A stretch of DNA of 64,000 nucleotides from Fibrobacteria bacterium. Lineage in GTDB: Bacteria; Fibrobacterota; Fibrobacteria; UBA11236. The DNA lies in contig JAYTSD010000008.1 of NCBI GenBank assembly GCA_043745805.1, forward strand, positions 97,943 through 161,942, in the 5' to 3' direction. A model generated the notes under the pieces. That model saw only the letters and a program-made list of their open reading frames with translations, was not told where the DNA came from and ran no database searches. Positions 1 through 64,000 of this stretch are shown here, piece after piece. The stretch's first letter is position 1, and every line of letters begins with the position of its first letter. The position numbers and the translations under genes were made by a program.

Positions 1-742
1 AGTTGGACCAAAATAGGCTTCCATCCTTACGTACCCGCCATTCTTCCTCTTCACATCGACCAAGAGCCGCAGCTTCCCGTAAAATCTTTTCGGGACGTCC
101 TGAGGATATATCTGCAGCAGGGAAAAGTCGAGCGAAATGTCGTCCCATAATTTCTTTAGCGGTATAGCCTTGAATTCTTTCTGCCCCTGCATTCCAACTC
201 ATGACATGGCCATCGGGATCGAGCATGATAATAGCATAATCTCGCACCCCTTCCTCAATTAAGCGAAAACGTTCTTCACTATTACGCAGCGCTAATTGGG
301 CGCGCTTCTGTTCCGTAATATCGTGTAATACGCCAGAAGCTCCAAGTACCGTACCTTGCGAGTTACAATTTACCCGCGCATACATTTCTAGCCAACGGAA
401 TCCACCTTCACATTCAAGGAAACGGATTTCTTGTCGTAAGAACTCGCGTTTTTGTTGCATTAAATCCCAAAAAAATTCTGTATGTAGAGATTTTTCTTTA
501 GGATGCACAAATTCAAAAAAACTTTTGCCCAAACTTTGAGCAATAGAAAAACCGGTAATTTCAGACCAAGCCTGATTTAAAAAAATCCAATGCCCTTGCG
601 CGTCGGTTTGAAATAATACATCACGCAAATCATCTACCACCAAACCCAGCTGGGCTTGGCTATGCTGCTGTTGAGGGGATAAGCCTGCGGATATATCGCT
701 CCCTTTTGCTTCGTACGAGAATGAATTCAAATCGGCAATCAT
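1..742 (-). CDS. PAS-domain sensor protein, N-terminal part (gene runs off the left edge; probably a sensor kinase)
   Basis: Own reverse translation from ATG at 742-740 is open to position 1: MIADLNSFSYEAKGSDISAGLSPQQQHSQAQ... Two PAS-like modules are present (HWIFLNQAWSEITGFSIAQSLGKSF... and EERFRLIEEGVRDYAIIMLDPDGHVMSWNAGAERIQGYTAKEIMGRHF...WRVRKDGSLFW). The start overlaps the receiver gene stop (ATGA at 739-742). It is absent from the ORF track because it is truncated. Confidence 0.75.
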   Translation of the reverse strand, partial: MIADLNSFSYEAKGSDISAGLSPQQQHSQAQLGLVVDDLRDVLFQTDAQGHWIFLNQAWSEITGFSIAQSLGKSFFEFVHPKEKSLHTEFFWDLMQQKREFLRQEIRFLECEGGFRWLEMYARVNCNSQGTVLGASGVLHDITEQKRAQLALRNSEERFRLIEEGVRDYAIIMLDPDGHVMSWNAGAERIQGYTAKEIMGRHFARLFPAADISSGRPEKILREAAALGRCEEEEWRVRKDGSLFWSN

Positions 743-1113
743 AATTCGTCTCTTAAAATCCATTGTGCAACCACCGCTAATAGTACCGTATCATCGAGAA
801 TCGGCTTCGAGACATAATCATTAAATCCTGCCGCTAAAAACTTCTGTCTATCTCCCGTCATAGCATGAGCGGTTAATGCGATCACAGGGATTTTTTTCCA
901 ATTATTTTCCGTACGGATTTTTTGTAAAACTTGCAAACCATCCATTTCAGGTAAAGAAATATCCAGTAAAATTAAATGCGGTTTATTTTCATTAAAGTCC
1001 GCGAAGGCCTCTCTACCGCTTGCGTATTGGCTAATAGCATAAAAATCTTGCAGAATAGCTTCCGCTAATAATCGATTATCGGGATTATCTTCTATGATAG
1101 CGATTTTTTGCAT
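739..1113 (-). CDS. Stand-alone CheY-like receiver domain protein
   Basis: Receiver hallmarks: IAIIEDNPDN (acidic pocket), LILLDISLPEMDG (phospho-acceptor Asp), IPVIALTAHA, YVSKP (conserved Lys). The ATG at 1113 (MQKIAII) has AAAGG 5 nt upstream. The track ORF extends to 1134. Confidence 0.9.
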   Translation of the reverse strand: MQKIAIIEDNPDNRLLAEAILQDFYAISQYASGREAFADFNENKPHLILLDISLPEMDGLQVLQKIRTENNWKKIPVIALTAHAMTGDRQKFLAAGFNDYVSKPILDDTVLLAVVAQWILRDEL

Positions 1114-1232
1114 GAAACCTTTCGCAACCCTCATTACTCATAAATTATAAGGGGTGGAAAACTCTATGAGCAAAGAACTCTCGAAGAGGCTTTTGCCCCC
1201 TCTGAGTTTGTTTGAGGAAAAGTTGCGAGGTT

Positions 1233-1598
1233 TTAGTGAACGGTGGTAATACGCATTGCGCGTTCACGGCGCAGCCAACTACTGGCATTATCTAAGGAAA
1301 CACTTAATTGAGTTAATAGAGGCAAGACAATATCTTTTTCTCCATTTTCAGCCATGGTCTCAATGCGTTGCGCCAAGTCTCGCACTTCCGTAGCACCTAC
1401 GTTACCTGCACTTGACTTAAGGGAATGCACCGCACGTGAAATGGACTCCAAATCACCTACTCTTCCACCCAAGCAGGCATCATCCAAACGCTGCGGTGAC
1501 CGTTCTAAAAAAATATCGATCATCTTGTTTAATAATTGTTCTCCACCCAATTTTTCTAATCGGGTTAAGGCATTTGCATCCGCCAATATCCCACGCAT
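1233..1598 (-). CDS. Histidine phosphotransfer (HPt) domain protein
   Basis: 121 aa, helical. HPt signature around the phospho-His: AVHSLKSSAGNVGA. It lies upstream of the receiver and PAS sensor on the same strand. Confidence 0.8.
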   Translation of the reverse strand: MRGILADANALTRLEKLGGEQLLNKMIDIFLERSPQRLDDACLGGRVGDLESISRAVHSLKSSAGNVGATEVRDLAQRIETMAENGEKDIVLPLLTQLSVSLDNASSWLRRERAMRITTVH

Positions 1599-1790
1599 AA
1601 AATCCTCAATCTTTCTTAAATCATTTCACCTAGCTCTCTCATTGTATGTCGGGCTAAGGTTTTTGTCCAGAATTTTGTACAAAAATTATATGGGATTTTA
1701 GTTCCCATTATTGCTCTAGAATAACTGAAGGAAGGGGATGATTCATACTTTGGGCCTCGCTTTTTCTATGGAATATTTAAATTTCCTCAA

Positions 1791-2459
1791 ATGCAAGATT
1801 CTATGAATTCACTCGGCGCTATATTTGACTGGGATGGCGTTCTTATTGATTCTTCAGCCCATCATGAAGAAAGTTGGAATCGTTTAGCAGCAGAAAATCA
1901 TTTCCAGTTACCGTTAGGCCATTTTAAGCAAGGTTTTGGAATGAAGAACGAAGCCATCATACCGACGATTTTAAATTGGTCACAAGCCCCTGCGGAAATC
2001 CAAAGACTGTCTTTACGCAAAGAAGAATTTTATCGTGAAATTATTCGCGAATGGGGCATTTCGCCCCTCCCTGGAGCAGAAGCCTTTTTAATTTATTTGC
2101 AAAGTTTGCAAATCCCCTGTGTTGTTGGCTCCTCCACTCATCGAAAAAATATTGTTTTATCCTTACAGGTTTTGGGATGGAATAAGTTTTTTAAAAGCTT
2201 GGTCACCGCCGAAGATGTAAAAGCGGGTAAACCCGATCCTGAAGTATTTCTTAAAGCCGCCGCAAAAATTTCCGTCGATCCCAAACAGTGTGTAGTTTTT
2301 GAGGATGCCCATGCTGGAATAGCAGCTGCCTTGGCCGGTGGAATGAAAGTAGTCGCTGTAACCACTACACATGCGGCCTCCGAATTGCAAACAGCACATC
2401 GAGTTGTTGAACGTTTAGATGAATTGCAACTCGCCGATTTAAAAAATCTATGGTGCTAA
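1791..2459 (+). CDS. HAD-superfamily hydrolase, subfamily IA (beta-phosphoglucomutase/phosphatase-like)
   Basis: HAD motif I DWDGVLIDS, motif III GKPDPEVF, motif IV FEDAHAGIAAA. Confidence 0.8.
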   Translation: MQDSMNSLGAIFDWDGVLIDSSAHHEESWNRLAAENHFQLPLGHFKQGFGMKNEAIIPTILNWSQAPAEIQRLSLRKEEFYREIIREWGISPLPGAEAFLIYLQSLQIPCVVGSSTHRKNIVLSLQVLGWNKFFKSLVTAEDVKAGKPDPEVFLKAAAKISVDPKQCVVFEDAHAGIAAALAGGMKVVAVTTTHAASELQTAHRVVERLDELQLADLKNLWC

Positions 2460-2573
2460 AAATCAATGTATTTGTTACCCGATATGTTACCGAATGCTAT
2501 TTCAAAGCGTCTCATTCGGATTAAAGGCAACGAGGCTTTTTCATTTTTTAGTGCAGAATAATCCGGAGTATCC

Positions 2574-4166
2574 TTGAACAAAGATGAAAAACAACATTTG
2601 CTGGAAAACGTGGAGTCACGCACCTTTGCCGAATTAAAGGCAAGTTGGCAAAATTCTTCGAGTTTAACTCTGGAGATTTTACTTAATGATGCAGTATACC
2701 AAGAACAAGAACGTCTAAAAACTGAAAAACGAACCCGTGAAACAGCCAATCAAAAAAGCTTTTGGGATAAGGTATCTAAGCAGTTTCATCAAGTCGACGA
2801 ATTAACCCGCGAAGAACTTTTAAAAACCATTATTCAGAATTATACGCAAGAAATTGTAGGAAATTTCAATCCACACTTACATAGTGCTGTAGCACGCATA
2901 GTACCCTGGTTTTTAAAAATACTATTAACGCGTATTACGCCTGCAACTTTTTTAAAGGGGATAAGTTCACGCCTTAATTTGGAAGAAAACTTAGTCATTT
3001 CGGGACCACTTGATACCATTCGCGAATTATCCAAAAAAGGTACCCTGATTCTTACTCCCACTCATGTGAGTAATCTCGATAGTATTGTGATTGGCTTAGG
3101 ACTCTATCAGTCGAAACTCCCGCCCTTCACTTATGGAGCCGGGTTAAATTTATTTACTAATTCAGTTATTGCTTTTTTTATGAATAATTTAGGTGCCTAT
3201 AAAGTAGATCGACGCAAAAAAAACAGTATTTATAAAAGTGTTTTAAAAAATTATGCCACCCTTTCCATGGAAATGGGCAAACACAATTTGTTTTTTCCAG
3301 GAGGTACGCGTGGCCGACGTGGGGATGTAGAACAACATTTAAAGTTAGGTTTACTAGGTTGTGGACTTCCGGTATTTGTGCATAATTTGCAAACTGAAAA
3401 ACCTAATCCCGACGTTTTTATTATCCCTTGCACGCTTTCTTATGGCTTGGTATTAGAAGCGAAAAGCCTTATCGATGAACATTTACAAGAAACCGGTAAA
3501 GCTCGTTATATTCGACCTCACAGCGATTTTAATCGCCCGATGCGCTTATTAAATTTTTGGAAAAATCTGCAAAGTATGCATTCTAAAATTCATATGCATT
3601 TTGGATCACCGCTTGATCTTTTTGGAAATGATGTGAATACCCAAGGTCAAAGTGTGGATCGATTTGGACGAGTTATCGATAGACGCAAATATGTGGAAAA
3701 CCTTGGAAAGGCGATTCAAGATGCACAACGTGATCAGGAATACACTCGAGAGTTAGGGCGTAAATTATTAACGGTTTTTCATCGCAATAATATTGCCTTA
3801 GCGACAAATATTACCGCCTACGCGGCCTTTACAACCTTACGAGAAGTTTGGCCACATGCGGATTTATATCAGTTTTTAAGGGTTGAAGGGGAGGCGCATG
3901 GTGTAAGTGAAACCTTGATTATAAAAAACATAGACTCGTTATTTAAATCACTAAAAAATATTGCCGCGCGCCAAGAAATCATCTTAGACCCAGCACTTAA
4001 TGATTTATCGAGTTCAGAAATTTTTCAAATTGGGATACAGCATTTTCGCAGCTTCCATAACAAAGAAGTTTTACAAGTAAAAAATGGTTTGGTATTCACG
4101 AAAAACATGCGCCTTTTGTATTATTATCGCAATCGATTAGACCATTATGGTCTGGAGAATTTATGA
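2574..4166 (+). CDS. PlsB-like glycerol-3-phosphate/lysophospholipid acyltransferase
   Basis: 530 aa with a TTG start. Acyltransferase HX4D block (PTHVSNLDS) and FPGGTRGRRG block. The stop overlaps the gpsA start (ATGA at 4163-4166). Confidence 0.6.
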   Translation: MNKDEKQHLLENVESRTFAELKASWQNSSSLTLEILLNDAVYQEQERLKTEKRTRETANQKSFWDKVSKQFHQVDELTREELLKTIIQNYTQEIVGNFNPHLHSAVARIVPWFLKILLTRITPATFLKGISSRLNLEENLVISGPLDTIRELSKKGTLILTPTHVSNLDSIVIGLGLYQSKLPPFTYGAGLNLFTNSVIAFFMNNLGAYKVDRRKKNSIYKSVLKNYATLSMEMGKHNLFFPGGTRGRRGDVEQHLKLGLLGCGLPVFVHNLQTEKPNPDVFIIPCTLSYGLVLEAKSLIDEHLQETGKARYIRPHSDFNRPMRLLNFWKNLQSMHSKIHMHFGSPLDLFGNDVNTQGQSVDRFGRVIDRRKYVENLGKAIQDAQRDQEYTRELGRKLLTVFHRNNIALATNITAYAAFTTLREVWPHADLYQFLRVEGEAHGVSETLIIKNIDSLFKSLKNIAARQEIILDPALNDLSSSEIFQIGIQHFRSFHNKEVLQVKNGLVFTKNMRLLYYYRNRLDHYGLENL

Positions 4167-5191
4167 GCAAAGAAAATATCGGCATTATCGGTGGCGGAAG
4201 CTTTGGCAGTGCCCTTGCAGATATTATCGGAAACAATGGGCATACGGCTTGGCAATGGTTTCGTGATCCCTCACAAGTGCAAGAGTTCAATAAGTCCCAT
4301 GAAAACAAAAAATATTTACCTAGCTTTCCGTTAAGCTCGAATATTATTGCCTCCTCCGATTTACAAGCAATTGCCTCACAGTGCCGCATTCTTTTTTTAT
4401 GTGTGCCCAGTCGTAATTTTCGTGAAGTGGCGCATGAATTAGGTAATTGGGTCAAGGGCGATCAAATTCTAATCTCTACCACCAAAGGAATTGAAGCGCA
4501 TTCCTTTTTGCTCATGAGCCAAATTTTAAAAGAAGAAACCTGTTGCTTAAAAATCGGTGTGTTGAGCGGGCCTAATTTAGCCAAAGAAATTGTAGCGCAT
4601 ATGCCGAGCGGAACGGTTATCGCCAGCAAATTTCGTGAAGTGATTGAAACGGTGCAACAAGTTTTATCCTGTCCGTATTTTAGAGTGTACGGTAACTCCG
4701 ATGTTTATGGTGTAGAATTGGGTGGCGTGTTAAAAAATGTTTATGCTTTGGCCACCGGCCTAGTCACTGCCCTAGAAATGGGCGATAATACCAAAGGCAT
4801 GTTGATTACGCGCGGCCTTGCGGAAATGAGTCGCTTCGCAGCAAAAATGGGCTCCAATCCCTTAACCTTTTTAGGACTTGCCGGTGTGGGCGATTTGGTC
4901 ACTACTTGTAGCTCAAATTTAAGTCGTAACTTTCGCGTGGGCTTTGCCATTGGTAAGGGTCAAAAGCTCGAAGAAGCCTTAAACAGTATTGGAGAAACGG
5001 CTGAAGGGGTGAATACAGTGAAAATTGTTAAAGTCAAAGCAGAAGCTTTAGGTATACGTTTGCATATTCTGGAAGGATTATACGCATTGCTTTTTGGGGG
5101 CAAAGAATTAACCGAAGTGTTGCAAGAACTAATGAATGTTCCACAAATGGAAGATGTAGAGTTTATGACTTTGCTTCCTAATCACAATTAA
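4163..5191 (+). CDS. gpsA: NAD(P)H-dependent glycerol-3-phosphate dehydrogenase
   Basis: 342 aa. Rossmann N-terminus IGIIGGGSFGSALA, then LSGPNLAKEI and GVELGGVLKNVYA blocks typical of GpsA. GGAGA Shine-Dalgarno upstream. Confidence 0.9.
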   Translation: MSKENIGIIGGGSFGSALADIIGNNGHTAWQWFRDPSQVQEFNKSHENKKYLPSFPLSSNIIASSDLQAIASQCRILFLCVPSRNFREVAHELGNWVKGDQILISTTKGIEAHSFLLMSQILKEETCCLKIGVLSGPNLAKEIVAHMPSGTVIASKFREVIETVQQVLSCPYFRVYGNSDVYGVELGGVLKNVYALATGLVTALEMGDNTKGMLITRGLAEMSRFAAKMGSNPLTFLGLAGVGDLVTTCSSNLSRNFRVGFAIGKGQKLEEALNSIGETAEGVNTVKIVKVKAEALGIRLHILEGLYALLFGGKELTEVLQELMNVPQMEDVEFMTLLPNHN

Positions 5192-5213
5192 TATTCATAA
5201 TCCCTTGATTAGC

Positions 5214-6419
5214 ATGAAAAACCGCTGGTTCATTTACATTACATTTACATTAATACTATTGACTAAAAGTATTTTTTCGGCTGAGCTACTTACTCCTTTA
5301 GATACTCTTGCGCAAGGCTATATCGTAGATGTGCATTGTCATACCGCTGGAATTGGAGCCGGTGGAAGCGGTTGTTTTATAGCTGCCGACATGCTTAAGA
5401 GTTATAAATTCAAAATTTATTTAAAAGCCTTTGAAGTAACTCAAGAAGATTTATTGCAATATGGCGATGCTCTAATCTTAAAAAAATTATCCGCCAAACT
5501 AGCGCAGTCACACTATGTTAAAGCCGCAATAATTCTTGCCATAGATGGTGCGATGAATGATCAAGGGGAATTAGATACTGCGCGAACACAAGTTTATATT
5601 CCCAATTCTTTCGTCGCAAAAGAGATAAAAAAGTATCCCAATTTACTTTTTGGGGCTAGCATTAATCCATTGAGAAAGAACGCATTGCAAGAATTAGATA
5701 AAGTGGCTCATGACAATGCAAAATTAATTAAATGGATTCCCTCTATTCAACATTTTGATCCTTCGGATGAACGCTTTATTCCTTTTTATAAAAAAATGGT
5801 AAAGCTGGGCTTGCCCTTACTCACGCATACCGGCCATGAGTTTGCGTTCAATGCCGCGGATAATGCGCTTTGCGATCCCGAAAAATTACGTTTGCCACTT
5901 AGCCTAGGTGTTACCGTGATTGCTGCGCACGTCGCCACACCAGGAAAAAATGCAGGCGAATCAAATATGCTCAGGTTAATGAAACTTTTTTCGCAATACC
6001 CTAATTTGTATGCTGATATTTCCTCTTTAACACAAATCAATAAATTAAATTATTTGCATAAAGCTTTATCCCATCCCGAAGCCAAAGGTCGCTTGCTTTA
6101 TGGAACCGATATGCCTTTACTGGAAACCCCTTTGGTCTCTCCACTATTTTTTTCCTTTTCGCTTTCGCCTAAAAAAATCTTGAGTTTGGAAAATGTTAAA
6201 AATCCTTGGGACCGTGATGTAGAGCTGAAACAAGCTTTGGGAGTGTCGTCGGATATTTTTTTCCGTACGGCACAGGTTTTAAGAATTTATCCTGCCACGT
6301 CGCCAATTATTTTAAACCAAAAAGAAATTGCGCCTGCAACAAAACCTAAGAATAAGCCTTTAAAGCAATCTAAGCCCAGAACTCCAGCCCTCACAAAACC
6401 AAAACCCAATTCGAAATAA
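5214..6419 (+). CDS. Secreted amidohydrolase-family (TIM-barrel metal hydrolase) protein with K/P-rich C-terminal tail
   Basis: The ATG at 5214 gives a signal-peptide-like MKNRWFIYITFTLILLTKSIFSAE. VDVHCHT near the N-terminus, then LLTHTGHE and YGTDMP, fit metal-dependent amidohydrolases. The tail is ...APATKPKNKPLKQSKPRTPALTKPKPNSK. Confidence 0.55.
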   Translation: MKNRWFIYITFTLILLTKSIFSAELLTPLDTLAQGYIVDVHCHTAGIGAGGSGCFIAADMLKSYKFKIYLKAFEVTQEDLLQYGDALILKKLSAKLAQSHYVKAAIILAIDGAMNDQGELDTARTQVYIPNSFVAKEIKKYPNLLFGASINPLRKNALQELDKVAHDNAKLIKWIPSIQHFDPSDERFIPFYKKMVKLGLPLLTHTGHEFAFNAADNALCDPEKLRLPLSLGVTVIAAHVATPGKNAGESNMLRLMKLFSQYPNLYADISSLTQINKLNYLHKALSHPEAKGRLLYGTDMPLLETPLVSPLFFSFSLSPKKILSLENVKNPWDRDVELKQALGVSSDIFFRTAQVLRIYPATSPIILNQKEIAPATKPKNKPLKQSKPRTPALTKPKPNSK

Positions 6420-7022
6420 TTATTCGGGTTGGAAATTTTTTTGGCTAGCGACAAAGGTGGAGTCAAAAGTTTTTTCTCTTTCGTATAATCCAATTAAATG
6501 TGTTTCTGCTAATACATGGCCTTTAAAAAAATGCTCCAACTCTTCGAAATTACTCCGCGGCTTAAGCTCGGTCGCCTGATCTAAAGCTAAGAGCCGAAAA
6601 ATATAACGGTGAGTTCCCGTTACTGGACATGGACCTCCCCAAGCGGGCCAATCAAAATCCGTTTGACCTTCAATAGCACCTTTTGGCAGGCCACTAGCAG
6701 GAATATAATGCGTATCGCGCAGAATACCCCATACCAACCAATGCACACGCTGATCGTCAGAGGTGGCATCTAAATCTTCCACGATGAGCGCCATGCTTTT
6801 AGTATGCGCTGGTATCGCTTTAATATGCAAAGGAGGATTTACATTTTCGCCATCACAGGTATAGCGTTCAGGAATAAATCCTTGATCACTAAAATCCAAA
6901 CTATAAACTGCAAAGCTGTCTTGTTTTTCGAGAGTGTTTGGTGAAGAGTAAAAAGAAAAGCTCCAGCCCGTAACTTGTAAGAGACTGAGGGTCACCAAAA
7001 TAGACTTTATAGGGTATCCCAT
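6420..7022 (-). CDS. YbhB/YbcL-family phosphatidylethanolamine-binding protein (PEBP)
   Basis: 200 aa with a signal peptide. YTCDGENVNPPL, ALIVEDLDA, HWLVWGI and GTHRYIFRLLAL blocks are typical of bacterial PEBP. Confidence 0.8.
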   Translation of the reverse strand: MGYPIKSILVTLSLLQVTGWSFSFYSSPNTLEKQDSFAVYSLDFSDQGFIPERYTCDGENVNPPLHIKAIPAHTKSMALIVEDLDATSDDQRVHWLVWGILRDTHYIPASGLPKGAIEGQTDFDWPAWGGPCPVTGTHRYIFRLLALDQATELKPRSNFEELEHFFKGHVLAETHLIGLYEREKTFDSTFVASQKNFQPE

Positions 7023-7200
7023 ACCGCACCGCCATAATTTTGAATCGCTAATTAATTATGCGCGCGCGGTTTAAAAAAATACAAGGGATAAAAATTGAAA
7101 GAATGGGAGTAAGGGTAACAAAATAGCAGGAAGCCCTCAAAACCCCTAATTTAAAGATTTACAGGGCGGCTTAATAATTTTTTAAAATTTTACTTTAACT

Positions 7201-8682
7201 TTACCAAGTATACCGGATAGTATATATAATGGTTTTTTCTTGGTCTTTTTCCAATTTAACCGGAATTTTTATCGTGGTTTGGTCCACTTTTTCCCAAGGA
7301 CAATTGACTTTGCTGATTTCCCATTGCGAAGCGCGCCAAGGGTGTTCATATACCCAAACTTCGGTCGCGGTACTTTTATGATTGCGTAATTTCACTTCAT
7401 AAGTTTCTTCTACACTGTGGCCCGAAACTATAGTTTTAAAATCCTTTTGTACCCGTGAAGCAACCACATCAAAAGCATTGCCTAAATACAATTTCACTTC
7501 TTCACCTTTCGCAGTATGATCTAAATTATCTTCACCCACAAATTGCTCTTTACCATCGTTGTCTTTTTTATACACACGCACTTTTCCTTTAGGTAAAGGC
7601 AATCCCAATCCAGCCTTTTCTTCATTTTTAAAAATCACATAAACCCCTACCTTGGTATTACTTTGCTGACCAAAGCTGCCTTGCGAACGATAGGAGTTAT
7701 CATTCATCCAATAACGCCAACCGTCTTGCATGCCATCATAAATCAAAACTTTGCGAGCAGTCGCGTCATGAGCGGCAACCAATTCAATTTGTTTACTTTC
7801 ATTATTGTTCACATCGGTGCGACGTTGTAAGGAATAGATTTTGTATTCGAATAAATCTTTTTGTTGAAATTGTGGTTCTTCTTTTCTTTCATAAGATGCT
7901 GCTTTAGCTAATCCCCTCGCCGAATATCCAACGGGCTCCTCCGGTATCACATTCACGTCACCCGCTACCAATTTCAATCCGGCATTTTTAAAAGTAGTCC
8001 CCGTATTATTTACCAAGGTTACCCAACCTTTGAGATCAATTTTATTATCCTCGGCATTCAACAATACCACATAATCACAATTCCAAGACATCGCATGCGC
8101 CAAGTAACTAATCTCTACTTCATGATTCACAGGATTACGATTATCCACTAACCATTCTAATTGAGGCTTTAAAATCAAGCCGTCGGGTAAACTAGGTAAA
8201 ACCAGACGGCCAATAGGATTAATCTCTATTTTTCCATTGATTTCCGCCGTAATTCCCGCGCCATTGCCAATCGCAAGTAACTTTCCCGTTACTGTGTATT
8301 CTTTTTTCTTCTCTTCCTCTATCCGAATAAACTCAATATTTTTTCCCACAAATTTTTCCAAGAGTTTTTCATTACTTACCAAATCGTATTGATAATTTTG
8401 TTCGAGGATTTTTACGGCAGAGGCATCCGTGAGACTAGAAAAATGCAAGGATGTCCCATCAATCGTTGCGGGGATTTCCGGCACGATAACTTTACTTAAT
8501 CCTTTTTTAAGGGGTAAAGTGCGTAACTCTCGAATCAAGGCCAAGTCAGAATTATAAATGGTTAAATCCACCGAATGCCTCTCACCGGCAATTTGGGTGG
8601 GATTCTCAGCAGCAAATACTGCCAGGGGAAACATTGGGGCCAAGGATAAGGCGACAATGAGGGGTAACTTGTAAATCTGCAT
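7201..8682 (-). CDS. Secreted DUF4139-like protein (function unknown)
   Basis: 493 aa with a signal peptide (LAVFAAE). The N-terminal block VDLTIYNSDLALIRELRTLPLKKG...IDGTSLHF and the overall size resemble the DUF4140/DUF4139 family. This assignment is from memory only. Confidence 0.5.
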   Translation of the reverse strand: MQIYKLPLIVALSLAPMFPLAVFAAENPTQIAGERHSVDLTIYNSDLALIRELRTLPLKKGLSKVIVPEIPATIDGTSLHFSSLTDASAVKILEQNYQYDLVSNEKLLEKFVGKNIEFIRIEEEKKKEYTVTGKLLAIGNGAGITAEINGKIEINPIGRLVLPSLPDGLILKPQLEWLVDNRNPVNHEVEISYLAHAMSWNCDYVVLLNAEDNKIDLKGWVTLVNNTGTTFKNAGLKLVAGDVNVIPEEPVGYSARGLAKAASYERKEEPQFQQKDLFEYKIYSLQRRTDVNNNESKQIELVAAHDATARKVLIYDGMQDGWRYWMNDNSYRSQGSFGQQSNTKVGVYVIFKNEEKAGLGLPLPKGKVRVYKKDNDGKEQFVGEDNLDHTAKGEEVKLYLGNAFDVVASRVQKDFKTIVSGHSVEETYEVKLRNHKSTATEVWVYEHPWRASQWEISKVNCPWEKVDQTTIKIPVKLEKDQEKTIIYTIRYTW

Positions 8683-9164
8683 AAACTATCCTATCGGAAA
8701 AACAACTGAACTCAACTGTGGTATTAAGGTAAAACATTCCTTAGCTTAAGAAAAGTGCAAGAGATACTTACTATAAGTGGTCATGCAAACACAATTATCA
8801 GCAAGTTTTTTCCTCAATTTACCCGACCTAGAAAACTGCACCGTCAAAATATGGAACGTTCTCTTTCAAAAAAAGCCGTGGAATTTGGAAGTTCAATTCG
8901 TAAAAAAGGGATAGGTTATAAAAAAAGTCATCTATTTTAAACTACGGAGTATTTAGAAAATCCTTCTGACTCACAGAAATCGGTGAGAAACCATGCTATT
9001 AGTGATCAAAATATTAATGGCGAGGGTATTGTTCATACGACTATCATATCGAATGGTAATCGAGAAAATACTAAGCAACTCAATTTATTAGATCGCAAAT
9101 TTGAAAGTGAAATTTCAGAGTTTAAAGATCGGGAAACTGTAGAAGTAACTAATAATGAACAGGG

Positions 9165-10160
9165 TTAAGGGATAGGCGATAGCCCCTCCAATACCCTTTC
9201 CAACCGATAAAAATCATCCTCCACCCAATGCATTGAATTGATTTTTAAAAACAAAAGTTGCGCCTCGGAATTTAAATTCGAGGCTTTAACAATATCCTTC
9301 CATAAAACACCATCCTCCCCTACCCTAGTCTGACTAACAAAAGCAGCGTGTAAGGTTTTTAATAAATGCCCGCAATAAGAATTCATATCCGCTAAAATAT
9401 ATTCCCAGCGTTCACAAAAATCATCTGATGCATTAATAAGTGCTTTTAATTCTGGATGTTCTTTGATGCTGTCCAACCAATGATAAAAACCAATTTGTTG
9501 CCTTGCTCTTTGGGGATTGGAATAAAATTCATACGCATGAATTAAATCATGAATAATAAAACTGATCGCATCGCGTTCATGATGTAACTGAGTGAGAGCC
9601 TGGGTGTTTTTGAAAAAACTAAGGCAACGCCCCCCTTGTTTTTGCAATTCAAAAACTTCTGAAACGGTGGGAATATAAAAGAAAAGTTTTAGCGGATATT
9701 TTTGTTTCAACCATTCTAGCAAGGCCTTTCGTGCCGAATCAGGAACGCCGCGAAAACGATGATTATGCAAAAAATCCAGAAGACTAAGCTTATTATCAAT
9801 ATTTTTTTTAAAAGCTGAAATCGGTAGAGCAAGCTTTTGTAATAATGCAATAAAATCGCTAAAGGAAAAATGATCCGAAAGGTTTTTGGGAATTAGCTGT
9901 TCATTTGTGAGAGGCGGTTGTTTTTGAAAAGCATCCACACGCCGACATACCAATAATGCAAGTAACCCATAACTCAAAAATTCGGCATCATTTATTTTAC
10001 CTAAATTCTTTTTGGCTTCAAGCGCTTTAAACAAAACTTCCAACTTCGTTGCGAAAGGTAAAAGTTTTTCGGGAGAAATCAATAATTTACGGTAACGCCC
10101 ACTGCGCGAAGGCTTTTTTGTTTCGATGTCATTATCGAGAATAGAAATTTTATTGATCAT
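9165..10160 (-). CDS. Hypothetical protein (no recognised domain; His/Asp-rich block)
   Basis: Long 331-aa ORF with no competing frame. The only notable block is LHHERDAISFIIHDLIHAYEF. Confidence 0.6.
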   Translation of the reverse strand: MINKISILDNDIETKKPSRSGRYRKLLISPEKLLPFATKLEVLFKALEAKKNLGKINDAEFLSYGLLALLVCRRVDAFQKQPPLTNEQLIPKNLSDHFSFSDFIALLQKLALPISAFKKNIDNKLSLLDFLHNHRFRGVPDSARKALLEWLKQKYPLKLFFYIPTVSEVFELQKQGGRCLSFFKNTQALTQLHHERDAISFIIHDLIHAYEFYSNPQRARQQIGFYHWLDSIKEHPELKALINASDDFCERWEYILADMNSYCGHLLKTLHAAFVSQTRVGEDGVLWKDIVKASNLNSEAQLLFLKINSMHWVEDDFYRLERVLEGLSPIP

Positions 10161-10299
10161 AAAAATGACTGTCGGTTATTGATTCGATCTTGCATCAACA
10201 AGACCATAATCATTGTATAAAAATGTTCTGATTTCTTTAAGGGGGAACAATGGGATTTGGAAGGTGAGGCAATAAGAAAAAGCTATTACATAAATTTAC

Positions 10300-10764
10300 T
10301 TAGCGGCTGTAACGGCCTAAATAGCGACCCAAATTGGGATTTACTGGCCGAGGAGGATTTTTCGTTCTTTCTTTTTCTGCTCTTTCTTCTTGGAGCCACA
10401 TTTTAATAACTTCCCCTAATGCTGCATAGCGATTTTCAGGAGCCACTACCATGGTTTTTGAATTGGTAATTTCTTTTTGAATACGAACTTTTAAAGCATC
10501 ACGCGTATCTTCTAAAAACTGACGCGCAGGAGGATATTGCAATGAAATAGTATGCTGCATGCAAATAGCCAAGGTTTTCACTTGTTCACTACTATCGCGA
10601 TAAAGCTCCAACCCGATTTTATAATTCGCTTCATAGGTTTGCACATCGGCGAGTATTTCAGCTGCTTCCAGAATGTCATGCAGCTCGTAAGGTTTTTGTT
10701 TGAGCCGCGCAACCAGCTCTTCTAATTCATGTTTAACGGAAGCATCCATAAATGAATTATACAA
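10300..10764 (-). CDS. Hypothetical helical protein with basic Pro-rich C-terminus
   Basis: 154-aa ORF on the same strand between two other unknowns. It ends in ...KERTKNPPRPVNPNLGRYLGRYSR. Confidence 0.5.
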   Translation of the reverse strand: MYNSFMDASVKHELEELVARLKQKPYELHDILEAAEILADVQTYEANYKIGLELYRDSSEQVKTLAICMQHTISLQYPPARQFLEDTRDALKVRIQKEITNSKTMVVAPENRYAALGEVIKMWLQEERAEKERTKNPPRPVNPNLGRYLGRYSR

Positions 10765-10813
10765 CCCCCAAAAGGCATTTGCTCGAAATTTATTCGGGCC
10801 TGTAAGGCAAAAC

Positions 10814-11335
10814 TTAACCCCAGGTAACTAAGCTTGGATCCGCCTTAAATCCACAGGATTCGCATTCCGGATGCGAATAAGACACGGTTCCACGCGCACA
10901 ATGCGGACAAGCCCCACTATCGAGCAATAAGCGTACTTGCTGTCCCAGTTGATAACCACATTGACGACATTCGCGTGCAATGGATTTAAACCCCCAATAT
11001 CCCCAGCAATTGGGGCAACGATCATGAGGAACTTTTTTCATACTTCCATCGACAATGTATTTAGCCGGTGCCGCATCCGAAGAAGAAAATTGTAGTTCTT
11101 CCCCTTCGCAACAATGAATTCCAGTATTCAAAGTTCTTAAAGATTTTTCTTTTTGTTCGTCGATAATTTCCACAGAAAAATTTAAAGCAACAGAATAACC
11201 TTTGGGTAAATGAGTAGCTATTTCTTTAATGCGCTCTTCTAATCGCTGTAGTTTTTTTTCTTGAAACAAAGATTGGATTTCAGTGTAGACAAAGTCGGCG
11301 AACTCTATACTTTGATCGTAAGTTTTGACATCCAT
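10814..11335 (-). CDS. Hypothetical double zinc-ribbon protein
   Basis: 173 aa. The C-terminal half carries four CxxC pairs: CPNC...CRQC and CPHC...CESC. Confidence 0.6.
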   Translation of the reverse strand: MDVKTYDQSIEFADFVYTEIQSLFQEKKLQRLEERIKEIATHLPKGYSVALNFSVEIIDEQKEKSLRTLNTGIHCCEGEELQFSSSDAAPAKYIVDGSMKKVPHDRCPNCWGYWGFKSIARECRQCGYQLGQQVRLLLDSGACPHCARGTVSYSHPECESCGFKADPSLVTWG

Positions 11336-11662
11336 GTTGTCTCCGCTAAATTAAATGCACTTATTTTTAGCTTCAGTTTGAGTTAGTCCAATGACTCATA
11401 TTTAAGCTTTAAGAGTAAAGTAATAAAGAATAGCGGCCACTAAAATATATGTGAAAAGAAATCGTCCCAGAGTTTAGGTATTTTATTTTTTGAATTTTAT
11501 TTTGCGAATTGTTTTTAGAGGAATTTGATTGCTATTTCAATCGGTTATCCAAATTACGAAAAATGCTCAAAATTTACCTTAACGCTTTATCGCCTCCACC
11601 TGAAAACTAAAATCGAGGTTGTTTTTTAACGTAACACTTGGGTTACCATAAAAAACGGCGAG

Positions 11663-12823
11663 CTATTTTTTAAGCGGACTTTGATTGGACCAAACTAAAT
11701 TTTTACGAGCGATTTCCGCTTGCGCTAGTGCGTCCTCTAATGTTTCACCTAAAGCCGTAAAATGTCCCATTTTCCTTGCAGCTTTAGCTTCGGATTTTCC
11801 ATAAAGATGCAGGCTTAAATCGCTTTGCGCTAATAGAGAGTCAATACCCTGTAAATAATTGCCTTGGCCATTCCCTAATATATTCATCATAGCTGCAGGA
11901 CGAAACAAAGAAGTATTCCCTAAAGGCAATCCGCAAATAGCTCTTACTTGTTGTTCAAACTGCGAACATTGGCAAGCGTCCAAAGTATAATGTCCAGAAT
12001 TATGTGGGCGTGGAGCGATTTCATTTACCAATAAAGACCCATCTGCCAAACAAAACAATTCCACACAAAACAAACCTATAATATCTAAGCTTTGTGCAAT
12101 TTTCAATGCGATATCACGCGCATTATTTTCCGTAACATTAGTGATACGAGCAGGAACTAAAGTGACATCCAAAATATTTTTTACATGGCGATTTTCGCCT
12201 GTTGGGTAACACACAGATTTTCCATCCCTGCCCCGTGCACAAAGCACACTTAATTCTTTTACAAAGGGGATTTTCTTTTCCCAAATCAAATCGCAGCCTT
12301 GCAAGGCTAAAAATGCAGCAAGCGCTTCTTCCGCATTATCCATAACTCGCTGGCCCTTGCCATCATAGCCACCATCCGCTGTTTTTAATATGGCCGGACA
12401 ACCTATTTCGGCTAGCGCCTTTGCAAAATCTGCTTGCGTTCTCACTAGCTGAAAATCCGCAACCGGAATGCCAGCCTCTCGTAAAAATGCTTTTTCGCGT
12501 ATACGGTTTTGCGTTGTTTTCAAAACCTTACTACTGGGATAAACAGGCTTATGTAAACTCTCTAAATATTCCACCGCTTCCGCATCAATATTTTCAAATT
12601 CATAGGTAATCACATCGCATTGCTCGGCAAGTTCCTGCAATGCCTTTTTATCATTGTAGGCTGCCTCTATTTGTGCATCGGCTACTTGTCCGCAAGGCGA
12701 ATCACTGCTCGGTTCAAGCGTGATCACACGGTAACCTAAACGTTTCGCTTCTAAGGTAAACATTCGGCCTAATTGGCCGCCCCCTAAAATGCCGAGAGTA
12801 GCGGCAGGAAAAATACTTTTCAT
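11663..12823 (-). CDS. purK: N5-carboxyaminoimidazole ribonucleotide synthase
   Basis: ATP-grasp protein with an N-terminal LGILGGGQLGRM and full-length PurK-like layout. It lies directly downstream of purE. The ATG is at 12823; the track ORF starts at a TTG at 12829. Confidence 0.9.
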   Translation of the reverse strand: MKSIFPAATLGILGGGQLGRMFTLEAKRLGYRVITLEPSSDSPCGQVADAQIEAAYNDKKALQELAEQCDVITYEFENIDAEAVEYLESLHKPVYPSSKVLKTTQNRIREKAFLREAGIPVADFQLVRTQADFAKALAEIGCPAILKTADGGYDGKGQRVMDNAEEALAAFLALQGCDLIWEKKIPFVKELSVLCARGRDGKSVCYPTGENRHVKNILDVTLVPARITNVTENNARDIALKIAQSLDIIGLFCVELFCLADGSLLVNEIAPRPHNSGHYTLDACQCSQFEQQVRAICGLPLGNTSLFRPAAMMNILGNGQGNYLQGIDSLLAQSDLSLHLYGKSEAKAARKMGHFTALGETLEDALAQAEIARKNLVWSNQSPLKK

Positions 12824-12825
12824 GA

Positions 12826-13362
12826 TCAAATTTTAATTTTCATGTTACGTACTTCAAGTTCCATTTCCATACGATAATTCGCCAAAGCTTTTGCATAGAG
12901 CGGGTATTTAATGGCTAATATTCGCGCAACCATTAGTCCGGCATTCTTTGCGCCCCCAATTGCCATCGTCGCTACAGGAATACCGCCCGGCATTTGTACG
13001 ATGGAAAGCAATGAATCCATGCCTTGCATACTTTTACTAAGCACAGGTACGCCAATCACAGGCAAGTCGGTTAATGAGGCCGTCATACCCGGTAAATGGG
13101 CTGCGCCACCTGCGCCAGCAATAATTACCTCAAGACCTCTGGCCTGAGCTGATTCCGCATATTCCACCATCCGTTTGGGAGTTCTGTGAGCGGAAACCAC
13201 CTCCGCTTCAAAAGGAATATTAAATTGCGCCAAAATTTCAGTGGCGGCCTGCATAGTATCCCAATCCGAAATACTTCCCATGATAACTCCAACTTTTGGT
13301 TTGGGAGAGTTGGACCACTTTGAAAGCTTTACGGTTTTAGCAGAAATTTTTTGTTTAACCAT
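12826..13362 (-). CDS. purE: N5-carboxyaminoimidazole ribonucleotide mutase
   Basis: [17 protein letters not shown] and [10 protein letters not shown] blocks are typical of class I PurE. The N-terminal extension of about 20 aa is uncertain. Confidence 0.9.
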
Positions 13363-13372
13363 AATATGTCCT

Positions 13373-14014
13373 TTAAAAAAGGGAATGGGCCGAAGAGTCT
13401 ATATTGGCAGAGCTATCTTCTTGAGGTGTTGTGGGACTTGCAAGTATAGGGTAAGTTTGGTTACCCAATGCATTCCATTCTTTCACATGGCCAGGAATTT
13501 CAATCCCATTTTGATAGCCGCGTTCTTGTCTTTTTTTTCCATTTTCATACCACCATGTTGCAACGCCTTCTAATCGGCCTGCCCCATAATTAGCTTCGAA
13601 TTTTTTTTTGCCCGTATTAAACCATTCTCGCCAAAGCCCATGAGTTTTGCCATTTTGAAAAGTAGTTTGCCATTGCTTTTGACCATTTTCATACCAAACG
13701 GTGGCATAACCCGATTTTTTTCCGTCGAGATAATAAGCTTCGTATGATTTACGACCATTGGTATAGAAATACGTAACAGCACCCTCTTCTTTACCATTTT
13801 TCCAATGAATTTCACCTTTTTTTTCACCAGTGACATGCCATTCTTCGGCCAAGCCCTCTTTTATTTCCCGATTATGGTCATCAACAAAGCAGGTATAATG
13901 CTCCTTGATTTTACCGTTAGGGTATAAAGTTTGTCTTTGTACAAGCTTTCCCGTGGCAGAGAAAGTGAGTGAAGTAAAAACTAAAATAGCGACCAAAAAA
14001 AACTTTAACTGCAT
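13373..14014 (-). CDS. Secreted MORN-repeat-variant (YwqK-like) protein
   Basis: Repeated YxNGxKxxExxxxxGKxxG units (for example [30 protein letters not shown]). The start at 14014 ([20 protein letters not shown]) gives a signal peptide. The longer track ORF would run into the terminator of the upstream gene. Confidence 0.75.
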
Positions 14015-14106
14015 AACCCTTTGAGTATAAGAATGGTAAGGAATATAGTAAACTCTGGGCTGCACTATTCTGCAAAAAATTAATCTCCCGCAGATATGCT
14101 CATCCC

Positions 14107-14148
14107 AAAACAAAAAACGGTTAGCACTATGTATTCATGCTAACCGTT
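14107..14148 (-). terminator. Rho-independent terminator of the 14223-15533 gene
   Basis: On the minus strand there is a perfect 11-bp stem AACGGTTAGCA/TGCTAACCGTT with an 11-nt loop, followed by TTTTTGTTTT. Confidence 0.65.
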
Positions 14149-14222
14149 CAAGTTAATCTCCCCACTTTTGAAGAAAAGTAAGGACTGTTTTAGGCTTTTA
14201 CAAGCTTAATCCGTAAATGACT

Positions 14223-15533
14223 TTAGCGCACTAATCGACCATGTGCAGAGAAAAACAATACTTTGCCATCCCGATTCCATTGCGCATTCCAAATTTTTGC
14301 TTGACGATTTTCTTTGTTCAAATTCTGTTTTATGGATTGCGCATGAATGCTGGTAGGAGTAGGAATCAACGTAATATTTAAATTAGTAATTGTCTGTCCT
14401 AAAGTAACTTGCACCGTATCCGACGCATAACCGTCTTTGCTAACAATAATAGTTGCCGATTGCGCTAGCTGCGGAATGCCGCTGAAAGCATAATCACCGG
14501 TAACACTGGAAAGGGTTGTAAGAGTTGCTCCACCTTGACCATTAATTTGCAACTTAAATGCCGCACCGGCTATTGCTTGACCCCCTGTGGTACGCACAAT
14601 GCCCGAAAGGGATTTAGAATTAATTTCGGTGGCTCGGGCTAATAATATTTTAACCGTATCTTCCCCATTAGTGGTCACTTGCACTTGTCCCGTTTTAATA
14701 ACAAAGCCAGCTAAGGTAGCAGTAACGCGATAGTTACCTGTGGTGATGCCGGTAAAAGTTGCCCAACCTTGCGCATCGGTCGCTCCGGGCAATACAGCGC
14801 CCATTCCATTTTGCAAAGTAGTAGCCAATGCCACATTGAATAATGGAGCATTACCCAAGGAATCTTTGCCTACAAATACATGTAAATTTCCGGCGCCAAG
14901 TTTTACTAAAACAATGTTTACGGTATTCGTTTGATTCGCAGCAACTACAATATTAGCAGCAGTTTTTGAAGTATAACCTGCTTTAGAAGTCACTAAAGAA
15001 TAAGCCGTTCCAGCGGTCGAAGCCGGTATAGAATCGAATGAAAAAGATCCATCTACTGCGGTAAATGCGGAATCGCGAATAACCGATCCACCCCCAAATT
15101 GTCCACCGGTTGCTTGACGCAAAACTACCCGTGAACCTGCAATAGCCACATTAGTAGTGGAATCCGTAACTTTACCGTTTATACCTGAAGTCGAGGGAGC
15201 CATGGCGACTAAAGCAATATCATGCACAATATTTGCTGCTTGAATATTTGCTGTGCCCGTATTACCAATAAATCCAGTTTTACTCACAACTACGGAATAT
15301 GTACCCGCTGCTAAAGAGTCGAAAGTATAACTTCCAGTAGCATCAGTGAAAGCCGTATCGGTTACTCTATTTCCACCGCCGCCACCGCCATTAAAACCTC
15401 GTATTACAATTTGCGCATTAGCAATTGCAGCGCCCCCAGTTACGGCAGTTACTTTTCCTGAAATTGAAAACGCAGAAACCGATTGAACTATGGCTAAAAT
15501 TCCCACGAAGATACTTAAGAGTCCTCTACGCAT
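14223..15533 (-). CDS. Secreted protein with about four carboxypeptidase-regulatory-like (CarboxypepD_reg) beta-sandwich repeats
   Basis: 436 aa with a signal peptide (SVSAFS). Repeated units have the form GKVTD...G(A/S)xVxL...TDxxGxYxFxxLxxGxYxVxxSKxGY. It is Gly/Thr/Ala-rich and has a G6 run. Confidence 0.7.
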   Translation of the reverse strand: MRRGLLSIFVGILAIVQSVSAFSISGKVTAVTGGAAIANAQIVIRGFNGGGGGGNRVTDTAFTDATGSYTFDSLAAGTYSVVVSKTGFIGNTGTANIQAANIVHDIALVAMAPSTSGINGKVTDSTTNVAIAGSRVVLRQATGGQFGGGSVIRDSAFTAVDGSFSFDSIPASTAGTAYSLVTSKAGYTSKTAANIVVAANQTNTVNIVLVKLGAGNLHVFVGKDSLGNAPLFNVALATTLQNGMGAVLPGATDAQGWATFTGITTGNYRVTATLAGFVIKTGQVQVTTNGEDTVKILLARATEINSKSLSGIVRTTGGQAIAGAAFKLQINGQGGATLTTLSSVTGDYAFSGIPQLAQSATIIVSKDGYASDTVQVTLGQTITNLNITLIPTPTSIHAQSIKQNLNKENRQAKIWNAQWNRDGKVLFFSAHGRLVR

Positions 15534-15838
15534 ATCCCATCCCTTTTTAATTTTATTAAAGATTTTATGAATGTGTTACGCACCTAAACCGTAAACACAA
15601 TGAAATAATAGATTCGCGGATTTTATACCGTCCCTACATTCACAATCTTTAGCGTTAAGTTTCGAGACGCTACCTCCCAAAGCCTGTCCAATTCGTACCT
15701 GCAGGTACGAAACCACCATTTTTTCCAAATTAAATTTTAATTGTCACACAACTCTCAAATCCAAGAAATAAATCATTTTTTGTAAATTGCTATCTTTTTA
15801 TCGCATAATTATTATTCCTTTTTGTCGAAAGAAAATTT

Positions 15839-16267
15839 ATGTCAAAAACCTTTGCGCTAATTGCGCATGATCATAAAAAACCAGCTCTTTTAGAATGGGC
15901 CAAACGGCATAGAGAAAAATTGTTACCCCATACACTTTATGCCACCGGTACCACCGGATCGCTTTTAGAAAAAGAATTAGGTTTAACCATTCGCAAAGTA
16001 CAAAGCGGTCCCTTAGGAGGGGATTTAGAGATCGGCGCTAAAATAGCTTCGGGAGAGGTAGATTTTCTGATTTTTTTCTGGGATCCCCTTTCCCCGCAAC
16101 CGCATGACCCTGATGTCAAAGCTTTATTGCGCATCGCCGTTTTGTGGAATATTCCAACGGTTAGTAATGTGGCTACGGCTGATTTTATTATGTCTTCGTC
16201 TCATTTAACCGACGGATATGAACCCGAACGACCGGTATTTCCTAATCGCGAATTAGGTGCATTCTGA
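15839..16267 (+). CDS. mgsA: Methylglyoxal synthase
   Basis: 142 aa. IAHDHKK, ATGTTG and GPLGGD blocks. Confidence 0.9.
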   Translation: MSKTFALIAHDHKKPALLEWAKRHREKLLPHTLYATGTTGSLLEKELGLTIRKVQSGPLGGDLEIGAKIASGEVDFLIFFWDPLSPQPHDPDVKALLRIAVLWNIPTVSNVATADFIMSSSHLTDGYEPERPVFPNRELGAF

Positions 16268-16498
16268 TTTCAGCATTTTTTGTGCTTCGGGAGAAAGCGA
16301 TAATTGAAACGCTTTCTGCTCAAAAGTCGGCTTTGCGGGGTTGGGTGGATTAGGCGTTGAAGCATTAAATTTATTGGCGGCATTGGACACATTGACGGCT
16401 TGACTTGCGGGTTCAACAGGAAGGCTATAAGCCACTCCACTTGATGAAAAAACTTGCGCTAAACTTTGAAACATACTCATCCAACAAAGGCTATTCAT
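16253..16498 (-). CDS. Possible small hypothetical protein
   Basis: 81-aa ORF in an otherwise empty gap, low complexity (Asn/Pro/Ala-rich). Its 3' end overlaps mgsA by 15 nt. There is no homology signal. Confidence 0.25.
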   Translation of the reverse strand: MNSLCWMSMFQSLAQVFSSSGVAYSLPVEPASQAVNVSNAANKFNASTPNPPNPAKPTFEQKAFQLSLSPEAQKMLKSECT

Positions 16499-16547
16499 AT
16501 ATCGGTATTTTAATTCAAGACTTTAAGGTTTTTATTACTTTTAAAAA

Positions 16548-18245
16548 ATGAAAGTAACTCAACTCCTTGTTCGTACATTGCGTGAAACGCCAGCTGGAGC
16601 CGAGCTCCCTAGTCACATATTCCTTTTACGCGGCGGCTATATTAAGCAGCTCGCTTCTGGGCTTTATTCCATTTTGCCTTTAGGCAAAAGAGTTTTGCAT
16701 AAAATCGAAAAAATCATTCGGGAAGAAATGGAGCGTATCGAGGGACAAGAAGTGGATTTACCCTTAGTCCAGCCCAGTGAAATCTGGAAAGAATCGGGTC
16801 GTTATGACGCCATTGGTCCCGAGCTTTGCCGTTTTAAAGATAGAGCGCAACACCCTATGGTTTTAGCCATGACCCATGAAGAAGCCGTAACAGACATGGC
16901 ACGTGGCGTACTGGACTCATACAAACAATTGCCTTTTATGGTTTACCAATTCAAATTAAAATTTCGTGACGAGCCGCGTTCTCGCGGTGGCCTTGTACGC
17001 GTACGCGAATTTGTCATGAAAGATGCTTACAGCTTTCATCGTGATGAAAAAGATTTAGATCAATATTATCAAAGAGCGCATCAAGCGTATTTGCAAATAT
17101 TTAATCGCACCGGAATCAATCCCATTGTAGTGAAATCGGATACCGGAATCATGGGTGGAAAATTAGCCCATGAATTTATGCTCGAAACCCCCCATGGCGA
17201 AGATTGTCTTATCCTTTCTGAAGACGGCCAATACTCAGCCAATCAAGAAGTAGCCGAATTTGATAGAGAAAGTCTTGCCGCAGCGCCATTGCCTATCGAA
17301 AAAGTTGCAACACCAGGACAAAAAACAATTGCCGAAGTAAGCACTTTATTAGGAATTACTGCCGCGCAAACCATGAAGGCCGTACTTTTTCAAGTGGATA
17401 AAACCTTAATATTAACCTTATTACGCGGTGATTTAGAAATCAGTGAAATTAAGGTAAAAAACTTTTTGAAGGTAACCTTAATGTTACCTGCTGAAGAAAC
17501 CCTTATTCGTAGCTTTGGCATAATTCCTGGCTATGCTTCCGCGCAAAATATTATTGCACGTCCCGATTTACGTATTCTGGTTGACACCTCCATTAGCCAA
17601 GGATCAAATTTTGTAGGCGGCGCCAATGAAGAAAATTTCCATCTCAAAAATTTGAATTTTGAGCGCGACTTTAAAGGCGAAGTCGGCGATCTTGCCGAAG
17701 CCCAAAGCGGACACAAAAGTCTTTTCTCAAATAGTCGATTAAAGGCCACACGCGGTATTGAAATCGGAAATATTTTTAAACTCGGTAATAAATTCACCCA
17801 AAGCATGGGCGTAAGTTATTTGGATGAAGCAGGAAAAAAACAAATTCCCATTATGGGGTGCTATGGTATTGGTGTCGGTCGTTTAATGGCCTCGGTAGTC
17901 GAAAACTCCCATGATGATTTTGGACCCATTTGGCCCAAAGAAATAGCACCGTATCATGTTGAAGTGGTTAGCATTGGTAAAGAACCGGAAGTATTTGAGG
18001 CATGCGAAAAACTTGTCAAAGACTTAGAACAACAAGGATTTGAAGTTCTTTATGATGACCGTGATGAAAGACCAGGCGTTAAATTTAAAGATGCTGATTT
18101 ATGGGGCGTTCCCGTACGCATCGGGATTAGCAATAAAACGCTATTGGAAACTAGTGCGGAATGGAAGTTACGCCATGAAAAGACTTTTGAAAAATTTCCT
18201 TTGTCAGAAATCACCTCCAAAGTAAGCACATTTTACAAGAAATAG
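16548..18245 (+). CDS. proS: Proline--tRNA ligase (bacterial type with editing insertion)
   Basis: 565 aa. Class II motif 2 FRDEPRSRGGLVRVREFVMKDAYSF and motif 3 GCYGIGVGRLMA. Confidence 0.95.
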   Translation: MKVTQLLVRTLRETPAGAELPSHIFLLRGGYIKQLASGLYSILPLGKRVLHKIEKIIREEMERIEGQEVDLPLVQPSEIWKESGRYDAIGPELCRFKDRAQHPMVLAMTHEEAVTDMARGVLDSYKQLPFMVYQFKLKFRDEPRSRGGLVRVREFVMKDAYSFHRDEKDLDQYYQRAHQAYLQIFNRTGINPIVVKSDTGIMGGKLAHEFMLETPHGEDCLILSEDGQYSANQEVAEFDRESLAAAPLPIEKVATPGQKTIAEVSTLLGITAAQTMKAVLFQVDKTLILTLLRGDLEISEIKVKNFLKVTLMLPAEETLIRSFGIIPGYASAQNIIARPDLRILVDTSISQGSNFVGGANEENFHLKNLNFERDFKGEVGDLAEAQSGHKSLFSNSRLKATRGIEIGNIFKLGNKFTQSMGVSYLDEAGKKQIPIMGCYGIGVGRLMASVVENSHDDFGPIWPKEIAPYHVEVVSIGKEPEVFEACEKLVKDLEQQGFEVLYDDRDERPGVKFKDADLWGVPVRIGISNKTLLETSAEWKLRHEKTFEKFPLSEITSKVSTFYKK

Positions 18246-18372
18246 TTTTTGATTTTTGTTTTTGGTGATGGGGATCACTAAAAAATTCTTTGCTCATTTG
18301 CATAATTGAAAAAGAACTCCTCTAAAAATTAATTTGGTTGAGTGTTTCCAGAGAAAGCGGTAGAATCTCCAA

Positions 18373-19230
18373 ATGCATATCAAATTCTGGGGAGTACGTG
18401 GGAGCATACCCACACCTTCCGAAAAAACGGTACTCTTTGGCGGGAATTCTTCTTGCGTTTCTGCGGAAATTGATCAAAACCTAATAGTATTTGATGCCGG
18501 AACCGGTATTCGTAATTTAGGCAATGCAATACTAGCCCAAAAATCAATTTATCCCATCTCCATATTTTTAAGTCATGTGCATTGGGATCATATTCAAGGC
18601 TTTCCTTTTTTTGCTCCCGCCTATATAAAAGATTATAAGATTCATGTGCATGGACGCGGTAAGGCCGATCAAACTTTAGGAAAAATATTAGCCGGACAAA
18701 TGGAAGGCCCTAATTTTCCGGTCTCTTTAAATGATTTAGATGCCAATCTTTCCTATTCCGATTTAACTTCGGGCCAAGTCATTGCTTTAAAAAATAATGC
18801 TGGCGAAATCTTTGCAAAAATGCAACCCTCAGAAGGCAATCATCCCAATGGTGTATTGGTTTATCGCTTAGACGATATTAAAAAGGGTTCTGCCGTAGTT
18901 TATTCTACGGATACCGAACATTATACTGAGGGAGTGGATACCAATATAGGAAACCTAGCTAAGGGGGCCGATGTATTAATTTATGATGGAATGTATACCC
19001 CCGAAGAATATGCTACGAAATATAAAGGTTGGGGACATTCCACTTGGGAAAAAGGGCTTGAATTAGCACAATATGCGGGTGTAAAAACCTTGATTATTTT
19101 TCATCATGACCCGAACCATGATGATGATTTTTTAACTGCGTATGAAAAAGAAGTGCAGGCCAAGGTTAAAATACTCGCCCCACAATTACAAATATTTTTT
19201 GCCCGTGAAGGCATGGAATTAGATATTTAA
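18373..19230 (+). CDS. MBL-fold metallo-hydrolase
   Basis: 285 aa. HVHWDH (HxHxDH) zinc motif, with a later His-rich block (FHHDPNHDD). Confidence 0.8.
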   Translation: MHIKFWGVRGSIPTPSEKTVLFGGNSSCVSAEIDQNLIVFDAGTGIRNLGNAILAQKSIYPISIFLSHVHWDHIQGFPFFAPAYIKDYKIHVHGRGKADQTLGKILAGQMEGPNFPVSLNDLDANLSYSDLTSGQVIALKNNAGEIFAKMQPSEGNHPNGVLVYRLDDIKKGSAVVYSTDTEHYTEGVDTNIGNLAKGADVLIYDGMYTPEEYATKYKGWGHSTWEKGLELAQYAGVKTLIIFHHDPNHDDDFLTAYEKEVQAKVKILAPQLQIFFAREGMELDI

Positions 19231-19262
19231 ACCCGTAACATTAAGGTTTCTCGCGCAAAATC

Positions 19263-21563
19263 TTAAAAGGTTTTACGCACCCGATGATCCGTTTTTTTCA
19301 CTTCGGTTTGAGAGTTAGGTTCCTTATCGCTATGCGTACTATTATTTTTAAATACATCACCTGCACTCGAAAGATGATTTTCCCGAGAACACGCTTCCGT
19401 AGGTTGATAGCCCTGGATATAATAATCCGTAGTCACTTGCTTGCAAAAGCTTTGTGCCAATAATCCCGAAGTTTGACAAACCGTAGCCTGTACTACACCC
19501 GGAGGCTTTTCAAAACCTTCAAGCTTTAGACCTTTATGGGCATATCGCATGATAGCCAACCAAGTAGGAACCGCATCATCAGCTCCGGTATGCCCCACAC
19601 CTAATGATCGATGATCATCAACACCCACCCAAATCCCAGTAGTATAATGTTTAGTGAATCCAATATACCATGCATCGCTATAATCATTGGTAGTTCCCGT
19701 TTTACCTCCCGAAGGATAATTAAAACCACTGGCCCAAATGGCAGCTGCCGTACCATGAATGTTAACATCCTGTAACATGGAACACATAATCCAAGCGGCT
19801 TCTTTTCGCAAAACCTCTTGGGTAGCAGGAATATTCTGATAAATAAGTCTGCCGTTTTTATCATTAATCCTATCGATAAAATAAGGCATAGGACGCACGC
19901 CCCCATTAGGAAAGGCGGTATAAGCCGAAACCATTTCCATTAAAGTGGCTTCACATGATCCAATACCCAAAGAAGGTACCGCCGGAACATTATGGGCTAA
20001 GCCAAATTTGCGCGCATAGGATACAACGGTATTTAGGCCGTATTTCATGGCCACTTCAATAGCAGGCAAGTTTTTACTTTTGTATAAAGCCCTGCGCATA
20101 GTAATGGGGCCAGAAAAAGAATCGTCATAATTATGCGGTCGCCATACTTGTGTGGAGTCCATCGGATTAGGAATGGTAATCGGTTGATCATTTAACATAT
20201 TACCTGGACTTGCGCCATTATCAATAGCAGTGGAATACACAAAAGGTTTAAAAGAAGATCCTGGAGAACGCAAAGCCTGTAAAGCACGATTGTATTTTGA
20301 GACAACAAAATCTTCACCGCCAATTAAAGCACGCACCGCACCAGTTTCATTCTCTATCACCAACACCGCTGCCTGCGCATGACGGTAACGTAAAGAATCA
20401 GGAAAGCGTTGTTTTTCTTTTCCCGTATCAGCTTGCAAATAAACCGAATCGAAATAGGGATAATATTTATCCCAATGCCGAACTACCGTATCAATATTTT
20501 CTTTGAGCAATTGCGCCATGCCCAAGGTACGCGCTGTGCGATATTTTATTTTCAATTGTATTTTATGCAAGTTAACGGCAAGGGAAGATTCGGCCACCGC
20601 TTGAATTGATGAATCTAATGTAGTGTAAACGCTTACGCCTTGATTATACACAAAATCTTCATTCCATTTTTTTTCCATAAATTGACGAATGGTTTCCATG
20701 TAGTATGCGGAAAATTCATTTGGGGCCTGCCACATCGTAACTGCAATAGGCTCACTCATTGCCTCCTTCATCTGTTGGCGAGTGATAAATCCTTTTGACT
20801 TCATGGCTCCTAATACAGTATTGCGACGATCCTTCGCTAATTCAGGGCTTAAATCCGGTCTATAGGCTTCGGGTCTTTGCAATAAACCCGCAAGCAAAGC
20901 CATTTGACTTAAACTCAACTGTTCTAAGGATTTTGAATAGTAACGTTGAGCAGCGGCTTGAAATCCATAAGCGCCAGCACCCATATAAACTTGATTGAAA
21001 TAAAATTCGAGAATTTCATCCTTGGTATAAGTTTGCTCAATTTTTACGGCTACCATAAGCTCTCTTACTTTGCGTCCTAGCGAACGCTCCGGCGAAAGAA
21101 ACAGATTTTTTGCTAACTGCTGTGTGAGCGTAGACGCACCACGCATACGTTTACCCATTAAAGCAGGGAGTAATGCCGAAGGATAAGCATTTAAATCTAC
21201 GCCCCAATGCTTATAAAAAACCTGGTCTTCAATAGCAAACACGGCTTGTTTTTGTAATTCGGGAATTTTTTCAATCGGTGTCCAAATACGCCTTTGTGTA
21301 TAAAATTCATGTACCAAAGCATGATTTTTATCATAAACCCGGGTAATTAAATTAGGCTCAATACGTTCTAAAATTTCTAAGGAAGGAAGTGTTTTAGAAA
21401 AGTGAAACAATATTCCTACAATGATTATTAAACCCAAAATGCTTAAAGCACTTAATGCTAAAAACCAAAAGGCAATTTGTTTGCGATATGCTTTGGTTTT
21501 TAATCCTGATAGGAGATTTTTCCGCCATTCGGATAAAAAAGTTCGAAAATCAATTTTTACCAT
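19263..21563 (-). CDS. mrcA: Class A penicillin-binding protein (PBP1A-type transglycosylase/transpeptidase)
   Basis: 766 aa with an N-terminal TM segment. GT51 motifs EDQVFYKHWGVD and RGASTLTQQLAKN. Transpeptidase motifs SPGSSFKP (SxxK) and KTGTT. Confidence 0.9.
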   Translation of the reverse strand: MVKIDFRTFLSEWRKNLLSGLKTKAYRKQIAFWFLALSALSILGLIIIVGILFHFSKTLPSLEILERIEPNLITRVYDKNHALVHEFYTQRRIWTPIEKIPELQKQAVFAIEDQVFYKHWGVDLNAYPSALLPALMGKRMRGASTLTQQLAKNLFLSPERSLGRKVRELMVAVKIEQTYTKDEILEFYFNQVYMGAGAYGFQAAAQRYYSKSLEQLSLSQMALLAGLLQRPEAYRPDLSPELAKDRRNTVLGAMKSKGFITRQQMKEAMSEPIAVTMWQAPNEFSAYYMETIRQFMEKKWNEDFVYNQGVSVYTTLDSSIQAVAESSLAVNLHKIQLKIKYRTARTLGMAQLLKENIDTVVRHWDKYYPYFDSVYLQADTGKEKQRFPDSLRYRHAQAAVLVIENETGAVRALIGGEDFVVSKYNRALQALRSPGSSFKPFVYSTAIDNGASPGNMLNDQPITIPNPMDSTQVWRPHNYDDSFSGPITMRRALYKSKNLPAIEVAMKYGLNTVVSYARKFGLAHNVPAVPSLGIGSCEATLMEMVSAYTAFPNGGVRPMPYFIDRINDKNGRLIYQNIPATQEVLRKEAAWIMCSMLQDVNIHGTAAAIWASGFNYPSGGKTGTTNDYSDAWYIGFTKHYTTGIWVGVDDHRSLGVGHTGADDAVPTWLAIMRYAHKGLKLEGFEKPPGVVQATVCQTSGLLAQSFCKQVTTDYYIQGYQPTEACSRENHLSSAGDVFKNNSTHSDKEPNSQTEVKKTDHRVRKTF

Positions 21564-21695
21564 GGTCGGTTAAGATAAAAATTTTCTGTCCTGCCGCTTG
21601 GGATAAAAACAATGCCTAAATTCATTTTCTATTCCTTTTACCCATACAGCAAAACGGCATTGGAAAAGTCATCTTTTTTTATTCTCAAGAAGTAG

Positions 21696-21724
21696 CTGAC
21701 AAAGCAGCTGCGATTATCTATCTT
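21696..21724 (+). promoter_or_regulatory. Candidate sigma-70 promoter of tRNA-Arg
   Basis: CTGACA (-35), a 17-nt spacer, then TATCTT (-10). The -10 ends 11 nt before the mature tRNA 5' end. Confidence 0.35.
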
Positions 21725-21735
21725 AGCCGCCCGTT

Positions 21736-21812
21736 GCGGATGTGGCCAAACTGGATAAGGCATCTGACTACGAATCAGAAGACTCCAGGTTCGACTCCTG
21801 GCATCCGCACCA
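21736..21812 (+). tRNA. tRNA-Arg (anticodon ACG), CCA encoded
   Basis: Hand-folded cloverleaf. Acceptor stem GCGGATG/CATCCGC. Anticodon stem TCTGA/TCAGA with loop CTACGAA. T arm CCAGG-TTCGACT-CCTGG. Discriminator A followed by CCA. Confidence 0.9.
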
Positions 21813-21950
21813 TAAAATTTCCAGCTTTTTCATAATCGTAGTCGCCATTTTAAGCATCCGGCAATACTTACCCTAAAATTTTTATGCGAAAAAAAATCAA
21901 AGTAGCATAAAAACCTTCCCACCAAGCCTCTCAGAAAATATATTCTAGGC

Positions 21951-22280
21951 ATGAGTATAGATACCATAGCTTCCACATTACTAGAAAAATTAAAATCCAT
22001 TGCCCAAACGGAAACGGTAATAGGAAATCCCATTGTCGTAGAAGGAATGACTTTAATTCCAGTTTCTAAAGTTTCCCTAGGCTTTGGTTTAGGTTCGAAT
22101 ACGGGAAAGGGTGAAACCACCGGATCAGGCGGTGGCTTGAGCGTTGAACCCATTGCCTTTATCGCCATATCCGAAGGTCATGCAAAAGTGATTAGCCTCA
22201 CAAGAGACAAAGATGTCTTGGGTAAGGCGATTGATTTAGTGCCCGACGTTTTGGCACTTTTCAAAAAAAACAAAGCCTAA
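21951..22280 (+). CDS. GerW/YtfJ-family protein
   Basis: 109 aa. ETVIGNPIVVEGMTLIPVSKVSLGFGLG...GGGLSVEPIAFIAI matches the YtfJ/GerW pattern. Confidence 0.7.
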   Translation: MSIDTIASTLLEKLKSIAQTETVIGNPIVVEGMTLIPVSKVSLGFGLGSNTGKGETTGSGGGLSVEPIAFIAISEGHAKVISLTRDKDVLGKAIDLVPDVLALFKKNKA

Positions 22281-22300
22281 GTCACCCCCGCAACGTTTAA

Positions 22301-23632
22301 TTAAACTGCCTCCGCCATACGCTTCTTCAAAATAGCACGCACCTGATCCACATCGGGTGCACATTCTTCGATGGCATTAGCGTATTTCGTTTCCATCCCC
22401 GTTAATTCTCGCTTATGATATTGAGTTTTAAATTCCGAAAACTTCAAACCATGAGCTGTAGAAATAACTACCACGCGATCTCTTTTCTGCAAACGCTTTT
22501 CATCCACCATTTGCATTAAGGCGCCTAAAGCCACGCCAGTATGTGGGTCACAATAGAGCCCCGTTCTATCGGCAAAATGCGCGGCATTGGCTAATTGTTC
22601 TTCCGAAACTTCATACACCAAACCATTATATTTTTTCAACGCACGCACGGCTCTGTCGTAACTTACTGGATTCCCTATTTGGATCGCCGAAGCTAAAGTT
22701 TGTTTGGCTTGAATAGGGCGTAGTTTATCAAAACTATTTTTATAGGCCGTATAAAAAGGATTCGCATTGGCTGCCTGAGCCACCACCAGTATGGGTTTTT
22801 TAGTAATCAAACCTAATTCTAACATCATATCAAAGCCGCGACCTAAAGCCGAAACATTTCCCAAATTTCCGCCAGGAATAATAATGTAGTCGGGAACTTC
22901 CCAAGCAAATTGTTGGCAAATTTCAATACTAATGGTTTTCTGACCTTCGATGCGTAAAGAGTTCATAGAATTAGCCAAATAAATATTTCGATCCTTGGTA
23001 ATTTCCTGAACCACTTTCATACAGCCATCAAAATCCGTATCCAAGGAGAGCACAATGGATCCATGAGAAATGGGTTGTATCAATTGCGCCACGGAAATTT
23101 TTCCGCCGGGCAAAAATACAATGGAAGGAATACCCGCTGCCGCACAATAGGCTGCAAGCGCAGCCGAGGTATCACCCGTAGACGCGCAAGCCACCGCTTG
23201 AATAGGAATCCCTTTTTTACGCATATGATTGACTTGAGAAACTAAAACGGTCATGCCTAAATCTTTAAAAGAACCCGTGTGACTATTGCCGCAGAGTTTA
23301 ATCCATAAATCGTCAAGACCTAAATATTTACCTAAGCGTTCAGCAAAAAATAAGTTGGTCCATCCTTCATTCAAAGAAACGATATCTTCCTCGGCAATGC
23401 CAGGCAAAACCCATTCTTTTTTACCCCATATACCCGAAGCAAAAGGCCAAACATGCGTACCACAACGTGATTCAAAAAGTTTTTTCCATTCGGCAGCACT
23501 AAGGGTTTTTAAAGCATTGATATCATGTTCAACCTCTAATAATCCACCATCGGTATCACGATAAATCACTTGATCGAGTGAATAGCTCGCTTCCGAATTA
23601 AACCCTTTAAAACATGCATTATAGCTCGTCAT
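22301..23632 (-). CDS. thrC: Threonine synthase
   Basis: 443 aa. PLP-lysine block [12 protein letters not shown] and full-length ThrC-like layout. Confidence 0.9.
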
Positions 23633-23825
23633 AAATCCTCATCTCATTTCAATGGGCTAAATGTAAGAAGGCTTGCTCGCTTACACAAATAGATATTACA
23701 GAATCGAAGAGGGTTAACAAGCATAATTTTCTTATATTAATGCCTCGTCTTTAGAAAGTGATCTAAAACACTACCTATAAGTCGAAAAATGAAAAAAAAA
23801 TCAGACTGAATCATCCAGAACGACT

Positions 23826-25631
23826 TTGACCTTAGGAATTCTTTTGCAAACAATTTTCTCCCATTCTATATGCAAACAAGTCTTAGCTTGTACTTTTGCA
23901 TTCGCCCTATTCGGGTGTATTTCGGATGGCCCGAATAAAACCGGCGCCGAATATTTATCCAATCAGGGTATTGTGCTCAAAGATCAACTGCAAAAAATTG
24001 AGTTATCGGATTTCCCATTAGATACAGTTTGGACCTCTGCTAACTCCGTAAATCCCTTTGCAACAGGTGAATTGTTAGTGGGTCATTGGGGGAATTTCAC
24101 CTCCAAAGCGAGAATGGTTTTTGATATAACCGATACCACCCAATTAAATAGCGTTAAAGATAGCGGTGCATTAAGACTATCCTTAGGCTTTAGACAGTAT
24201 TCAAAAAGTAACAGCGCACTATTCAATCCCATAAAAAATTTAGCAGACAGTATAGTAACCTTAAGGGTAACCACTTGGGCCAAGCCCGAAAGCTTAATTG
24301 CCAGTCATCACAGTGATACTTTGCATTATTGGAGTTATCGCTTCATTCGTAAATTAGATACTTTATCTATGCTTCCCTTTACCTCCTCAAGTACCGTTTT
24401 CGACACCATTCAACTTTCCTTAAAACGTTTTAAAGGCGGCACAGACAGCTTACAAGCCGTATTATTGCCAAATTTAAGAAAGCAACTCCTGACGAATTCT
24501 CAACAAATTCATTGGACTTTATTTATGGAAATGGAAGTAATAGACACTTTAAATAAAGTCCCAATGATTCTCCGTCTAAGCAGTGGAAATAATGATGCGG
24601 CCGGTTCCTCACCTCGGCTTTTATTTGGTGAACCCAAAGTGACTACGGAACAAGCAACTGATGCACAAAAACTTTATCCGGCGATATTAGATAATTACCG
24701 AGCCACGACTTATCAATTACAACATTTTGGTAATCAAGAAGTTATGCTTTCAGGGATTACGCAAGGCATGCATTTTTTCTTGAATCGTGACTCCTTAATG
24801 AATCGAATAAAAATGGCTTTCGAAGCCAAAAGCCTGCCCTATTTGGCCGATGATATTAATGCAGAATTTAATAGCAATTATTTTATCCCTTATGCCTCTA
24901 TGCAATTTGCATTTGATTCCGTAAAAATAGAGGATAGTCTAAAATTAGATATGCGTATGATTAGTGATTTGGATTCATCCATTGTACCTAAAGATTTACT
25001 CAGGATTCGTTCCACCAAACGCATAGCCTTAAATGATTCGCTTCGATTTCCAATTTATAATAAGTTCAACAGCTATGAAGCATCTGATACTATTACCGCC
25101 AAATATGAAAAAGTAAAAACCGACTCCAGCTTACGACGCCTTACTTTACTATTAAAAACCGATACGGTATTCAATGATACAGTAATTTTACATTCGGGCA
25201 TCAAGACTCACTTTGCTTTGTCTGCGCAAAGAATTCGAAATTCCGTGATAAATTTTTCAGTCATTCCGTCCAACGATACCGTTGCTATTAGTTGGACCTT
25301 AAATCTCAAAGGTATTATTGAACCCAATGAATACAGTAAAATTGCTACGGATACATTAACAACCTATGGACCACGATATTTATCCGAAGGCAATAACAGC
25401 CAAGTTACCCTGAGAGTAACTAATGGATTACAACGTTTACTTAACCGAACCCAATCGGGAAAAAATATTCAAACTGAATTTTATCTTGAACCGCTTCCAC
25501 TCGCGATAGACCCCACCGCACCCGTAAAAACGAGTTACTCCGTCATGGGCGAAATTCCTATACGACCCGCAATGGGCAAACCCAAAGTAAATATGATTTT
25601 ATATCTCTTTCCGTTGCGGAGGTTGCCATGA
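23826..25631 (+). CDS. Hypothetical lipoprotein
   Basis: 601 aa with a TTG start. Lipobox ALFGC at residues 27-31. No recognised domain. The stop overlaps the next start (ATGA). Confidence 0.6.
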   Translation: MTLGILLQTIFSHSICKQVLACTFAFALFGCISDGPNKTGAEYLSNQGIVLKDQLQKIELSDFPLDTVWTSANSVNPFATGELLVGHWGNFTSKARMVFDITDTTQLNSVKDSGALRLSLGFRQYSKSNSALFNPIKNLADSIVTLRVTTWAKPESLIASHHSDTLHYWSYRFIRKLDTLSMLPFTSSSTVFDTIQLSLKRFKGGTDSLQAVLLPNLRKQLLTNSQQIHWTLFMEMEVIDTLNKVPMILRLSSGNNDAAGSSPRLLFGEPKVTTEQATDAQKLYPAILDNYRATTYQLQHFGNQEVMLSGITQGMHFFLNRDSLMNRIKMAFEAKSLPYLADDINAEFNSNYFIPYASMQFAFDSVKIEDSLKLDMRMISDLDSSIVPKDLLRIRSTKRIALNDSLRFPIYNKFNSYEASDTITAKYEKVKTDSSLRRLTLLLKTDTVFNDTVILHSGIKTHFALSAQRIRNSVINFSVIPSNDTVAISWTLNLKGIIEPNEYSKIATDTLTTYGPRYLSEGNNSQVTLRVTNGLQRLLNRTQSGKNIQTEFYLEPLPLAIDPTAPVKTSYSVMGEIPIRPAMGKPKVNMILYLFPLRRLP

Positions 25632-26824
25632 GATTTTCGGCAACGTTCTCTTTGCTCACGAGCATACTCGCTTTACCTTTAATCAGCCAAGCGGACAGTT
25701 CCCCATTTAGCCTCAAAGGAAATGGTCTTGAATTAAGTCCTTTCTCGGCCCGCGAGCGTGCTATGGGTGATGCCGGTTTATCCCTTAACGCCAAACAAGG
25801 TCAAAGTTTAACGAATGCGTCAAGAACAGCCTTTGTGGAGAAAACATCTTTCACGGCTACCATGGAATCGGATCTCGATTATTTACAAGATAAAGCGACC
25901 TCAAATCGTTTAACATCTTTTGCTATTCCAAGTATTGCTATGGTATTTAAATCCGAATACTTAGGAAGTTTTGGTTTGAGCTATTATGAGCATTTTCAAA
26001 AAAACTTTGAATATGCTCCCCCCGCAAATGACAACAGTGGACTTAAAAGTTTACAAAGCGTACGGGTTGAAGGTGGTATTTATGAACTGTCCGCCTCTTA
26101 TGCCTATGCCATTAACAGCCATTGGGCTTTAGGAGCAACCTACTCTTATTTGCTGGGACGTGAAAGAATAATCAAGACTGCAGAGTTTAGTGGTGATGTC
26201 AATTTAAACGATGCTAAAAAATTAACTGGTGATACGCTTTGGACACATAGCGATGGAAATTTCCCAACCTTGTCTTTAACTTATCGGCATCATTATTTTA
26301 ATTTAGCTGGCTCATTCGCGTTCGCCAGCGACCTTGATCAAGAGCAACGCAAAACTATTAGTACCATGGAAACACCGCCTTCCCAAAAAATGACAGGAAC
26401 CTATCCTTGGTTTGCACATTTGGGCCTTACTTTAAAACTAAAAGAGAATCAAAGTGTTGTATTGGATTATGGCAATTCTGATACCACTTTGAGCAAATAC
26501 GATTGGGCACATTCTGCGCAGCAAGTGGGTTTAGGCTATGAGTTTTTAGGAAAAGGAAATGTCTATGATGCCTATTATAAAAAACTTGCCTATCGCGCGG
26601 GCCTAGGCTATCAAATGCTGCAAGTGGATCAGGTGGATCATTATTTTGTGACTCTTGGAATGGGTTTACCCTTAGGAACTCGAGGAAATATTTTGGATTT
26701 TGCGGTAAAGTATGGTCATCGCGGTTCCGTACAGGATCAAAAAATTTCCGAGAACTATGTTAAAATGTCAATCTCTCTAACCGGAGTAGGAAATTGGGGA
26801 CAAAATCAACGCCGTAAAAATTGA
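25628..26824 (+). CDS. Hypothetical outer-membrane beta-barrel protein
   Basis: 398 aa with a signal peptide (PLISQADS). The N-terminal ARERAMGDAGLSL block resembles FadL/PorV-like barrels. Alternating amphipathic strands with aromatic ends. Assignment is tentative. Confidence 0.55.
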   Translation: MRFSATFSLLTSILALPLISQADSSPFSLKGNGLELSPFSARERAMGDAGLSLNAKQGQSLTNASRTAFVEKTSFTATMESDLDYLQDKATSNRLTSFAIPSIAMVFKSEYLGSFGLSYYEHFQKNFEYAPPANDNSGLKSLQSVRVEGGIYELSASYAYAINSHWALGATYSYLLGRERIIKTAEFSGDVNLNDAKKLTGDTLWTHSDGNFPTLSLTYRHHYFNLAGSFAFASDLDQEQRKTISTMETPPSQKMTGTYPWFAHLGLTLKLKENQSVVLDYGNSDTTLSKYDWAHSAQQVGLGYEFLGKGNVYDAYYKKLAYRAGLGYQMLQVDQVDHYFVTLGMGLPLGTRGNILDFAVKYGHRGSVQDQKISENYVKMSISLTGVGNWGQNQRRKN

Positions 26825-26896
26825 GGCCTAGTATAATAATGATTTAGGGTCTATTATTTAAGAGTAGACTTATGTGATTCAGTGGGGAGACGGCTT

Positions 26897-28096
26897 ATGC
26901 AAAAGAAAAAAGTGCTAAAAAAGGGGCCTAAAAAGGAACTCAAGCCAACTAAAGCAAGCCCCAGCAAATCGTCTTCTACAAATAATATCAAAAACGCAAA
27001 AACAACTTCCAACAAGAAAAACCTCAAGGTAACACCAAAGTTACCTGAAAAAAAAGTTTTAGCGTCCTCCAAAAAAGGAACCGCAAAAAAAAGTCTTAAA
27101 AAAAAGGTCTTAAAAAAACCTATTACAAAGCCTAATTTAGGCTCGATTGCAAAAATGGCAAAGGAAACTGAGGCATCCAAAAAAATACCGAGCAAACAAA
27201 AAACTGTTTCTAACTCGCACTCCAAAAAAATGCTACAACCCGAACAATTCAGTATTTCAATAATTGAGCCAGGTAGCAAAAAAAATAAAACTTTAAGAAC
27301 CAAAAAATTTCCACAAACTCCTGCACAAAAACCCTTTGGATTTCCAGATGAAGCGCCTTCCCTTCCCAGCGAATATGGAATCGATAAATTTGTAATCATG
27401 CCAAAAGATCCCGAATATATTTTCGCCTATTGGGAAATCACCCCTGCTTTATGGAAAAAAAAAGTACAGGAGAAAAATTCTGCGGAAAATTATCGCGAAG
27501 CCGTTAAAATCGATTGGGAAACCAATGACCTTTTTGAAACCAATTTTGTTTTTGTGCCCGTAGAGTTTTCTGCCCGCAAATGGTATTTCAAAATGCCTGA
27601 GCAAAACAAAAACTATCGTTTAGAATTGGGTTGGTTAGGCGCGAATGGACACTTTATTACTTTACTCAACAGTAACGCTTCAGTTACCCCAGAGTCTTGG
27701 GAAACTACACGTAATCATCTAGCCCAAAACCCTGTATTGGCCTATATCACTCAAAGTTTGCCGCATTTAGGAAGCTCCGAGTTTAAACAAAACACAACAC
27801 AATTGGCGTATATCCCTAATTGGAATATGAATTCGGAAACATTTTCCTCTTCATCTTGGGCAAAAAAAAGCCAAACCGATTCCACCAAAGTGGATAAAGG
27901 CGTACAGTTAGAAGTGAAAGGTAAAGTCGCACCAGGAACTCATGTGAATATCGGGAATCAAGAAGTTGAAACCGATGCCAAGGGTAATTTTAAAGTGGTT
28001 TTTCCCGCTACTAAAAATGTACTCAATTTGGAATTAAGCAGTAATAATACCAGCAAGTCCTTCCGTTATGAATTTAAGGAACTCATATTGTTTTGA
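26897..28096 (+). CDS. DUF4912-like protein with about 140-aa Lys-rich N-terminal region
   Basis: The ATG at 26897 is preceded by GGGGAGA. The C-terminal part (EYGIDKFVIMPKDPEYIFAYWEI...) matches the DUF4912 pattern often found beside GH57 genes (from memory). The stop overlaps the GH57 start. Confidence 0.7.
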   Translation: MQKKKVLKKGPKKELKPTKASPSKSSSTNNIKNAKTTSNKKNLKVTPKLPEKKVLASSKKGTAKKSLKKKVLKKPITKPNLGSIAKMAKETEASKKIPSKQKTVSNSHSKKMLQPEQFSISIIEPGSKKNKTLRTKKFPQTPAQKPFGFPDEAPSLPSEYGIDKFVIMPKDPEYIFAYWEITPALWKKKVQEKNSAENYREAVKIDWETNDLFETNFVFVPVEFSARKWYFKMPEQNKNYRLELGWLGANGHFITLLNSNASVTPESWETTRNHLAQNPVLAYITQSLPHLGSSEFKQNTTQLAYIPNWNMNSETFSSSSWAKKSQTDSTKVDKGVQLEVKGKVAPGTHVNIGNQEVETDAKGNFKVVFPATKNVLNLELSSNNTSKSFRYEFKELILF

Positions 28097-29664
28097 TGGG
28101 GACTTTAAATTTTGTTTTACATGCCCATTTACCTTTTGTAAGGCATCCAGAACACGAACGATTTTTAGAAGAAGATTGGTTTTTTGAAGCCATAACAGAA
28201 ACTTATACTCCCCTTTTGCAAGCTTTTGAGCGTTTGCAATCCGAAGGGCTGCCTTTTAAAATCACCATGAGTATTACCCCTCCCCTTTGTGAAATGCTTA
28301 GTGATGAACTTTTGCAATCACGTTATGTCAATCATTTAAATCGCCTACGTGAACTGGCCGAAAAAGAATGTACTCGCACGAAAAATGATCCTGCCTTTTG
28401 TTATTTAGCTGCGATGTATCGCAATCGTTTTGAAGAGTGTTTTAAATTATTTTCCAGATATCATCGAAATTTATTAAACGGTTTTCGTCATTTCCAAAAA
28501 ACTGGAAATTTAGAAATCATTACTTGTGGAGCCACGCATGGTTTTCTGCCCAATCTGCGTTATGTTCCACGCTCAGTAGAAGCGCAACTTGAAGCGGCCG
28601 TAACCAATTATCAAAAACATTTTAATCAAGATCCCTGGGGGATTTGGTTAGGCGAATGTGGGTATTATCCCGGCCTTGATATTCCACTCAAACAAGCGGG
28701 GCTTAAATATTTTTTCACTGATACCCATGGCATATTACAAGGGCAACCGCCCTCGCCTAAAGGAAATTATGCGCCCGTGCAAACACCCTCAGGAGTGTAT
28801 TGTTTCGCCCGTGATCCCGAAAGTTCCAAAGCGGTATGGTCTGCCGAAGAAGGGTATCCTGGAGATTACCGTTACCGTGAGTTTTATCGCGATGTTGGAT
28901 TTGATTTGGAAATGGATTATATCAAGCCCTATATTCATCCTATAGGTTTTAGAATCAATACCGGCATCAAATATTACCGTATCACCGGTAATACGGGACA
29001 TAAAGAACCCTATGTAGAGGCTTGGGCAAAATCAGCCGCCCAAGATCATGCGCATAATTTTGTGCATAATCGACAATTGCAAATCGATTATTTAAGCCCC
29101 TATTTAGATACCCCTCCCTGCATAGTTTGCCCTTATGATGCCGAATTATTCGGGCATTGGTGGTATGAAGGTCCAATTTGGCTGGAAAATGTCATGCGCA
29201 AAATATTGACCGAACCTAGCAATATTAATTTGTCCACGCCCCGTGATTATTTACAGCAAGGTTATGTTATTCCGCAATCCCAACCGGCCTTTTCCTCATG
29301 GGGAGCAGGTGGCTATGCCGATGTATGGTTAAATGGGAGTAATGATTGGATTTATCCACATTTACATAAATGCGGAGAGCTTATGCATGCGATAGCACAT
29401 TTGCCAGAAGGAGATGCCGTCAATACTCGCGCACGCAATCAAATGGCACGAGAATTATTATTAGCTCAAAGTTCGGATTGGGCTTTCATTATGAAAACTG
29501 GCACCATGGTTGAATATGCCATTAAGCGCACACAAGTGCATGTTGACAATTGTTTAAAATTGCATCGCCAAATATTATCAAATAGCATTGATTCGGCATT
29601 TCTGGAAAATTTAGAAGCTACCAATAATATTTTTTCAGAACTCCATTATCGAATTTTCGCATAA
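28096..29664 (+). CDS. GH57-family 1,4-alpha-glucan branching enzyme (DUF1957 type)
   Basis: About 522 aa. LNFVLHAHLPFVRHPE, CGATHGFLP and PYDAELFGHWWYEGP blocks are typical of GH57 branching enzymes. Confidence 0.85.
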   Translation: MGTLNFVLHAHLPFVRHPEHERFLEEDWFFEAITETYTPLLQAFERLQSEGLPFKITMSITPPLCEMLSDELLQSRYVNHLNRLRELAEKECTRTKNDPAFCYLAAMYRNRFEECFKLFSRYHRNLLNGFRHFQKTGNLEIITCGATHGFLPNLRYVPRSVEAQLEAAVTNYQKHFNQDPWGIWLGECGYYPGLDIPLKQAGLKYFFTDTHGILQGQPPSPKGNYAPVQTPSGVYCFARDPESSKAVWSAEEGYPGDYRYREFYRDVGFDLEMDYIKPYIHPIGFRINTGIKYYRITGNTGHKEPYVEAWAKSAAQDHAHNFVHNRQLQIDYLSPYLDTPPCIVCPYDAELFGHWWYEGPIWLENVMRKILTEPSNINLSTPRDYLQQGYVIPQSQPAFSSWGAGGYADVWLNGSNDWIYPHLHKCGELMHAIAHLPEGDAVNTRARNQMARELLLAQSSDWAFIMKTGTMVEYAIKRTQVHVDNCLKLHRQILSNSIDSAFLENLEATNNIFSELHYRIFA

Positions 29665-29784
29665 TTTCTCGAAATAGTTTATCGCTTGAAAAAGGAGTAT
29701 TGAATTCCTTGTAAAAGTTATTTTTTCTCTCACTCTATTCTAATTTATAGCCTTATATTGTGGATAGAATAATAAGGGGATTTT

Positions 29785-31029
29785 ATGAGCACACGTTTGA
29801 AATTAGCAGTTATTGGATTAGGCCAATGTGGCGGTAACTTAGCCAATACCTTTGCCAAACATGGCTATCCCGCCATGGCCGTCAACACCTCCATTTTAGA
29901 TTTAAAAGAGCTTGCCAATATCCCTGAAAATCGACGAATATATGCGCCTTTAAACGATAGCGATGGTGCTGGAAAAGATCCGCGCATTGGTGAAAACGCT
30001 TTGCATTTACATACCACAAATATTCTCACTCAAGCACATGAATTTGTACAAGGTGCCGATGCCATTTTGCTTACATCAGGATTAGGTGGCGGTACCGGAA
30101 GTAACGTAGCCTTTTTAGGTAATCTATTGCGTCGCTTTAATTTACCCATTTTAATTATGTCCACCTTGCCTACGAATACCGAAAGTGCATTGTCAAAAAT
30201 CAATGCCTTGCGGAGTATTAATAAATTGGTAGCTGAAAATTTTGACTCCTGCATTCTTATAGATAATGAAAAAATTCTTTCTCAATTTCCCGATAGTAAT
30301 TTATCCACTTTTTATCCGCAAGCGAATGAATATGCCGTGCGTACGTTTACGCATTTCAATTCTTTGTCTACCGAATTTGCCAGCAAAAGCTTAATCAGTT
30401 TTGACAATGAAGATTTTAGGAAAGTATTATTTTCACGGGGTATTCTTATTTATGGCGAAACCGAAATTGCTGCCACCGAAATTTCCACCCTCGATGAAAT
30501 TTTACCTCAGCTAAAATTAATCTGGGAAAATGGCGGCCTAATGGCTGAAGGCTATAATTTTACTAGTGCGGCTGTGGGTGCAATTAGTTTTTATGCACCT
30601 TCGGAAATTCTTCAGAAAACGTCCAGCCGATTTTTAAATCAATTAGGAGAGGACTTTAAAGCTTTAACCAATGGAGCTACTTGTTATTTTGGCCTTTATG
30701 AAACACCTCCCGGAACGAGTACGGTAAAAATAAGTTCCATGCTGGGACGCTTATCCATTCCCATTCGTTTACAAGAAATGTTAGCAGGCGCTTCAAGTGA
30801 AGGGCAAAACTTAAAGCAAAAGATTAACCAAGAGTTGCCCACTTTAGATATTTCCGCATTAGAAGATATGGAATTATTTTCTAACCGTTCCGAATCTCGT
30901 TCTGTGCGCTCACTAAAAGATACAGCCATATTAGCGCGCTCCGAAATTACCGCAGCCACGACTGTGGTTTTAGAAAACCGCCCATATAGCCCAGAAGAAT
31001 ATGTGCGCTTAAAAAAAAGCAGTACCTAA
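29785..31029 (+). CDS. Divergent tubulin/FtsZ-superfamily GTPase
   Basis: 414 aa with an AAGGGGA Shine-Dalgarno. T1 loop VIGLGQCGGNLA, T4 signature SGLGGGTGSN, NxxxL block CILIDNEKIL and a T7-like LISFDNEDFRKVL. These are followed by a FtsZ-like C-terminal domain start (GILIYGETEIA) and a tail of about 90 aa. Confidence 0.8.
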   Translation: MSTRLKLAVIGLGQCGGNLANTFAKHGYPAMAVNTSILDLKELANIPENRRIYAPLNDSDGAGKDPRIGENALHLHTTNILTQAHEFVQGADAILLTSGLGGGTGSNVAFLGNLLRRFNLPILIMSTLPTNTESALSKINALRSINKLVAENFDSCILIDNEKILSQFPDSNLSTFYPQANEYAVRTFTHFNSLSTEFASKSLISFDNEDFRKVLFSRGILIYGETEIAATEISTLDEILPQLKLIWENGGLMAEGYNFTSAAVGAISFYAPSEILQKTSSRFLNQLGEDFKALTNGATCYFGLYETPPGTSTVKISSMLGRLSIPIRLQEMLAGASSEGQNLKQKINQELPTLDISALEDMELFSNRSESRSVRSLKDTAILARSEITAATTVVLENRPYSPEEYVRLKKSST

Positions 31030-31148
31030 AAGCCATCCCCCTAACTTCAGTTGACGAGAAAAAACTCTTGTCAATTCTGCCTATAAATAAATTGGTTATT
31101 CCGTCTTAAATAGCGTATAATAATTTTAGTTATTAGAGAGGACGCTTT

Positions 31149-31403
31149 ATGTTTATACTCAGTCTTGTTTGCCTATTCAGTACTTTTGGTGGCATTCTGC
31201 TTGCGCAATCGTTGAAGGGTATGCTCATTTTTAAAATGGGTTTAGAGAGAGGGCAAAAACTAATGTTTACCATTGGTATTGCCTCGGTAATTCTCGCGCT
31301 ACTTTTAAGTGCATTAAGCAGCTGCCTCGCAGGAAGCATGGGGTCTTGTCATAAGGCATGCCCTCCAGGACAAGGAATGGAAAGCTGTCCCCGTCACAAT
31401 TAG
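31149..31403 (+). CDS. Small two-TM membrane protein with Cys/His-rich C-terminus
   Basis: 84 aa with a strong AGAGAGGA Shine-Dalgarno 7 nt upstream. Two hydrophobic segments. The tail is SCLAGSMGSCHKACPPGQGMESCPRHN. Confidence 0.5.
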   Translation: MFILSLVCLFSTFGGILLAQSLKGMLIFKMGLERGQKLMFTIGIASVILALLLSALSSCLAGSMGSCHKACPPGQGMESCPRHN

Positions 31404-31475
31404 TTTTCAAATAAATTCATAATGTTATAATTATCACAATAATCATCATAAAAATCATTTAAGGTAGGAGTATCC

Positions 31476-33380
31476 ATGTCCACGGAAAATAAAGAAGCGG
31501 AATTTGAACTCAAAATAGATACCACGCATATGTCTAAAGAAAAGGCCGAAGCCTTAATGGTAGCTGAATCCGCGCGTGAAGCTAAATGGGAAAACCCTAG
31601 TTTTGCGGGTGGACTTTTTATGGGAAAATTTCAACCTGAACTTATTGTTCCTTTTCCTGAACAGGGTCCTGAAGATAAACTAATTGGTGATAAATTAATT
31701 GCTGAAGTTTCTGCATTTTTAAAAGCCAATTTAAATCCCGATGAAGTAGACCGTACGCGAGAAATTCCTAAAATCGTTCTCGATGGATTTACTAAAATGA
31801 AATTATGGGCCATGAAAATTCCAAAGGAATATGGCGGCTTAGCATTAAGCCAATATAACTACAATCGAACCATTTCTATGGTGGCATCTTATTGTGGCTC
31901 AACAGCGGTGTGGCTTTCCGCGCATCAAAGTATTGGGGTACCCCAACCCTTAAAAATGTTTGGAACGCCAGAACAAAAGAAAAAATATTTACCCCGTTTT
32001 GCCGAAGGCGCTATATCCGCTTTTGCGTTAACCGAACCGGATGTTGGTTCCGATCCTGCAAAGATGTCTACCGAAGCCGTTCCCACTGCCGATGGTAAAC
32101 ATTATATCATAAATGGAATGAAGCTTTGGTGTACAAATGGACCAGTAGCAGATATACTAGTTGTGATGGCGCGCACTCCGCCCAAAATCAAAAATGGAAA
32201 AGAGATTGCGCAAATCACTGCTTTTATTGTTGAAAAAGGTACGCCGGGTTTAGAAGTGGCGCATCGCTGCGATTTTATGGGCATAAGAGCTATTCAAAAT
32301 GGTTTAATGCGCTTTAAGGATGTAAAAGTTCCTGCGGAAAATATTATTCTCGGACCAGGTAAAGGCTTGAAATTAGCGCTTTCCACTTTAAATACTGGTC
32401 GCTTGACATTGCCTGCGGCAGCCGTTGGCATGGGCAAGCAATGCTTAAATATTGTCCGTAATTGGGCAAATGAGCGTGTACAATGGGGTTTGCCTATTGG
32501 TAAGCATGAAGCTATTTCCACTAAAATCGCCTATATGGCCTCTACTCAATTCGCTATGGAATCGGTGACTTGGTTAGCTTCCGCCATGGCTGATCAAGGT
32601 GGTTATGATATTCGCATAGAAGCGGCTATGGCCAAAATGTTTTGCTCCGAAGCGGCATGGAAAATGATCGATGAAACGATGCAAATTCGTGGCGGACGTG
32701 GCTATGAAACCGCAGAGTCATTAAGAGGACGTGGTGAAAAGGCTATCCCTACAGAACGTATGATGCGTGACTGCCGTATTAACCGTATCATCGAAGGTAC
32801 TACGGAAATTATGCATTTGTTCTTAGCGCGCGAAGCCATGGATCCCCATATGCAAGTCGCAGCGGAAATAGTATTGAAACATATTCCCATTGGCCGTAAA
32901 ATCAAAGCCGGTTTGAAAATGGCAAACTTTTATAGCAAGTGGTATCCCAGTCAATGGGTAAATACCAGTCTCTTCCCAAGCTATAATGAATTTGGTCCCA
33001 AACTTTCACGCCATATGAATTATGTAGAAAGAACATCTCATCAATTAGCCCGTTCTATTTTTCATGCCATGGGCATGTATCAAAACACACTTGAACGTAA
33101 GCAAGCTATGTTAGCGCGTATGGTGGATATTGGTACTGAATTATTTGCAATGGCCGCTACTTGTGCGAGAGCCAAAATGCTTACCGAAAAAGATCCTAAA
33201 AACCCCCATCCTGTGCATCTCGCCAATTTCTTTTGCAAAGAAAGTCGTCGTCGCATAGAAATTTTATTTGCCGGCATCAGTGATAATGATGATCGTCAAG
33301 CCAATAAAATTGCCAAAAGCTTAATGGCGGGAGAATACAAATGGATGGAGAATGATATTATTCGTTTATACGAAGATTAG
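31476..33380 (+). CDS. Long-form acyl-CoA dehydrogenase (FadE-like)
   Basis: 634 aa. ACAD signatures LTEPDVGSDPA and QIRGGRGYE, plus a C-terminal helical extension. Confidence 0.9.
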   Translation: MSTENKEAEFELKIDTTHMSKEKAEALMVAESAREAKWENPSFAGGLFMGKFQPELIVPFPEQGPEDKLIGDKLIAEVSAFLKANLNPDEVDRTREIPKIVLDGFTKMKLWAMKIPKEYGGLALSQYNYNRTISMVASYCGSTAVWLSAHQSIGVPQPLKMFGTPEQKKKYLPRFAEGAISAFALTEPDVGSDPAKMSTEAVPTADGKHYIINGMKLWCTNGPVADILVVMARTPPKIKNGKEIAQITAFIVEKGTPGLEVAHRCDFMGIRAIQNGLMRFKDVKVPAENIILGPGKGLKLALSTLNTGRLTLPAAAVGMGKQCLNIVRNWANERVQWGLPIGKHEAISTKIAYMASTQFAMESVTWLASAMADQGGYDIRIEAAMAKMFCSEAAWKMIDETMQIRGGRGYETAESLRGRGEKAIPTERMMRDCRINRIIEGTTEIMHLFLAREAMDPHMQVAAEIVLKHIPIGRKIKAGLKMANFYSKWYPSQWVNTSLFPSYNEFGPKLSRHMNYVERTSHQLARSIFHAMGMYQNTLERKQAMLARMVDIGTELFAMAATCARAKMLTEKDPKNPHPVHLANFFCKESRRRIEILFAGISDNDDRQANKIAKSLMAGEYKWMENDIIRLYED

Positions 33381-34903
33381 TTTTTCGTTTTAATTTTTTC
33401 GCTAAATCTTGGCTGCTGCAATAAAGCATTGAAGCAGCTATTCAAACTATCTAAAGAAAATACACCCGAACTTTCCAATAAGTCTTTTATGAATTTATCT
33501 GAAGAAGTTCCCGAATATTTGTTTATCAAACTTTGAAAATCATCCGATGTGAAATAAGGTTTTTTATTGTGGTATAAATCACGAATCAAAGAATAAATTG
33601 AATATTTCCCTTGCGACTGTTCATAGATATAGCGATCGATAATCATGGAGGCTTGCGCCCCTTTGGTATATACCAAATAAATAAAACCATTCGCATCGGG
33701 AAGAAATTTATAATCGCTATCTAAAGTTGAAAATAAATGATTGCGAATAATGGGATCTCGCAGCGATAAATTATGCACTGCGGGAAAGGAATCTAAATCT
33801 AAAACCAAATTATTTTTAAACAGCGTGTCCGAAATAAAACCAGCTTGATAAGCTAAAAGTAAACCCACATAATTAGCTAAGCCCTCTTTCCACCATGGAT
33901 CATTAAGCTCCCCTTGATGCACGCCTACAAAATTATGCGTTAATTCATGCAAATGCACCGCGGCATTATGGACATGTTCGGCTTTAATCCAATACCCTTG
34001 ATCACCTTCTATGCCATCAAACAAAGGTGTAATACCTACGGAATAATTATCCCCAGATAAACTTCCCAAAGAATCTTCCACCCAATTTAAGCATTTCGCT
34101 AATAGCAAATTTAAAGACGATAAGCTTGCACTATCCTCTGCTGTACGATAGGTGGTAATGGTTTTACCGCGATGCATAAAATGAGAAACCTCCACGGGAT
34201 TAATCACCGCACGTAAAAACATCAAAGCATAATTGTTCACAAAATGCGAATTCAAAGGTTGACCGACTAAAGTCATTTCCTTGGGAAGTTTAAACTCCAC
34301 ATTCGCATTCAATGCATAACGCCAATGACGGGCATAATCATTTCCTTGAAAGGGTAACAGAAAAAAATAAGCCCCATCGATTAATTGCACATTGTCCCCA
34401 ATTCCAGGAATAGGTAATCCAAATTGCTGCGAATTATTAGGCGCATAATCTATGGAATATAAAAGCTTGGTTAATCCTGCGGGAAAAACGATGAAGTGAT
34501 TACTAAGCGTATCCGACCAAACCGAAGTATCGCGACCCATGACGATTTCTCCCCAAGCATTCACGCCCTTAATTTGCGAAGCCTGTAAAGAGGGTAAAGG
34601 CAAAAGAGGATTGTCGGGATAAAAAGTTGGCGCTTGAAATAATAAAGGTTCCGCTTGCGGCCATTTTTCGATATCCATTTCAATATCACATTTGGCTTCA
34701 GGAGTTTGCGTTAATTTCACAATATAGCGAAGACTTTTTGTGGGGTTTTCAGTAACAAGGGTTTCCACGGAAGCGGTATCAAATACACATGCGGCCAAGA
34801 AAAGGCCCCAGCATATCACGAAAAACCGTTTCGAAAAAATTATTTTAACCACAGCCACCCATTTGTAAAAGGAAAACATACTTTGTTTCCTAAGGAAAAT
34901 CAC
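33377..34903 (-). CDS. Putative lipoprotein zinc metallopeptidase (gluzincin, M1-like active site)
   Basis: 508 aa with lipobox LAAC. HELTHNFVG...WWKEGLANY is HExxH plus a downstream Glu, arranged as in gluzincins. Confidence 0.55.
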   Translation of the reverse strand: MIFLRKQSMFSFYKWVAVVKIIFSKRFFVICWGLFLAACVFDTASVETLVTENPTKSLRYIVKLTQTPEAKCDIEMDIEKWPQAEPLLFQAPTFYPDNPLLPLPSLQASQIKGVNAWGEIVMGRDTSVWSDTLSNHFIVFPAGLTKLLYSIDYAPNNSQQFGLPIPGIGDNVQLIDGAYFFLLPFQGNDYARHWRYALNANVEFKLPKEMTLVGQPLNSHFVNNYALMFLRAVINPVEVSHFMHRGKTITTYRTAEDSASLSSLNLLLAKCLNWVEDSLGSLSGDNYSVGITPLFDGIEGDQGYWIKAEHVHNAAVHLHELTHNFVGVHQGELNDPWWKEGLANYVGLLLAYQAGFISDTLFKNNLVLDLDSFPAVHNLSLRDPIIRNHLFSTLDSDYKFLPDANGFIYLVYTKGAQASMIIDRYIYEQSQGKYSIYSLIRDLYHNKKPYFTSDDFQSLINKYSGTSSDKFIKDLLESSGVFSLDSLNSCFNALLQQPRFSEKIKTKN

Positions 34904-34954
34904 GACAGCAAATCATAGAATAAGACCACAGCAATATTTGTATTATGTTAGGAA

Positions 34955-36649
34955 ATGATGTCTCTACTTTATAATAAAAAGCTTAAGCTATTTCTTTGTG
35001 TCTATTCATTGAATGTAATTTGCCTTTATGCCATGCCCATGGATATAAGCCTGCCGATTTATGATTATCTCCATCGATTAGAAATGCAAAGTTTTATCTC
35101 TAAAGGGCATTTAAACTCTTTGCCACTGGCTAAAACGGAAATTCAAAATTTATTGCAGGAAGCAGAAGTAAATTCCGAAAAGCTTTCCGCGCATGAACTT
35201 GTGGAATGGGAATTGTATGCTAATGAATTTTTTCCGGAACGCCGCAAAAAAATCACACCGCTTTATTATGCCGATTCCTCGGTGGAATTACAGGGCCAAG
35301 TAGAATATTATACCGGTGGATTTTATCGCGACTCTCTCCCCCATGCCGATGCCTTTGCCTTTGGAAGCTTTAATCCAACCCTTGAGGGGTCTTGGAATAA
35401 AAATTTAAACTTCATCGCTACGGCAGGAATTGGCCAAGAGAAATCGCATTATGCCCGCTTTCACGAAAATTATGATCCTCAATTGGGCATGCCTTATAAT
35501 ACCAGCCGTGCAGGAAAAAGCGATAGTGGAAAGGCACAAAAAGCGAGCACCTTTGATGATTTCCGCACCGTAATTGGCTATGAATCCTCTTCCCTTCGTT
35601 TTGAAGCGGGTAATGACTGGAATCAATGGGGTCCGGGGCATTGGCAGCATTTAACCTTTAGTCAAAAGCCTTGGTTTTGGGTACAAGATTCCTTAAAAGC
35701 CTCTCCCGCCGCTAATTACGAAGGTTCCTCGCATCATGGATGGTCGCGTGCCGGAGAGTATCGCAGAGGTTACCGTTACCCAGGTGAATCATCACCCATG
35801 ACACAAATACGTTTAGTATTTGGCGGCAAACGCTGGAAATACACTAAATTTATGGCACAAAAAACAGGTTTATCCTCCGATAGTATAGCCTATATTATTG
35901 CCCATCGCTTAGACATTCGCGTCACCGATAATTGGAATATTGGCTTGCATGAATTGGTGGCCACCAGTGGACGAAATCCCGAATTAACCTATTTGATACC
36001 TCTAATCCCACTGAAGTATGCGGAGCATCAACTGGGAGACCGTGATAATATTGCCTTAGGATTGGATATGGAATATTATTTTTTAAATCGTGCGCGGATT
36101 TATGGTGAACTTTTTTTAGATGATTTTATTGATTTTCGACCTGACTATTGGGGCAATAAAATTGCTTTTATGCTTGGGTTCGAATGGCTAAATCCTTTTT
36201 GGAAAAACTCCCAACTATTCACCGAATATTCCCGTGTGGAACCGTGGCTATTTACGCATCAGCGTTATAATAATCAATTGCAACACTTTGGATCCTTATT
36301 AGGAAGCGAGATTCCAGCCAACTCCCATATTTTACATTTGCAATTCAATCAGTTTTTGCCCGCACAATCCCATATAGGATTTGAGTATAGTTTTATGCAA
36401 AGAAATGTAATCGACCGAGGAAGCCTTGTTTTTGACGTTCATGCCGATAGTATAGACGGCACGAGTAAAGTTTTCCTCGGCCCTAATCCCGAAACCAGAA
36501 ATAACTTTTCCTTGCTTGGTGGATATCGGTGGAAGCGCTATGTCGAACTGAATGCGGCAGCGGGTTATTTATGGGTTTCGAATTGGAAAAATAAAAATGA
36601 AGACTTATCTACACTCACTCTTGCGAGTGAGATTAAACTTCATTATTAA
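34955..36649 (+). CDS. Wzi-like capsule-assembly outer-membrane protein (tentative)
   Basis: 564 aa with a signal peptide. The N-terminal block LPIYDYLHRLEMQSFISKG...LPLAKTEIQNLL...KLSAHELVEWELYANEF matches the Wzi-family N-terminal pattern from memory. The remainder is aromatic-rich and barrel-like. Confidence 0.45.
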   Translation: MMSLLYNKKLKLFLCVYSLNVICLYAMPMDISLPIYDYLHRLEMQSFISKGHLNSLPLAKTEIQNLLQEAEVNSEKLSAHELVEWELYANEFFPERRKKITPLYYADSSVELQGQVEYYTGGFYRDSLPHADAFAFGSFNPTLEGSWNKNLNFIATAGIGQEKSHYARFHENYDPQLGMPYNTSRAGKSDSGKAQKASTFDDFRTVIGYESSSLRFEAGNDWNQWGPGHWQHLTFSQKPWFWVQDSLKASPAANYEGSSHHGWSRAGEYRRGYRYPGESSPMTQIRLVFGGKRWKYTKFMAQKTGLSSDSIAYIIAHRLDIRVTDNWNIGLHELVATSGRNPELTYLIPLIPLKYAEHQLGDRDNIALGLDMEYYFLNRARIYGELFLDDFIDFRPDYWGNKIAFMLGFEWLNPFWKNSQLFTEYSRVEPWLFTHQRYNNQLQHFGSLLGSEIPANSHILHLQFNQFLPAQSHIGFEYSFMQRNVIDRGSLVFDVHADSIDGTSKVFLGPNPETRNNFSLLGGYRWKRYVELNAAAGYLWVSNWKNKNEDLSTLTLASEIKLHY

Positions 36650-36671
36650 ACATCACCATTAACGGCTTAAT

Positions 36672-38744
36672 TTATCCTGCTAAATGGAGTTCCGTAGCGG
36701 GATCTATTTCGAATTGAAAAGGACGTTGATGGCTTCCACTTTTAAGCGTAACCACTTTTACTGGATTCTTTTTCAATAAACTTTGTATCCGACGCGAGTT
36801 TAAATTATCGGCCATCGTGGTGAAAGAGAAGCGCTCTAATAAGCGATTTAATTTCCACTCCGTGGAATCAATATTTACATAGTGCTGAAAGGACTTGAGC
36901 CAGCCGGCTTTAATGCGAGTCTGTTCCGTATCCAATTCCCAAGGATGAAAGTACACCATGGCTGGCAAACCTTTTTGGTTTTTTTGTTCGATATATCTAT
37001 CGGTTACACGATAAGGATACAAACGTAAATAACCGCCACCAGAAATAGGAATCACTTTATTCCCTAATCCCAAAGTGGATAAAGGAACTTCTTTAATTGA
37101 TCCGCCATTTTCAAAATGCATAACATGTGGTAGGCGATTAGGGTATTTAGCAATGCCGTAACGTTCTCGCTTTATGGGGAAAATGCTAGAATCGTATTCG
37201 ATACCATATTTAGCTAAAATTTCTAAGGCCCATAAAGTACTTTCCACTATTGTGAAATTACTTGCTCTATGCCCTATTACTTTTTGGGTACTGTATTTGG
37301 CTAATACTTCTAAAGACTTTGCCAAATCTTCTTCAAATTGCAGTGGAGTCATATTAGTTAATAAATTATGATAATACCCATGTGTGCCAATTTCATGGCC
37401 TTCGGCATCTATCATGCGCACTACTTCGGGAAAATGATCGGCCACCCAACCTAAAATAAAGAATGTGGCTTTGGTATCATGCATGCGTAGTAAATCCAAT
37501 ATTTTTTGCACATTCGAAACAATCCGCGTAGGTTGTAAATGCCAAGTTGAAGGAGGTACTTGCTGTATCAAGTTATAAGCATGAAACCAGCATTCCACAT
37601 CGATGGTCAAAAAATTGCGGATGGTTTGCTGAGGACGATGTAATTCCACCACTTTATCAAGATGAATTTCCTTTAACATTTTTTGCACGCGTAGATTAGA
37701 ATTTTTTATGGAAACTCTGCCTCCACTTTGTTTTACACGATGCACTAAGTTAACGAGAAAACCTAAATCCTCGAGATCAAAATTCTCGTCCGTGTTAACC
37801 TGAATGTCTAAAGTTTTTTTGCCATTAAAGTCCAAATCTTTTAACTTGCGACTCAATTCCGAGGGACTACGACCCACCATAATCACAGACTTACGCGTTT
37901 GATGCATATGCACAGGGCTTAAGATTTTTATCCCGCCATGCTTTTCTTGATTATAAGGCTCAAAGCTCCATAACTTGGCCCGACGTAAACCCGCTAATTC
38001 TCTCGTCTCGCCTTCGAATTCAGGCTTGATAAAGAGATAGAGTACGGTATTGACAATAACCCAAATTTCCAATTTTATCCATGAAAAAAAATTGCAGGCT
38101 GCTAAGCGATAAGAATAATCATAATGCATTTTCCGCACCACACTATCCATGGAGTCATCATAACCTAAAACAATTTGCGCTAAGCCTGTCAGTCCGGGCT
38201 TAACATGCAAGGTACGGTCAATATAATGGGGCACGGATTTAGCATACTGTAAAGTAAAATGCGGACGTTCGGGACGCGGTCCAATTAAGCTCATATCCCC
38301 ACGTAAAATGTTTATGAATTGTGGCAATTCATCAATATGCAATGCGCGTAGCCATTTACCAATTTTTGTTACCCGTGGGTCTAATCCTTTTTGGGCAAGC
38401 TGAGGTCCGCTTAGCTCAGCATCTAATCGCATACTGCGATATTTATAAATGGTGAATATTTCTCCGCCATAATCTTGTAGACGTTGCGAGAGTATATAAG
38501 AGTCCATTCCCCCTGCCGCAGATCCCGATTTTGATCCTTTTTTTTTGGAACGGAAAATTTGATAAGGACTAGCCCGACGATTCATTCCCACTCTTTGCTG
38601 CGTATAAAGCGCAGGACCGCGTGACTCTAATTTTATTAAAAAAGCGATTAGTGGATATGTAACCACAAATATAAGGGTTCCAATCCATCCCCCAAATAAA
38701 TCCAGTAGGCGTTTACTAACCAGTACAAGCAAGGATGGTTTCAT
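36672..38744 (-). CDS. Tri-domain fusion: polyprenyl-phosphate phosphoglycosyl transferase + STAS-like module + PEP-CTERM-type polysaccharide deacetylase (DUF3473)
   Basis: 690 aa with an AAGGAG Shine-Dalgarno. PGT blocks: KRLLDLFG, YKYRSM, IDELPQFINILRGDMSLIGPRPERP, KPGLTGLAQI. The middle segment LDIQVNTDENFDLEDLGFLVNLVHRVKQSGGRVSIKNSNLRVQKMLKEIHLDKVVEL is STAS-like. C-terminal blocks: FLTIDVECWFHAYN, GHEIGTHGYYH, YDSSIFP, GGGYLRLYPY, YFHPWELD. Confidence 0.75.
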   Translation of the reverse strand: MKPSLLVLVSKRLLDLFGGWIGTLIFVVTYPLIAFLIKLESRGPALYTQQRVGMNRRASPYQIFRSKKKGSKSGSAAGGMDSYILSQRLQDYGGEIFTIYKYRSMRLDAELSGPQLAQKGLDPRVTKIGKWLRALHIDELPQFINILRGDMSLIGPRPERPHFTLQYAKSVPHYIDRTLHVKPGLTGLAQIVLGYDDSMDSVVRKMHYDYSYRLAACNFFSWIKLEIWVIVNTVLYLFIKPEFEGETRELAGLRRAKLWSFEPYNQEKHGGIKILSPVHMHQTRKSVIMVGRSPSELSRKLKDLDFNGKKTLDIQVNTDENFDLEDLGFLVNLVHRVKQSGGRVSIKNSNLRVQKMLKEIHLDKVVELHRPQQTIRNFLTIDVECWFHAYNLIQQVPPSTWHLQPTRIVSNVQKILDLLRMHDTKATFFILGWVADHFPEVVRMIDAEGHEIGTHGYYHNLLTNMTPLQFEEDLAKSLEVLAKYSTQKVIGHRASNFTIVESTLWALEILAKYGIEYDSSIFPIKRERYGIAKYPNRLPHVMHFENGGSIKEVPLSTLGLGNKVIPISGGGYLRLYPYRVTDRYIEQKNQKGLPAMVYFHPWELDTEQTRIKAGWLKSFQHYVNIDSTEWKLNRLLERFSFTTMADNLNSRRIQSLLKKNPVKVVTLKSGSHQRPFQFEIDPATELHLAG

Positions 38745-38795
38745 ACTGAAAGCTCCTTTTTGGGGTTGCTTAAGTTTAAGTATACTGATCGGATA

Positions 38796-38811
38796 CGCAG
38801 TCTATAGTCCA
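38796..38811 (-). promoter_or_regulatory. Candidate sigma-54 (-24/-12) promoter of the fusion gene
   Basis: The minus strand reads TGGACTATAGACTGCG. GG and GC have the canonical spacing of TGGCAC-N5-TTGC. The site is about 50 nt upstream of the ATG, and a sigma-54 activator gene lies immediately upstream. The match is only partial. Confidence 0.3.
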
Positions 38812-39093
38812 AATGGATGTCCTTTTTCCCGTTTAATTTTTTACGTTAAACGCATGTTTTCCCTGCCTAAAAGGTAGGTTGCTGAACATAGTACGTCAAT
38901 TTTCGGGTGTGTTTATTCCGCATACAAATCAGCAATAAAAAGTCAAAAAATCGCAAATCACTCCGGTTTTAAATATTTTTGATTAAAAAATAAGGTAAAT
39001 GCGATTTTTTTAAGGCTCGATTTGAAAAAGGGCAAGCCAAAGGTAGCACTAATAACTTCCTAATTCCCTTAAAGCAAAGGGATTATTTATTAG

Positions 39094-40686
39094 TTAATAC
39101 TTAAACTCGGTAGCGTTTAGTCCATGTCTTTGCAAAGCATAGCGCAATTGCCTTAGGGAGACACCCAATACTCTTGCGGCATGCGTTTGTATTCCGCCAG
39201 CATGATGCAAGGCTTCACGCAAATCTTTTTCTCGAATCGGCACGCGTTCATATAGCTTTCGCTCGCTCGGCTTATTACTCAAAGGTGATATCGTCACATT
39301 TTCCGTAGACGCCGGAGTGGTCACCGCTGGTTCGGGTATATCTATCATCGAATTTAAAATGGGAATATCTTTGGCGGAAAGTGCTTCGCTGCCTGCTAAG
39401 ATAACCGTGCGCTCAATGGTATTTTCTAATTCGCGAACATTTCCTGGCCAAGTATAGTTTTCTAAAAATTCCATGACCTCACGCGAAATGGTAATGCGTT
39501 TATTGTATTTGGTGGTGAATTTTTTTAAGAAAGAAGAACATAGGGGTAAAATATCTTCTTTGCGATTACGTAGTGGAGGAACATTGATAGGCACAACCAT
39601 TAAGCGATAATATAAATCTTCACGGAACGCCCTATCCTTTACCATTTGCTCTAGCTTCGCATTCGTGGCACAGATCACACGTACATCTGAGGTCATGGTT
39701 TTAGAAGATCCCACTCTTTCAAAAGTTCCATCTTGTATAACGCTCAATAATTTAGCTTGGGTCTCCGCGGGAATTTCACCGATTTCATCGAGGAATATTG
39801 TTCCCCCATCGGCCGCTTCAAATCGGCCTATACGTTGAGCAATAGCTCCCGTGAAGGATCCTTTTTCATGTCCAAACAATTCACTTTCAATTAAACTAGC
39901 TGGCATAGCTGCGCAATTGACTATCACAAAAGGTTTTTTATTTCGACCACTGGTATAGTGTATGGAACGCGCCAATAAAGTTTTACCGGTACCGCTTTCA
40001 CCCCGTAACAATACTGTGGCATCGGTATCGGCCACACGTTTTACCAAAGCCAAAGTTTTTGCCATAGCCGAAGAATTACTGATTAAATTATCCGGATTAA
40101 ATCGATCTTCAAGTTCCGCATGTAGCTCTTTATTTTCCTGCACCAGTCGTGAATTTTCTTCTCGAATCATTTCTGCAATACGCAGGGTTTGTGAAAGTAA
40201 AGAGGCTACGATTTTTAAAACGGTTATATCTTCGTCGATCATGGTGCAACTGCTGGTAGTGCGATGCGCCGTAAGGACGCCGATAGGACGATCGTCTAGG
40301 ACCACGGGAACGGCAATAAAACCAATTCGCTCCAAATTAAATTGTTCGAAATCGGTTTTTGGAGTGGGAATGCCTTCAATTAATTCATTATCGGGTATGG
40401 CCATTGCAAAACAATTGCTAAAAACTTTTCCCACAAAATCCGAACCGATTTTATAAACGGAATTACGAATTTCTTCGGGAGAAAAGCCCATACTAGCTTT
40501 AATCACCAGGTTTTTACGGTCGGAGGTCGGCATTAATAAAGTGCCATTTTCCAAATCCAAATTTTGCGACAAAGCTTCTAAAGCTCTTTGAGCAACTTGC
40601 TTATAATCGAGGGATGAAGAAAAAAGCTTACTGATTTCTGTAAGTGCGGCAAGAGTTCTCACCTGATGCACCATAAAATCTTTCAT
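39094..40686 (-). CDS. GAF-domain sigma-54-dependent transcriptional activator (bacterial enhancer-binding protein)
   Basis: 530 aa. N-terminal GAF-like region. AAA+ core with Walker A GESGTGKT, GSFTGA (GAFTGA variant), Walker B IFLDEIGE, and WPGNVRELEN. C-terminal Fis-type HTH AARVLGVSLRQLRYAL. Confidence 0.9.
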   Translation of the reverse strand: MKDFMVHQVRTLAALTEISKLFSSSLDYKQVAQRALEALSQNLDLENGTLLMPTSDRKNLVIKASMGFSPEEIRNSVYKIGSDFVGKVFSNCFAMAIPDNELIEGIPTPKTDFEQFNLERIGFIAVPVVLDDRPIGVLTAHRTTSSCTMIDEDITVLKIVASLLSQTLRIAEMIREENSRLVQENKELHAELEDRFNPDNLISNSSAMAKTLALVKRVADTDATVLLRGESGTGKTLLARSIHYTSGRNKKPFVIVNCAAMPASLIESELFGHEKGSFTGAIAQRIGRFEAADGGTIFLDEIGEIPAETQAKLLSVIQDGTFERVGSSKTMTSDVRVICATNAKLEQMVKDRAFREDLYYRLMVVPINVPPLRNRKEDILPLCSSFLKKFTTKYNKRITISREVMEFLENYTWPGNVRELENTIERTVILAGSEALSAKDIPILNSMIDIPEPAVTTPASTENVTISPLSNKPSERKLYERVPIREKDLREALHHAGGIQTHAARVLGVSLRQLRYALQRHGLNATEFKY

Positions 40687-40893
40687 TCCCCCACCTTATT
40701 GTTAGTATATGTAAAAATTAAAGCACTTTTTTTCAATTTTGTCACTATTTGTTATTTTTTGTCTTCGTTTTCACTATATATTTACAAATAAGCAAATTGT
40801 ACACCAATAATTTCCAAATCTTAAAACACTGCATTTTCTGTTATTATTATGAGAAAATCTTAATTCACATTTTTTTGGCCTTTTTGGAGAAAT

Positions 40894-42366
40894 ATGAAAA
40901 TAACCTTGGAATCTGCAGAAAAATTTAAAGTCACCGTCGGACAGTCATTTGTCATTTTTGCAGAAGGAATTAAACCCTTTGGTTTTTTGCCTGGAAAAAA
41001 TCCAGTTCAAACCCTCATCGAAAAAACTCTAAACGAACAAAGTCGCAAAATTCTCACGGATTCGGTGGAAATTATATCCCTCGAAAACACTCAGGTATTG
41101 GTGATACAAATTCCTGCCAAAAAAGGATTAGCTCGAGAAGACCGCGTGCGTATAGCCTCTGCTCGTGCTTATGATTGCTTAAAATCCCGCTCCATTAGCA
41201 AAGCCACTTTCTGTTTACAAAATGCCAAAGATTTGGATTTCAGCTGCGTAACCGAAGGGTTACATTTTGCTGCCTATGAATTCAACAAATACAAGAGTGA
41301 AAAGAAACTTTCGAAAGTGGAAGAAATAAATTTTATTGTGGCTGGTAAAGCTTTAAAAACTTCCCAAGCTCTATTAAAAGAAACTGAAATTATTCATACC
41401 AGTATTACGGATTGTCGTGATTTAGTGAATGAACCTGGCTCGCATTTATTGCCGCATCAATTCGTAGCGGTGGCTCAAAAAATTGCCAAGTCTGCGGGTT
41501 TAGAAATTATCATCCGCGACGGAAAAGCTTTATTAAAAGAAGGGTTTACTGGTCTTTGGACGGTGGGCAAAGGTTCGGATTATCCGCCTTACATGGTTAC
41601 AATATCCTATCGTCCGACTAAGAGTAAAAAAGTACCCCATCTATGCTTTGTGGGTAAAGGTATCACCTTTGATACGGGTGGTATTAGCTTGAAGCCCAGT
41701 GCGGGCATGGCCGAAATGAAAAGCGATATGGCAGGTGCTGCCACAGCATTAAATGCCATTGCCGCCATCGCACAATTAAAATTACCGATTCAAGTTACCA
41801 CGGTACTTTGTCTTGCTGAAAATCGACCAGGCAATCAAGCGGTTTTACCTGGCGATATTTTCACTGCGAAAAATGGCAAGACCATTATGGTGGACAATAC
41901 CGATGCCGAAGGCCGTTTAGTTTTAACAGATGGACTAGCTGAAGCGGGTTTAAATGGAGCGACGCATATTATTGATTTAGCCACCTTAACTGGCGCTATT
42001 ATTCGGGCTATTGGTCCTAGTATCGCAGGCTTATTTTCCAATGATGCAAAATTTGCGCAAGCCATTCAAAAATCGGGAGCTAAAGTTAGCGAAAAATTAT
42101 GGGAACTTCCGCTGGAGGCCGAATATCGGGAGTACTTGGAAGATCCTGTTGCGGATATGAAAAATGTGGGGAAATCAGAAGCGGGAGCCATTACCGCCGC
42201 CCTATTTTTAGAAGAATTTGTTCCAGCAAAAACGGCTTGGGCCCATTTGGACATTGCAGGCACGGCTTTCACTATGTCGAATTGGAAATATTATAAAGCA
42301 GGTGCAACCGGTTGGGGCTTAAAAACCCTTGTGGAAGTGGCTCGGCATCTTGCTCATACAGCTTAA
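40894..42366 (+). CDS. pepA: Leucyl aminopeptidase (M17)
   Basis: 490 aa. VGKGITFDTGGISLKP and NTDAEGRLVLTD signatures. Confidence 0.9.
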   Translation: MKITLESAEKFKVTVGQSFVIFAEGIKPFGFLPGKNPVQTLIEKTLNEQSRKILTDSVEIISLENTQVLVIQIPAKKGLAREDRVRIASARAYDCLKSRSISKATFCLQNAKDLDFSCVTEGLHFAAYEFNKYKSEKKLSKVEEINFIVAGKALKTSQALLKETEIIHTSITDCRDLVNEPGSHLLPHQFVAVAQKIAKSAGLEIIIRDGKALLKEGFTGLWTVGKGSDYPPYMVTISYRPTKSKKVPHLCFVGKGITFDTGGISLKPSAGMAEMKSDMAGAATALNAIAAIAQLKLPIQVTTVLCLAENRPGNQAVLPGDIFTAKNGKTIMVDNTDAEGRLVLTDGLAEAGLNGATHIIDLATLTGAIIRAIGPSIAGLFSNDAKFAQAIQKSGAKVSEKLWELPLEAEYREYLEDPVADMKNVGKSEAGAITAALFLEEFVPAKTAWAHLDIAGTAFTMSNWKYYKAGATGWGLKTLVEVARHLAHTA

Positions 42367-42390
42367 GTTAATGGCTTAAATTAATCGTGC

Positions 42391-42420
42391 GCTAAGGCTT
42401 CAAATGGCTGAAGCTTTAGC
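42391..42420 (+). terminator. Possible terminator hairpin after pepA
   Basis: 12-bp stem GCTAAGGCTTCA/TGAAGCTTTAGC with one G-U pair and a 6-nt loop. The downstream T-tract is weak (CTCAATTTCT). Confidence 0.35.
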
Positions 42421-42443
42421 CTCAATTTCTATATTAGCCAGCC

Positions 42444-44231
42444 ATGGAAAAAATTGCAATCTTAGATTTTGGTGGCCAATACACGCATCTCGAAGCAAGG
42501 TGCATTCGGCAACTCGGTGTTTATTCCGAGATACTCTCTCCCCAATGTAAAGTAGAGGATTTAAAAGATTATATAGGAATTATTTTTTCGGGTGGACCTG
42601 CATCCGTTTATGATCCCAAGGCACCTTTATTTAATGATGAAATCCTCAAAATAGATTTACCTATTCTAGGGCTTTGTTATGGTCATCAACTGCTTAATTT
42701 AAAATTAGGAGGAGCCGTAAGCAAAGGTTTAGTGCATGAATTTGGTGCAGCAGAATTTGAGCCGGATCTCTCTCACCCTTTATTTGCAGGCCTTTCAGCT
42801 CGTACAACCATGTGGATGAGTCATGGCGATGAAGTTTCCAAGTTACCTCCAGGTTTTCGCGAAATTGGAAAAACTGAACACTGTGCCTTTGCTGCCGTAG
42901 CCAATGATTCACAAAAACGTTATGCCGTACAATTTCACCCCGAAGTGACCCATTCGGTGGAAGGAAATTTAGTTCTCAAAAACTTTCTGACTCTTTGTGG
43001 AGCCAAGTTTACTTGGAAAATGGATAGCTATGCGCAGCAACTCGAAGAAAACCTTCGTCAACAATGTATAGGCAAAAAAGTTTTTCTTTTAGTGAGTGGA
43101 GGCGTGGATTCCACTGTCGCTTTTGCATTACTCAATCGCGCACTGGGCGAGCAAAATGTTTTAGGATTGCATATTGATAATGGACTCATGCGTAAGGATG
43201 AAAGTGCCGACGTAATAGATTTTATGCAGCGCGAAGGCTTTCGTAATTTAAAAATCAAAGATGCTTCGGAAACTTTTTTACAAGCATTAAAAGGCATTAC
43301 CGCTCCCGAAGCCAAACGAAAAATCATTGGTGAAACTTTTATTCAAGTTAAAGATGCGGAGTTGCTTGCCTTAAAGTTAAATCCCCAAGATTGGCTGTTA
43401 GCGCAAGGCACGATTTATCCCGACACCATTGAAAGTGGTGGAACACAAAATGCCGCGGTGATTAAAACGCATCATAATCGTGTAGATAGTATTAAAGAAC
43501 TAATTGCTTTAGGGCTAGTCGTAGAACCTTTAGCGGAATTATATAAAGATGAAGTACGCGAATTAGGTTTACTTTTAGGTATTCCTGAAAAATTAATTTG
43601 GCGACATCCTTTTCCCGGTCCGGGCTTGGGTGTAAGACTTTTATGCAATGCCGATTTAAATAAAGAAATCGATCCGACCTTAAGGGAAGGATTACAAAAG
43701 TTTGGTCAAGAAAATGATTTTAAAGGGGAAGTACTGGCAGTTGAAAGCGTGGGCGTGCAAGGCGATGCGCGCACTTATGCACATCCCTTGGTTTTACAAA
43801 ATTTACGCGATTGGAAAAGAGCCGAAACGCTGTCTACCTTAATTACCAATCGCTTCCGTGGTGTAAATCGGGTGGTTTTAGAAATCGGAAGAATAAGTGA
43901 TGCGCCTTATACTTTGATCGCTGCTTATTGCGAAAAATCTGCTCTTGATTTTTTACGAGAAGCCGATGCCCTCTGTCATAGCCTACTTTATGCAAACAAT
44001 TTGTATCGCTCGATTTGGCAAATGCCAGTAGTATTATTGCCACTCACCATTTCACAAAAACCCGTTATTGTATTACGTCCAGTACATTCCTCGGAAGCTA
44101 TGACCGCGCGCTTTGCCACTATTGATTTTGCTTTGCTCGATACCCTATGGCAGCAATTAAAAACCTTGGGAGCTGGGGCTTTATTGTACGACGTAACCCA
44201 TAAGCCACCTGGAACCATAGAATGGGAATAG
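42444..44231 (+). CDS. guaA: Glutamine-hydrolysing GMP synthase
   Basis: 595 aa. GATase Cys GLCYGHQLL and FHPEV. PP-loop SGGVDSTV. C-terminal HKPPGTIEWE. Confidence 0.9.
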   Translation: MEKIAILDFGGQYTHLEARCIRQLGVYSEILSPQCKVEDLKDYIGIIFSGGPASVYDPKAPLFNDEILKIDLPILGLCYGHQLLNLKLGGAVSKGLVHEFGAAEFEPDLSHPLFAGLSARTTMWMSHGDEVSKLPPGFREIGKTEHCAFAAVANDSQKRYAVQFHPEVTHSVEGNLVLKNFLTLCGAKFTWKMDSYAQQLEENLRQQCIGKKVFLLVSGGVDSTVAFALLNRALGEQNVLGLHIDNGLMRKDESADVIDFMQREGFRNLKIKDASETFLQALKGITAPEAKRKIIGETFIQVKDAELLALKLNPQDWLLAQGTIYPDTIESGGTQNAAVIKTHHNRVDSIKELIALGLVVEPLAELYKDEVRELGLLLGIPEKLIWRHPFPGPGLGVRLLCNADLNKEIDPTLREGLQKFGQENDFKGEVLAVESVGVQGDARTYAHPLVLQNLRDWKRAETLSTLITNRFRGVNRVVLEIGRISDAPYTLIAAYCEKSALDFLREADALCHSLLYANNLYRSIWQMPVVLLPLTISQKPVIVLRPVHSSEAMTARFATIDFALLDTLWQQLKTLGAGALLYDVTHKPPGTIEWE

Positions 44232-45346
44232 GCCATATCGTTCCCAAAGAACGTGAGAAAGCCATTTTAGTAGGGGTTGCCACACGTGAAGTGTCGCCCT
44301 CCGCTTTAAAAGAGCATTTAGCTGAGCTTGGACGTTTGGCGCACACTGCTGGAGCCGATATTACGAATATTGTGACACAAAGACGTGATGCCTTTGATCC
44401 CGCTACCTTAATTGGGGAAGGCAAAGTTAAAGAAATTGCTCTTTTGGTTAAAGAAACCTGTGCTGACTTAGTTATTTTTGATGAGGATCTTTCGGGCTCC
44501 CAAGCGAAAAAACTGGAAGCACTGCTCGCCATTAAAATAGTGGATCGCAGCGGTATCATTCTCGATATTTTTGCTAAACATGCTAAAACTGCGGAAGCAA
44601 AAATTCAGGTCGAAGTCGCACAATTACAATACATGTTACCTCGCCTAACCAAAGCATGGACGCATTTATCTCGCCAAGCAGGCGGTGTAGGTATTGGTAT
44701 GCGTGGTCCAGGTGAAACGCAGCTTGAAGTCGATAGACGCCTAGTACGCAAACGCATAGCCGATTTATCCGACAAGCTGGAAAAAATGGAAAGCATACGC
44801 CAAGCACAGCACAATCATCGCGTACCGATTTTTCATGCCGCTTTAGTTGGATATACCAATGCAGGAAAAAGTACACTGATGAATGGAATGACTAAGGCTG
44901 GCGTAGAAAGTGCGGATAAGCTTTTTGCTACCCTCGATCCTACCACACGCAAACTGTATTTGGGATCCCATAAACATGCGGTGATTTCCGATACCGTAGG
45001 CTTTATTCGCAAACTCCCCGTGGGATTAGTCGCTTCTTTTAAAAGCACGCTCAGTGTAGTTTGCCAAGCCTCTTTAATTTTACATGTGGTTGATGCCAGC
45101 TCTGAGGACTATGAAGATCAAATGGAAACCACCGCTAAAATTTTAAAAGAATTAAAAACCGATCACATTTTACGGCTTACGGTTTTTAATAAAATTGATT
45201 TACTCTCACCGGAGCGAGTAAATTTTATGCAGGTGCATTATCCCGAAGCCATGTTTGTTTCTGCGGATCAAAAAATTGGTTTGCAAGAATTGCGTGCGCG
45301 TATCGAGGAAATTTATACGCATGGCGGTTTCGCCAAATGGACTTAA
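44222..45346 (+). CDS. hflX: GTPase HflX
   Basis: 374 aa. HflX N-domain blocks (DRSGIILDIFAKHAKTAEAKIQVEVAQLQYMLPRL, RGPGETQLEVDRR). G1 GYTNAGKSTLMN, G3 DTVGF, G4 NKID. Confidence 0.9.
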   Translation: MGIGHIVPKEREKAILVGVATREVSPSALKEHLAELGRLAHTAGADITNIVTQRRDAFDPATLIGEGKVKEIALLVKETCADLVIFDEDLSGSQAKKLEALLAIKIVDRSGIILDIFAKHAKTAEAKIQVEVAQLQYMLPRLTKAWTHLSRQAGGVGIGMRGPGETQLEVDRRLVRKRIADLSDKLEKMESIRQAQHNHRVPIFHAALVGYTNAGKSTLMNGMTKAGVESADKLFATLDPTTRKLYLGSHKHAVISDTVGFIRKLPVGLVASFKSTLSVVCQASLILHVVDASSEDYEDQMETTAKILKELKTDHILRLTVFNKIDLLSPERVNFMQVHYPEAMFVSADQKIGLQELRARIEEIYTHGGFAKWT

Positions 45347-46215
45347 AAGCCGAATTTAATCCCGCTTATATTTCACGCCTCAAAGGTTTGTCATTACAAG
45401 CGAAATGGGTATTGGAAGGTGTCATGACCGGACGGCATCGTTCTCCTTATCATGGATATTCATCTGAGTTTTCACAATACAAAGGTTATGCTTTAGGCGA
45501 TGATTTAAAAAATCTGGATTGGAAAGTTTTTGGTAAGAACGATCAATTAGTCACACGCCGATATAGAGATGAAACCAATAGTAATGTGTATCTCGCCATA
45601 GATAGCTCTTTGTCTATGCATTATGGAAATCCTTTATCCAAATTAACTTATGTTAAAGTATTGGCGGCCTCACTCGGTATGCTGGCTTTTCGACAACGCG
45701 ATGCTTTAGCTTTAGCCACAGGTGCGGGCGAAAATATAAACTTTTTAGCGCCTAAAAATAGCGCCAGTCATTTTCAAAGAGTATTAGATACTTTAGAAAA
45801 GTTGCAGCCCTCGGGTGTTACGGATCTTAAAATGTTGTTTGAATCGATTGCTGTGCAAATAAAATCAGGCAGCATGGTTTTTGTTTTCACCGATCTTTGG
45901 CATCCTGACAACACTTTACGTGAAGGCTTAAAAGCCTTGCGTGCCAAGCATCCCGCAATTACTCTGATTCATATCCAAGATCCTGAAGAAAAATCCTTTT
46001 TTGCCGACGGCTATTTGGAGCTAGAAGATTTAGAAAATCAATCCAAACTAAAAGTATCCGCGAGTCATTTACGCCAGCAATATTTACAAACCCTGCAAGC
46101 GCATATACAAGCCATTCGTAATGAATGTGAAGGGTTACGTATGCATTATGTTCCTATACTCACGACAATGCCTTATTTCGAAGCGGTTCGTCGTATTTTA
46201 ACCCGAGGCAAATAG
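45337..46215 (+). CDS. DUF58-family (vWA-like) protein
   Basis: 292 aa. Hallmark YALGDDLKNLDWKVFGKNDQLVTRRY. The start overlaps the hflX stop by 10 nt. Confidence 0.8.
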   Translation: MDLKAEFNPAYISRLKGLSLQAKWVLEGVMTGRHRSPYHGYSSEFSQYKGYALGDDLKNLDWKVFGKNDQLVTRRYRDETNSNVYLAIDSSLSMHYGNPLSKLTYVKVLAASLGMLAFRQRDALALATGAGENINFLAPKNSASHFQRVLDTLEKLQPSGVTDLKMLFESIAVQIKSGSMVFVFTDLWHPDNTLREGLKALRAKHPAITLIHIQDPEEKSFFADGYLELEDLENQSKLKVSASHLRQQYLQTLQAHIQAIRNECEGLRMHYVPILTTMPYFEAVRRILTRGK

Positions 46216-48275
46216 TGTTTTCTTTTTTTTCGCCTTTAACCTTTTGGATAGCCTCGGCCTTAGCTATTCCCTTACTCATTCATTTTTGGGGCAAACAAAA
46301 ACTAGAAGTTAAAAAATTTGCCAGCTTATTATTAATACAACATAAGCTGGCGGAAAGTATGCGCAGAAATCGCATAAAAAATTTATTCTTACTCATTCTC
46401 CGTACCTTAATGTTACTCTGTCTTTTGCTCGCTTTAGTGCAGCCTATTTTTCATTTTAAAGCTTTTTCCCAAAAGCCGGAAGAAGTGGCTATTCTAAATG
46501 TGAATAATGCCTATGCCCAGTTAACGTTACCCAATGGAAAAATGGTTTTTGAGCAAGAACAAAAAGATTGGCGAAAATTAGATTCGCTACTTAAAAAGCC
46601 CTGTAAACAATTTGATATTCTTGCAATATCAGATAATACCTCCCTACCTGAAGCACGCTTTGGGCAAATGGAATATGCATGGCAAAGATTGTTGCAATAT
46701 GCAGAAGAAAAAAAAACCGCCACCAAACTTTATATACCGGTATTTAATTGGCAAGCACTCGAAAAATTTATTCCACAATTAGCTATTGTTTTACCAACGC
46801 ATCCGCATCTCACCATTGATTTTGTTGACTATGCTGCATTGAGTGCCCAGTTAAATCCATTCAATTCCATTGCCATTATTGCTCCGCAACAAAATGGCCT
46901 TCCCCATTTTCGCATTGCCTTACAAAACACGATTCCTTTAACCAGTCCCGAATTCACTTTACAGTTATGGCAAGACAATCATTTATCGCAAGAGAAACCT
47001 TTAAGCGATGTACAACAAGATCAACCCTTACAGCCCAGCTCGCAATCTTTTTTCAAAGGTTACCTGCAACTCAAACCAAAACCCGCAGTTGCAAACCCAA
47101 GCTTTGCCTATGCGAAATATTATTTTGCTTTACCCAAACCTCATACGCTTAATTTACAACATATTGGAAGTACTGCATTTTCACTCCCAAGTTTAGGCAT
47201 TGCGAGTCGATATTGCCAAATTCAACATCTTGAAGATCCGGCTTCCCTATCGCAAAATCTTCAGAACAGTAATACACCAGTTACGGCCTTAATTTATTTT
47301 TCCAATGCGTCCTCAACTTCCACAGAATATTATTTCCAAATCTTGGAATACATACGCCAAGGTGGCCATGTTATTATGGGATTGGGCGATCATACAGATA
47401 TCGCAGCACTCAATAGATATTTTTTACAACCCTTGTCTATGGGACAAATTAGCGCGCCGGAAAATTTTGGTGCGGCACAAAAGGTGGTCGCCTCAACTTT
47501 CGAATTAAAAAAATGGGGCTTGCCTGATGACATTTCTATTTCGGGAACGGTCTCATACTTATTTCCATTCACGGCACAACCCGAAGTAAATATTTTACTT
47601 TCCACTGGACAAAAACCTTTATTATTACAAATACCCTATCATTATGGCGAAGTGTTTTTATGGACTACGGATTTAGATAATCTTGCCTGGAGTGATCTAG
47701 GGGTGCAAGGATTTATTCCTTTATTACATCAAGCCTTTATTCGCAATAGTTGGCAAGCCTTATGGCATAATCATGGAATTGCTTCCGACTCCATATTGAC
47801 GCTCGATGAAGGTGATAGTGAAATTAAGAGCGCGCAAAGTAATGAAAGCCAATGGCAAATAATTGATCCCGATGGAAATACCTTTTCACGTATTCGCCGA
47901 GAAGGGCGTCGTGTGCATATTGGGCCATTTCCACAATTAGGCATTTACAAAGCCATGCGTTCCCTACCCTTTCGTGACTCACTATTTTTTGCGGTTAATT
48001 TGGAAATTCACCATGAGGATAAACCTACCGCATTTACCGAACAAAAAACTGCGGTATTAAAATCCTTATCACAATTTGAATCGCAAATTAATGTCTTGCC
48101 ATTTGAAGATGACAATAAAGCGGAAGGCTATACCGGAAAAAAAATCGATGAGGAATGGAAAAAATGGAACTCCCCTGAGTTGCCATTATGGAGAATACTC
48201 ATACTGCTAGCGATATTACTATTTTTCCTAGAGGGACTTTTATCCATTTTATTTCGTATGAACAGAGTAAACTAA
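46215..48275 (+). CDS. BatA-N-terminal-domain (double-TM) membrane protein
   Basis: 686 aa with a GTG start sharing 1 nt with the DUF58 stop. N-terminus PLTFWIASALAIPLLIHFWGK plus a second TM, as in aerotolerance-operon BatA_N/TIGR02226-type proteins. There is a C-terminal TM anchor. Confidence 0.65.
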   Translation: MFSFFSPLTFWIASALAIPLLIHFWGKQKLEVKKFASLLLIQHKLAESMRRNRIKNLFLLILRTLMLLCLLLALVQPIFHFKAFSQKPEEVAILNVNNAYAQLTLPNGKMVFEQEQKDWRKLDSLLKKPCKQFDILAISDNTSLPEARFGQMEYAWQRLLQYAEEKKTATKLYIPVFNWQALEKFIPQLAIVLPTHPHLTIDFVDYAALSAQLNPFNSIAIIAPQQNGLPHFRIALQNTIPLTSPEFTLQLWQDNHLSQEKPLSDVQQDQPLQPSSQSFFKGYLQLKPKPAVANPSFAYAKYYFALPKPHTLNLQHIGSTAFSLPSLGIASRYCQIQHLEDPASLSQNLQNSNTPVTALIYFSNASSTSTEYYFQILEYIRQGGHVIMGLGDHTDIAALNRYFLQPLSMGQISAPENFGAAQKVVASTFELKKWGLPDDISISGTVSYLFPFTAQPEVNILLSTGQKPLLLQIPYHYGEVFLWTTDLDNLAWSDLGVQGFIPLLHQAFIRNSWQALWHNHGIASDSILTLDEGDSEIKSAQSNESQWQIIDPDGNTFSRIRREGRRVHIGPFPQLGIYKAMRSLPFRDSLFFAVNLEIHHEDKPTAFTEQKTAVLKSLSQFESQINVLPFEDDNKAEGYTGKKIDEEWKKWNSPELPLWRILILLAILLFFLEGLLSILFRMNRVN

Positions 48276-49135
48276 TGCCTATTCGTGGAACCACCCGATT
48301 GATAGCTCTTTTGGGTAATCCAGTTAAACATTCTCTATCCCCTGCCATGCACAATGCAGCCTTTGAAAAGTATGCCCTAGATTTTGCCTATGTTCCATGG
48401 GGCTTTGAAGAGCATAACTTGAAAATCATGATCGATGCCATTAAGGCATTAAATATGGTCGGAGCGAATGTTACGCTTCCCTATAAACAAAAAATCATTC
48501 CTTTTCTCGATGAAATTTCGGATTTATCACAACAAATTGGCGCCGTAAATACCATTATTAATAAGGACGGTAAGCTCATAGGAACCACTACCGATCCAAT
48601 TGGCTTTTTGCAAAACTTTCGCAGCTCAGGCCATTCCTTTACAGGAAAAAAAATAGCGCTCTTGGGCAATGGTGGATCGGCAAGAACACTCGCCTTTGCC
48701 TTATGCATGCAGGATAAGCCATTTGAAGTTTGCTTAGTCGCGCGCGATGTCCTAAAGTCACAACAATTGCAAATTGAAATCAATGAAAAATTAGGGCAAT
48801 TTATTTCCTTTTGTGATTTTTCTGAGTATGCAAAAATCGCCGCGCGTTTTGAAGTTGTAGTCAATGCCACGTCCATAGGCATGCATCCGCAAACCGAACA
48901 AAGCCCTTTAGCAAAAAAAGATATTCATCCTGGCCAAGTGATTTATGACATTGTTTATGCCCCCGAAAAAACCCGTTTACTGCAAGATGCGGAAGCTTGT
49001 GGTTTACAAATTGTGGGTGGCCTGGGCATGTTGGTTCATCAAGGCATAGCCTCTTTTCAATATTGGACAGGTATTATGCCAGATCCACAATTATTCTTAG
49101 CAAGTGCACGTCATCAATTAGACAATAAAATATGA
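48275..49135 (+). CDS. aroE: Shikimate dehydrogenase
   Basis: The ATG at 48275 (TAATG overlap with the upstream stop) gives MPIRGTTRLIALLGNPVKHSLSPAMHNAAF. NVTLPYK block and GNGGSARTLAFAL Rossmann segment. Confidence 0.9.
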   Translation: MPIRGTTRLIALLGNPVKHSLSPAMHNAAFEKYALDFAYVPWGFEEHNLKIMIDAIKALNMVGANVTLPYKQKIIPFLDEISDLSQQIGAVNTIINKDGKLIGTTTDPIGFLQNFRSSGHSFTGKKIALLGNGGSARTLAFALCMQDKPFEVCLVARDVLKSQQLQIEINEKLGQFISFCDFSEYAKIAARFEVVVNATSIGMHPQTEQSPLAKKDIHPGQVIYDIVYAPEKTRLLQDAEACGLQIVGGLGMLVHQGIASFQYWTGIMPDPQLFLASARHQLDNKI

Positions 49136-50781
49136 TTTTGAATATTACTAAAAACATTTTTTTTACCGGATTCATGGCAACGGGCAAAAGCCGAATTGGA
49201 TCTTTAGTCGCCGCTTCTTTGGGCTGGACCTTTCAAGATTTGGATCATGCCGTTGAGGAAAAATCGGGACTCTCCGTTGCCGAAATATTTGCGCGGCATG
49301 GGGAAGCGCATTTTCGCACCCTTGAAATCGAAGCCTTGAGAGAAATTAGTCAACGCGAAAAAATGGTAATTTCTTTGGGTGGTGGGACTTTACAAAGTCC
49401 AGCCGCAATTGAACTAGTAAAAAATAATGGGGTACTGATTGCTTTATGGGCTCCTCCCGAAGTCATTCTCGAAAGAGTAAATCGCAAACAAAGCTCGCGC
49501 CCATTATTGGCAAATTTGAATGATACTGAAAAGCTGGAAAAAATCAAGCGCCTACTAAACGAGCGTAAAGCGCTTTATGATTTAGCCCAATTTCGTTTTG
49601 AGTCCTGTGAAAGCATTCCTCACCATGTATTAACACGCACCATTATTCATCGCTTACAAGTGGATGAATTGAACCCGTTGCAGGTTGCTTTAGAGGAGCG
49701 CAGTTATCCGATTTATGTGGAAAAACAAATTTCCAATCATGTGGACAGTATTTTTGATAAATGGAATATTCAGGGTGAATATTTAATTGTTACTGACAAT
49801 AATCTTCGCGATCATCAATTCGAAACCTTAGAGCATATACGCCAATGCCTTGGCGAGGACTGCCGCATCTTTTATTTTAAATCCGGCGAAGAAGAAAAAA
49901 ACCTCAAGTCGCTAAATAAATTATTTACCTACATGTTACGTCAAGGTTATTCACGTAAAACCACTTTAGTGGCGTTTAGTGGCGGTGTAGTTGGCGATAT
50001 GACCGGATTCGCTGCCTCCATTTATTTACGCGGCATTCCCTTTGTACAAATCCCTACCACTTTACTCTCCATGGTCGATAGTAGTGTTGGCGGCAAAACG
50101 GGGATTAATCATCCCCTCGGTAAAAATATGATTGGCTCTTTTTATCAACCCAAAGCAGTACTCATACAATTAGATGTATTAAGTACTTTGCCGGATAGTG
50201 AATTTTTGGCCGGCCTTGCCGAAGTTATTAAATATGCCGTTATTTGGGATCCCGAATTTTTTGAATACTTAGATAAAAATCGCCAAGCTATTTTAGCCCG
50301 CGATTTACAACAACTCAATTATGTGGTACGTCATTGCTGTTCCATTAAAGCCGAAGTGGTCCGTCGTGATGAACGGGAGTCTAGCTCCGGTGTGCGCGCC
50401 TTTTTAAATTATGGACATACCTTTGGTCATGCGCTCGAAGTGCTTGCCAATTTTAATTACACGCATGGATTAGCTGTGGCTCTAGGCATGCGCGCTGCCG
50501 CACGTTTGGCGGTGGATATTGGTTTATTGTCCCCTGCCGATGAACAAAAGCAAAATGCTTTACTGGATGCCTATGGACTGCCACAAATTTTTCCTCGACC
50601 ACTTGATTTAGCTAGAGCTTGGGAAGCCATGGGAATGGATAAAAAAGTAGAGGCTGGGGAGCGCGTGTATATTCTGCCCACGCGAATCGGTGAAGTAAAA
50701 TCGGTACGACAAATCAATCGCGAAGCCGTACTACAAGCGATGTCCATTGTCAAAGCGCCTGCGACGGAAAAAATCGCATGA
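49132..50781 (+). CDS. aroKB: Bifunctional shikimate kinase / 3-dehydroquinate synthase
   Basis: 549 aa. N-terminal AroK Walker A FTGFMATGKSRIG. The C-terminal AroB part has GGVVGDMTGFAAS, DSSVGGKTGIN and NYGHTFGHALE. Confidence 0.9.
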   Translation: MILNITKNIFFTGFMATGKSRIGSLVAASLGWTFQDLDHAVEEKSGLSVAEIFARHGEAHFRTLEIEALREISQREKMVISLGGGTLQSPAAIELVKNNGVLIALWAPPEVILERVNRKQSSRPLLANLNDTEKLEKIKRLLNERKALYDLAQFRFESCESIPHHVLTRTIIHRLQVDELNPLQVALEERSYPIYVEKQISNHVDSIFDKWNIQGEYLIVTDNNLRDHQFETLEHIRQCLGEDCRIFYFKSGEEEKNLKSLNKLFTYMLRQGYSRKTTLVAFSGGVVGDMTGFAASIYLRGIPFVQIPTTLLSMVDSSVGGKTGINHPLGKNMIGSFYQPKAVLIQLDVLSTLPDSEFLAGLAEVIKYAVIWDPEFFEYLDKNRQAILARDLQQLNYVVRHCCSIKAEVVRRDERESSSGVRAFLNYGHTFGHALEVLANFNYTHGLAVALGMRAAARLAVDIGLLSPADEQKQNALLDAYGLPQIFPRPLDLARAWEAMGMDKKVEAGERVYILPTRIGEVKSVRQINREAVLQAMSIVKAPATEKIA

Positions 50782-51755
50782 GCGTTTTGGTTACCGGCGC
50801 AAATTGTTGTCTAGGTTACCACTTACTGAATCTCTTAGCCGATCATCAAGGCCCACTAGTAGGGTTTTCCACCGAAGAACCAAAGCCTTACCACCGTCTC
50901 AAGCATGTGACGTACTATACCGGTGACATTCTCGATTTTAAATCTTTATCCCAAGTACTTGCCGAATACCGACCTACCGAAATTTATCATATGGTCAGTC
51001 AAGGTTTTTCGGGTATTTCACAGAATAAACCCAACTCTACTTTACAAGTGAATATTTTAGGAACCCAAAATATCTTTGAAGCAGTACGTGTTACAGTACC
51101 AAAATCGCGAGTCATTTTCATTAGCTCCTCCGAAATTTATGGGGGAGGCAAAGGAATTGTCGACCTCATTCATCCCGAAACCGATCCTGCCACGCCCTTT
51201 ACGCCCTATGCGACGAGTATGGCCTCTTGTGAACTCCTCGTTAAACAGTTCATTAATGCACATCATTTAGATATTATTGTGCTTCGCCCATTTAATCATA
51301 CTGGACCGTTTCAAAGTCGCCGCTTTGTATTGCCTTCGGTAGCGAGTCAAATTGCAAATATTGAACTGTACGATGGCGAAACAGTAATTTACACAGGTAA
51401 CATAGATGTTTCCCGGGATTATTTGGATGTTCGTGATATGGCCAGAGCAGTAGTCCTGATAGCAAAACGAGGTCAAACCGGCGAGGTCTATAATATTTGT
51501 TCCGGCAAAGCGCGTACCATTCGTGACTTAGTCCAACACCTTATTGATTTAAGTGGTTATCCTATTGAAACAAGAATAGATCCCTCGCTCGAAAGAGCTA
51601 TCGATATCCCCTTAATGGTTGGCTCACCAGAAAAACTCATGTTGCGCACGGGCTGGAAGCCAATGATATCTATCGAAGACAGCCTTTCGGATTTATACTC
51701 AGAAATTAAAATTCGTATTACTCACCCTTCAAACTTATTAGCGGAAAAATTTTAA
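50778..51755 (+). CDS. Extended-SDR NAD-dependent sugar epimerase/dehydratase-like protein (catalytic Lys replaced)
   Basis: 325 aa. Rossmann VLVTGANCCLGYHL, SSSEIYG and LRPFNHTGP blocks resemble GDP-sugar dehydratase/reductase. The YxxxK motif reads YATSM. Confidence 0.7.
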   Translation: MSVLVTGANCCLGYHLLNLLADHQGPLVGFSTEEPKPYHRLKHVTYYTGDILDFKSLSQVLAEYRPTEIYHMVSQGFSGISQNKPNSTLQVNILGTQNIFEAVRVTVPKSRVIFISSSEIYGGGKGIVDLIHPETDPATPFTPYATSMASCELLVKQFINAHHLDIIVLRPFNHTGPFQSRRFVLPSVASQIANIELYDGETVIYTGNIDVSRDYLDVRDMARAVVLIAKRGQTGEVYNICSGKARTIRDLVQHLIDLSGYPIETRIDPSLERAIDIPLMVGSPEKLMLRTGWKPMISIEDSLSDLYSEIKIRITHPSNLLAEKF

Positions 51756-52912
51756 TGTTTGCTGAATTATTATTTCATCATACCCATATTGCTTTATTTG
51801 GGAATCGATTATTTCGTGCCGGTACAGCCTCACTCTTTGCGGCAATGCTAGTCTTTTTGATTATGCCGTTTTATATTCGTTTTTTAAATCGCCTAGATGC
51901 GACAGCCGATTTCGATCAAACACCGGGCAAAAAAAAATCCCCTCCTATTATGGGTGGAATGCTATTAGTCTTTTCCGTACTGCTCTCTGCATTATGCTTT
52001 GTACGGCTCAATGCGTATTCCGTATCATGCCTCATTATTATGATCGCCTATTCCATCATTGGAGGGATTGATGATATTATCAAAGTACGAAATAAAAGAT
52101 TGGTGGTTTTAGGAAAAATCTCCAAGGCGGATTATCAAGAAAAAGCGGATGGTATTTCGGCACGATTACGCTTATCCCTCTATATTCTTTTTTCCTTATT
52201 GGTAGCTGGTTTCGCTTATAAATTTATTCCGGGACTTACCGGTTACCTTTCCATTCCTTTTGTTAAACCTGGATTATGGTATCCCTATTTACCGAATTGG
52301 GCTTTTATCATATTGATTTGTTTGGTGACGACGTCCAGCGCGAATGGTGCGAATTTTACCGATGGCTTAGATTCATTAGTTTCCGTTCCGCTCATTACCT
52401 CCGCTCTATTTGCAGGTTGTGTAGCGTATATATCGGGAAATGCTATCTTCGCCAAATATTTACTGATTCCTTATTTACCCGGTGGTGATGAATTACTTCC
52501 CATTTGCACAGCCATCATTGGCGCCCTATTAGCTTATCTCTGGTATAACTCTCCTCCTGCGGAGATATACATGGGTGACGGCGGATCCATTGGTTTTGGG
52601 GGAACGATTGGCATTATGTTTGTGCTACTCAAAGTGGAATTATACCTTCCCATTATTGGCGTTATATTTTTGGCAGAAGCCGCATCGGTACTTTTACAAA
52701 TTAGTGGATTCAAATTCACCAAACGTTTTGGCAAAGATAAAGTCGGTAAACGCATTTTTTTACGTGCGCCCTTGCATCATCATTTTCAAATGAAGTGGAA
52801 AGATAAATTCGACTCTTCGCAAGCTTTAAATTCAAAAATTATTTGGCGTTTTCATTTGGTTTCCATTTTGGCCTTTATTTTTGGAAGCCTGGTCTTTTTT
52901 AAAATGCGCTAA
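51755..52912 (+). CDS. mraY: Phospho-N-acetylmuramoyl-pentapeptide-transferase-like protein (MraY family, divergent)
   Basis: 385 aa, polytopic. PPIMGG, NGANFTDGLDSL, MGDGGSIGFGG and APLHHHFQ correspond to MraY blocks GTPTMGG, NAVNLTDGLDGL, MGDTGSLALGG and APIHHHFE. Confidence 0.75.
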   Translation: MFAELLFHHTHIALFGNRLFRAGTASLFAAMLVFLIMPFYIRFLNRLDATADFDQTPGKKKSPPIMGGMLLVFSVLLSALCFVRLNAYSVSCLIIMIAYSIIGGIDDIIKVRNKRLVVLGKISKADYQEKADGISARLRLSLYILFSLLVAGFAYKFIPGLTGYLSIPFVKPGLWYPYLPNWAFIILICLVTTSSANGANFTDGLDSLVSVPLITSALFAGCVAYISGNAIFAKYLLIPYLPGGDELLPICTAIIGALLAYLWYNSPPAEIYMGDGGSIGFGGTIGIMFVLLKVELYLPIIGVIFLAEAASVLLQISGFKFTKRFGKDKVGKRIFLRAPLHHHFQMKWKDKFDSSQALNSKIIWRFHLVSILAFIFGSLVFFKMR

Positions 52913-52950
52913 ATTGTTCACGAAACATTCATTATTAAAGGCATTTATTC

Positions 52951-54324
52951 ATGGCAAAATTATCTTATGAACAAGCATTCGAAATAGTTACCCAGCATAA
53001 GCAAGCTCAGTTGCTCGATTTTTATTCTGAGCTGAATACTGAAGAACAAGAATCGCTCTTAAACCAAATCGAAAATATTGATTTTTCCTTAATGGAAAAA
53101 CTTTACCGTAACCTAGTAGTTAACCAAGCGCATACGCAAGCCTTGGGAACAGTCTCCCCTTTGCAAGCCCCTCGCTGGGAAGATTTTCCTTTAACCGAAA
53201 AAGCGGTATATGCCAATTCGGGTATGCGTGCTTTGCATCAGGGCAAGGTAGCCGCCTTTCTAGTAGCAGGAGGACAAGGTTCCCGCTTAGGGTTTGAAGG
53301 CCCCAAAGGGATGTTTAATATTGGCTTACCTTCCGGCAAGTCTCTTTTTCAATTGCAAGCTGAGCGCTTATTAAAACTTTCCCAGCATTGTGGAAAAAGC
53401 ATTCCTTGGTACATCATGACTAGCTTAGAAAATGATAGCGATACGCAAAATTTTTTCCGCGCCCATAATAATTTTGGCTATCCCGCAAAAGATTTGTTTT
53501 TCTTTTCTCAAGGACAATTGCCTTTAATCAATGAACAGGGCAAAATATTACTCGATAGTAAAAGCAAAATATCCCAAGGCGCCAATGGAAATGGCGGATG
53601 CTTTTTAGCCTTAGCGCAATCAGGCGCTTTAGCCGATATGAAAAAACGGGGGATTGAAAATATTTTCTTTTATAGCGTAGACAATGCTTTGGTTAAAATG
53701 TGTGATGCTAATTTTTTAGGCTATTTTATACACTCCGCATTACCCACTGGCAGCAAGGCTGTAGCCAAAGCCTATGCGGAAGAAAAAGTAGGCGTACTCT
53801 GTTTGCGCGAAGGGCGACCTGCCGTTTTGGAATATTCCGATATGCCGGAAGAAATGATTCAGAGGCGTTTACCCAATGGCGAATTGGCATTTAATGCCGG
53901 TAACATTGCGGTTCACTTATTTACCCGCGCCTTTTTGGAAGAAAATTCCGAAGGCGAACTTCCCTATCATGTCGCTCATAAAAAAATTGCTTTTGTGGAT
54001 GCGTCAGGAATAAAACAAATTCCTTCGCAACCCAATGCCTTTAAATTCGAATTATTTATGTTTGATCTTTTCCCTAAAGCCAAAGGCATGGCAGCCTTGG
54101 AAGTGATTCGTGATGAAGAATTTGCTCCGGTAAAAAATAAAGAGGGAAAAGACAGCCCTGAAACCGCAAGAAATTTAATTTTAGATTTGCATAAAAAATG
54201 GGCTCTAGCCAATGGCATTTCCGAAAACGAATTACAGGGAAAGATTTTGGAAATCTCGCCTTTACAATCCTTTGGAGGCGAAAAATTAAATCCATCTTTA
54301 CTGCGCGGGCAAATCCAAGGTTAA
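52951..54324 (+). CDS. UDP-N-acetylglucosamine (UDP-sugar) pyrophosphorylase, eukaryotic UAP1/UDPGP type
   Basis: 457 aa. LVAGGQGSRLGFEGPKGMFNIGLPSGKSLFQLQAERL and later NGNGG, FFYSVDN and FKFELFMFD blocks are typical of the UDPGP family. Confidence 0.8.
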   Translation: MAKLSYEQAFEIVTQHKQAQLLDFYSELNTEEQESLLNQIENIDFSLMEKLYRNLVVNQAHTQALGTVSPLQAPRWEDFPLTEKAVYANSGMRALHQGKVAAFLVAGGQGSRLGFEGPKGMFNIGLPSGKSLFQLQAERLLKLSQHCGKSIPWYIMTSLENDSDTQNFFRAHNNFGYPAKDLFFFSQGQLPLINEQGKILLDSKSKISQGANGNGGCFLALAQSGALADMKKRGIENIFFYSVDNALVKMCDANFLGYFIHSALPTGSKAVAKAYAEEKVGVLCLREGRPAVLEYSDMPEEMIQRRLPNGELAFNAGNIAVHLFTRAFLEENSEGELPYHVAHKKIAFVDASGIKQIPSQPNAFKFELFMFDLFPKAKGMAALEVIRDEEFAPVKNKEGKDSPETARNLILDLHKKWALANGISENELQGKILEISPLQSFGGEKLNPSLLRGQIQG

Positions 54325-54341
54325 TTTCCTATTTTACCCAC

Positions 54342-55265
54342 ATGAAAAAGAAATCATCATCCTTTATTTTAGCACTAGTAATTCTACTAGGCAGTTTTTT
54401 TGGCCGTGCACAAGCTGCGGAAGTCACTCCAACTTTTGATTCTACACGATCCTTTCAATATTTAAAACAGCAATGTTCTTTGGGACCCCGTAACCCAGGA
54501 AGTACGGGACATCTCGAAGCAATAGCCTATTTTAAAAACTTTTTTAAACAGAATCATATTCCCTATAGCACGCAAGAATTTATTCATGCCGATGCTATGA
54601 CAGGCCAAAGAATTCCGCTCACTAATTTCATTATCACGTTCAAAGGCAAAGACACCAAGCAAAAACCACTTTTATTTTGTGCCCATTGGGATAGCCGTCC
54701 TCGCGCCGATCAGGAACCAAATACTAGTTTGCATAATACTGCTATTTTAGGCGCTAATGATGGTGCTTCAGGTATTGCCGTACTCATGGAATTAGCTAGC
54801 CTGTTAAGTCAAAAACCACCGAAGCAAACTATTCATTTGGCTTTTTTTGATGGAGAAGATTATGGCCGCGAAGGTAGTCTAGATGAATATTTTTTAGGAG
54901 CAAAATATTTTGCAGATAACTTTCCAGTTAAAACTTTAAACTTTGCCATCTTACTCGATATGATTGGAGATAGTGATTTACAACTTCCCTATGAAGGTAC
55001 TTCACTTTCACACTTTCCCGATTTAACGCAAAAAATTTGGGCCTATGCGCAAAAATTAGGGCTAAAGGAATTTACCGCCACTCGAGGAGTTGGTTTGAGT
55101 GATGACCATGTACCCTTAATTCAAAAAGGTGTTAAAGCCATAGATATTATTGATTTCACCTATCCGTATTGGCATACCCTGCAAGATACTCCCGAACATT
55201 GCTCCGCCCATAGCCTAGGTGTTACGGGGCGATTATTAACCGCTCTTGCCTATCACGGCCTTTAA
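54342..55265 (+). CDS. Secreted M28-family peptidase / glutaminyl-cyclase-like protein
   Basis: The ATG at 54342 gives the signal peptide MKKKSSSFILALVILLGSFFGRAQA. FCAHWDSRPRAD, GANDGASGIAVLMELA, FFDGEDYG and DDHVPL blocks. Confidence 0.75.
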   Translation: MKKKSSSFILALVILLGSFFGRAQAAEVTPTFDSTRSFQYLKQQCSLGPRNPGSTGHLEAIAYFKNFFKQNHIPYSTQEFIHADAMTGQRIPLTNFIITFKGKDTKQKPLLFCAHWDSRPRADQEPNTSLHNTAILGANDGASGIAVLMELASLLSQKPPKQTIHLAFFDGEDYGREGSLDEYFLGAKYFADNFPVKTLNFAILLDMIGDSDLQLPYEGTSLSHFPDLTQKIWAYAQKLGLKEFTATRGVGLSDDHVPLIQKGVKAIDIIDFTYPYWHTLQDTPEHCSAHSLGVTGRLLTALAYHGL

Positions 55266-56115
55266 ACAAAAAGCTTTGCATCAATATTCCGGTCACCTAG
55301 TCGTGGCTTGGATTCGATTTTTACAAAAATGTCCCATACGCTTAACTTCATTCATTTTGAGTTTACTCCTTCCTTGCTATTTCTTGTTACGGTCTTCTCA
55401 CATAAAAAAAGTAAGTTTACAATTAAAAAAGTGTTTTCCAGCATTAACGATACGTTCCTATTATCATCGCCGACTTTATTTGTATTTAATGAATATTCAG
55501 CTGCATGGACGGCCTTTAAACAAAAGTAAAATTCAATTTTTGCAAAAAGAAAATTATGATCAAGCCTTAACTCAAAATAGGCCCATTATACTTTTAGGCT
55601 TGCATGCGGGACTCTTTGAGTTTTTGCATAAGGCTCCTGCAAAGCCGTTAAACAAAGATTTTTACATACTCACCGCTAAGGCCTTTGCCGATCCCTTATC
55701 CACTTATATGCGTAATGGTCGAGAAATAGAAGGAAAAAAAATCCTTTGGAATACGGGCGAAACATGGAGGTTACGTAAAGTTTTAAGAACAAATTCCATT
55801 CTCGCCTTAATGATCGATCAATTCCCCAGCCAATCCAACGAAAATTTAAAGCTCTGGAATTGCTTAAGCCTACCTTGTAGTACGCATTTATTACAACTTT
55901 GCTTGCAATATAAAGCCCTACTCATTCCCATTTCTACCTATTTAGATCCACAAAATCAGCCTATACTAAAATTCCATTCTGCATTTTCCCTTGCCGATGC
56001 CAGTTCTGAATCTTTAATAAAATTTATGCAAGCGTTTTTAGAAGAGGCCATTGCCAAGGCGCCCTTGGATTGGAATTGGTCTTATCCTAAACTGAAAATT
56101 TATTCTGGAGCATAA
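55246..56115 (+). CDS. LpxL/HtrB-family lipid A (lysophospholipid) acyltransferase-like protein
   Basis: 289 aa. No in-frame ATG occurs near the 5' end, so a TTG or GTG start is likely. GLHAGLFEF (HxxxxE-type block) and ALMIDQ block. Confidence 0.55.
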   Translation: MPITAFKQKALHQYSGHLVVAWIRFLQKCPIRLTSFILSLLLPCYFLLRSSHIKKVSLQLKKCFPALTIRSYYHRRLYLYLMNIQLHGRPLNKSKIQFLQKENYDQALTQNRPIILLGLHAGLFEFLHKAPAKPLNKDFYILTAKAFADPLSTYMRNGREIEGKKILWNTGETWRLRKVLRTNSILALMIDQFPSQSNENLKLWNCLSLPCSTHLLQLCLQYKALLIPISTYLDPQNQPILKFHSAFSLADASSESLIKFMQAFLEEAIAKAPLDWNWSYPKLKIYSGA

Positions 56116-57317
56116 TCCATAAATTTTTGTTCCCACACTAAGGGGAAACTTATTTCCGAAAAATGAATCACTAAAATTTTATTTTGTTCAGGAAAACCCA
56201 AATTAATTTTTTTAATTAATGGCTCTGGTCGTAAACCTTCAAAATGAAACCAAAGTTGTGCGCGTAAGTTTTTCGCTTCCTTTACTTTGCCATTTTGCGC
56301 ATACACATAATAAAGCAGTTGCGCCATTTTCCGTCGCAAAGGATCTTTCGGCAAACCTTCTTCCAAAATTTTTTGAGCTTTTCTTAAATCCATAAACACA
56401 CCATAATCACAAAGCACTTGAGCATATAACTCATACACAAATGGATCGGAAATACCCGCCTCAAAAGCCGCTATGATACATTTTTCAGCAAAGGCATAAT
56501 AACCCACATGATAATAAACCTCGGCCAAGTCTAGCCAAGCCGGACCATTCTTAGGCACACCCTCTAATCCCCGATTAAAATATTTAATCGCATCGTCATA
56601 TTGTTTATGACTTTTTAAAAATCGTCCATAAGCAATTTGAATTTCAAAAAGCGAATCTTGCCAAGAAGATTGTTGCAAAAGATAATTGCCTAATTCTTCT
56701 TCTGATAAAATCGATTTTAGCAAATAACCTTTTGCCTGCACGGCCCATTTATTTTTCGGCGCATATTGTAAAGCCTTTTCCATTAAGGCATTGGCTTGTT
56801 GTGTTCGGCCATGGCTCATATAAATAGAAAACAAATTTCTCCATGCCCCTTCGGATACGGGAGAAGTTTGATTCAAAGTTTTAACCCAATCCGCTTCGGC
56901 TTCTTTTTCAAATCCCATTAAATACAATAAAGTTCGGACATCATGATCAAAACAAGCGCGTAACATTTTTGATAATTTCATTTTTTTTAAATTTGCCAAG
57001 CGCTCCTTCGATTTCATAAACCGACCTTGCACCAAAGCATTTAAACCCAACAAAAATTCCTTTTGCACTGCATTGATTTTATGGCTTCGCATGGGCATAG
57101 CCAATAAATTTTTTTGGGCTTTACTTGAATCTAAAGCCAAAAAATACTCCACCGCAATATCTCCAAGCGAATCGGGAGTCGCTAAATACAAGGGCATCGA
57201 ATGCAAATCTCCTGCCACATTGGCAGTACTGTTTAGCTTTATATAGACAATAGATTCCCCCGAGCAAAAGCTCGTCAAAATCCAAACCCATATCCAAATC
57301 CAAAGCCAACTCTTCAT
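56100..57317 (-). CDS. TPR-repeat protein with hydrophobic Trp-rich N-terminus
   Basis: Several TPR-like helical pairs (for example AWLDLAEVYYHVGYYAFAEKCIIAAFE). The start at 57317 (MKSWLWIWIWVWILTSFCSG) avoids overlapping dcd. The track ORF extends to 57386. Confidence 0.7.
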   Translation of the reverse strand: MKSWLWIWIWVWILTSFCSGESIVYIKLNSTANVAGDLHSMPLYLATPDSLGDIAVEYFLALDSSKAQKNLLAMPMRSHKINAVQKEFLLGLNALVQGRFMKSKERLANLKKMKLSKMLRACFDHDVRTLLYLMGFEKEAEADWVKTLNQTSPVSEGAWRNLFSIYMSHGRTQQANALMEKALQYAPKNKWAVQAKGYLLKSILSEEELGNYLLQQSSWQDSLFEIQIAYGRFLKSHKQYDDAIKYFNRGLEGVPKNGPAWLDLAEVYYHVGYYAFAEKCIIAAFEAGISDPFVYELYAQVLCDYGVFMDLRKAQKILEEGLPKDPLRRKMAQLLYYVYAQNGKVKEAKNLRAQLWFHFEGLRPEPLIKKINLGFPEQNKILVIHFSEISFPLVWEQKFMDYAPE

Positions 57318-57357
57318 TCCTACAACATAATATTTTACTACTTTGAAGGGCACAATT

Positions 57358-57930
57358 ATGATACTCACAGGCCCAGAAATACTCAAAGAAATTGAATCCG
57401 GACAAATTGCGATTAGCCCTTATACCAGCACGCATTTAGGTCCCAACTCTTATGATGTCACCTTAAATGCCAAACTCTTAACTTACGATTTAGCCCCAGG
57501 CCAAGCGCTAGACATGAAAAAAAACAATCCCACTCGTGAATTATTTATTCCCGACGAAGGCATGATTTTGGAGCCAGGCAAATTGTATATCGGTTGCACC
57601 AATGAAACCGCTACCAGCCGCCGCTATGTCCCCATGTTCGAAGGGCGCAGCTCTATAGGGCGCTTAGGCATTAACACGCATATTACCGCAGGCTTTGGCG
57701 ATGTGGGCTGGGGTTATGTGGCGAATGCGCAGGGTGAATTAATTTGTTTAAATCCAACTTGGACTTTAGAAATTGAAGTGGTGCATCCGATTCTCGTTTA
57801 TCCCAATGTGCGTATAGGCCAAGTGTATTTTATGGCACCGCAAGGTGAATTACGTTTTTATAAGGGCAAATACAGCCAACAAAAAGAACCGCAAGCCAGT
57901 CAGTTGTATAAGGATTTTGAAGCGCCTTAA
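57358..57930 (+). CDS. dcd: dCTP deaminase
   Basis: The ATG at 57358 gives MILTGPEILKEIESGQIAISPY. LGPNSYDVTL and FEGRSSIGRLGI blocks. Confidence 0.9.
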   Translation: MILTGPEILKEIESGQIAISPYTSTHLGPNSYDVTLNAKLLTYDLAPGQALDMKKNNPTRELFIPDEGMILEPGKLYIGCTNETATSRRYVPMFEGRSSIGRLGINTHITAGFGDVGWGYVANAQGELICLNPTWTLEIEVVHPILVYPNVRIGQVYFMAPQGELRFYKGKYSQQKEPQASQLYKDFEAP

Positions 57931-58220
57931 AGGTATTTAAAGGGGACGTAACGCATTAGTTACTCCCCCTAGCCTCGGCTTCACAAAATTGTTCGGATAT
58001 TGAATATGTCGGAATGCCCGAACAATTTCGCGTGATCCTCATCTACCCCCTCGGAGACAAATAAAAAAGTTTAGCTCAAGAAATTTGCATATATACATTT
58101 GTATGCGAGTCTTTACGTAATTGGAAAGAAGCGAAACGCTTAGTGACATCATAACCGCACACACCGTCCACCACATAAAGATGTTGGGATTGTTTGGATC
58201 TATGGCCATCCCTTTTAAAC

Positions 58221-58252
58221 AAAAAAAATCCCCCGCTTTGCAGCGAGGGATT
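58221..58252 (-). terminator. Rho-independent terminator of glnA
   Basis: On the minus strand there is a 10-bp GC-rich stem AATCCCTCGC/GCGGGGGATT with a 6-nt loop, then a T-tract. It lies 25 nt after the glnA stop. Confidence 0.75.
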
Positions 58253-58276
58253 CAGTATTAATATTTTAACTATTAC

Positions 58277-60460
58277 TTAGTATACGAACAATAATTCGCG
58301 ATACTTAGGCAATGGCCAAATGCTATCATCTACATAGAGTTCCAAACTATCTGCAATGTCACGCACAGCGTTCATAGCAGGGATTACTTCATTGAGATAA
58401 ACAATTGCAGCTTTATGCACCGATTCGCCTAAAGCCTTTTCGGTAATCACTTGCAAGGCGTCGAGCTTAGTAAGTAAGCCAGAGTTCATGCCAGCAATTT
58501 TTTCCAAGAGACTTTCTTGCGCTTTAAAATCAGCTTTAGGAGCAGCACTCTTGGCAGAGACTAAACCATCAGCTAATTGCTTTTGATATTTCATTGCCGC
58601 AGGAGAAATAATCGAGCGAGCAATTTCAATAGTCATTTGTGCTTCAATATTCAAAGTCTTGTTATAACGTTCAAAGAAAATTTCTTCGCGGGATTCACTT
58701 TCCTTAGCGCTCAACACATGATACTTTTCAAACAAAGCAATAGTCTCGGGTTCAACCCAAGCTTTTAAGGCTTCTGGAGTATTTTTTGCATTGCGCAAAC
58801 CACGTTTTGCCGCTTCATTATGCCATTCTTGCGAATAACCATTTCCATCAAAGCAAATACGTTTATGCTTGCCTAAAATATCTTTTAACAAGGCATTTAA
58901 GGCCGTGGTAAAATCTTTACCACCTTTAATTGCTGCATCTAATTGATCGCAAATATATTCCAAGGATTCTGCAGTAATAGTATTTAATACAGTATTCACC
59001 AAAGCAATATTTGTAGAAGAACCTTGAGCGCGGAATTCGAACTTATTGCCAGTAAAAGCAAACGGCGAAGTACGGTTTCGGTCGGTAGCATCTTTACGTA
59101 ATGGAGGAATAGCAGTTACCCCTACTTTTAAATCTCCACCTTGATTAGAGGAGGTTTTAGTTCCCGAAGCCAACTGTTCGATAATTTCGGCCAATTGAGA
59201 ACCTAGGAAAACGGAAATAATTGCAGGAGGGGCTTCGTTAGCACCCAAACGATGGTCATTACCAGCGGTAGCAACGGAGGCACGTAAGACGCCCTGATAC
59301 TTATCTACAGCGCGAATTAAGGCGGTAAGTACCGTTAAGAACTGAGCATTGTCATGAGGCGTTAAGCCGGGTTCTAATAAATTGCCTACTTCAGGACCAC
59401 CTAAAGACCAGTTGTTATGCTTGCCCGAACCATTTACACCTTTAAAAGGTTTTTCATGCAATAAGCAAACTAAACCATGTTTAACGGCGGTATTAGTCAT
59501 CACTTCCATCACCATTAAATTATGATCGGAACCGATATTCACATTTTCATAAACGGGAGCCAACTCAAATTGAGCCGGAGCCACTTCATTATGACGTGTT
59601 TTAGCTGGAATACCAAGCTTAAATAATTCCATTTCCATTTCTTGCATATAAGCAAGAATGCGATCTTTAATCGATCCAAAATAATGATCTTCAAGCTCTT
59701 GTCCCTTTGGAGGAGGGGCACCAAATAAAGAACGGCCAGAAGCGATTAAATCCGGACGCAAAGTGTACATGGCTTTATCGATTAAGAAATATTCTTGCTC
59801 AGGACCAACCGAAGCACCAATATGATTCACATTCTTACCGAAAAATTTAAGCAAGCGTACAGCTTGTTTGGATAAGGCTTCATTGGAACGTAACAATGGG
59901 GTTTTTAAATCTAAAGCTTCGCCAGTCCATGAACAGAAGGCTGTGGGGATGGTTAAGGTTTTGCCATTTAAGCTTTCGCGAATAAATACCGGCGAAGTTG
60001 GATCCCAAGCAGTATAGCCACGGGCTTCAAATGTTGCGCGAATACCGCCACTTGGAAATGAAGATGCATCAGGCTCGCCTTGCAATAATTCCTTACCACC
60101 AAATTCAGCGATAGTAAGTCCTTCGCCGTCAGGGCTCAAAAAGGAATCATGCTTTTCAGCTGTTAAACCTGTAAGCGGTGTAAACCAATGCGTATAGTGA
60201 CTAACGCCTTTTTCAATGGCCCATTGCTTCATGCCTTTGGCAATTTGATCCGCTAAATCGCGATCCAAAGCAGAACCTGTGTCCACAGTCTTGCGCAAAG
60301 CTTTATAAATCACTTTAGTTAAATATTTTCTTTGTTCGGCTTCACCAAAAACATTGGTTCCATAAATTTCGGTAGCAAATTTTTGTGAATAATCGACGGT
60401 TTGCGTTGGAATTTTCGCCGTGCTGGCTTTTTCCAAGGCTCTCATCCTTGCAGTAGACAT
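58277..60460 (-). CDS. glnA: Type III glutamine synthetase
   Basis: 727 aa, the size class of GSIII. Includes the NGSGKHNNWS block and a long C-terminal extension. Confidence 0.9.
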   Translation of the reverse strand: MSTARMRALEKASTAKIPTQTVDYSQKFATEIYGTNVFGEAEQRKYLTKVIYKALRKTVDTGSALDRDLADQIAKGMKQWAIEKGVSHYTHWFTPLTGLTAEKHDSFLSPDGEGLTIAEFGGKELLQGEPDASSFPSGGIRATFEARGYTAWDPTSPVFIRESLNGKTLTIPTAFCSWTGEALDLKTPLLRSNEALSKQAVRLLKFFGKNVNHIGASVGPEQEYFLIDKAMYTLRPDLIASGRSLFGAPPPKGQELEDHYFGSIKDRILAYMQEMEMELFKLGIPAKTRHNEVAPAQFELAPVYENVNIGSDHNLMVMEVMTNTAVKHGLVCLLHEKPFKGVNGSGKHNNWSLGGPEVGNLLEPGLTPHDNAQFLTVLTALIRAVDKYQGVLRASVATAGNDHRLGANEAPPAIISVFLGSQLAEIIEQLASGTKTSSNQGGDLKVGVTAIPPLRKDATDRNRTSPFAFTGNKFEFRAQGSSTNIALVNTVLNTITAESLEYICDQLDAAIKGGKDFTTALNALLKDILGKHKRICFDGNGYSQEWHNEAAKRGLRNAKNTPEALKAWVEPETIALFEKYHVLSAKESESREEIFFERYNKTLNIEAQMTIEIARSIISPAAMKYQKQLADGLVSAKSAAPKADFKAQESLLEKIAGMNSGLLTKLDALQVITEKALGESVHKAAIVYLNEVIPAMNAVRDIADSLELYVDDSIWPLPKYRELLFVY

Positions 60461-60689
60461 GTGACCCTCTCTTTTTGATGATATGTGTAAAACAGCTATG
60501 TATATTCTGGTTTACATTTACTGAACAGAAATTTATCTGTATCGGATAGAGATTTCAAGACAAGAAAAGAGATCAAGAAAAATTAATTGTTAAGGAATGT
60601 ATCGATTTCATCAATTTCCTCATTTTATTTGTCATTACTTGTCAATATTAGAGTTTACTAGGCAACCATTAGCGGATTAGGAGCATAAT

Positions 60690-61442
60690 TTGCCTCAGCC
60701 ACAACATCGCTCAAACGCAACTCCTCATAAAAAAAAGGCGGGTTTCAACCCACGGCCCGGAGCAAACCGGCCTTTCACAAAATCAGGGAAACCCAAAGGG
60801 CCGTCCCCTACGCCCGCACTTTTAGATCAGTATCTCAAAAGTTATGGGGTAACATTAAAAACACCCGTGCTCGATAAACTTTGGGCCTACCATCAACTGT
60901 TACGCAAACACAATCACGATCAGGATTTAACACGCCTCATAGGTTTTGAAACTATTGCGCAAAGACACTATGCCGATTGCATGATTTTGCATAATAAAAT
61001 GGGTGGAGTTTGGCCGAGTCCACTTGTAGATATTGGCAGTGGTGCAGGATTTCCAGGCATTATGCTTAAATTAATGTCACCCAAAACCAAAATTGTATTA
61101 GCGGAACCTAGGCCAAGGCGCGTAGACTTTCTCAACCTCGTCATTTCCGAATTAGGCTTGCAAGATATTTCGGTATTCGGTCATAAGGTAACTTCTAAAA
61201 GTTTAACCGATCCCTTTGCCGGAGCCATTACTCGGGCCTTTGAAGACATTTCAATAACGCTATTACGCGTATCCAAAGCTTTAAGCGTGGGCGGCCAAGC
61301 CATGTTTATGAAAGGTCCTGCGGTAGTTGAAGAATTAAAAACCCTAGATCATCCTGGCTGGAAATTAACCAAAAACGAAGTCTATCGTATTCCAAATACC
61401 ACACTGGATAGAGCGCTAGTCATATTTGAAAGAATTGAATGA
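60690..61442 (+). CDS. rsmG: 16S rRNA (guanine527-N7)-methyltransferase with basic N-terminal extension
   Basis: 250 aa with a TTG start. SAM motif VDIGSGAGFPGI, LAEPRPRRVDFL, and RAF near the C-terminus. The first 45 aa or so are Pro/Lys-rich. Confidence 0.85.
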   Translation: MPQPQHRSNATPHKKKAGFNPRPGANRPFTKSGKPKGPSPTPALLDQYLKSYGVTLKTPVLDKLWAYHQLLRKHNHDQDLTRLIGFETIAQRHYADCMILHNKMGGVWPSPLVDIGSGAGFPGIMLKLMSPKTKIVLAEPRPRRVDFLNLVISELGLQDISVFGHKVTSKSLTDPFAGAITRAFEDISITLLRVSKALSVGGQAMFMKGPAVVEELKTLDHPGWKLTKNEVYRIPNTTLDRALVIFERIE

Positions 61443-62194
61443 AAAATCCTAAAGAAAAAGAAGCTGTTTCACTGCTGCATCAACAAGGTTTCGGCTCAAA
61501 AAAAAATTGTGCAAAATTAATTTATAAACACCTAGCTTTTTATTCGATTGCTTTAGGCAGTGACAAAAAAATGTTTATGCCCATCGTAGAACCCTCACAA
61601 CCCATTCCTTGCGAAAATATTTTTTTAAAAGTGGAAGGTTTAGAAATTCCGGTATTACCAGAACTTTATTTGGCATTTCACAAGCCACTGAATACCGAAT
61701 GCAGTCATCAACCGGGTAATTATCCCAGTGTTTTTTCTTATTTTCCTGCGCCCTTTATCACGCGTAATTTACAAGCCATTGGCCGACTCGATACCGATAC
61801 ATCGGGGTTACTCTTACTCACCACCGATGGCGATTTTAATCATCGCTTAACTTCGCCCAAAAAACACATCTCCAAAACCTATGAAGTGGTTTTAGGCACC
61901 CCCATCACCGATGAACAAATACAAGTGCTTACCGAAGGCGTGCTCTTAAAAGGGGAAACCAATTCCACTTTGCCAGCGCAAATAAAAGAAACCGGAGACC
62001 GGAAAATTCAATTAACTATTACGGAAGGTCGCTATCATCAAGTGAAACGCATGCTTGCTGCCGTGGGTAACAAAGTTCTGTCCTTGCATCGTAGTGCCAT
62101 TGGTGATTTCAACGTAACCGACATTCCCGTGGGCGAATGGAGAATTTTAAGCAAAAAAGAATATTTACTTTTGGGTGTGGAACCCAAACGATGA
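61439..62194 (+). CDS. rsuA: RsuA-family rRNA pseudouridine synthase
   Basis: 251 aa. Catalytic block GRLDTDTSGLLLLTTDG, plus KTYEV and GRYHQVKRM. The exact target (16S pseudouridine 516 versus 23S sites) cannot be fixed by eye. ATGA overlap with rsmG. Confidence 0.75.
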   Translation: MKNPKEKEAVSLLHQQGFGSKKNCAKLIYKHLAFYSIALGSDKKMFMPIVEPSQPIPCENIFLKVEGLEIPVLPELYLAFHKPLNTECSHQPGNYPSVFSYFPAPFITRNLQAIGRLDTDTSGLLLLTTDGDFNHRLTSPKKHISKTYEVVLGTPITDEQIQVLTEGVLLKGETNSTLPAQIKETGDRKIQLTITEGRYHQVKRMLAAVGNKVLSLHRSAIGDFNVTDIPVGEWRILSKKEYLLLGVEPKR

Positions 62195-63318
62195 ATCCGA
62201 AGTATGCTACAAAGCCAAGCAAATCTATTTCCTTGGATCCAGCGGTTACCCTACTGACCGAAAAATATACGCCTCAAGGACAAGCTTTACTGATAATAGA
62301 AGCGCAACCTGCTTGGGTTGAAAAACTCACTACGCATTTTGAAAAAGTAGTTTGTCAAAATTCCTTATTAGATGAATATCAAGCTTGTCAAATGGCGGGT
62401 AAGGATGCAAAAAAAATTACCTGCATTTTAGGTGAAATTCCATTTGCCGGATCTACATACTGGGTCAATCAATCCTTTGATGAAATTATTTATCGAATTC
62501 AACGTAGCTCCGCACAAGTCCATGCCACCTTGCAACAAGCCTTTGCGCTGTTAAAAATTGGTGGTCGATTAACCGTAACCGGAGCAAATCAAGAGGGCAT
62601 TAAAAGTGCCGCCAAGCATGGCGAAAACCTGTTTGGTAATTTAAATATTCTGACCTTAAAATCATCGTGCCGACTCTTACAATTTCAAAAAGAAAATACG
62701 CTTCCAAATTGCGATTTAGACGATGAAAAATATTTTGTTGACCGCGAATATACCGTAACTTTTGGGTTACATTCTTTTAGCTATGTCACCAAGCCTGGAA
62801 TATTTTCCTATCGCCATACCGATGCCGCTAGCCTTTTTTTATTACAAACGATGCCTTCCCTAGCCGGAAAAAAAGTCTTGGACTTGGCCTGTGGTTGCGG
62901 TGTATTGGCGTTAGGAGCGCATTTTTTAGGAGCCCAGTCTGTAGATGGCGTAGACAGTAATTTTGTAGCCACGGAATGCGCAAAACGCAATTTTGTAAAG
63001 GCCGGTTTAACGGGTGAAATTAGCTGCGCCGATATGCTCAATAGTAACGCAGATAAAATAAGTGAACTCTATGATGTCATTATTTGCAATCCGCCTTTTC
63101 ATCATGGAAGCCAAACCGATTATACGCTTCCGCAAAAGACTTTAGAAACCTGTTTACTAAGACTTAATGACGGTGGCGAAGTTTATTTAGTAGCCAATCA
63201 GTTCTTGGATTATATGCGGCCTGGAAAAAATTTATTTGCCGACTGCGAACAAATTGCCCAAGATAAAAGTTATCGTGTTTATCGTTTTCGTAAATCACTT
63301 CACGAACAATCGACTTAA
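62191..63318 (+). CDS. RsmC/RsmD-like two-domain rRNA (guanine-N2) methyltransferase
   Basis: ATG at 62191 (ATGA overlap). The C-terminal domain has VLDLACGCGVL (SAM binding) and ICNPPFH (N-methyltransferase motif IV). The N-terminal domain is a degenerate MTase-like fold, as in RsmC. Confidence 0.7.
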   Translation: MNPKYATKPSKSISLDPAVTLLTEKYTPQGQALLIIEAQPAWVEKLTTHFEKVVCQNSLLDEYQACQMAGKDAKKITCILGEIPFAGSTYWVNQSFDEIIYRIQRSSAQVHATLQQAFALLKIGGRLTVTGANQEGIKSAAKHGENLFGNLNILTLKSSCRLLQFQKENTLPNCDLDDEKYFVDREYTVTFGLHSFSYVTKPGIFSYRHTDAASLFLLQTMPSLAGKKVLDLACGCGVLALGAHFLGAQSVDGVDSNFVATECAKRNFVKAGLTGEISCADMLNSNADKISELYDVIICNPPFHHGSQTDYTLPQKTLETCLLRLNDGGEVYLVANQFLDYMRPGKNLFADCEQIAQDKSYRVYRFRKSLHEQST

Positions 63319-63848
63319 TCCTTCCATTGCGGGCCCCATGATTTAGGCGGGCCCGAATCTTCTAACGTATCTTTATTGTTACCTTTAGATTCAATCCCTT
63401 CGAGCTTTTCAATTACAAGATCTAAATCCTCTTGGTTTTTGACTATCGCAAAAAGTTGATTAGCCGTAAGCAGCGCAAGTTCTTTCGCAATCTCCAATCT
63501 TTCATTTTCGCCTAAATGCTCAAAGCGCGAGGACCAAGCAAAAAAAGCTTGTTTAATTTTTTCTGCGCCACCTTCTTTAGTATTCACTTGCTTAGACATA
63601 AGATATCTCCTATAAAAAACTTGCGCCTCCTCAACTGTCGTAAGCAAATGCTCGGCTAATTTTTCCAAAGACCATTTACCTTGTAAGGCCTTAGCCATAG
63701 TAATCACGGCAGCCGGAGCAACTTCGCTCCAACGATAATGTGTGGGCTTAAGATTTAAATATTCGCGATAGGATAATGCGAAGGTATCCGCTACCCAGCA
63801 ATCTTGTAGCAAAAATTTTTGCTTAGGATTTTTATCCGTAGGAATCAT
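63315..63848 (-). CDS. Hypothetical protein
   Basis: 177-aa ORF with no recognised domain. Its start shares 1 nt with the stop of the upstream partial ORF (TAATG). Confidence 0.5.
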   Translation of the reverse strand: MIPTDKNPKQKFLLQDCWVADTFALSYREYLNLKPTHYRWSEVAPAAVITMAKALQGKWSLEKLAEHLLTTVEEAQVFYRRYLMSKQVNTKEGGAEKIKQAFFAWSSRFEHLGENERLEIAKELALLTANQLFAIVKNQEDLDLVIEKLEGIESKGNNKDTLEDSGPPKSWGPQWKD

Positions 63849-64000
63849 TAAGCATCCTCGCTGAGGCCGCCTTCTACCCCATCCTTAACCACATCACTAA
63901 ATTCGCTGTCTAAATTCGCCAAAACATCTTTTACTTTCGCTTCGGTTTCCGTTAAAACACTTTTGCAATATTTTAATAAACCGGCGGCTTCTACCACGCG
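63848..64000 (-). CDS. Hypothetical protein, C-terminal 50 codons (gene runs off the right edge)
   Basis: Own translation is open from position 64000: RVVEAAGLLKYCKSVLTETEAKVKDVLANLDSEFSDVVKDGVEGGLSEDA*. It is coupled to the downstream ORF. Confidence 0.4.
   Translation of the reverse strand, partial: RVVEAAGLLKYCKSVLTETEAKVKDVLANLDSEFSDVVKDGVEGGLSEDA

Follow-up and report, generated by a model that had tools for sequence, protein, structure and literature searches.

To our knowledge, few bacterial tubulin-family filaments have known roles; these are FtsZ (division), TubZ/PhuZ (positioning of plasmid and phage DNA) and BtubAB. The RepX/TubZ proteins, encoded on pXO1-like and pBtoxis plasmids of Bacillus (PDB 4ei7, 2xka), are DNA-segregation motors with a two-domain fold, and the flexible C-terminal tail of TubZ is its partner-binding site (PMC5322520). 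The archaeal cell-shape protein CetZ (PDB 4b45, 4b46, 3zid) is a chromosomal paralogue with an accessory role, present alongside FtsZ. The FtsZl1 and FtsZl2 proteins typically coexist with canonical FtsZ (Makarova & Koonin 2010, PMC2875224). FtsZl1 (Pfam Tubulin_2, PF13809) is about 1000 aa long, has a coiled coil and an alpha-helical C-domain, lacks a recognisable T6-H7, and is encoded in vWA/GTPase/OmpA/kinase operons; FtsZl2 is proteobacterial, with an unrelated alpha/beta C-region of ~300 aa and marginal similarity to PF00091 (PMC2875224).

The DNA analysed here is a 64-kb stretch of a 389-kb contig, referred to as the window. It encodes a 414-aa protein that is likely to belong to an uncharacterised, chromosomally inherited tubulin/FtsZ clade near RepX/TubZ, acting most likely as an accessory cytoskeletal filament beside canonical FtsZ, while the small ORF behind it most likely goes with the acyl-CoA dehydrogenase (ACAD) gene that follows. 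The two predicted ORFs, 29785-31029 (414 aa) and 31149-31403 (84 aa), were both recovered on the plus strand. The first comprises the following predicted parts:

29785..31029, plus strand: gene for a 414-aa TubZ-like tubulin/FtsZ-superfamily GTPase (ORF call, Pfam, PDB match, AF2 model)
29803..30282, plus strand: GTPase (nucleotide-binding) domain, residues 7-166 (extent of the PF00091 match)
30382..30669, plus strand: TubZ-like C-terminal (activation) domain, residues 200-295 (PF22453 match)

The original prediction of a divergent tubulin/FtsZ-superfamily GTPase was borne out. The Pfam Tubulin model (PF00091; cut-off 33 bits) gives the protein 64.2 bits (E 2.5e-17), a similarity well outside what chance would produce, and the nucleotide-binding loops and T7 acids are intact. 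The C-terminal domain had been read as FtsZ-like; instead, Pfam assigns it to TubZ-like_C (PF22453; 30.2 bits, cut-off 26), a domain also found in relatives from other phyla, and neither FtsZ_C (PF12327) among matches at E<=1 nor Tubulin_C was detected by Pfam. The AF2 model (pLDDT 84.9, pTM 0.78, with a mean pLDDT >90 in every 10-residue block of the GTPase domain) shows the two domains of a tubulin/FtsZ fold, the C-domain being of TubZ type, and a long helix towards the C-terminus. Judged from its sequence, the protein is a genuine tubulin/FtsZ-superfamily GTPase with T1, T3, T4, T5, T6 and T7 loops intact. Conservation of the loops was scored over 34 family members from four or more phyla, and the following were located:

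29815..29838, plus strand: T1 loop GLGQCGGN, residues 11-18 (family alignment)
29965..29982, plus strand: T3 loop GAGKDP, residues 61-66 (alignment with FtsZ GAGNDP/GAGGNP)
30079..30105, plus strand: T4 signature GLGGGTGSN, residues 99-107 (family alignment)
30259..30276, plus strand: T6 region IDNEKI, residues 159-164 (alignment with FtsZ IPNDKL/IPNEKL)
30397..30426, plus strand: T7 synergy loop SFDNEDFRKV, residues 205-214 (alignment with FtsZ LINVDFADVK)

The T1, T4, T6 and T7 motifs quoted in advance are thus all in place. Residues G11, G13, G16, G17 and N18 of T1 are invariant among the 34 members, as are G61 and G63 of T3, G101 to G105 (GGGTG) of T4, and D160 and N161 of T6. The beta-tubulin flavour of T1, which had suggested a tubulin-FtsZ hybrid, proved cosmetic: the matches to BtubB and beta-tubulin reach no better than E 6e-5 to 8e-4 and are confined to residues 77-166, and sequence, profile and fold all lie nearest RepX-type TubZ. 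An acidic T7 loop had also been foreseen and is present, with D207 invariant and F206, D210 and R212 each at least 90% conserved in the same members. D207 and D210 are the predicted catalytic acids, and because they are conserved, polymerisation-coupled GTP hydrolysis would be expected. These features suggest that the protein probably forms filaments. On the strength of this conservation, GTP-bound monomers would assemble head to tail, each subunit completing the GTPase site of the next with its T7 loop, and dynamic (cytomotive) filaments would result.

By sequence and by modelled fold, the closest characterised relatives are RepX/TubZ. Bacillus RepX 4ei7 is the top PDB match by sequence (2.9e-21 over residues 24-333) and the top Foldseek match (E 2e-27, TM 0.75/0.81 over 377 columns). 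In a family-profile search, RepX was matched over the full length at 1.1e-41, CetZ2 at 2e-30, and FtsZs at <=3e-26 over the GTPase domain only. The protein shares with RepX/TubZ the two-domain fold, the TubZ-like_C domain and the conserved T7 acids; in both, a flexible tail with a conserved tip extends from a long C-terminal helix. However, identity is only about 24-28%, the tip is another peptide or is replaced by HEAT repeats, the family occurs in diderm phyla rather than on Bacillota plasmids, and the gene is chromosomal in housekeeping synteny. A rough neighbour-joining tree, built without support values, places it in a chromosomal clade of 92 representatives, apart from the clade of RepX and phage G.

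The protein was also compared with other described groups. CetZ is the second-best match (Foldseek E ~1e-24 to 1e-22), but it comes from archaea, falls 11 orders of magnitude behind RepX in the profile search, and has neither the Fibrobacteria terminal peptide nor HEAT fusions. FtsZ aligns through the GTPase domain and the T1-T7 loops (E 1e-16 to 1e-8) and likewise has a globular core, a disordered linker and a conserved terminal peptide; however, these alignments end at about residue 225-247 and the terminal peptides differ. The NCBIfam FtsZ equivalog TIGR00065 scores 78.2 bits against a cut-off of 295.2, which, together with the missing FtsZ_C and a window free of any dcw cluster or other ftsZ-like gene, agrees with the earlier view that this is not canonical FtsZ. 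Like FtsZl1 and FtsZl2, the protein is a divergent, uncharacterised FtsZ/tubulin-superfamily paralogue, but comparison with both showed that it belongs to neither. Its 414 aa, the presence of T6-H7-T7, the lack of a PF13809 match at E<=1 and its different neighbours rule out FtsZl1, and its Fibrobacteria-like origin, TubZ-like C-domain and PF00091 match rule out FtsZl2. PhuZ and phage TubZ belong to the same superfamily, with a weak PHROG PhuZ match (7e-5) and 25% identity to gp138 of Bacillus phage G, but PhuZ is much more distant (Foldseek BFVD E ~1e-12, TM ~0.5) and the gene lies outside any phage context. A phage origin was rejected as PHROG matches are marginal only, and searches of plasmid and phage databases returned only matches of 25-28% identity.

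The C-terminal region beyond these domains is predicted to consist of three parts:

30763..30879, plus strand: long H11-like helix, residues 327-348, then the conserved segment LPTLDISALEDMELF, residues 351-365 (DSSP on the model, family alignment)
30880..30984, plus strand: disordered variable linker, residues 366-400 (pLDDT <50, low column identity)
30985..31026, plus strand: conserved C-terminal peptide YSPEEYVRLKKSST, residues 401-414, a predicted partner-binding tip (42-member alignment)

A low-complexity linker of ~90 aa had been claimed for this region. Its length was overstated, because residues 327-348 are modelled as a long helix, the 351-365 segment is conserved and only residues 366-400 are disordered and variable; the architecture of a linker plus a conserved terminal peptide of 11-14 residues does stand, and the protein ends in ...EEYVRLKKSST. 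Family-wide, P326 and E339 are invariant and R328, A336, K346, L354 and D355 are at least 90% conserved; the RepX alignment reaches residue 333-339. Among 42 Fibrobacteria members, the linker is variable in length, with a mean column identity of 0.37-0.54 (against 0.65-1.0 in the globular core), and includes a semi-conserved DT-x-x-L-x-R motif at residues 379-385. The terminal motif, YS-[LP]-E-[ED]-Y-[VI]-[KR]-[LI]-K-[KR], is found in 41 of these 42 members, the remaining sequence (P0024) ending within it, and is modelled as a helix over residues 403-413. The peptide was considered as a membrane-targeting helix, a reading that was not adopted: its hydrophobic moment is 0.28-0.35, compared with 0.78 for the helix of FtsA and 0.38 for that of MinD. 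The FtsA-binding motif of E. coli FtsZ is DIPAFLRKQ, which the terminal peptide does not resemble. HEAT repeats take the place of the peptide in the Nitrospirota clade and in some Myxococcota members. Either the peptide or the HEAT repeats would serve to recruit an adaptor or cargo whose gene lies elsewhere in the genome.

The protein had been described as an orphan, yet 408 proteins match it at E<=1e-3, among them ~43 clusters at 55-69% BLASTP identity; it is conserved in uncultured Fibrobacteria, inside a clade spanning several phyla. Some 40 relatives in uncultured Fibrobacteria share 55-72% identity, and the family extends more distantly to Nitrospirota, where members are HEAT-fused, and to Latescibacterota and Myxococcota. 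A description of the clade was not found in the literature searched (a limited library), consistent with the suggestion that it is a poorly described group.

The gene lies between a 523-aa GH57 glycogen branching enzyme gene and the ACAD gene, as originally predicted, with gaps of 120 bp upstream and 119 bp to the small ORF downstream. The two features that follow it are:

31149..31403, plus strand: small two-TM protein, 84 aa (17-species alignment, selection, synteny)
31476..33380, plus strand: 634-aa VLCAD/ACAD9-type acyl-CoA dehydrogenase, ACAD (Pfam Acyl-CoA_dh_N/M/1 and ACAD9-ACADV_C)

The small ORF has the expected Shine-Dalgarno-like sequence (GAGAGGA) and two hydrophobic segments. Its 21 invariant columns in a 17-species alignment, pN/pS of 0.28 and median dN/dS of 0.14 indicate that it is a real gene under purifying selection. 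A single-sequence search matched only the window's own protein, and an alignment-based search recovered 105 clusters, every named one of which is from Fibrobacterota. The Cys/His tail proposed as a feature of the protein is not general, as a long tail occurs in only ~7 of the 105 clusters.

The small two-TM protein could be the membrane anchor or redox partner of the filament, bound via the conserved C-terminal peptide. Of the 19 distinct Fibrobacteria loci with sequence beyond the tubulin-like gene, 18 have the small ORF next, and so a partnership passes narrowly on adjacency; the ORF is also under purifying selection, and the conserved basic loop between the two TM segments of its product (SLKGLLIF-GLEKGQKK), which is probably cytoplasmic, could contact the acidic EEY in the tail. 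However, the small ORF lies directly upstream of ACAD in every locus that reaches ACAD, the latter being 73-86% identical among Fibrobacteria loci. Two loci of 10-12 kb (L087, L090) have the order GT4, small ORF, ACAD and no tubulin-like gene. A third (L017, encoding P0037) has a tubulin-like gene that keeps its terminal peptide, with the small ORF and ACAD both missing downstream. Gaps of 53-384 bp in the Fibrobacteria loci offer no translational coupling, and in other phyla no homologue of the small protein was detected next to members of the family. The anchor idea is weakened because the small ORF stays with ACAD in every rearrangement seen, also where no tubulin-like gene is nearby, and we consider this idea unlikely. 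The small ORF most likely goes with the downstream ACAD and not with the tubulin-like gene, a warning that conserved synteny among related genomes need not mean functional coupling.

The relationship to RepX/TubZ raises another explanation, in which a type III (TubZRC-like) DNA-partition motor has been domesticated and moves the chromosome or an unlinked replicon through a centromere-binding adaptor encoded elsewhere. Sequence, profile and fold all place RepX/TubZ closest, and the protein is built like TubZ, with a long C-terminal helix, a flexible tail and a conserved charged tip (PMC5322520). Real RepX loci have a gene for a 105-111-aa protein 2-27 bp upstream; however, no TubR gene lies beside the 414-aa gene, and GH57 (or NifU in relatives) is found upstream instead, nor is there a TubY-like gene nearby. 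Neither intergenic region contains a tubC iteron array, positions 29400-31600 having only short two- or three-copy repeats at chance level. The context is one of chromosomal housekeeping genes (proS-like, PBP1, GMP synthase, shikimate genes, GS III) with no mobile-element genes in the window. The order sufS-nifU-gene-small ORF-ACAD-Wzi is conserved in ~20 Fibrobacteria species, and the gene order around the 414-aa gene is also found in a 3.75-Mb chromosome (OY970309.1). Across Fibrobacteria loci, the identity of the tubulin-like gene is 55-74%, similar to that of SufS and NifU, and its GC content is like that of the rest of the window; the gene has apparently been inherited vertically in Fibrobacteria. 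The lack of a TubR gene and an iteron array, the housekeeping context, the identity to RepX of only ~27% and the separate clade leave a partition motor quite improbable.

A non-polymerising GTPase, or a decaying paralogue without a cytoskeletal role, would be compatible with the patchy distribution of the family, whose members all come from MAGs and none from a cultured organism. This is very hard to reconcile with nucleotide-binding and catalytic residues that are invariant or nearly so across phyla, including T7 acids needed only in the polymer, with the conserved core, or with an ORF that is intact in ~40 clusters. Least credible of all is that the protein, as the sole and fast-evolving FtsZ of the lineage, is what drives division: the window holds no other FtsZ homologue, JGI labels relatives 'cell division GTPase FtsZ' and HEAT-clade relatives adjoin dcw clusters, but the low TIGR00065 score, the undetected FtsZ_C, the dissimilar terminal peptide, a position beside neither ftsA nor a dcw cluster in the window, the placement of the HEAT-clade gene upstream of mraZ rather than at the ftsA-ftsZ end, and the FtsZ_C domain carried by FSU_0987 of Fibrobacter succinogenes (PMC6851124) all speak against it.

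The genomic surroundings agree with the earlier observation that the gene is outside a dcw/fts context: dcw genes are absent from the window, and Fibrobacteria relatives lie between suf genes and ACAD. A same-strand run at 42-55 kb was considered as a dcw cluster and rejected, since Pfam identifies GMP synthase, HflX, DUF58/BatA and shikimate genes there, as well as sugar-nucleotide enzymes and an M28 peptidase. No second FtsZ homologue was found in the window or in 86 loci; tblastn, run with SEG and composition adjustment off and an E. coli FtsZ probe, matched only the tubulin-like genes themselves. Canonical FtsZ is known from Myxococcota and Nitrospirota, which further speaks against the protein being an only FtsZ. 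A promoter and terminator scan stayed at chance level and was uninformative on operon structure, and a role in a defence system was rejected as PADLOC gave no matches.

An accessory cytoskeletal filament beside canonical FtsZ is thus the reading we favour. De novo clustering of the 86 loci revealed no operon partner conserved across phyla, only lineage-specific neighbours, and therefore its cargo and cellular role are guesses. On inspection of their sequences, without a profile search, these neighbours look like a LOG-like protein, PfkB, MtnA, RimP, CimA, MsrA and GreA; the LOG-like protein was confirmed as SLOG (LDcluster4) by precomputed Pfam matches. The sister (HEAT) clade, which neighbours dcw, maf and amidase genes, hints weakly at a role in division or in envelope-related positioning. 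Four species-level loci of that clade lie directly upstream of mraZ/dcw and one is beside maf and an AMIN-amidase gene. The dcw adjacency occurs in only 4 of about 12 HEAT-clade species, and these four may represent one lineage.

If the favoured reading is true, bacteria would gain an accessory cytoskeletal system in the form of a chromosomal, TubR-less TubZ relative that is conserved in several diderm phyla and has swappable docking modules at its C-terminus. It would also bear on the origin of plasmid TubZ, which could derive from a chromosomal lineage or have given rise to one. The 414-aa protein is small and soluble, with a confident model, and is suited to direct study by heterologous expression.

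More tentatively, the family could be an undescribed, vertically inherited chromosomal lineage that forms a cytomotive filament independent of TubR and carrying interchangeable adaptors at its C-terminus, has a division or envelope role alongside FtsZ, and is a bacterial counterpart of CetZ. The chromosomal lineage comprises about 90 clusters at 50% identity, from Fibrobacterota, Nitrospirota, Latescibacterota and Myxococcota. The C-terminal adaptor types envisaged are a short peptide, HEAT repeats and long extensions.

Two consecutive open reading frames, at the positions originally predicted, were recovered from the window.

Open reading frames in the window (ORF listing)
29785-31029, + strand: tubulin-like gene, 414 aa
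31149-31403, + strand: small ORF, 84 aa

Pfam also confirms the neighbours described for this pair: upstream lie genes for a DUF4912 protein and a GH57 branching enzyme, and downstream one for a 634-aa acyl-CoA dehydrogenase (ACAD) carrying an ACAD9/ACADV_C domain. GC content is even throughout the window and its remaining genes are ordinary chromosomal housekeeping genes; neither a dcw cluster nor mobile-element genes are present in it. In the region 26882-29664, the DUF4912 protein carries a low-complexity, Lys-rich N-terminal part of ~160 aa, and its gene shares 4 nt with the start of the branching-enzyme gene, which suggests a coupled glycogen-related pair.

Assignment of the 414-aa protein to the tubulin/FtsZ superfamily is borne out by its match to PF00091 (Pfam Tubulin/FtsZ GTPase; 64.2 bits, gathering score 33, E 2.5e-17), too strong a similarity to be due to chance. 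The second domain is TubZ-like_C (PF22453; 30.2 bits versus 26), and FtsZ_C was not detected in the protein (Pfam). Three independent comparisons agree that, among solved structures, Bacillus RepX (pXO1-type TubZ, 4ei7) is the closest relative. The single-sequence comparison with RepX spans residues 24-333 (E 2.9e-21), whereas the family profile matches it at full length (1.1e-41), CetZ2 at 2e-30, and FtsZs at 3e-26 or weaker over the GTPase domain only. A confident AF2 model (pLDDT 84.9, pTM 0.78) was compared using Foldseek, and 4ei7 (E 2e-27, TM 0.75/0.81, 377 columns) ranks ahead of CetZ, Bt TubZ and FtsZ, in that order. Tubulins give only marginal matches (E 6e-5 to 8e-4, residues 77-166), so the claimed likeness of the T1 loop to beta-tubulin is cosmetic. 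The original prediction was largely right about the ORFs and motifs and right about the superfamily, but the protein is neither a tubulin/FtsZ hybrid, its nearest relative being RepX/TubZ by sequence, family profile and fold, nor the owner of an FtsZ-like C-domain, nor, with 408 relatives, an orphan.

That the protein is not canonical FtsZ was correctly anticipated. An FtsZ orthologue is ruled out by a score of 78 bits against the NCBIfam FtsZ equivalog cut-off of 295, by the missing FtsZ_C, and by FtsZ alignments that end near residue 225-247. FtsZl1 proteins are ~1000 aa long, with a coiled coil, no recognisable T6-H7 and vWA/GTPase/OmpA operons; FtsZl2 proteins are proteobacterial with an unrelated C-region, and both belong to Pfam Tubulin_2 (PMC2875224, PMC9871819). 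Membership of either group is ruled out on these published features, and the window protein has no Tubulin_2 match (Pfam).

The window protein belongs to an uncharacterised multi-phylum chromosomal TubZ-like clade. The 408 relatives, returned by a search of 5.8 billion proteins, include ~43 clusters at 55-69% identity (the named ones being Fibrobacterota/Fibrobacteria MAGs), a clade with C-terminal HEAT repeats at 40-45%, Latescibacteria relatives at ~38%, and long Myxococcota/'delta' proteins at 32-37%. A reference-genome scan agrees, with members, all of them MAGs, from Fibrobacteria, Nitrospirota, Latescibacterota, many Polyangiales and Sandaracinaceae, and one Schekmanbacteria. A library clustered at 50% identity contains 85 representatives that match at E<=1e-30 and 514 that do so at E<=1e-10, the proteins being 363-983 aa long. 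In a rough NJ tree, which carries no support values, the Fibrobacteria proteins group as sister to the Nitrospirota HEAT clade within a clade of 92 representatives; a separate clade of 15 tips holds RepX, gp138 of Bacillus phage G and a plasmid protein from Alicyclobacillus. No description of this chromosomal clade was found in the literature searched; the bacterial CetZ/TubZ-like groups mentioned by Santana-Molina et al. 2023 are limited to TubZ of Firmicutes and some sequences from Chloroflexota.

The loop motifs quoted in the original prediction are present and were mapped to residues, with conservation scored over 34 members from several phyla.

Nucleotide-binding and T7 elements (invariant positions among 34 members)
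Residues 11-18: T1 loop; G11, G13, G16, G17, N18
Residues 61-66: T3 loop; G61, G63
Residues 99-107: T4 loop; G101-G105 (GGGTG)
Residues 128-134: T5 loop; P129, E133
Residues 159-164: T6 region; D160, N161
H7: N181, N192
Residues 205-214: T7 loop; D207 (F206, D210 and R212 at least 90% conserved)

The two T7 aspartates of FtsZ align with D207 and D210. Since T7 residues are needed only where a subunit reaches into the GTP site of its neighbour, their conservation argues for a polymerising GTPase.

Beyond the C-domain, the protein continues into a disordered linker and a conserved tip.

C-terminal features of the window protein
Residues 327-348: long helix after the C-domain (AF2 model)
Residues 351-365: conserved LPTLDISALEDMELF segment, between the long helix and the disordered stretch
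Residues 366-400: disordered stretch, pLDDT below 50 (AF2 model)
Residues 379-385 (window 30919-30939): weaker motif [ST]-D-T-x-[VI]-L-x-R (DT-x-x-L-x-R), kept early in the otherwise variable Fibrobacteria linker
Residues 403-413: short terminal helix (AF2 model)

Across 42 Fibrobacteria members, mean column identity is 0.65-1.0 in the core and falls to 0.37-0.54 in the linker, whose length is variable. The tip YS-[LP]-E-[ED]-Y-[VI]-[KR]-[LI]-K-[KR] is nevertheless present in 41 of them, and the 42nd ends inside the motif. HEAT repeats form the C-terminus instead in the Nitrospirota clade and in a number of Myxococcota proteins, so this region looks like an exchangeable docking module, much as TubZ binds its partner through a C-tail (PMC5322520) and FtsZ has a linker plus peptide. 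In the MAFFT alignment (A2 columns ~753-765), EEYVRLKK (residues 405-412) lies under a D-E-G-V-R-M-E-A helix in the last HEAT repeat of Nitrospirota proteins; speculatively, the Fibrobacteria peptide might be a remnant of that helix.

Type III partition systems require a tubC centromere (PMC5322520), and at genuine RepX/TubZ loci the TubR position, 2-27 bp upstream, is taken by a gene for a product of 105-111 aa. In contrast, the gene upstream of the tubulin-like gene encodes the 523-aa GH57 enzyme, 120 bp off, with no TubR, and neither flank contains a repeat array. Plasmid and phage databases hold relatives at only 25-28% identity, similarity to PhuZ is marginal, and defence systems gave no match. 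Membership of the TubZRC partition family thus fails on three tested defining features, and the gene has a chromosomal, vertically inherited context. Going by its sequence, the protein probably still works like a TubZ-type filament.

The small ORF is a real gene. Across 17 species, 21 columns of its product are invariant (SLVC-FS-FGGILLGQSLKG-LIF-GLEKGQKKMF), synonymous sites are saturated (pS 0.7-1.0) with pN ~0.2 and a median dN/dS of 0.14, and most species have Shine-Dalgarno-like sequences ahead of it. A profile search found 105 clusters of 44-111 aa, all named ones Fibrobacterota. A basic loop separates two hydrophobic segments. Most copies end 'PGC[RH]x' shortly past the second TM segment, and only ~7 clusters have a long Cys/His tail (C-x-H ... 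C-x-R-H flavour). The extended-tail minority includes the window copy (31320-31403), P0141, P0174, P0154, P0187 and P0134, with CPRH common to the window copy and P0141. A cytoplasmic basic loop would place this tail on the periplasmic side, where it could bind metal or be disulfide-bonded.

The small protein was originally proposed as an anchor or partner of the tubulin-like protein, whose gene it follows. However, a small ORF (62-84 aa) lies directly 5' of the VLCAD/ACAD9-type ACAD in every Fibrobacteria locus that reaches this gene, even where all other neighbours differ.

Small ORF plus ACAD pairs
Window: 31149-33380
L087 (related genome): 6001-8390
L090 (related genome): 4047-6308

L087 and L090/L091 have the order GT4 glycosyltransferase, small ORF, ACAD, with the tubulin-like gene absent from the locus, whereas in L017 the tubulin-like gene (P0037, terminal peptide intact) is followed directly by Wzi, without small ORF or ACAD. 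The window has lost the upstream suf genes and retains all three. In each informative rearrangement, then, the small ORF stays with ACAD and the tubulin-like gene is cut off from one or other of its neighbours, and no small-ORF homologue turned up next to family members from other phyla. These linkage data are decisive: the small ORF most likely goes with ACAD, and its partnership with the tubulin-like gene is less likely, probably a synteny artefact. VLCAD-type enzymes are membrane-associated, making a small membrane partner plausible; the small protein may be a membrane anchor or partner of ACAD.

In the Fibrobacteria loci other than the window, the tubulin-like gene is preceded by the gene for the Fe-S scaffold NifU, the last of a suf cluster; sufB/C/D-sufS-nifU lie upstream in all of these loci that have a tubulin-like gene (L001, L003, L007-L025, L031, L088), and in L003 the gap is down to 30 bp. 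DUF4912-GH57 occupies this position only in the window, indicating a local rearrangement. No neighbour conserved across phyla was found. Mostly by reading of sequences rather than profile search, the neighbours are PfkB, MtnA and RimP genes in Latescibacterota; a UvrA-like protein, NUDIX and OMP upstream and CimA and MsrA downstream in Polyangiaceae; and a divergent GreA in other Myxococcota. In the HEAT clade of Nitrospirota-like MAGs, the gene is immediately 5' of mraZ-rsmH-ftsL-ftsI-murE-murF in four species-level loci (L005, L026, L029, L097), which may be a single lineage, and in L096 it is beside maf and a septal-type AMIN-Amidase_3-LysM amidase, which hints weakly at a link to division or the envelope. 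Six loci (L027, L030, L032, L034, L039, L095) have a ~150-aa SLOG (LDcluster4)/LOG-like gene downstream.

As its sequence predicts, the window protein would polymerise head-to-tail with GTP, and T7-activated hydrolysis would make the filaments dynamic, while the C-terminal peptide (or HEAT repeats) would recruit an adaptor or cargo. FtsZ is generally present in Myxococcota and Nitrospirota. F. succinogenes has an FtsZ_C-domain protein (PMC6851124). Together with the failure of the window protein in FtsZ tests, this points indirectly to an accessory role beside canonical FtsZ.

Elsewhere in the window, a DUF58 gene and then one for a 686-aa BatA-domain protein of the aerotolerance-operon type (45337-48275) lie right behind hflX and guaA. 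The listed ORFs for a UDP-glucose pyrophosphorylase-like protein (52951-54324) and an M28 peptidase (54198-55265) share 127 nt; the true start codon of the peptidase is probably further downstream than listed.
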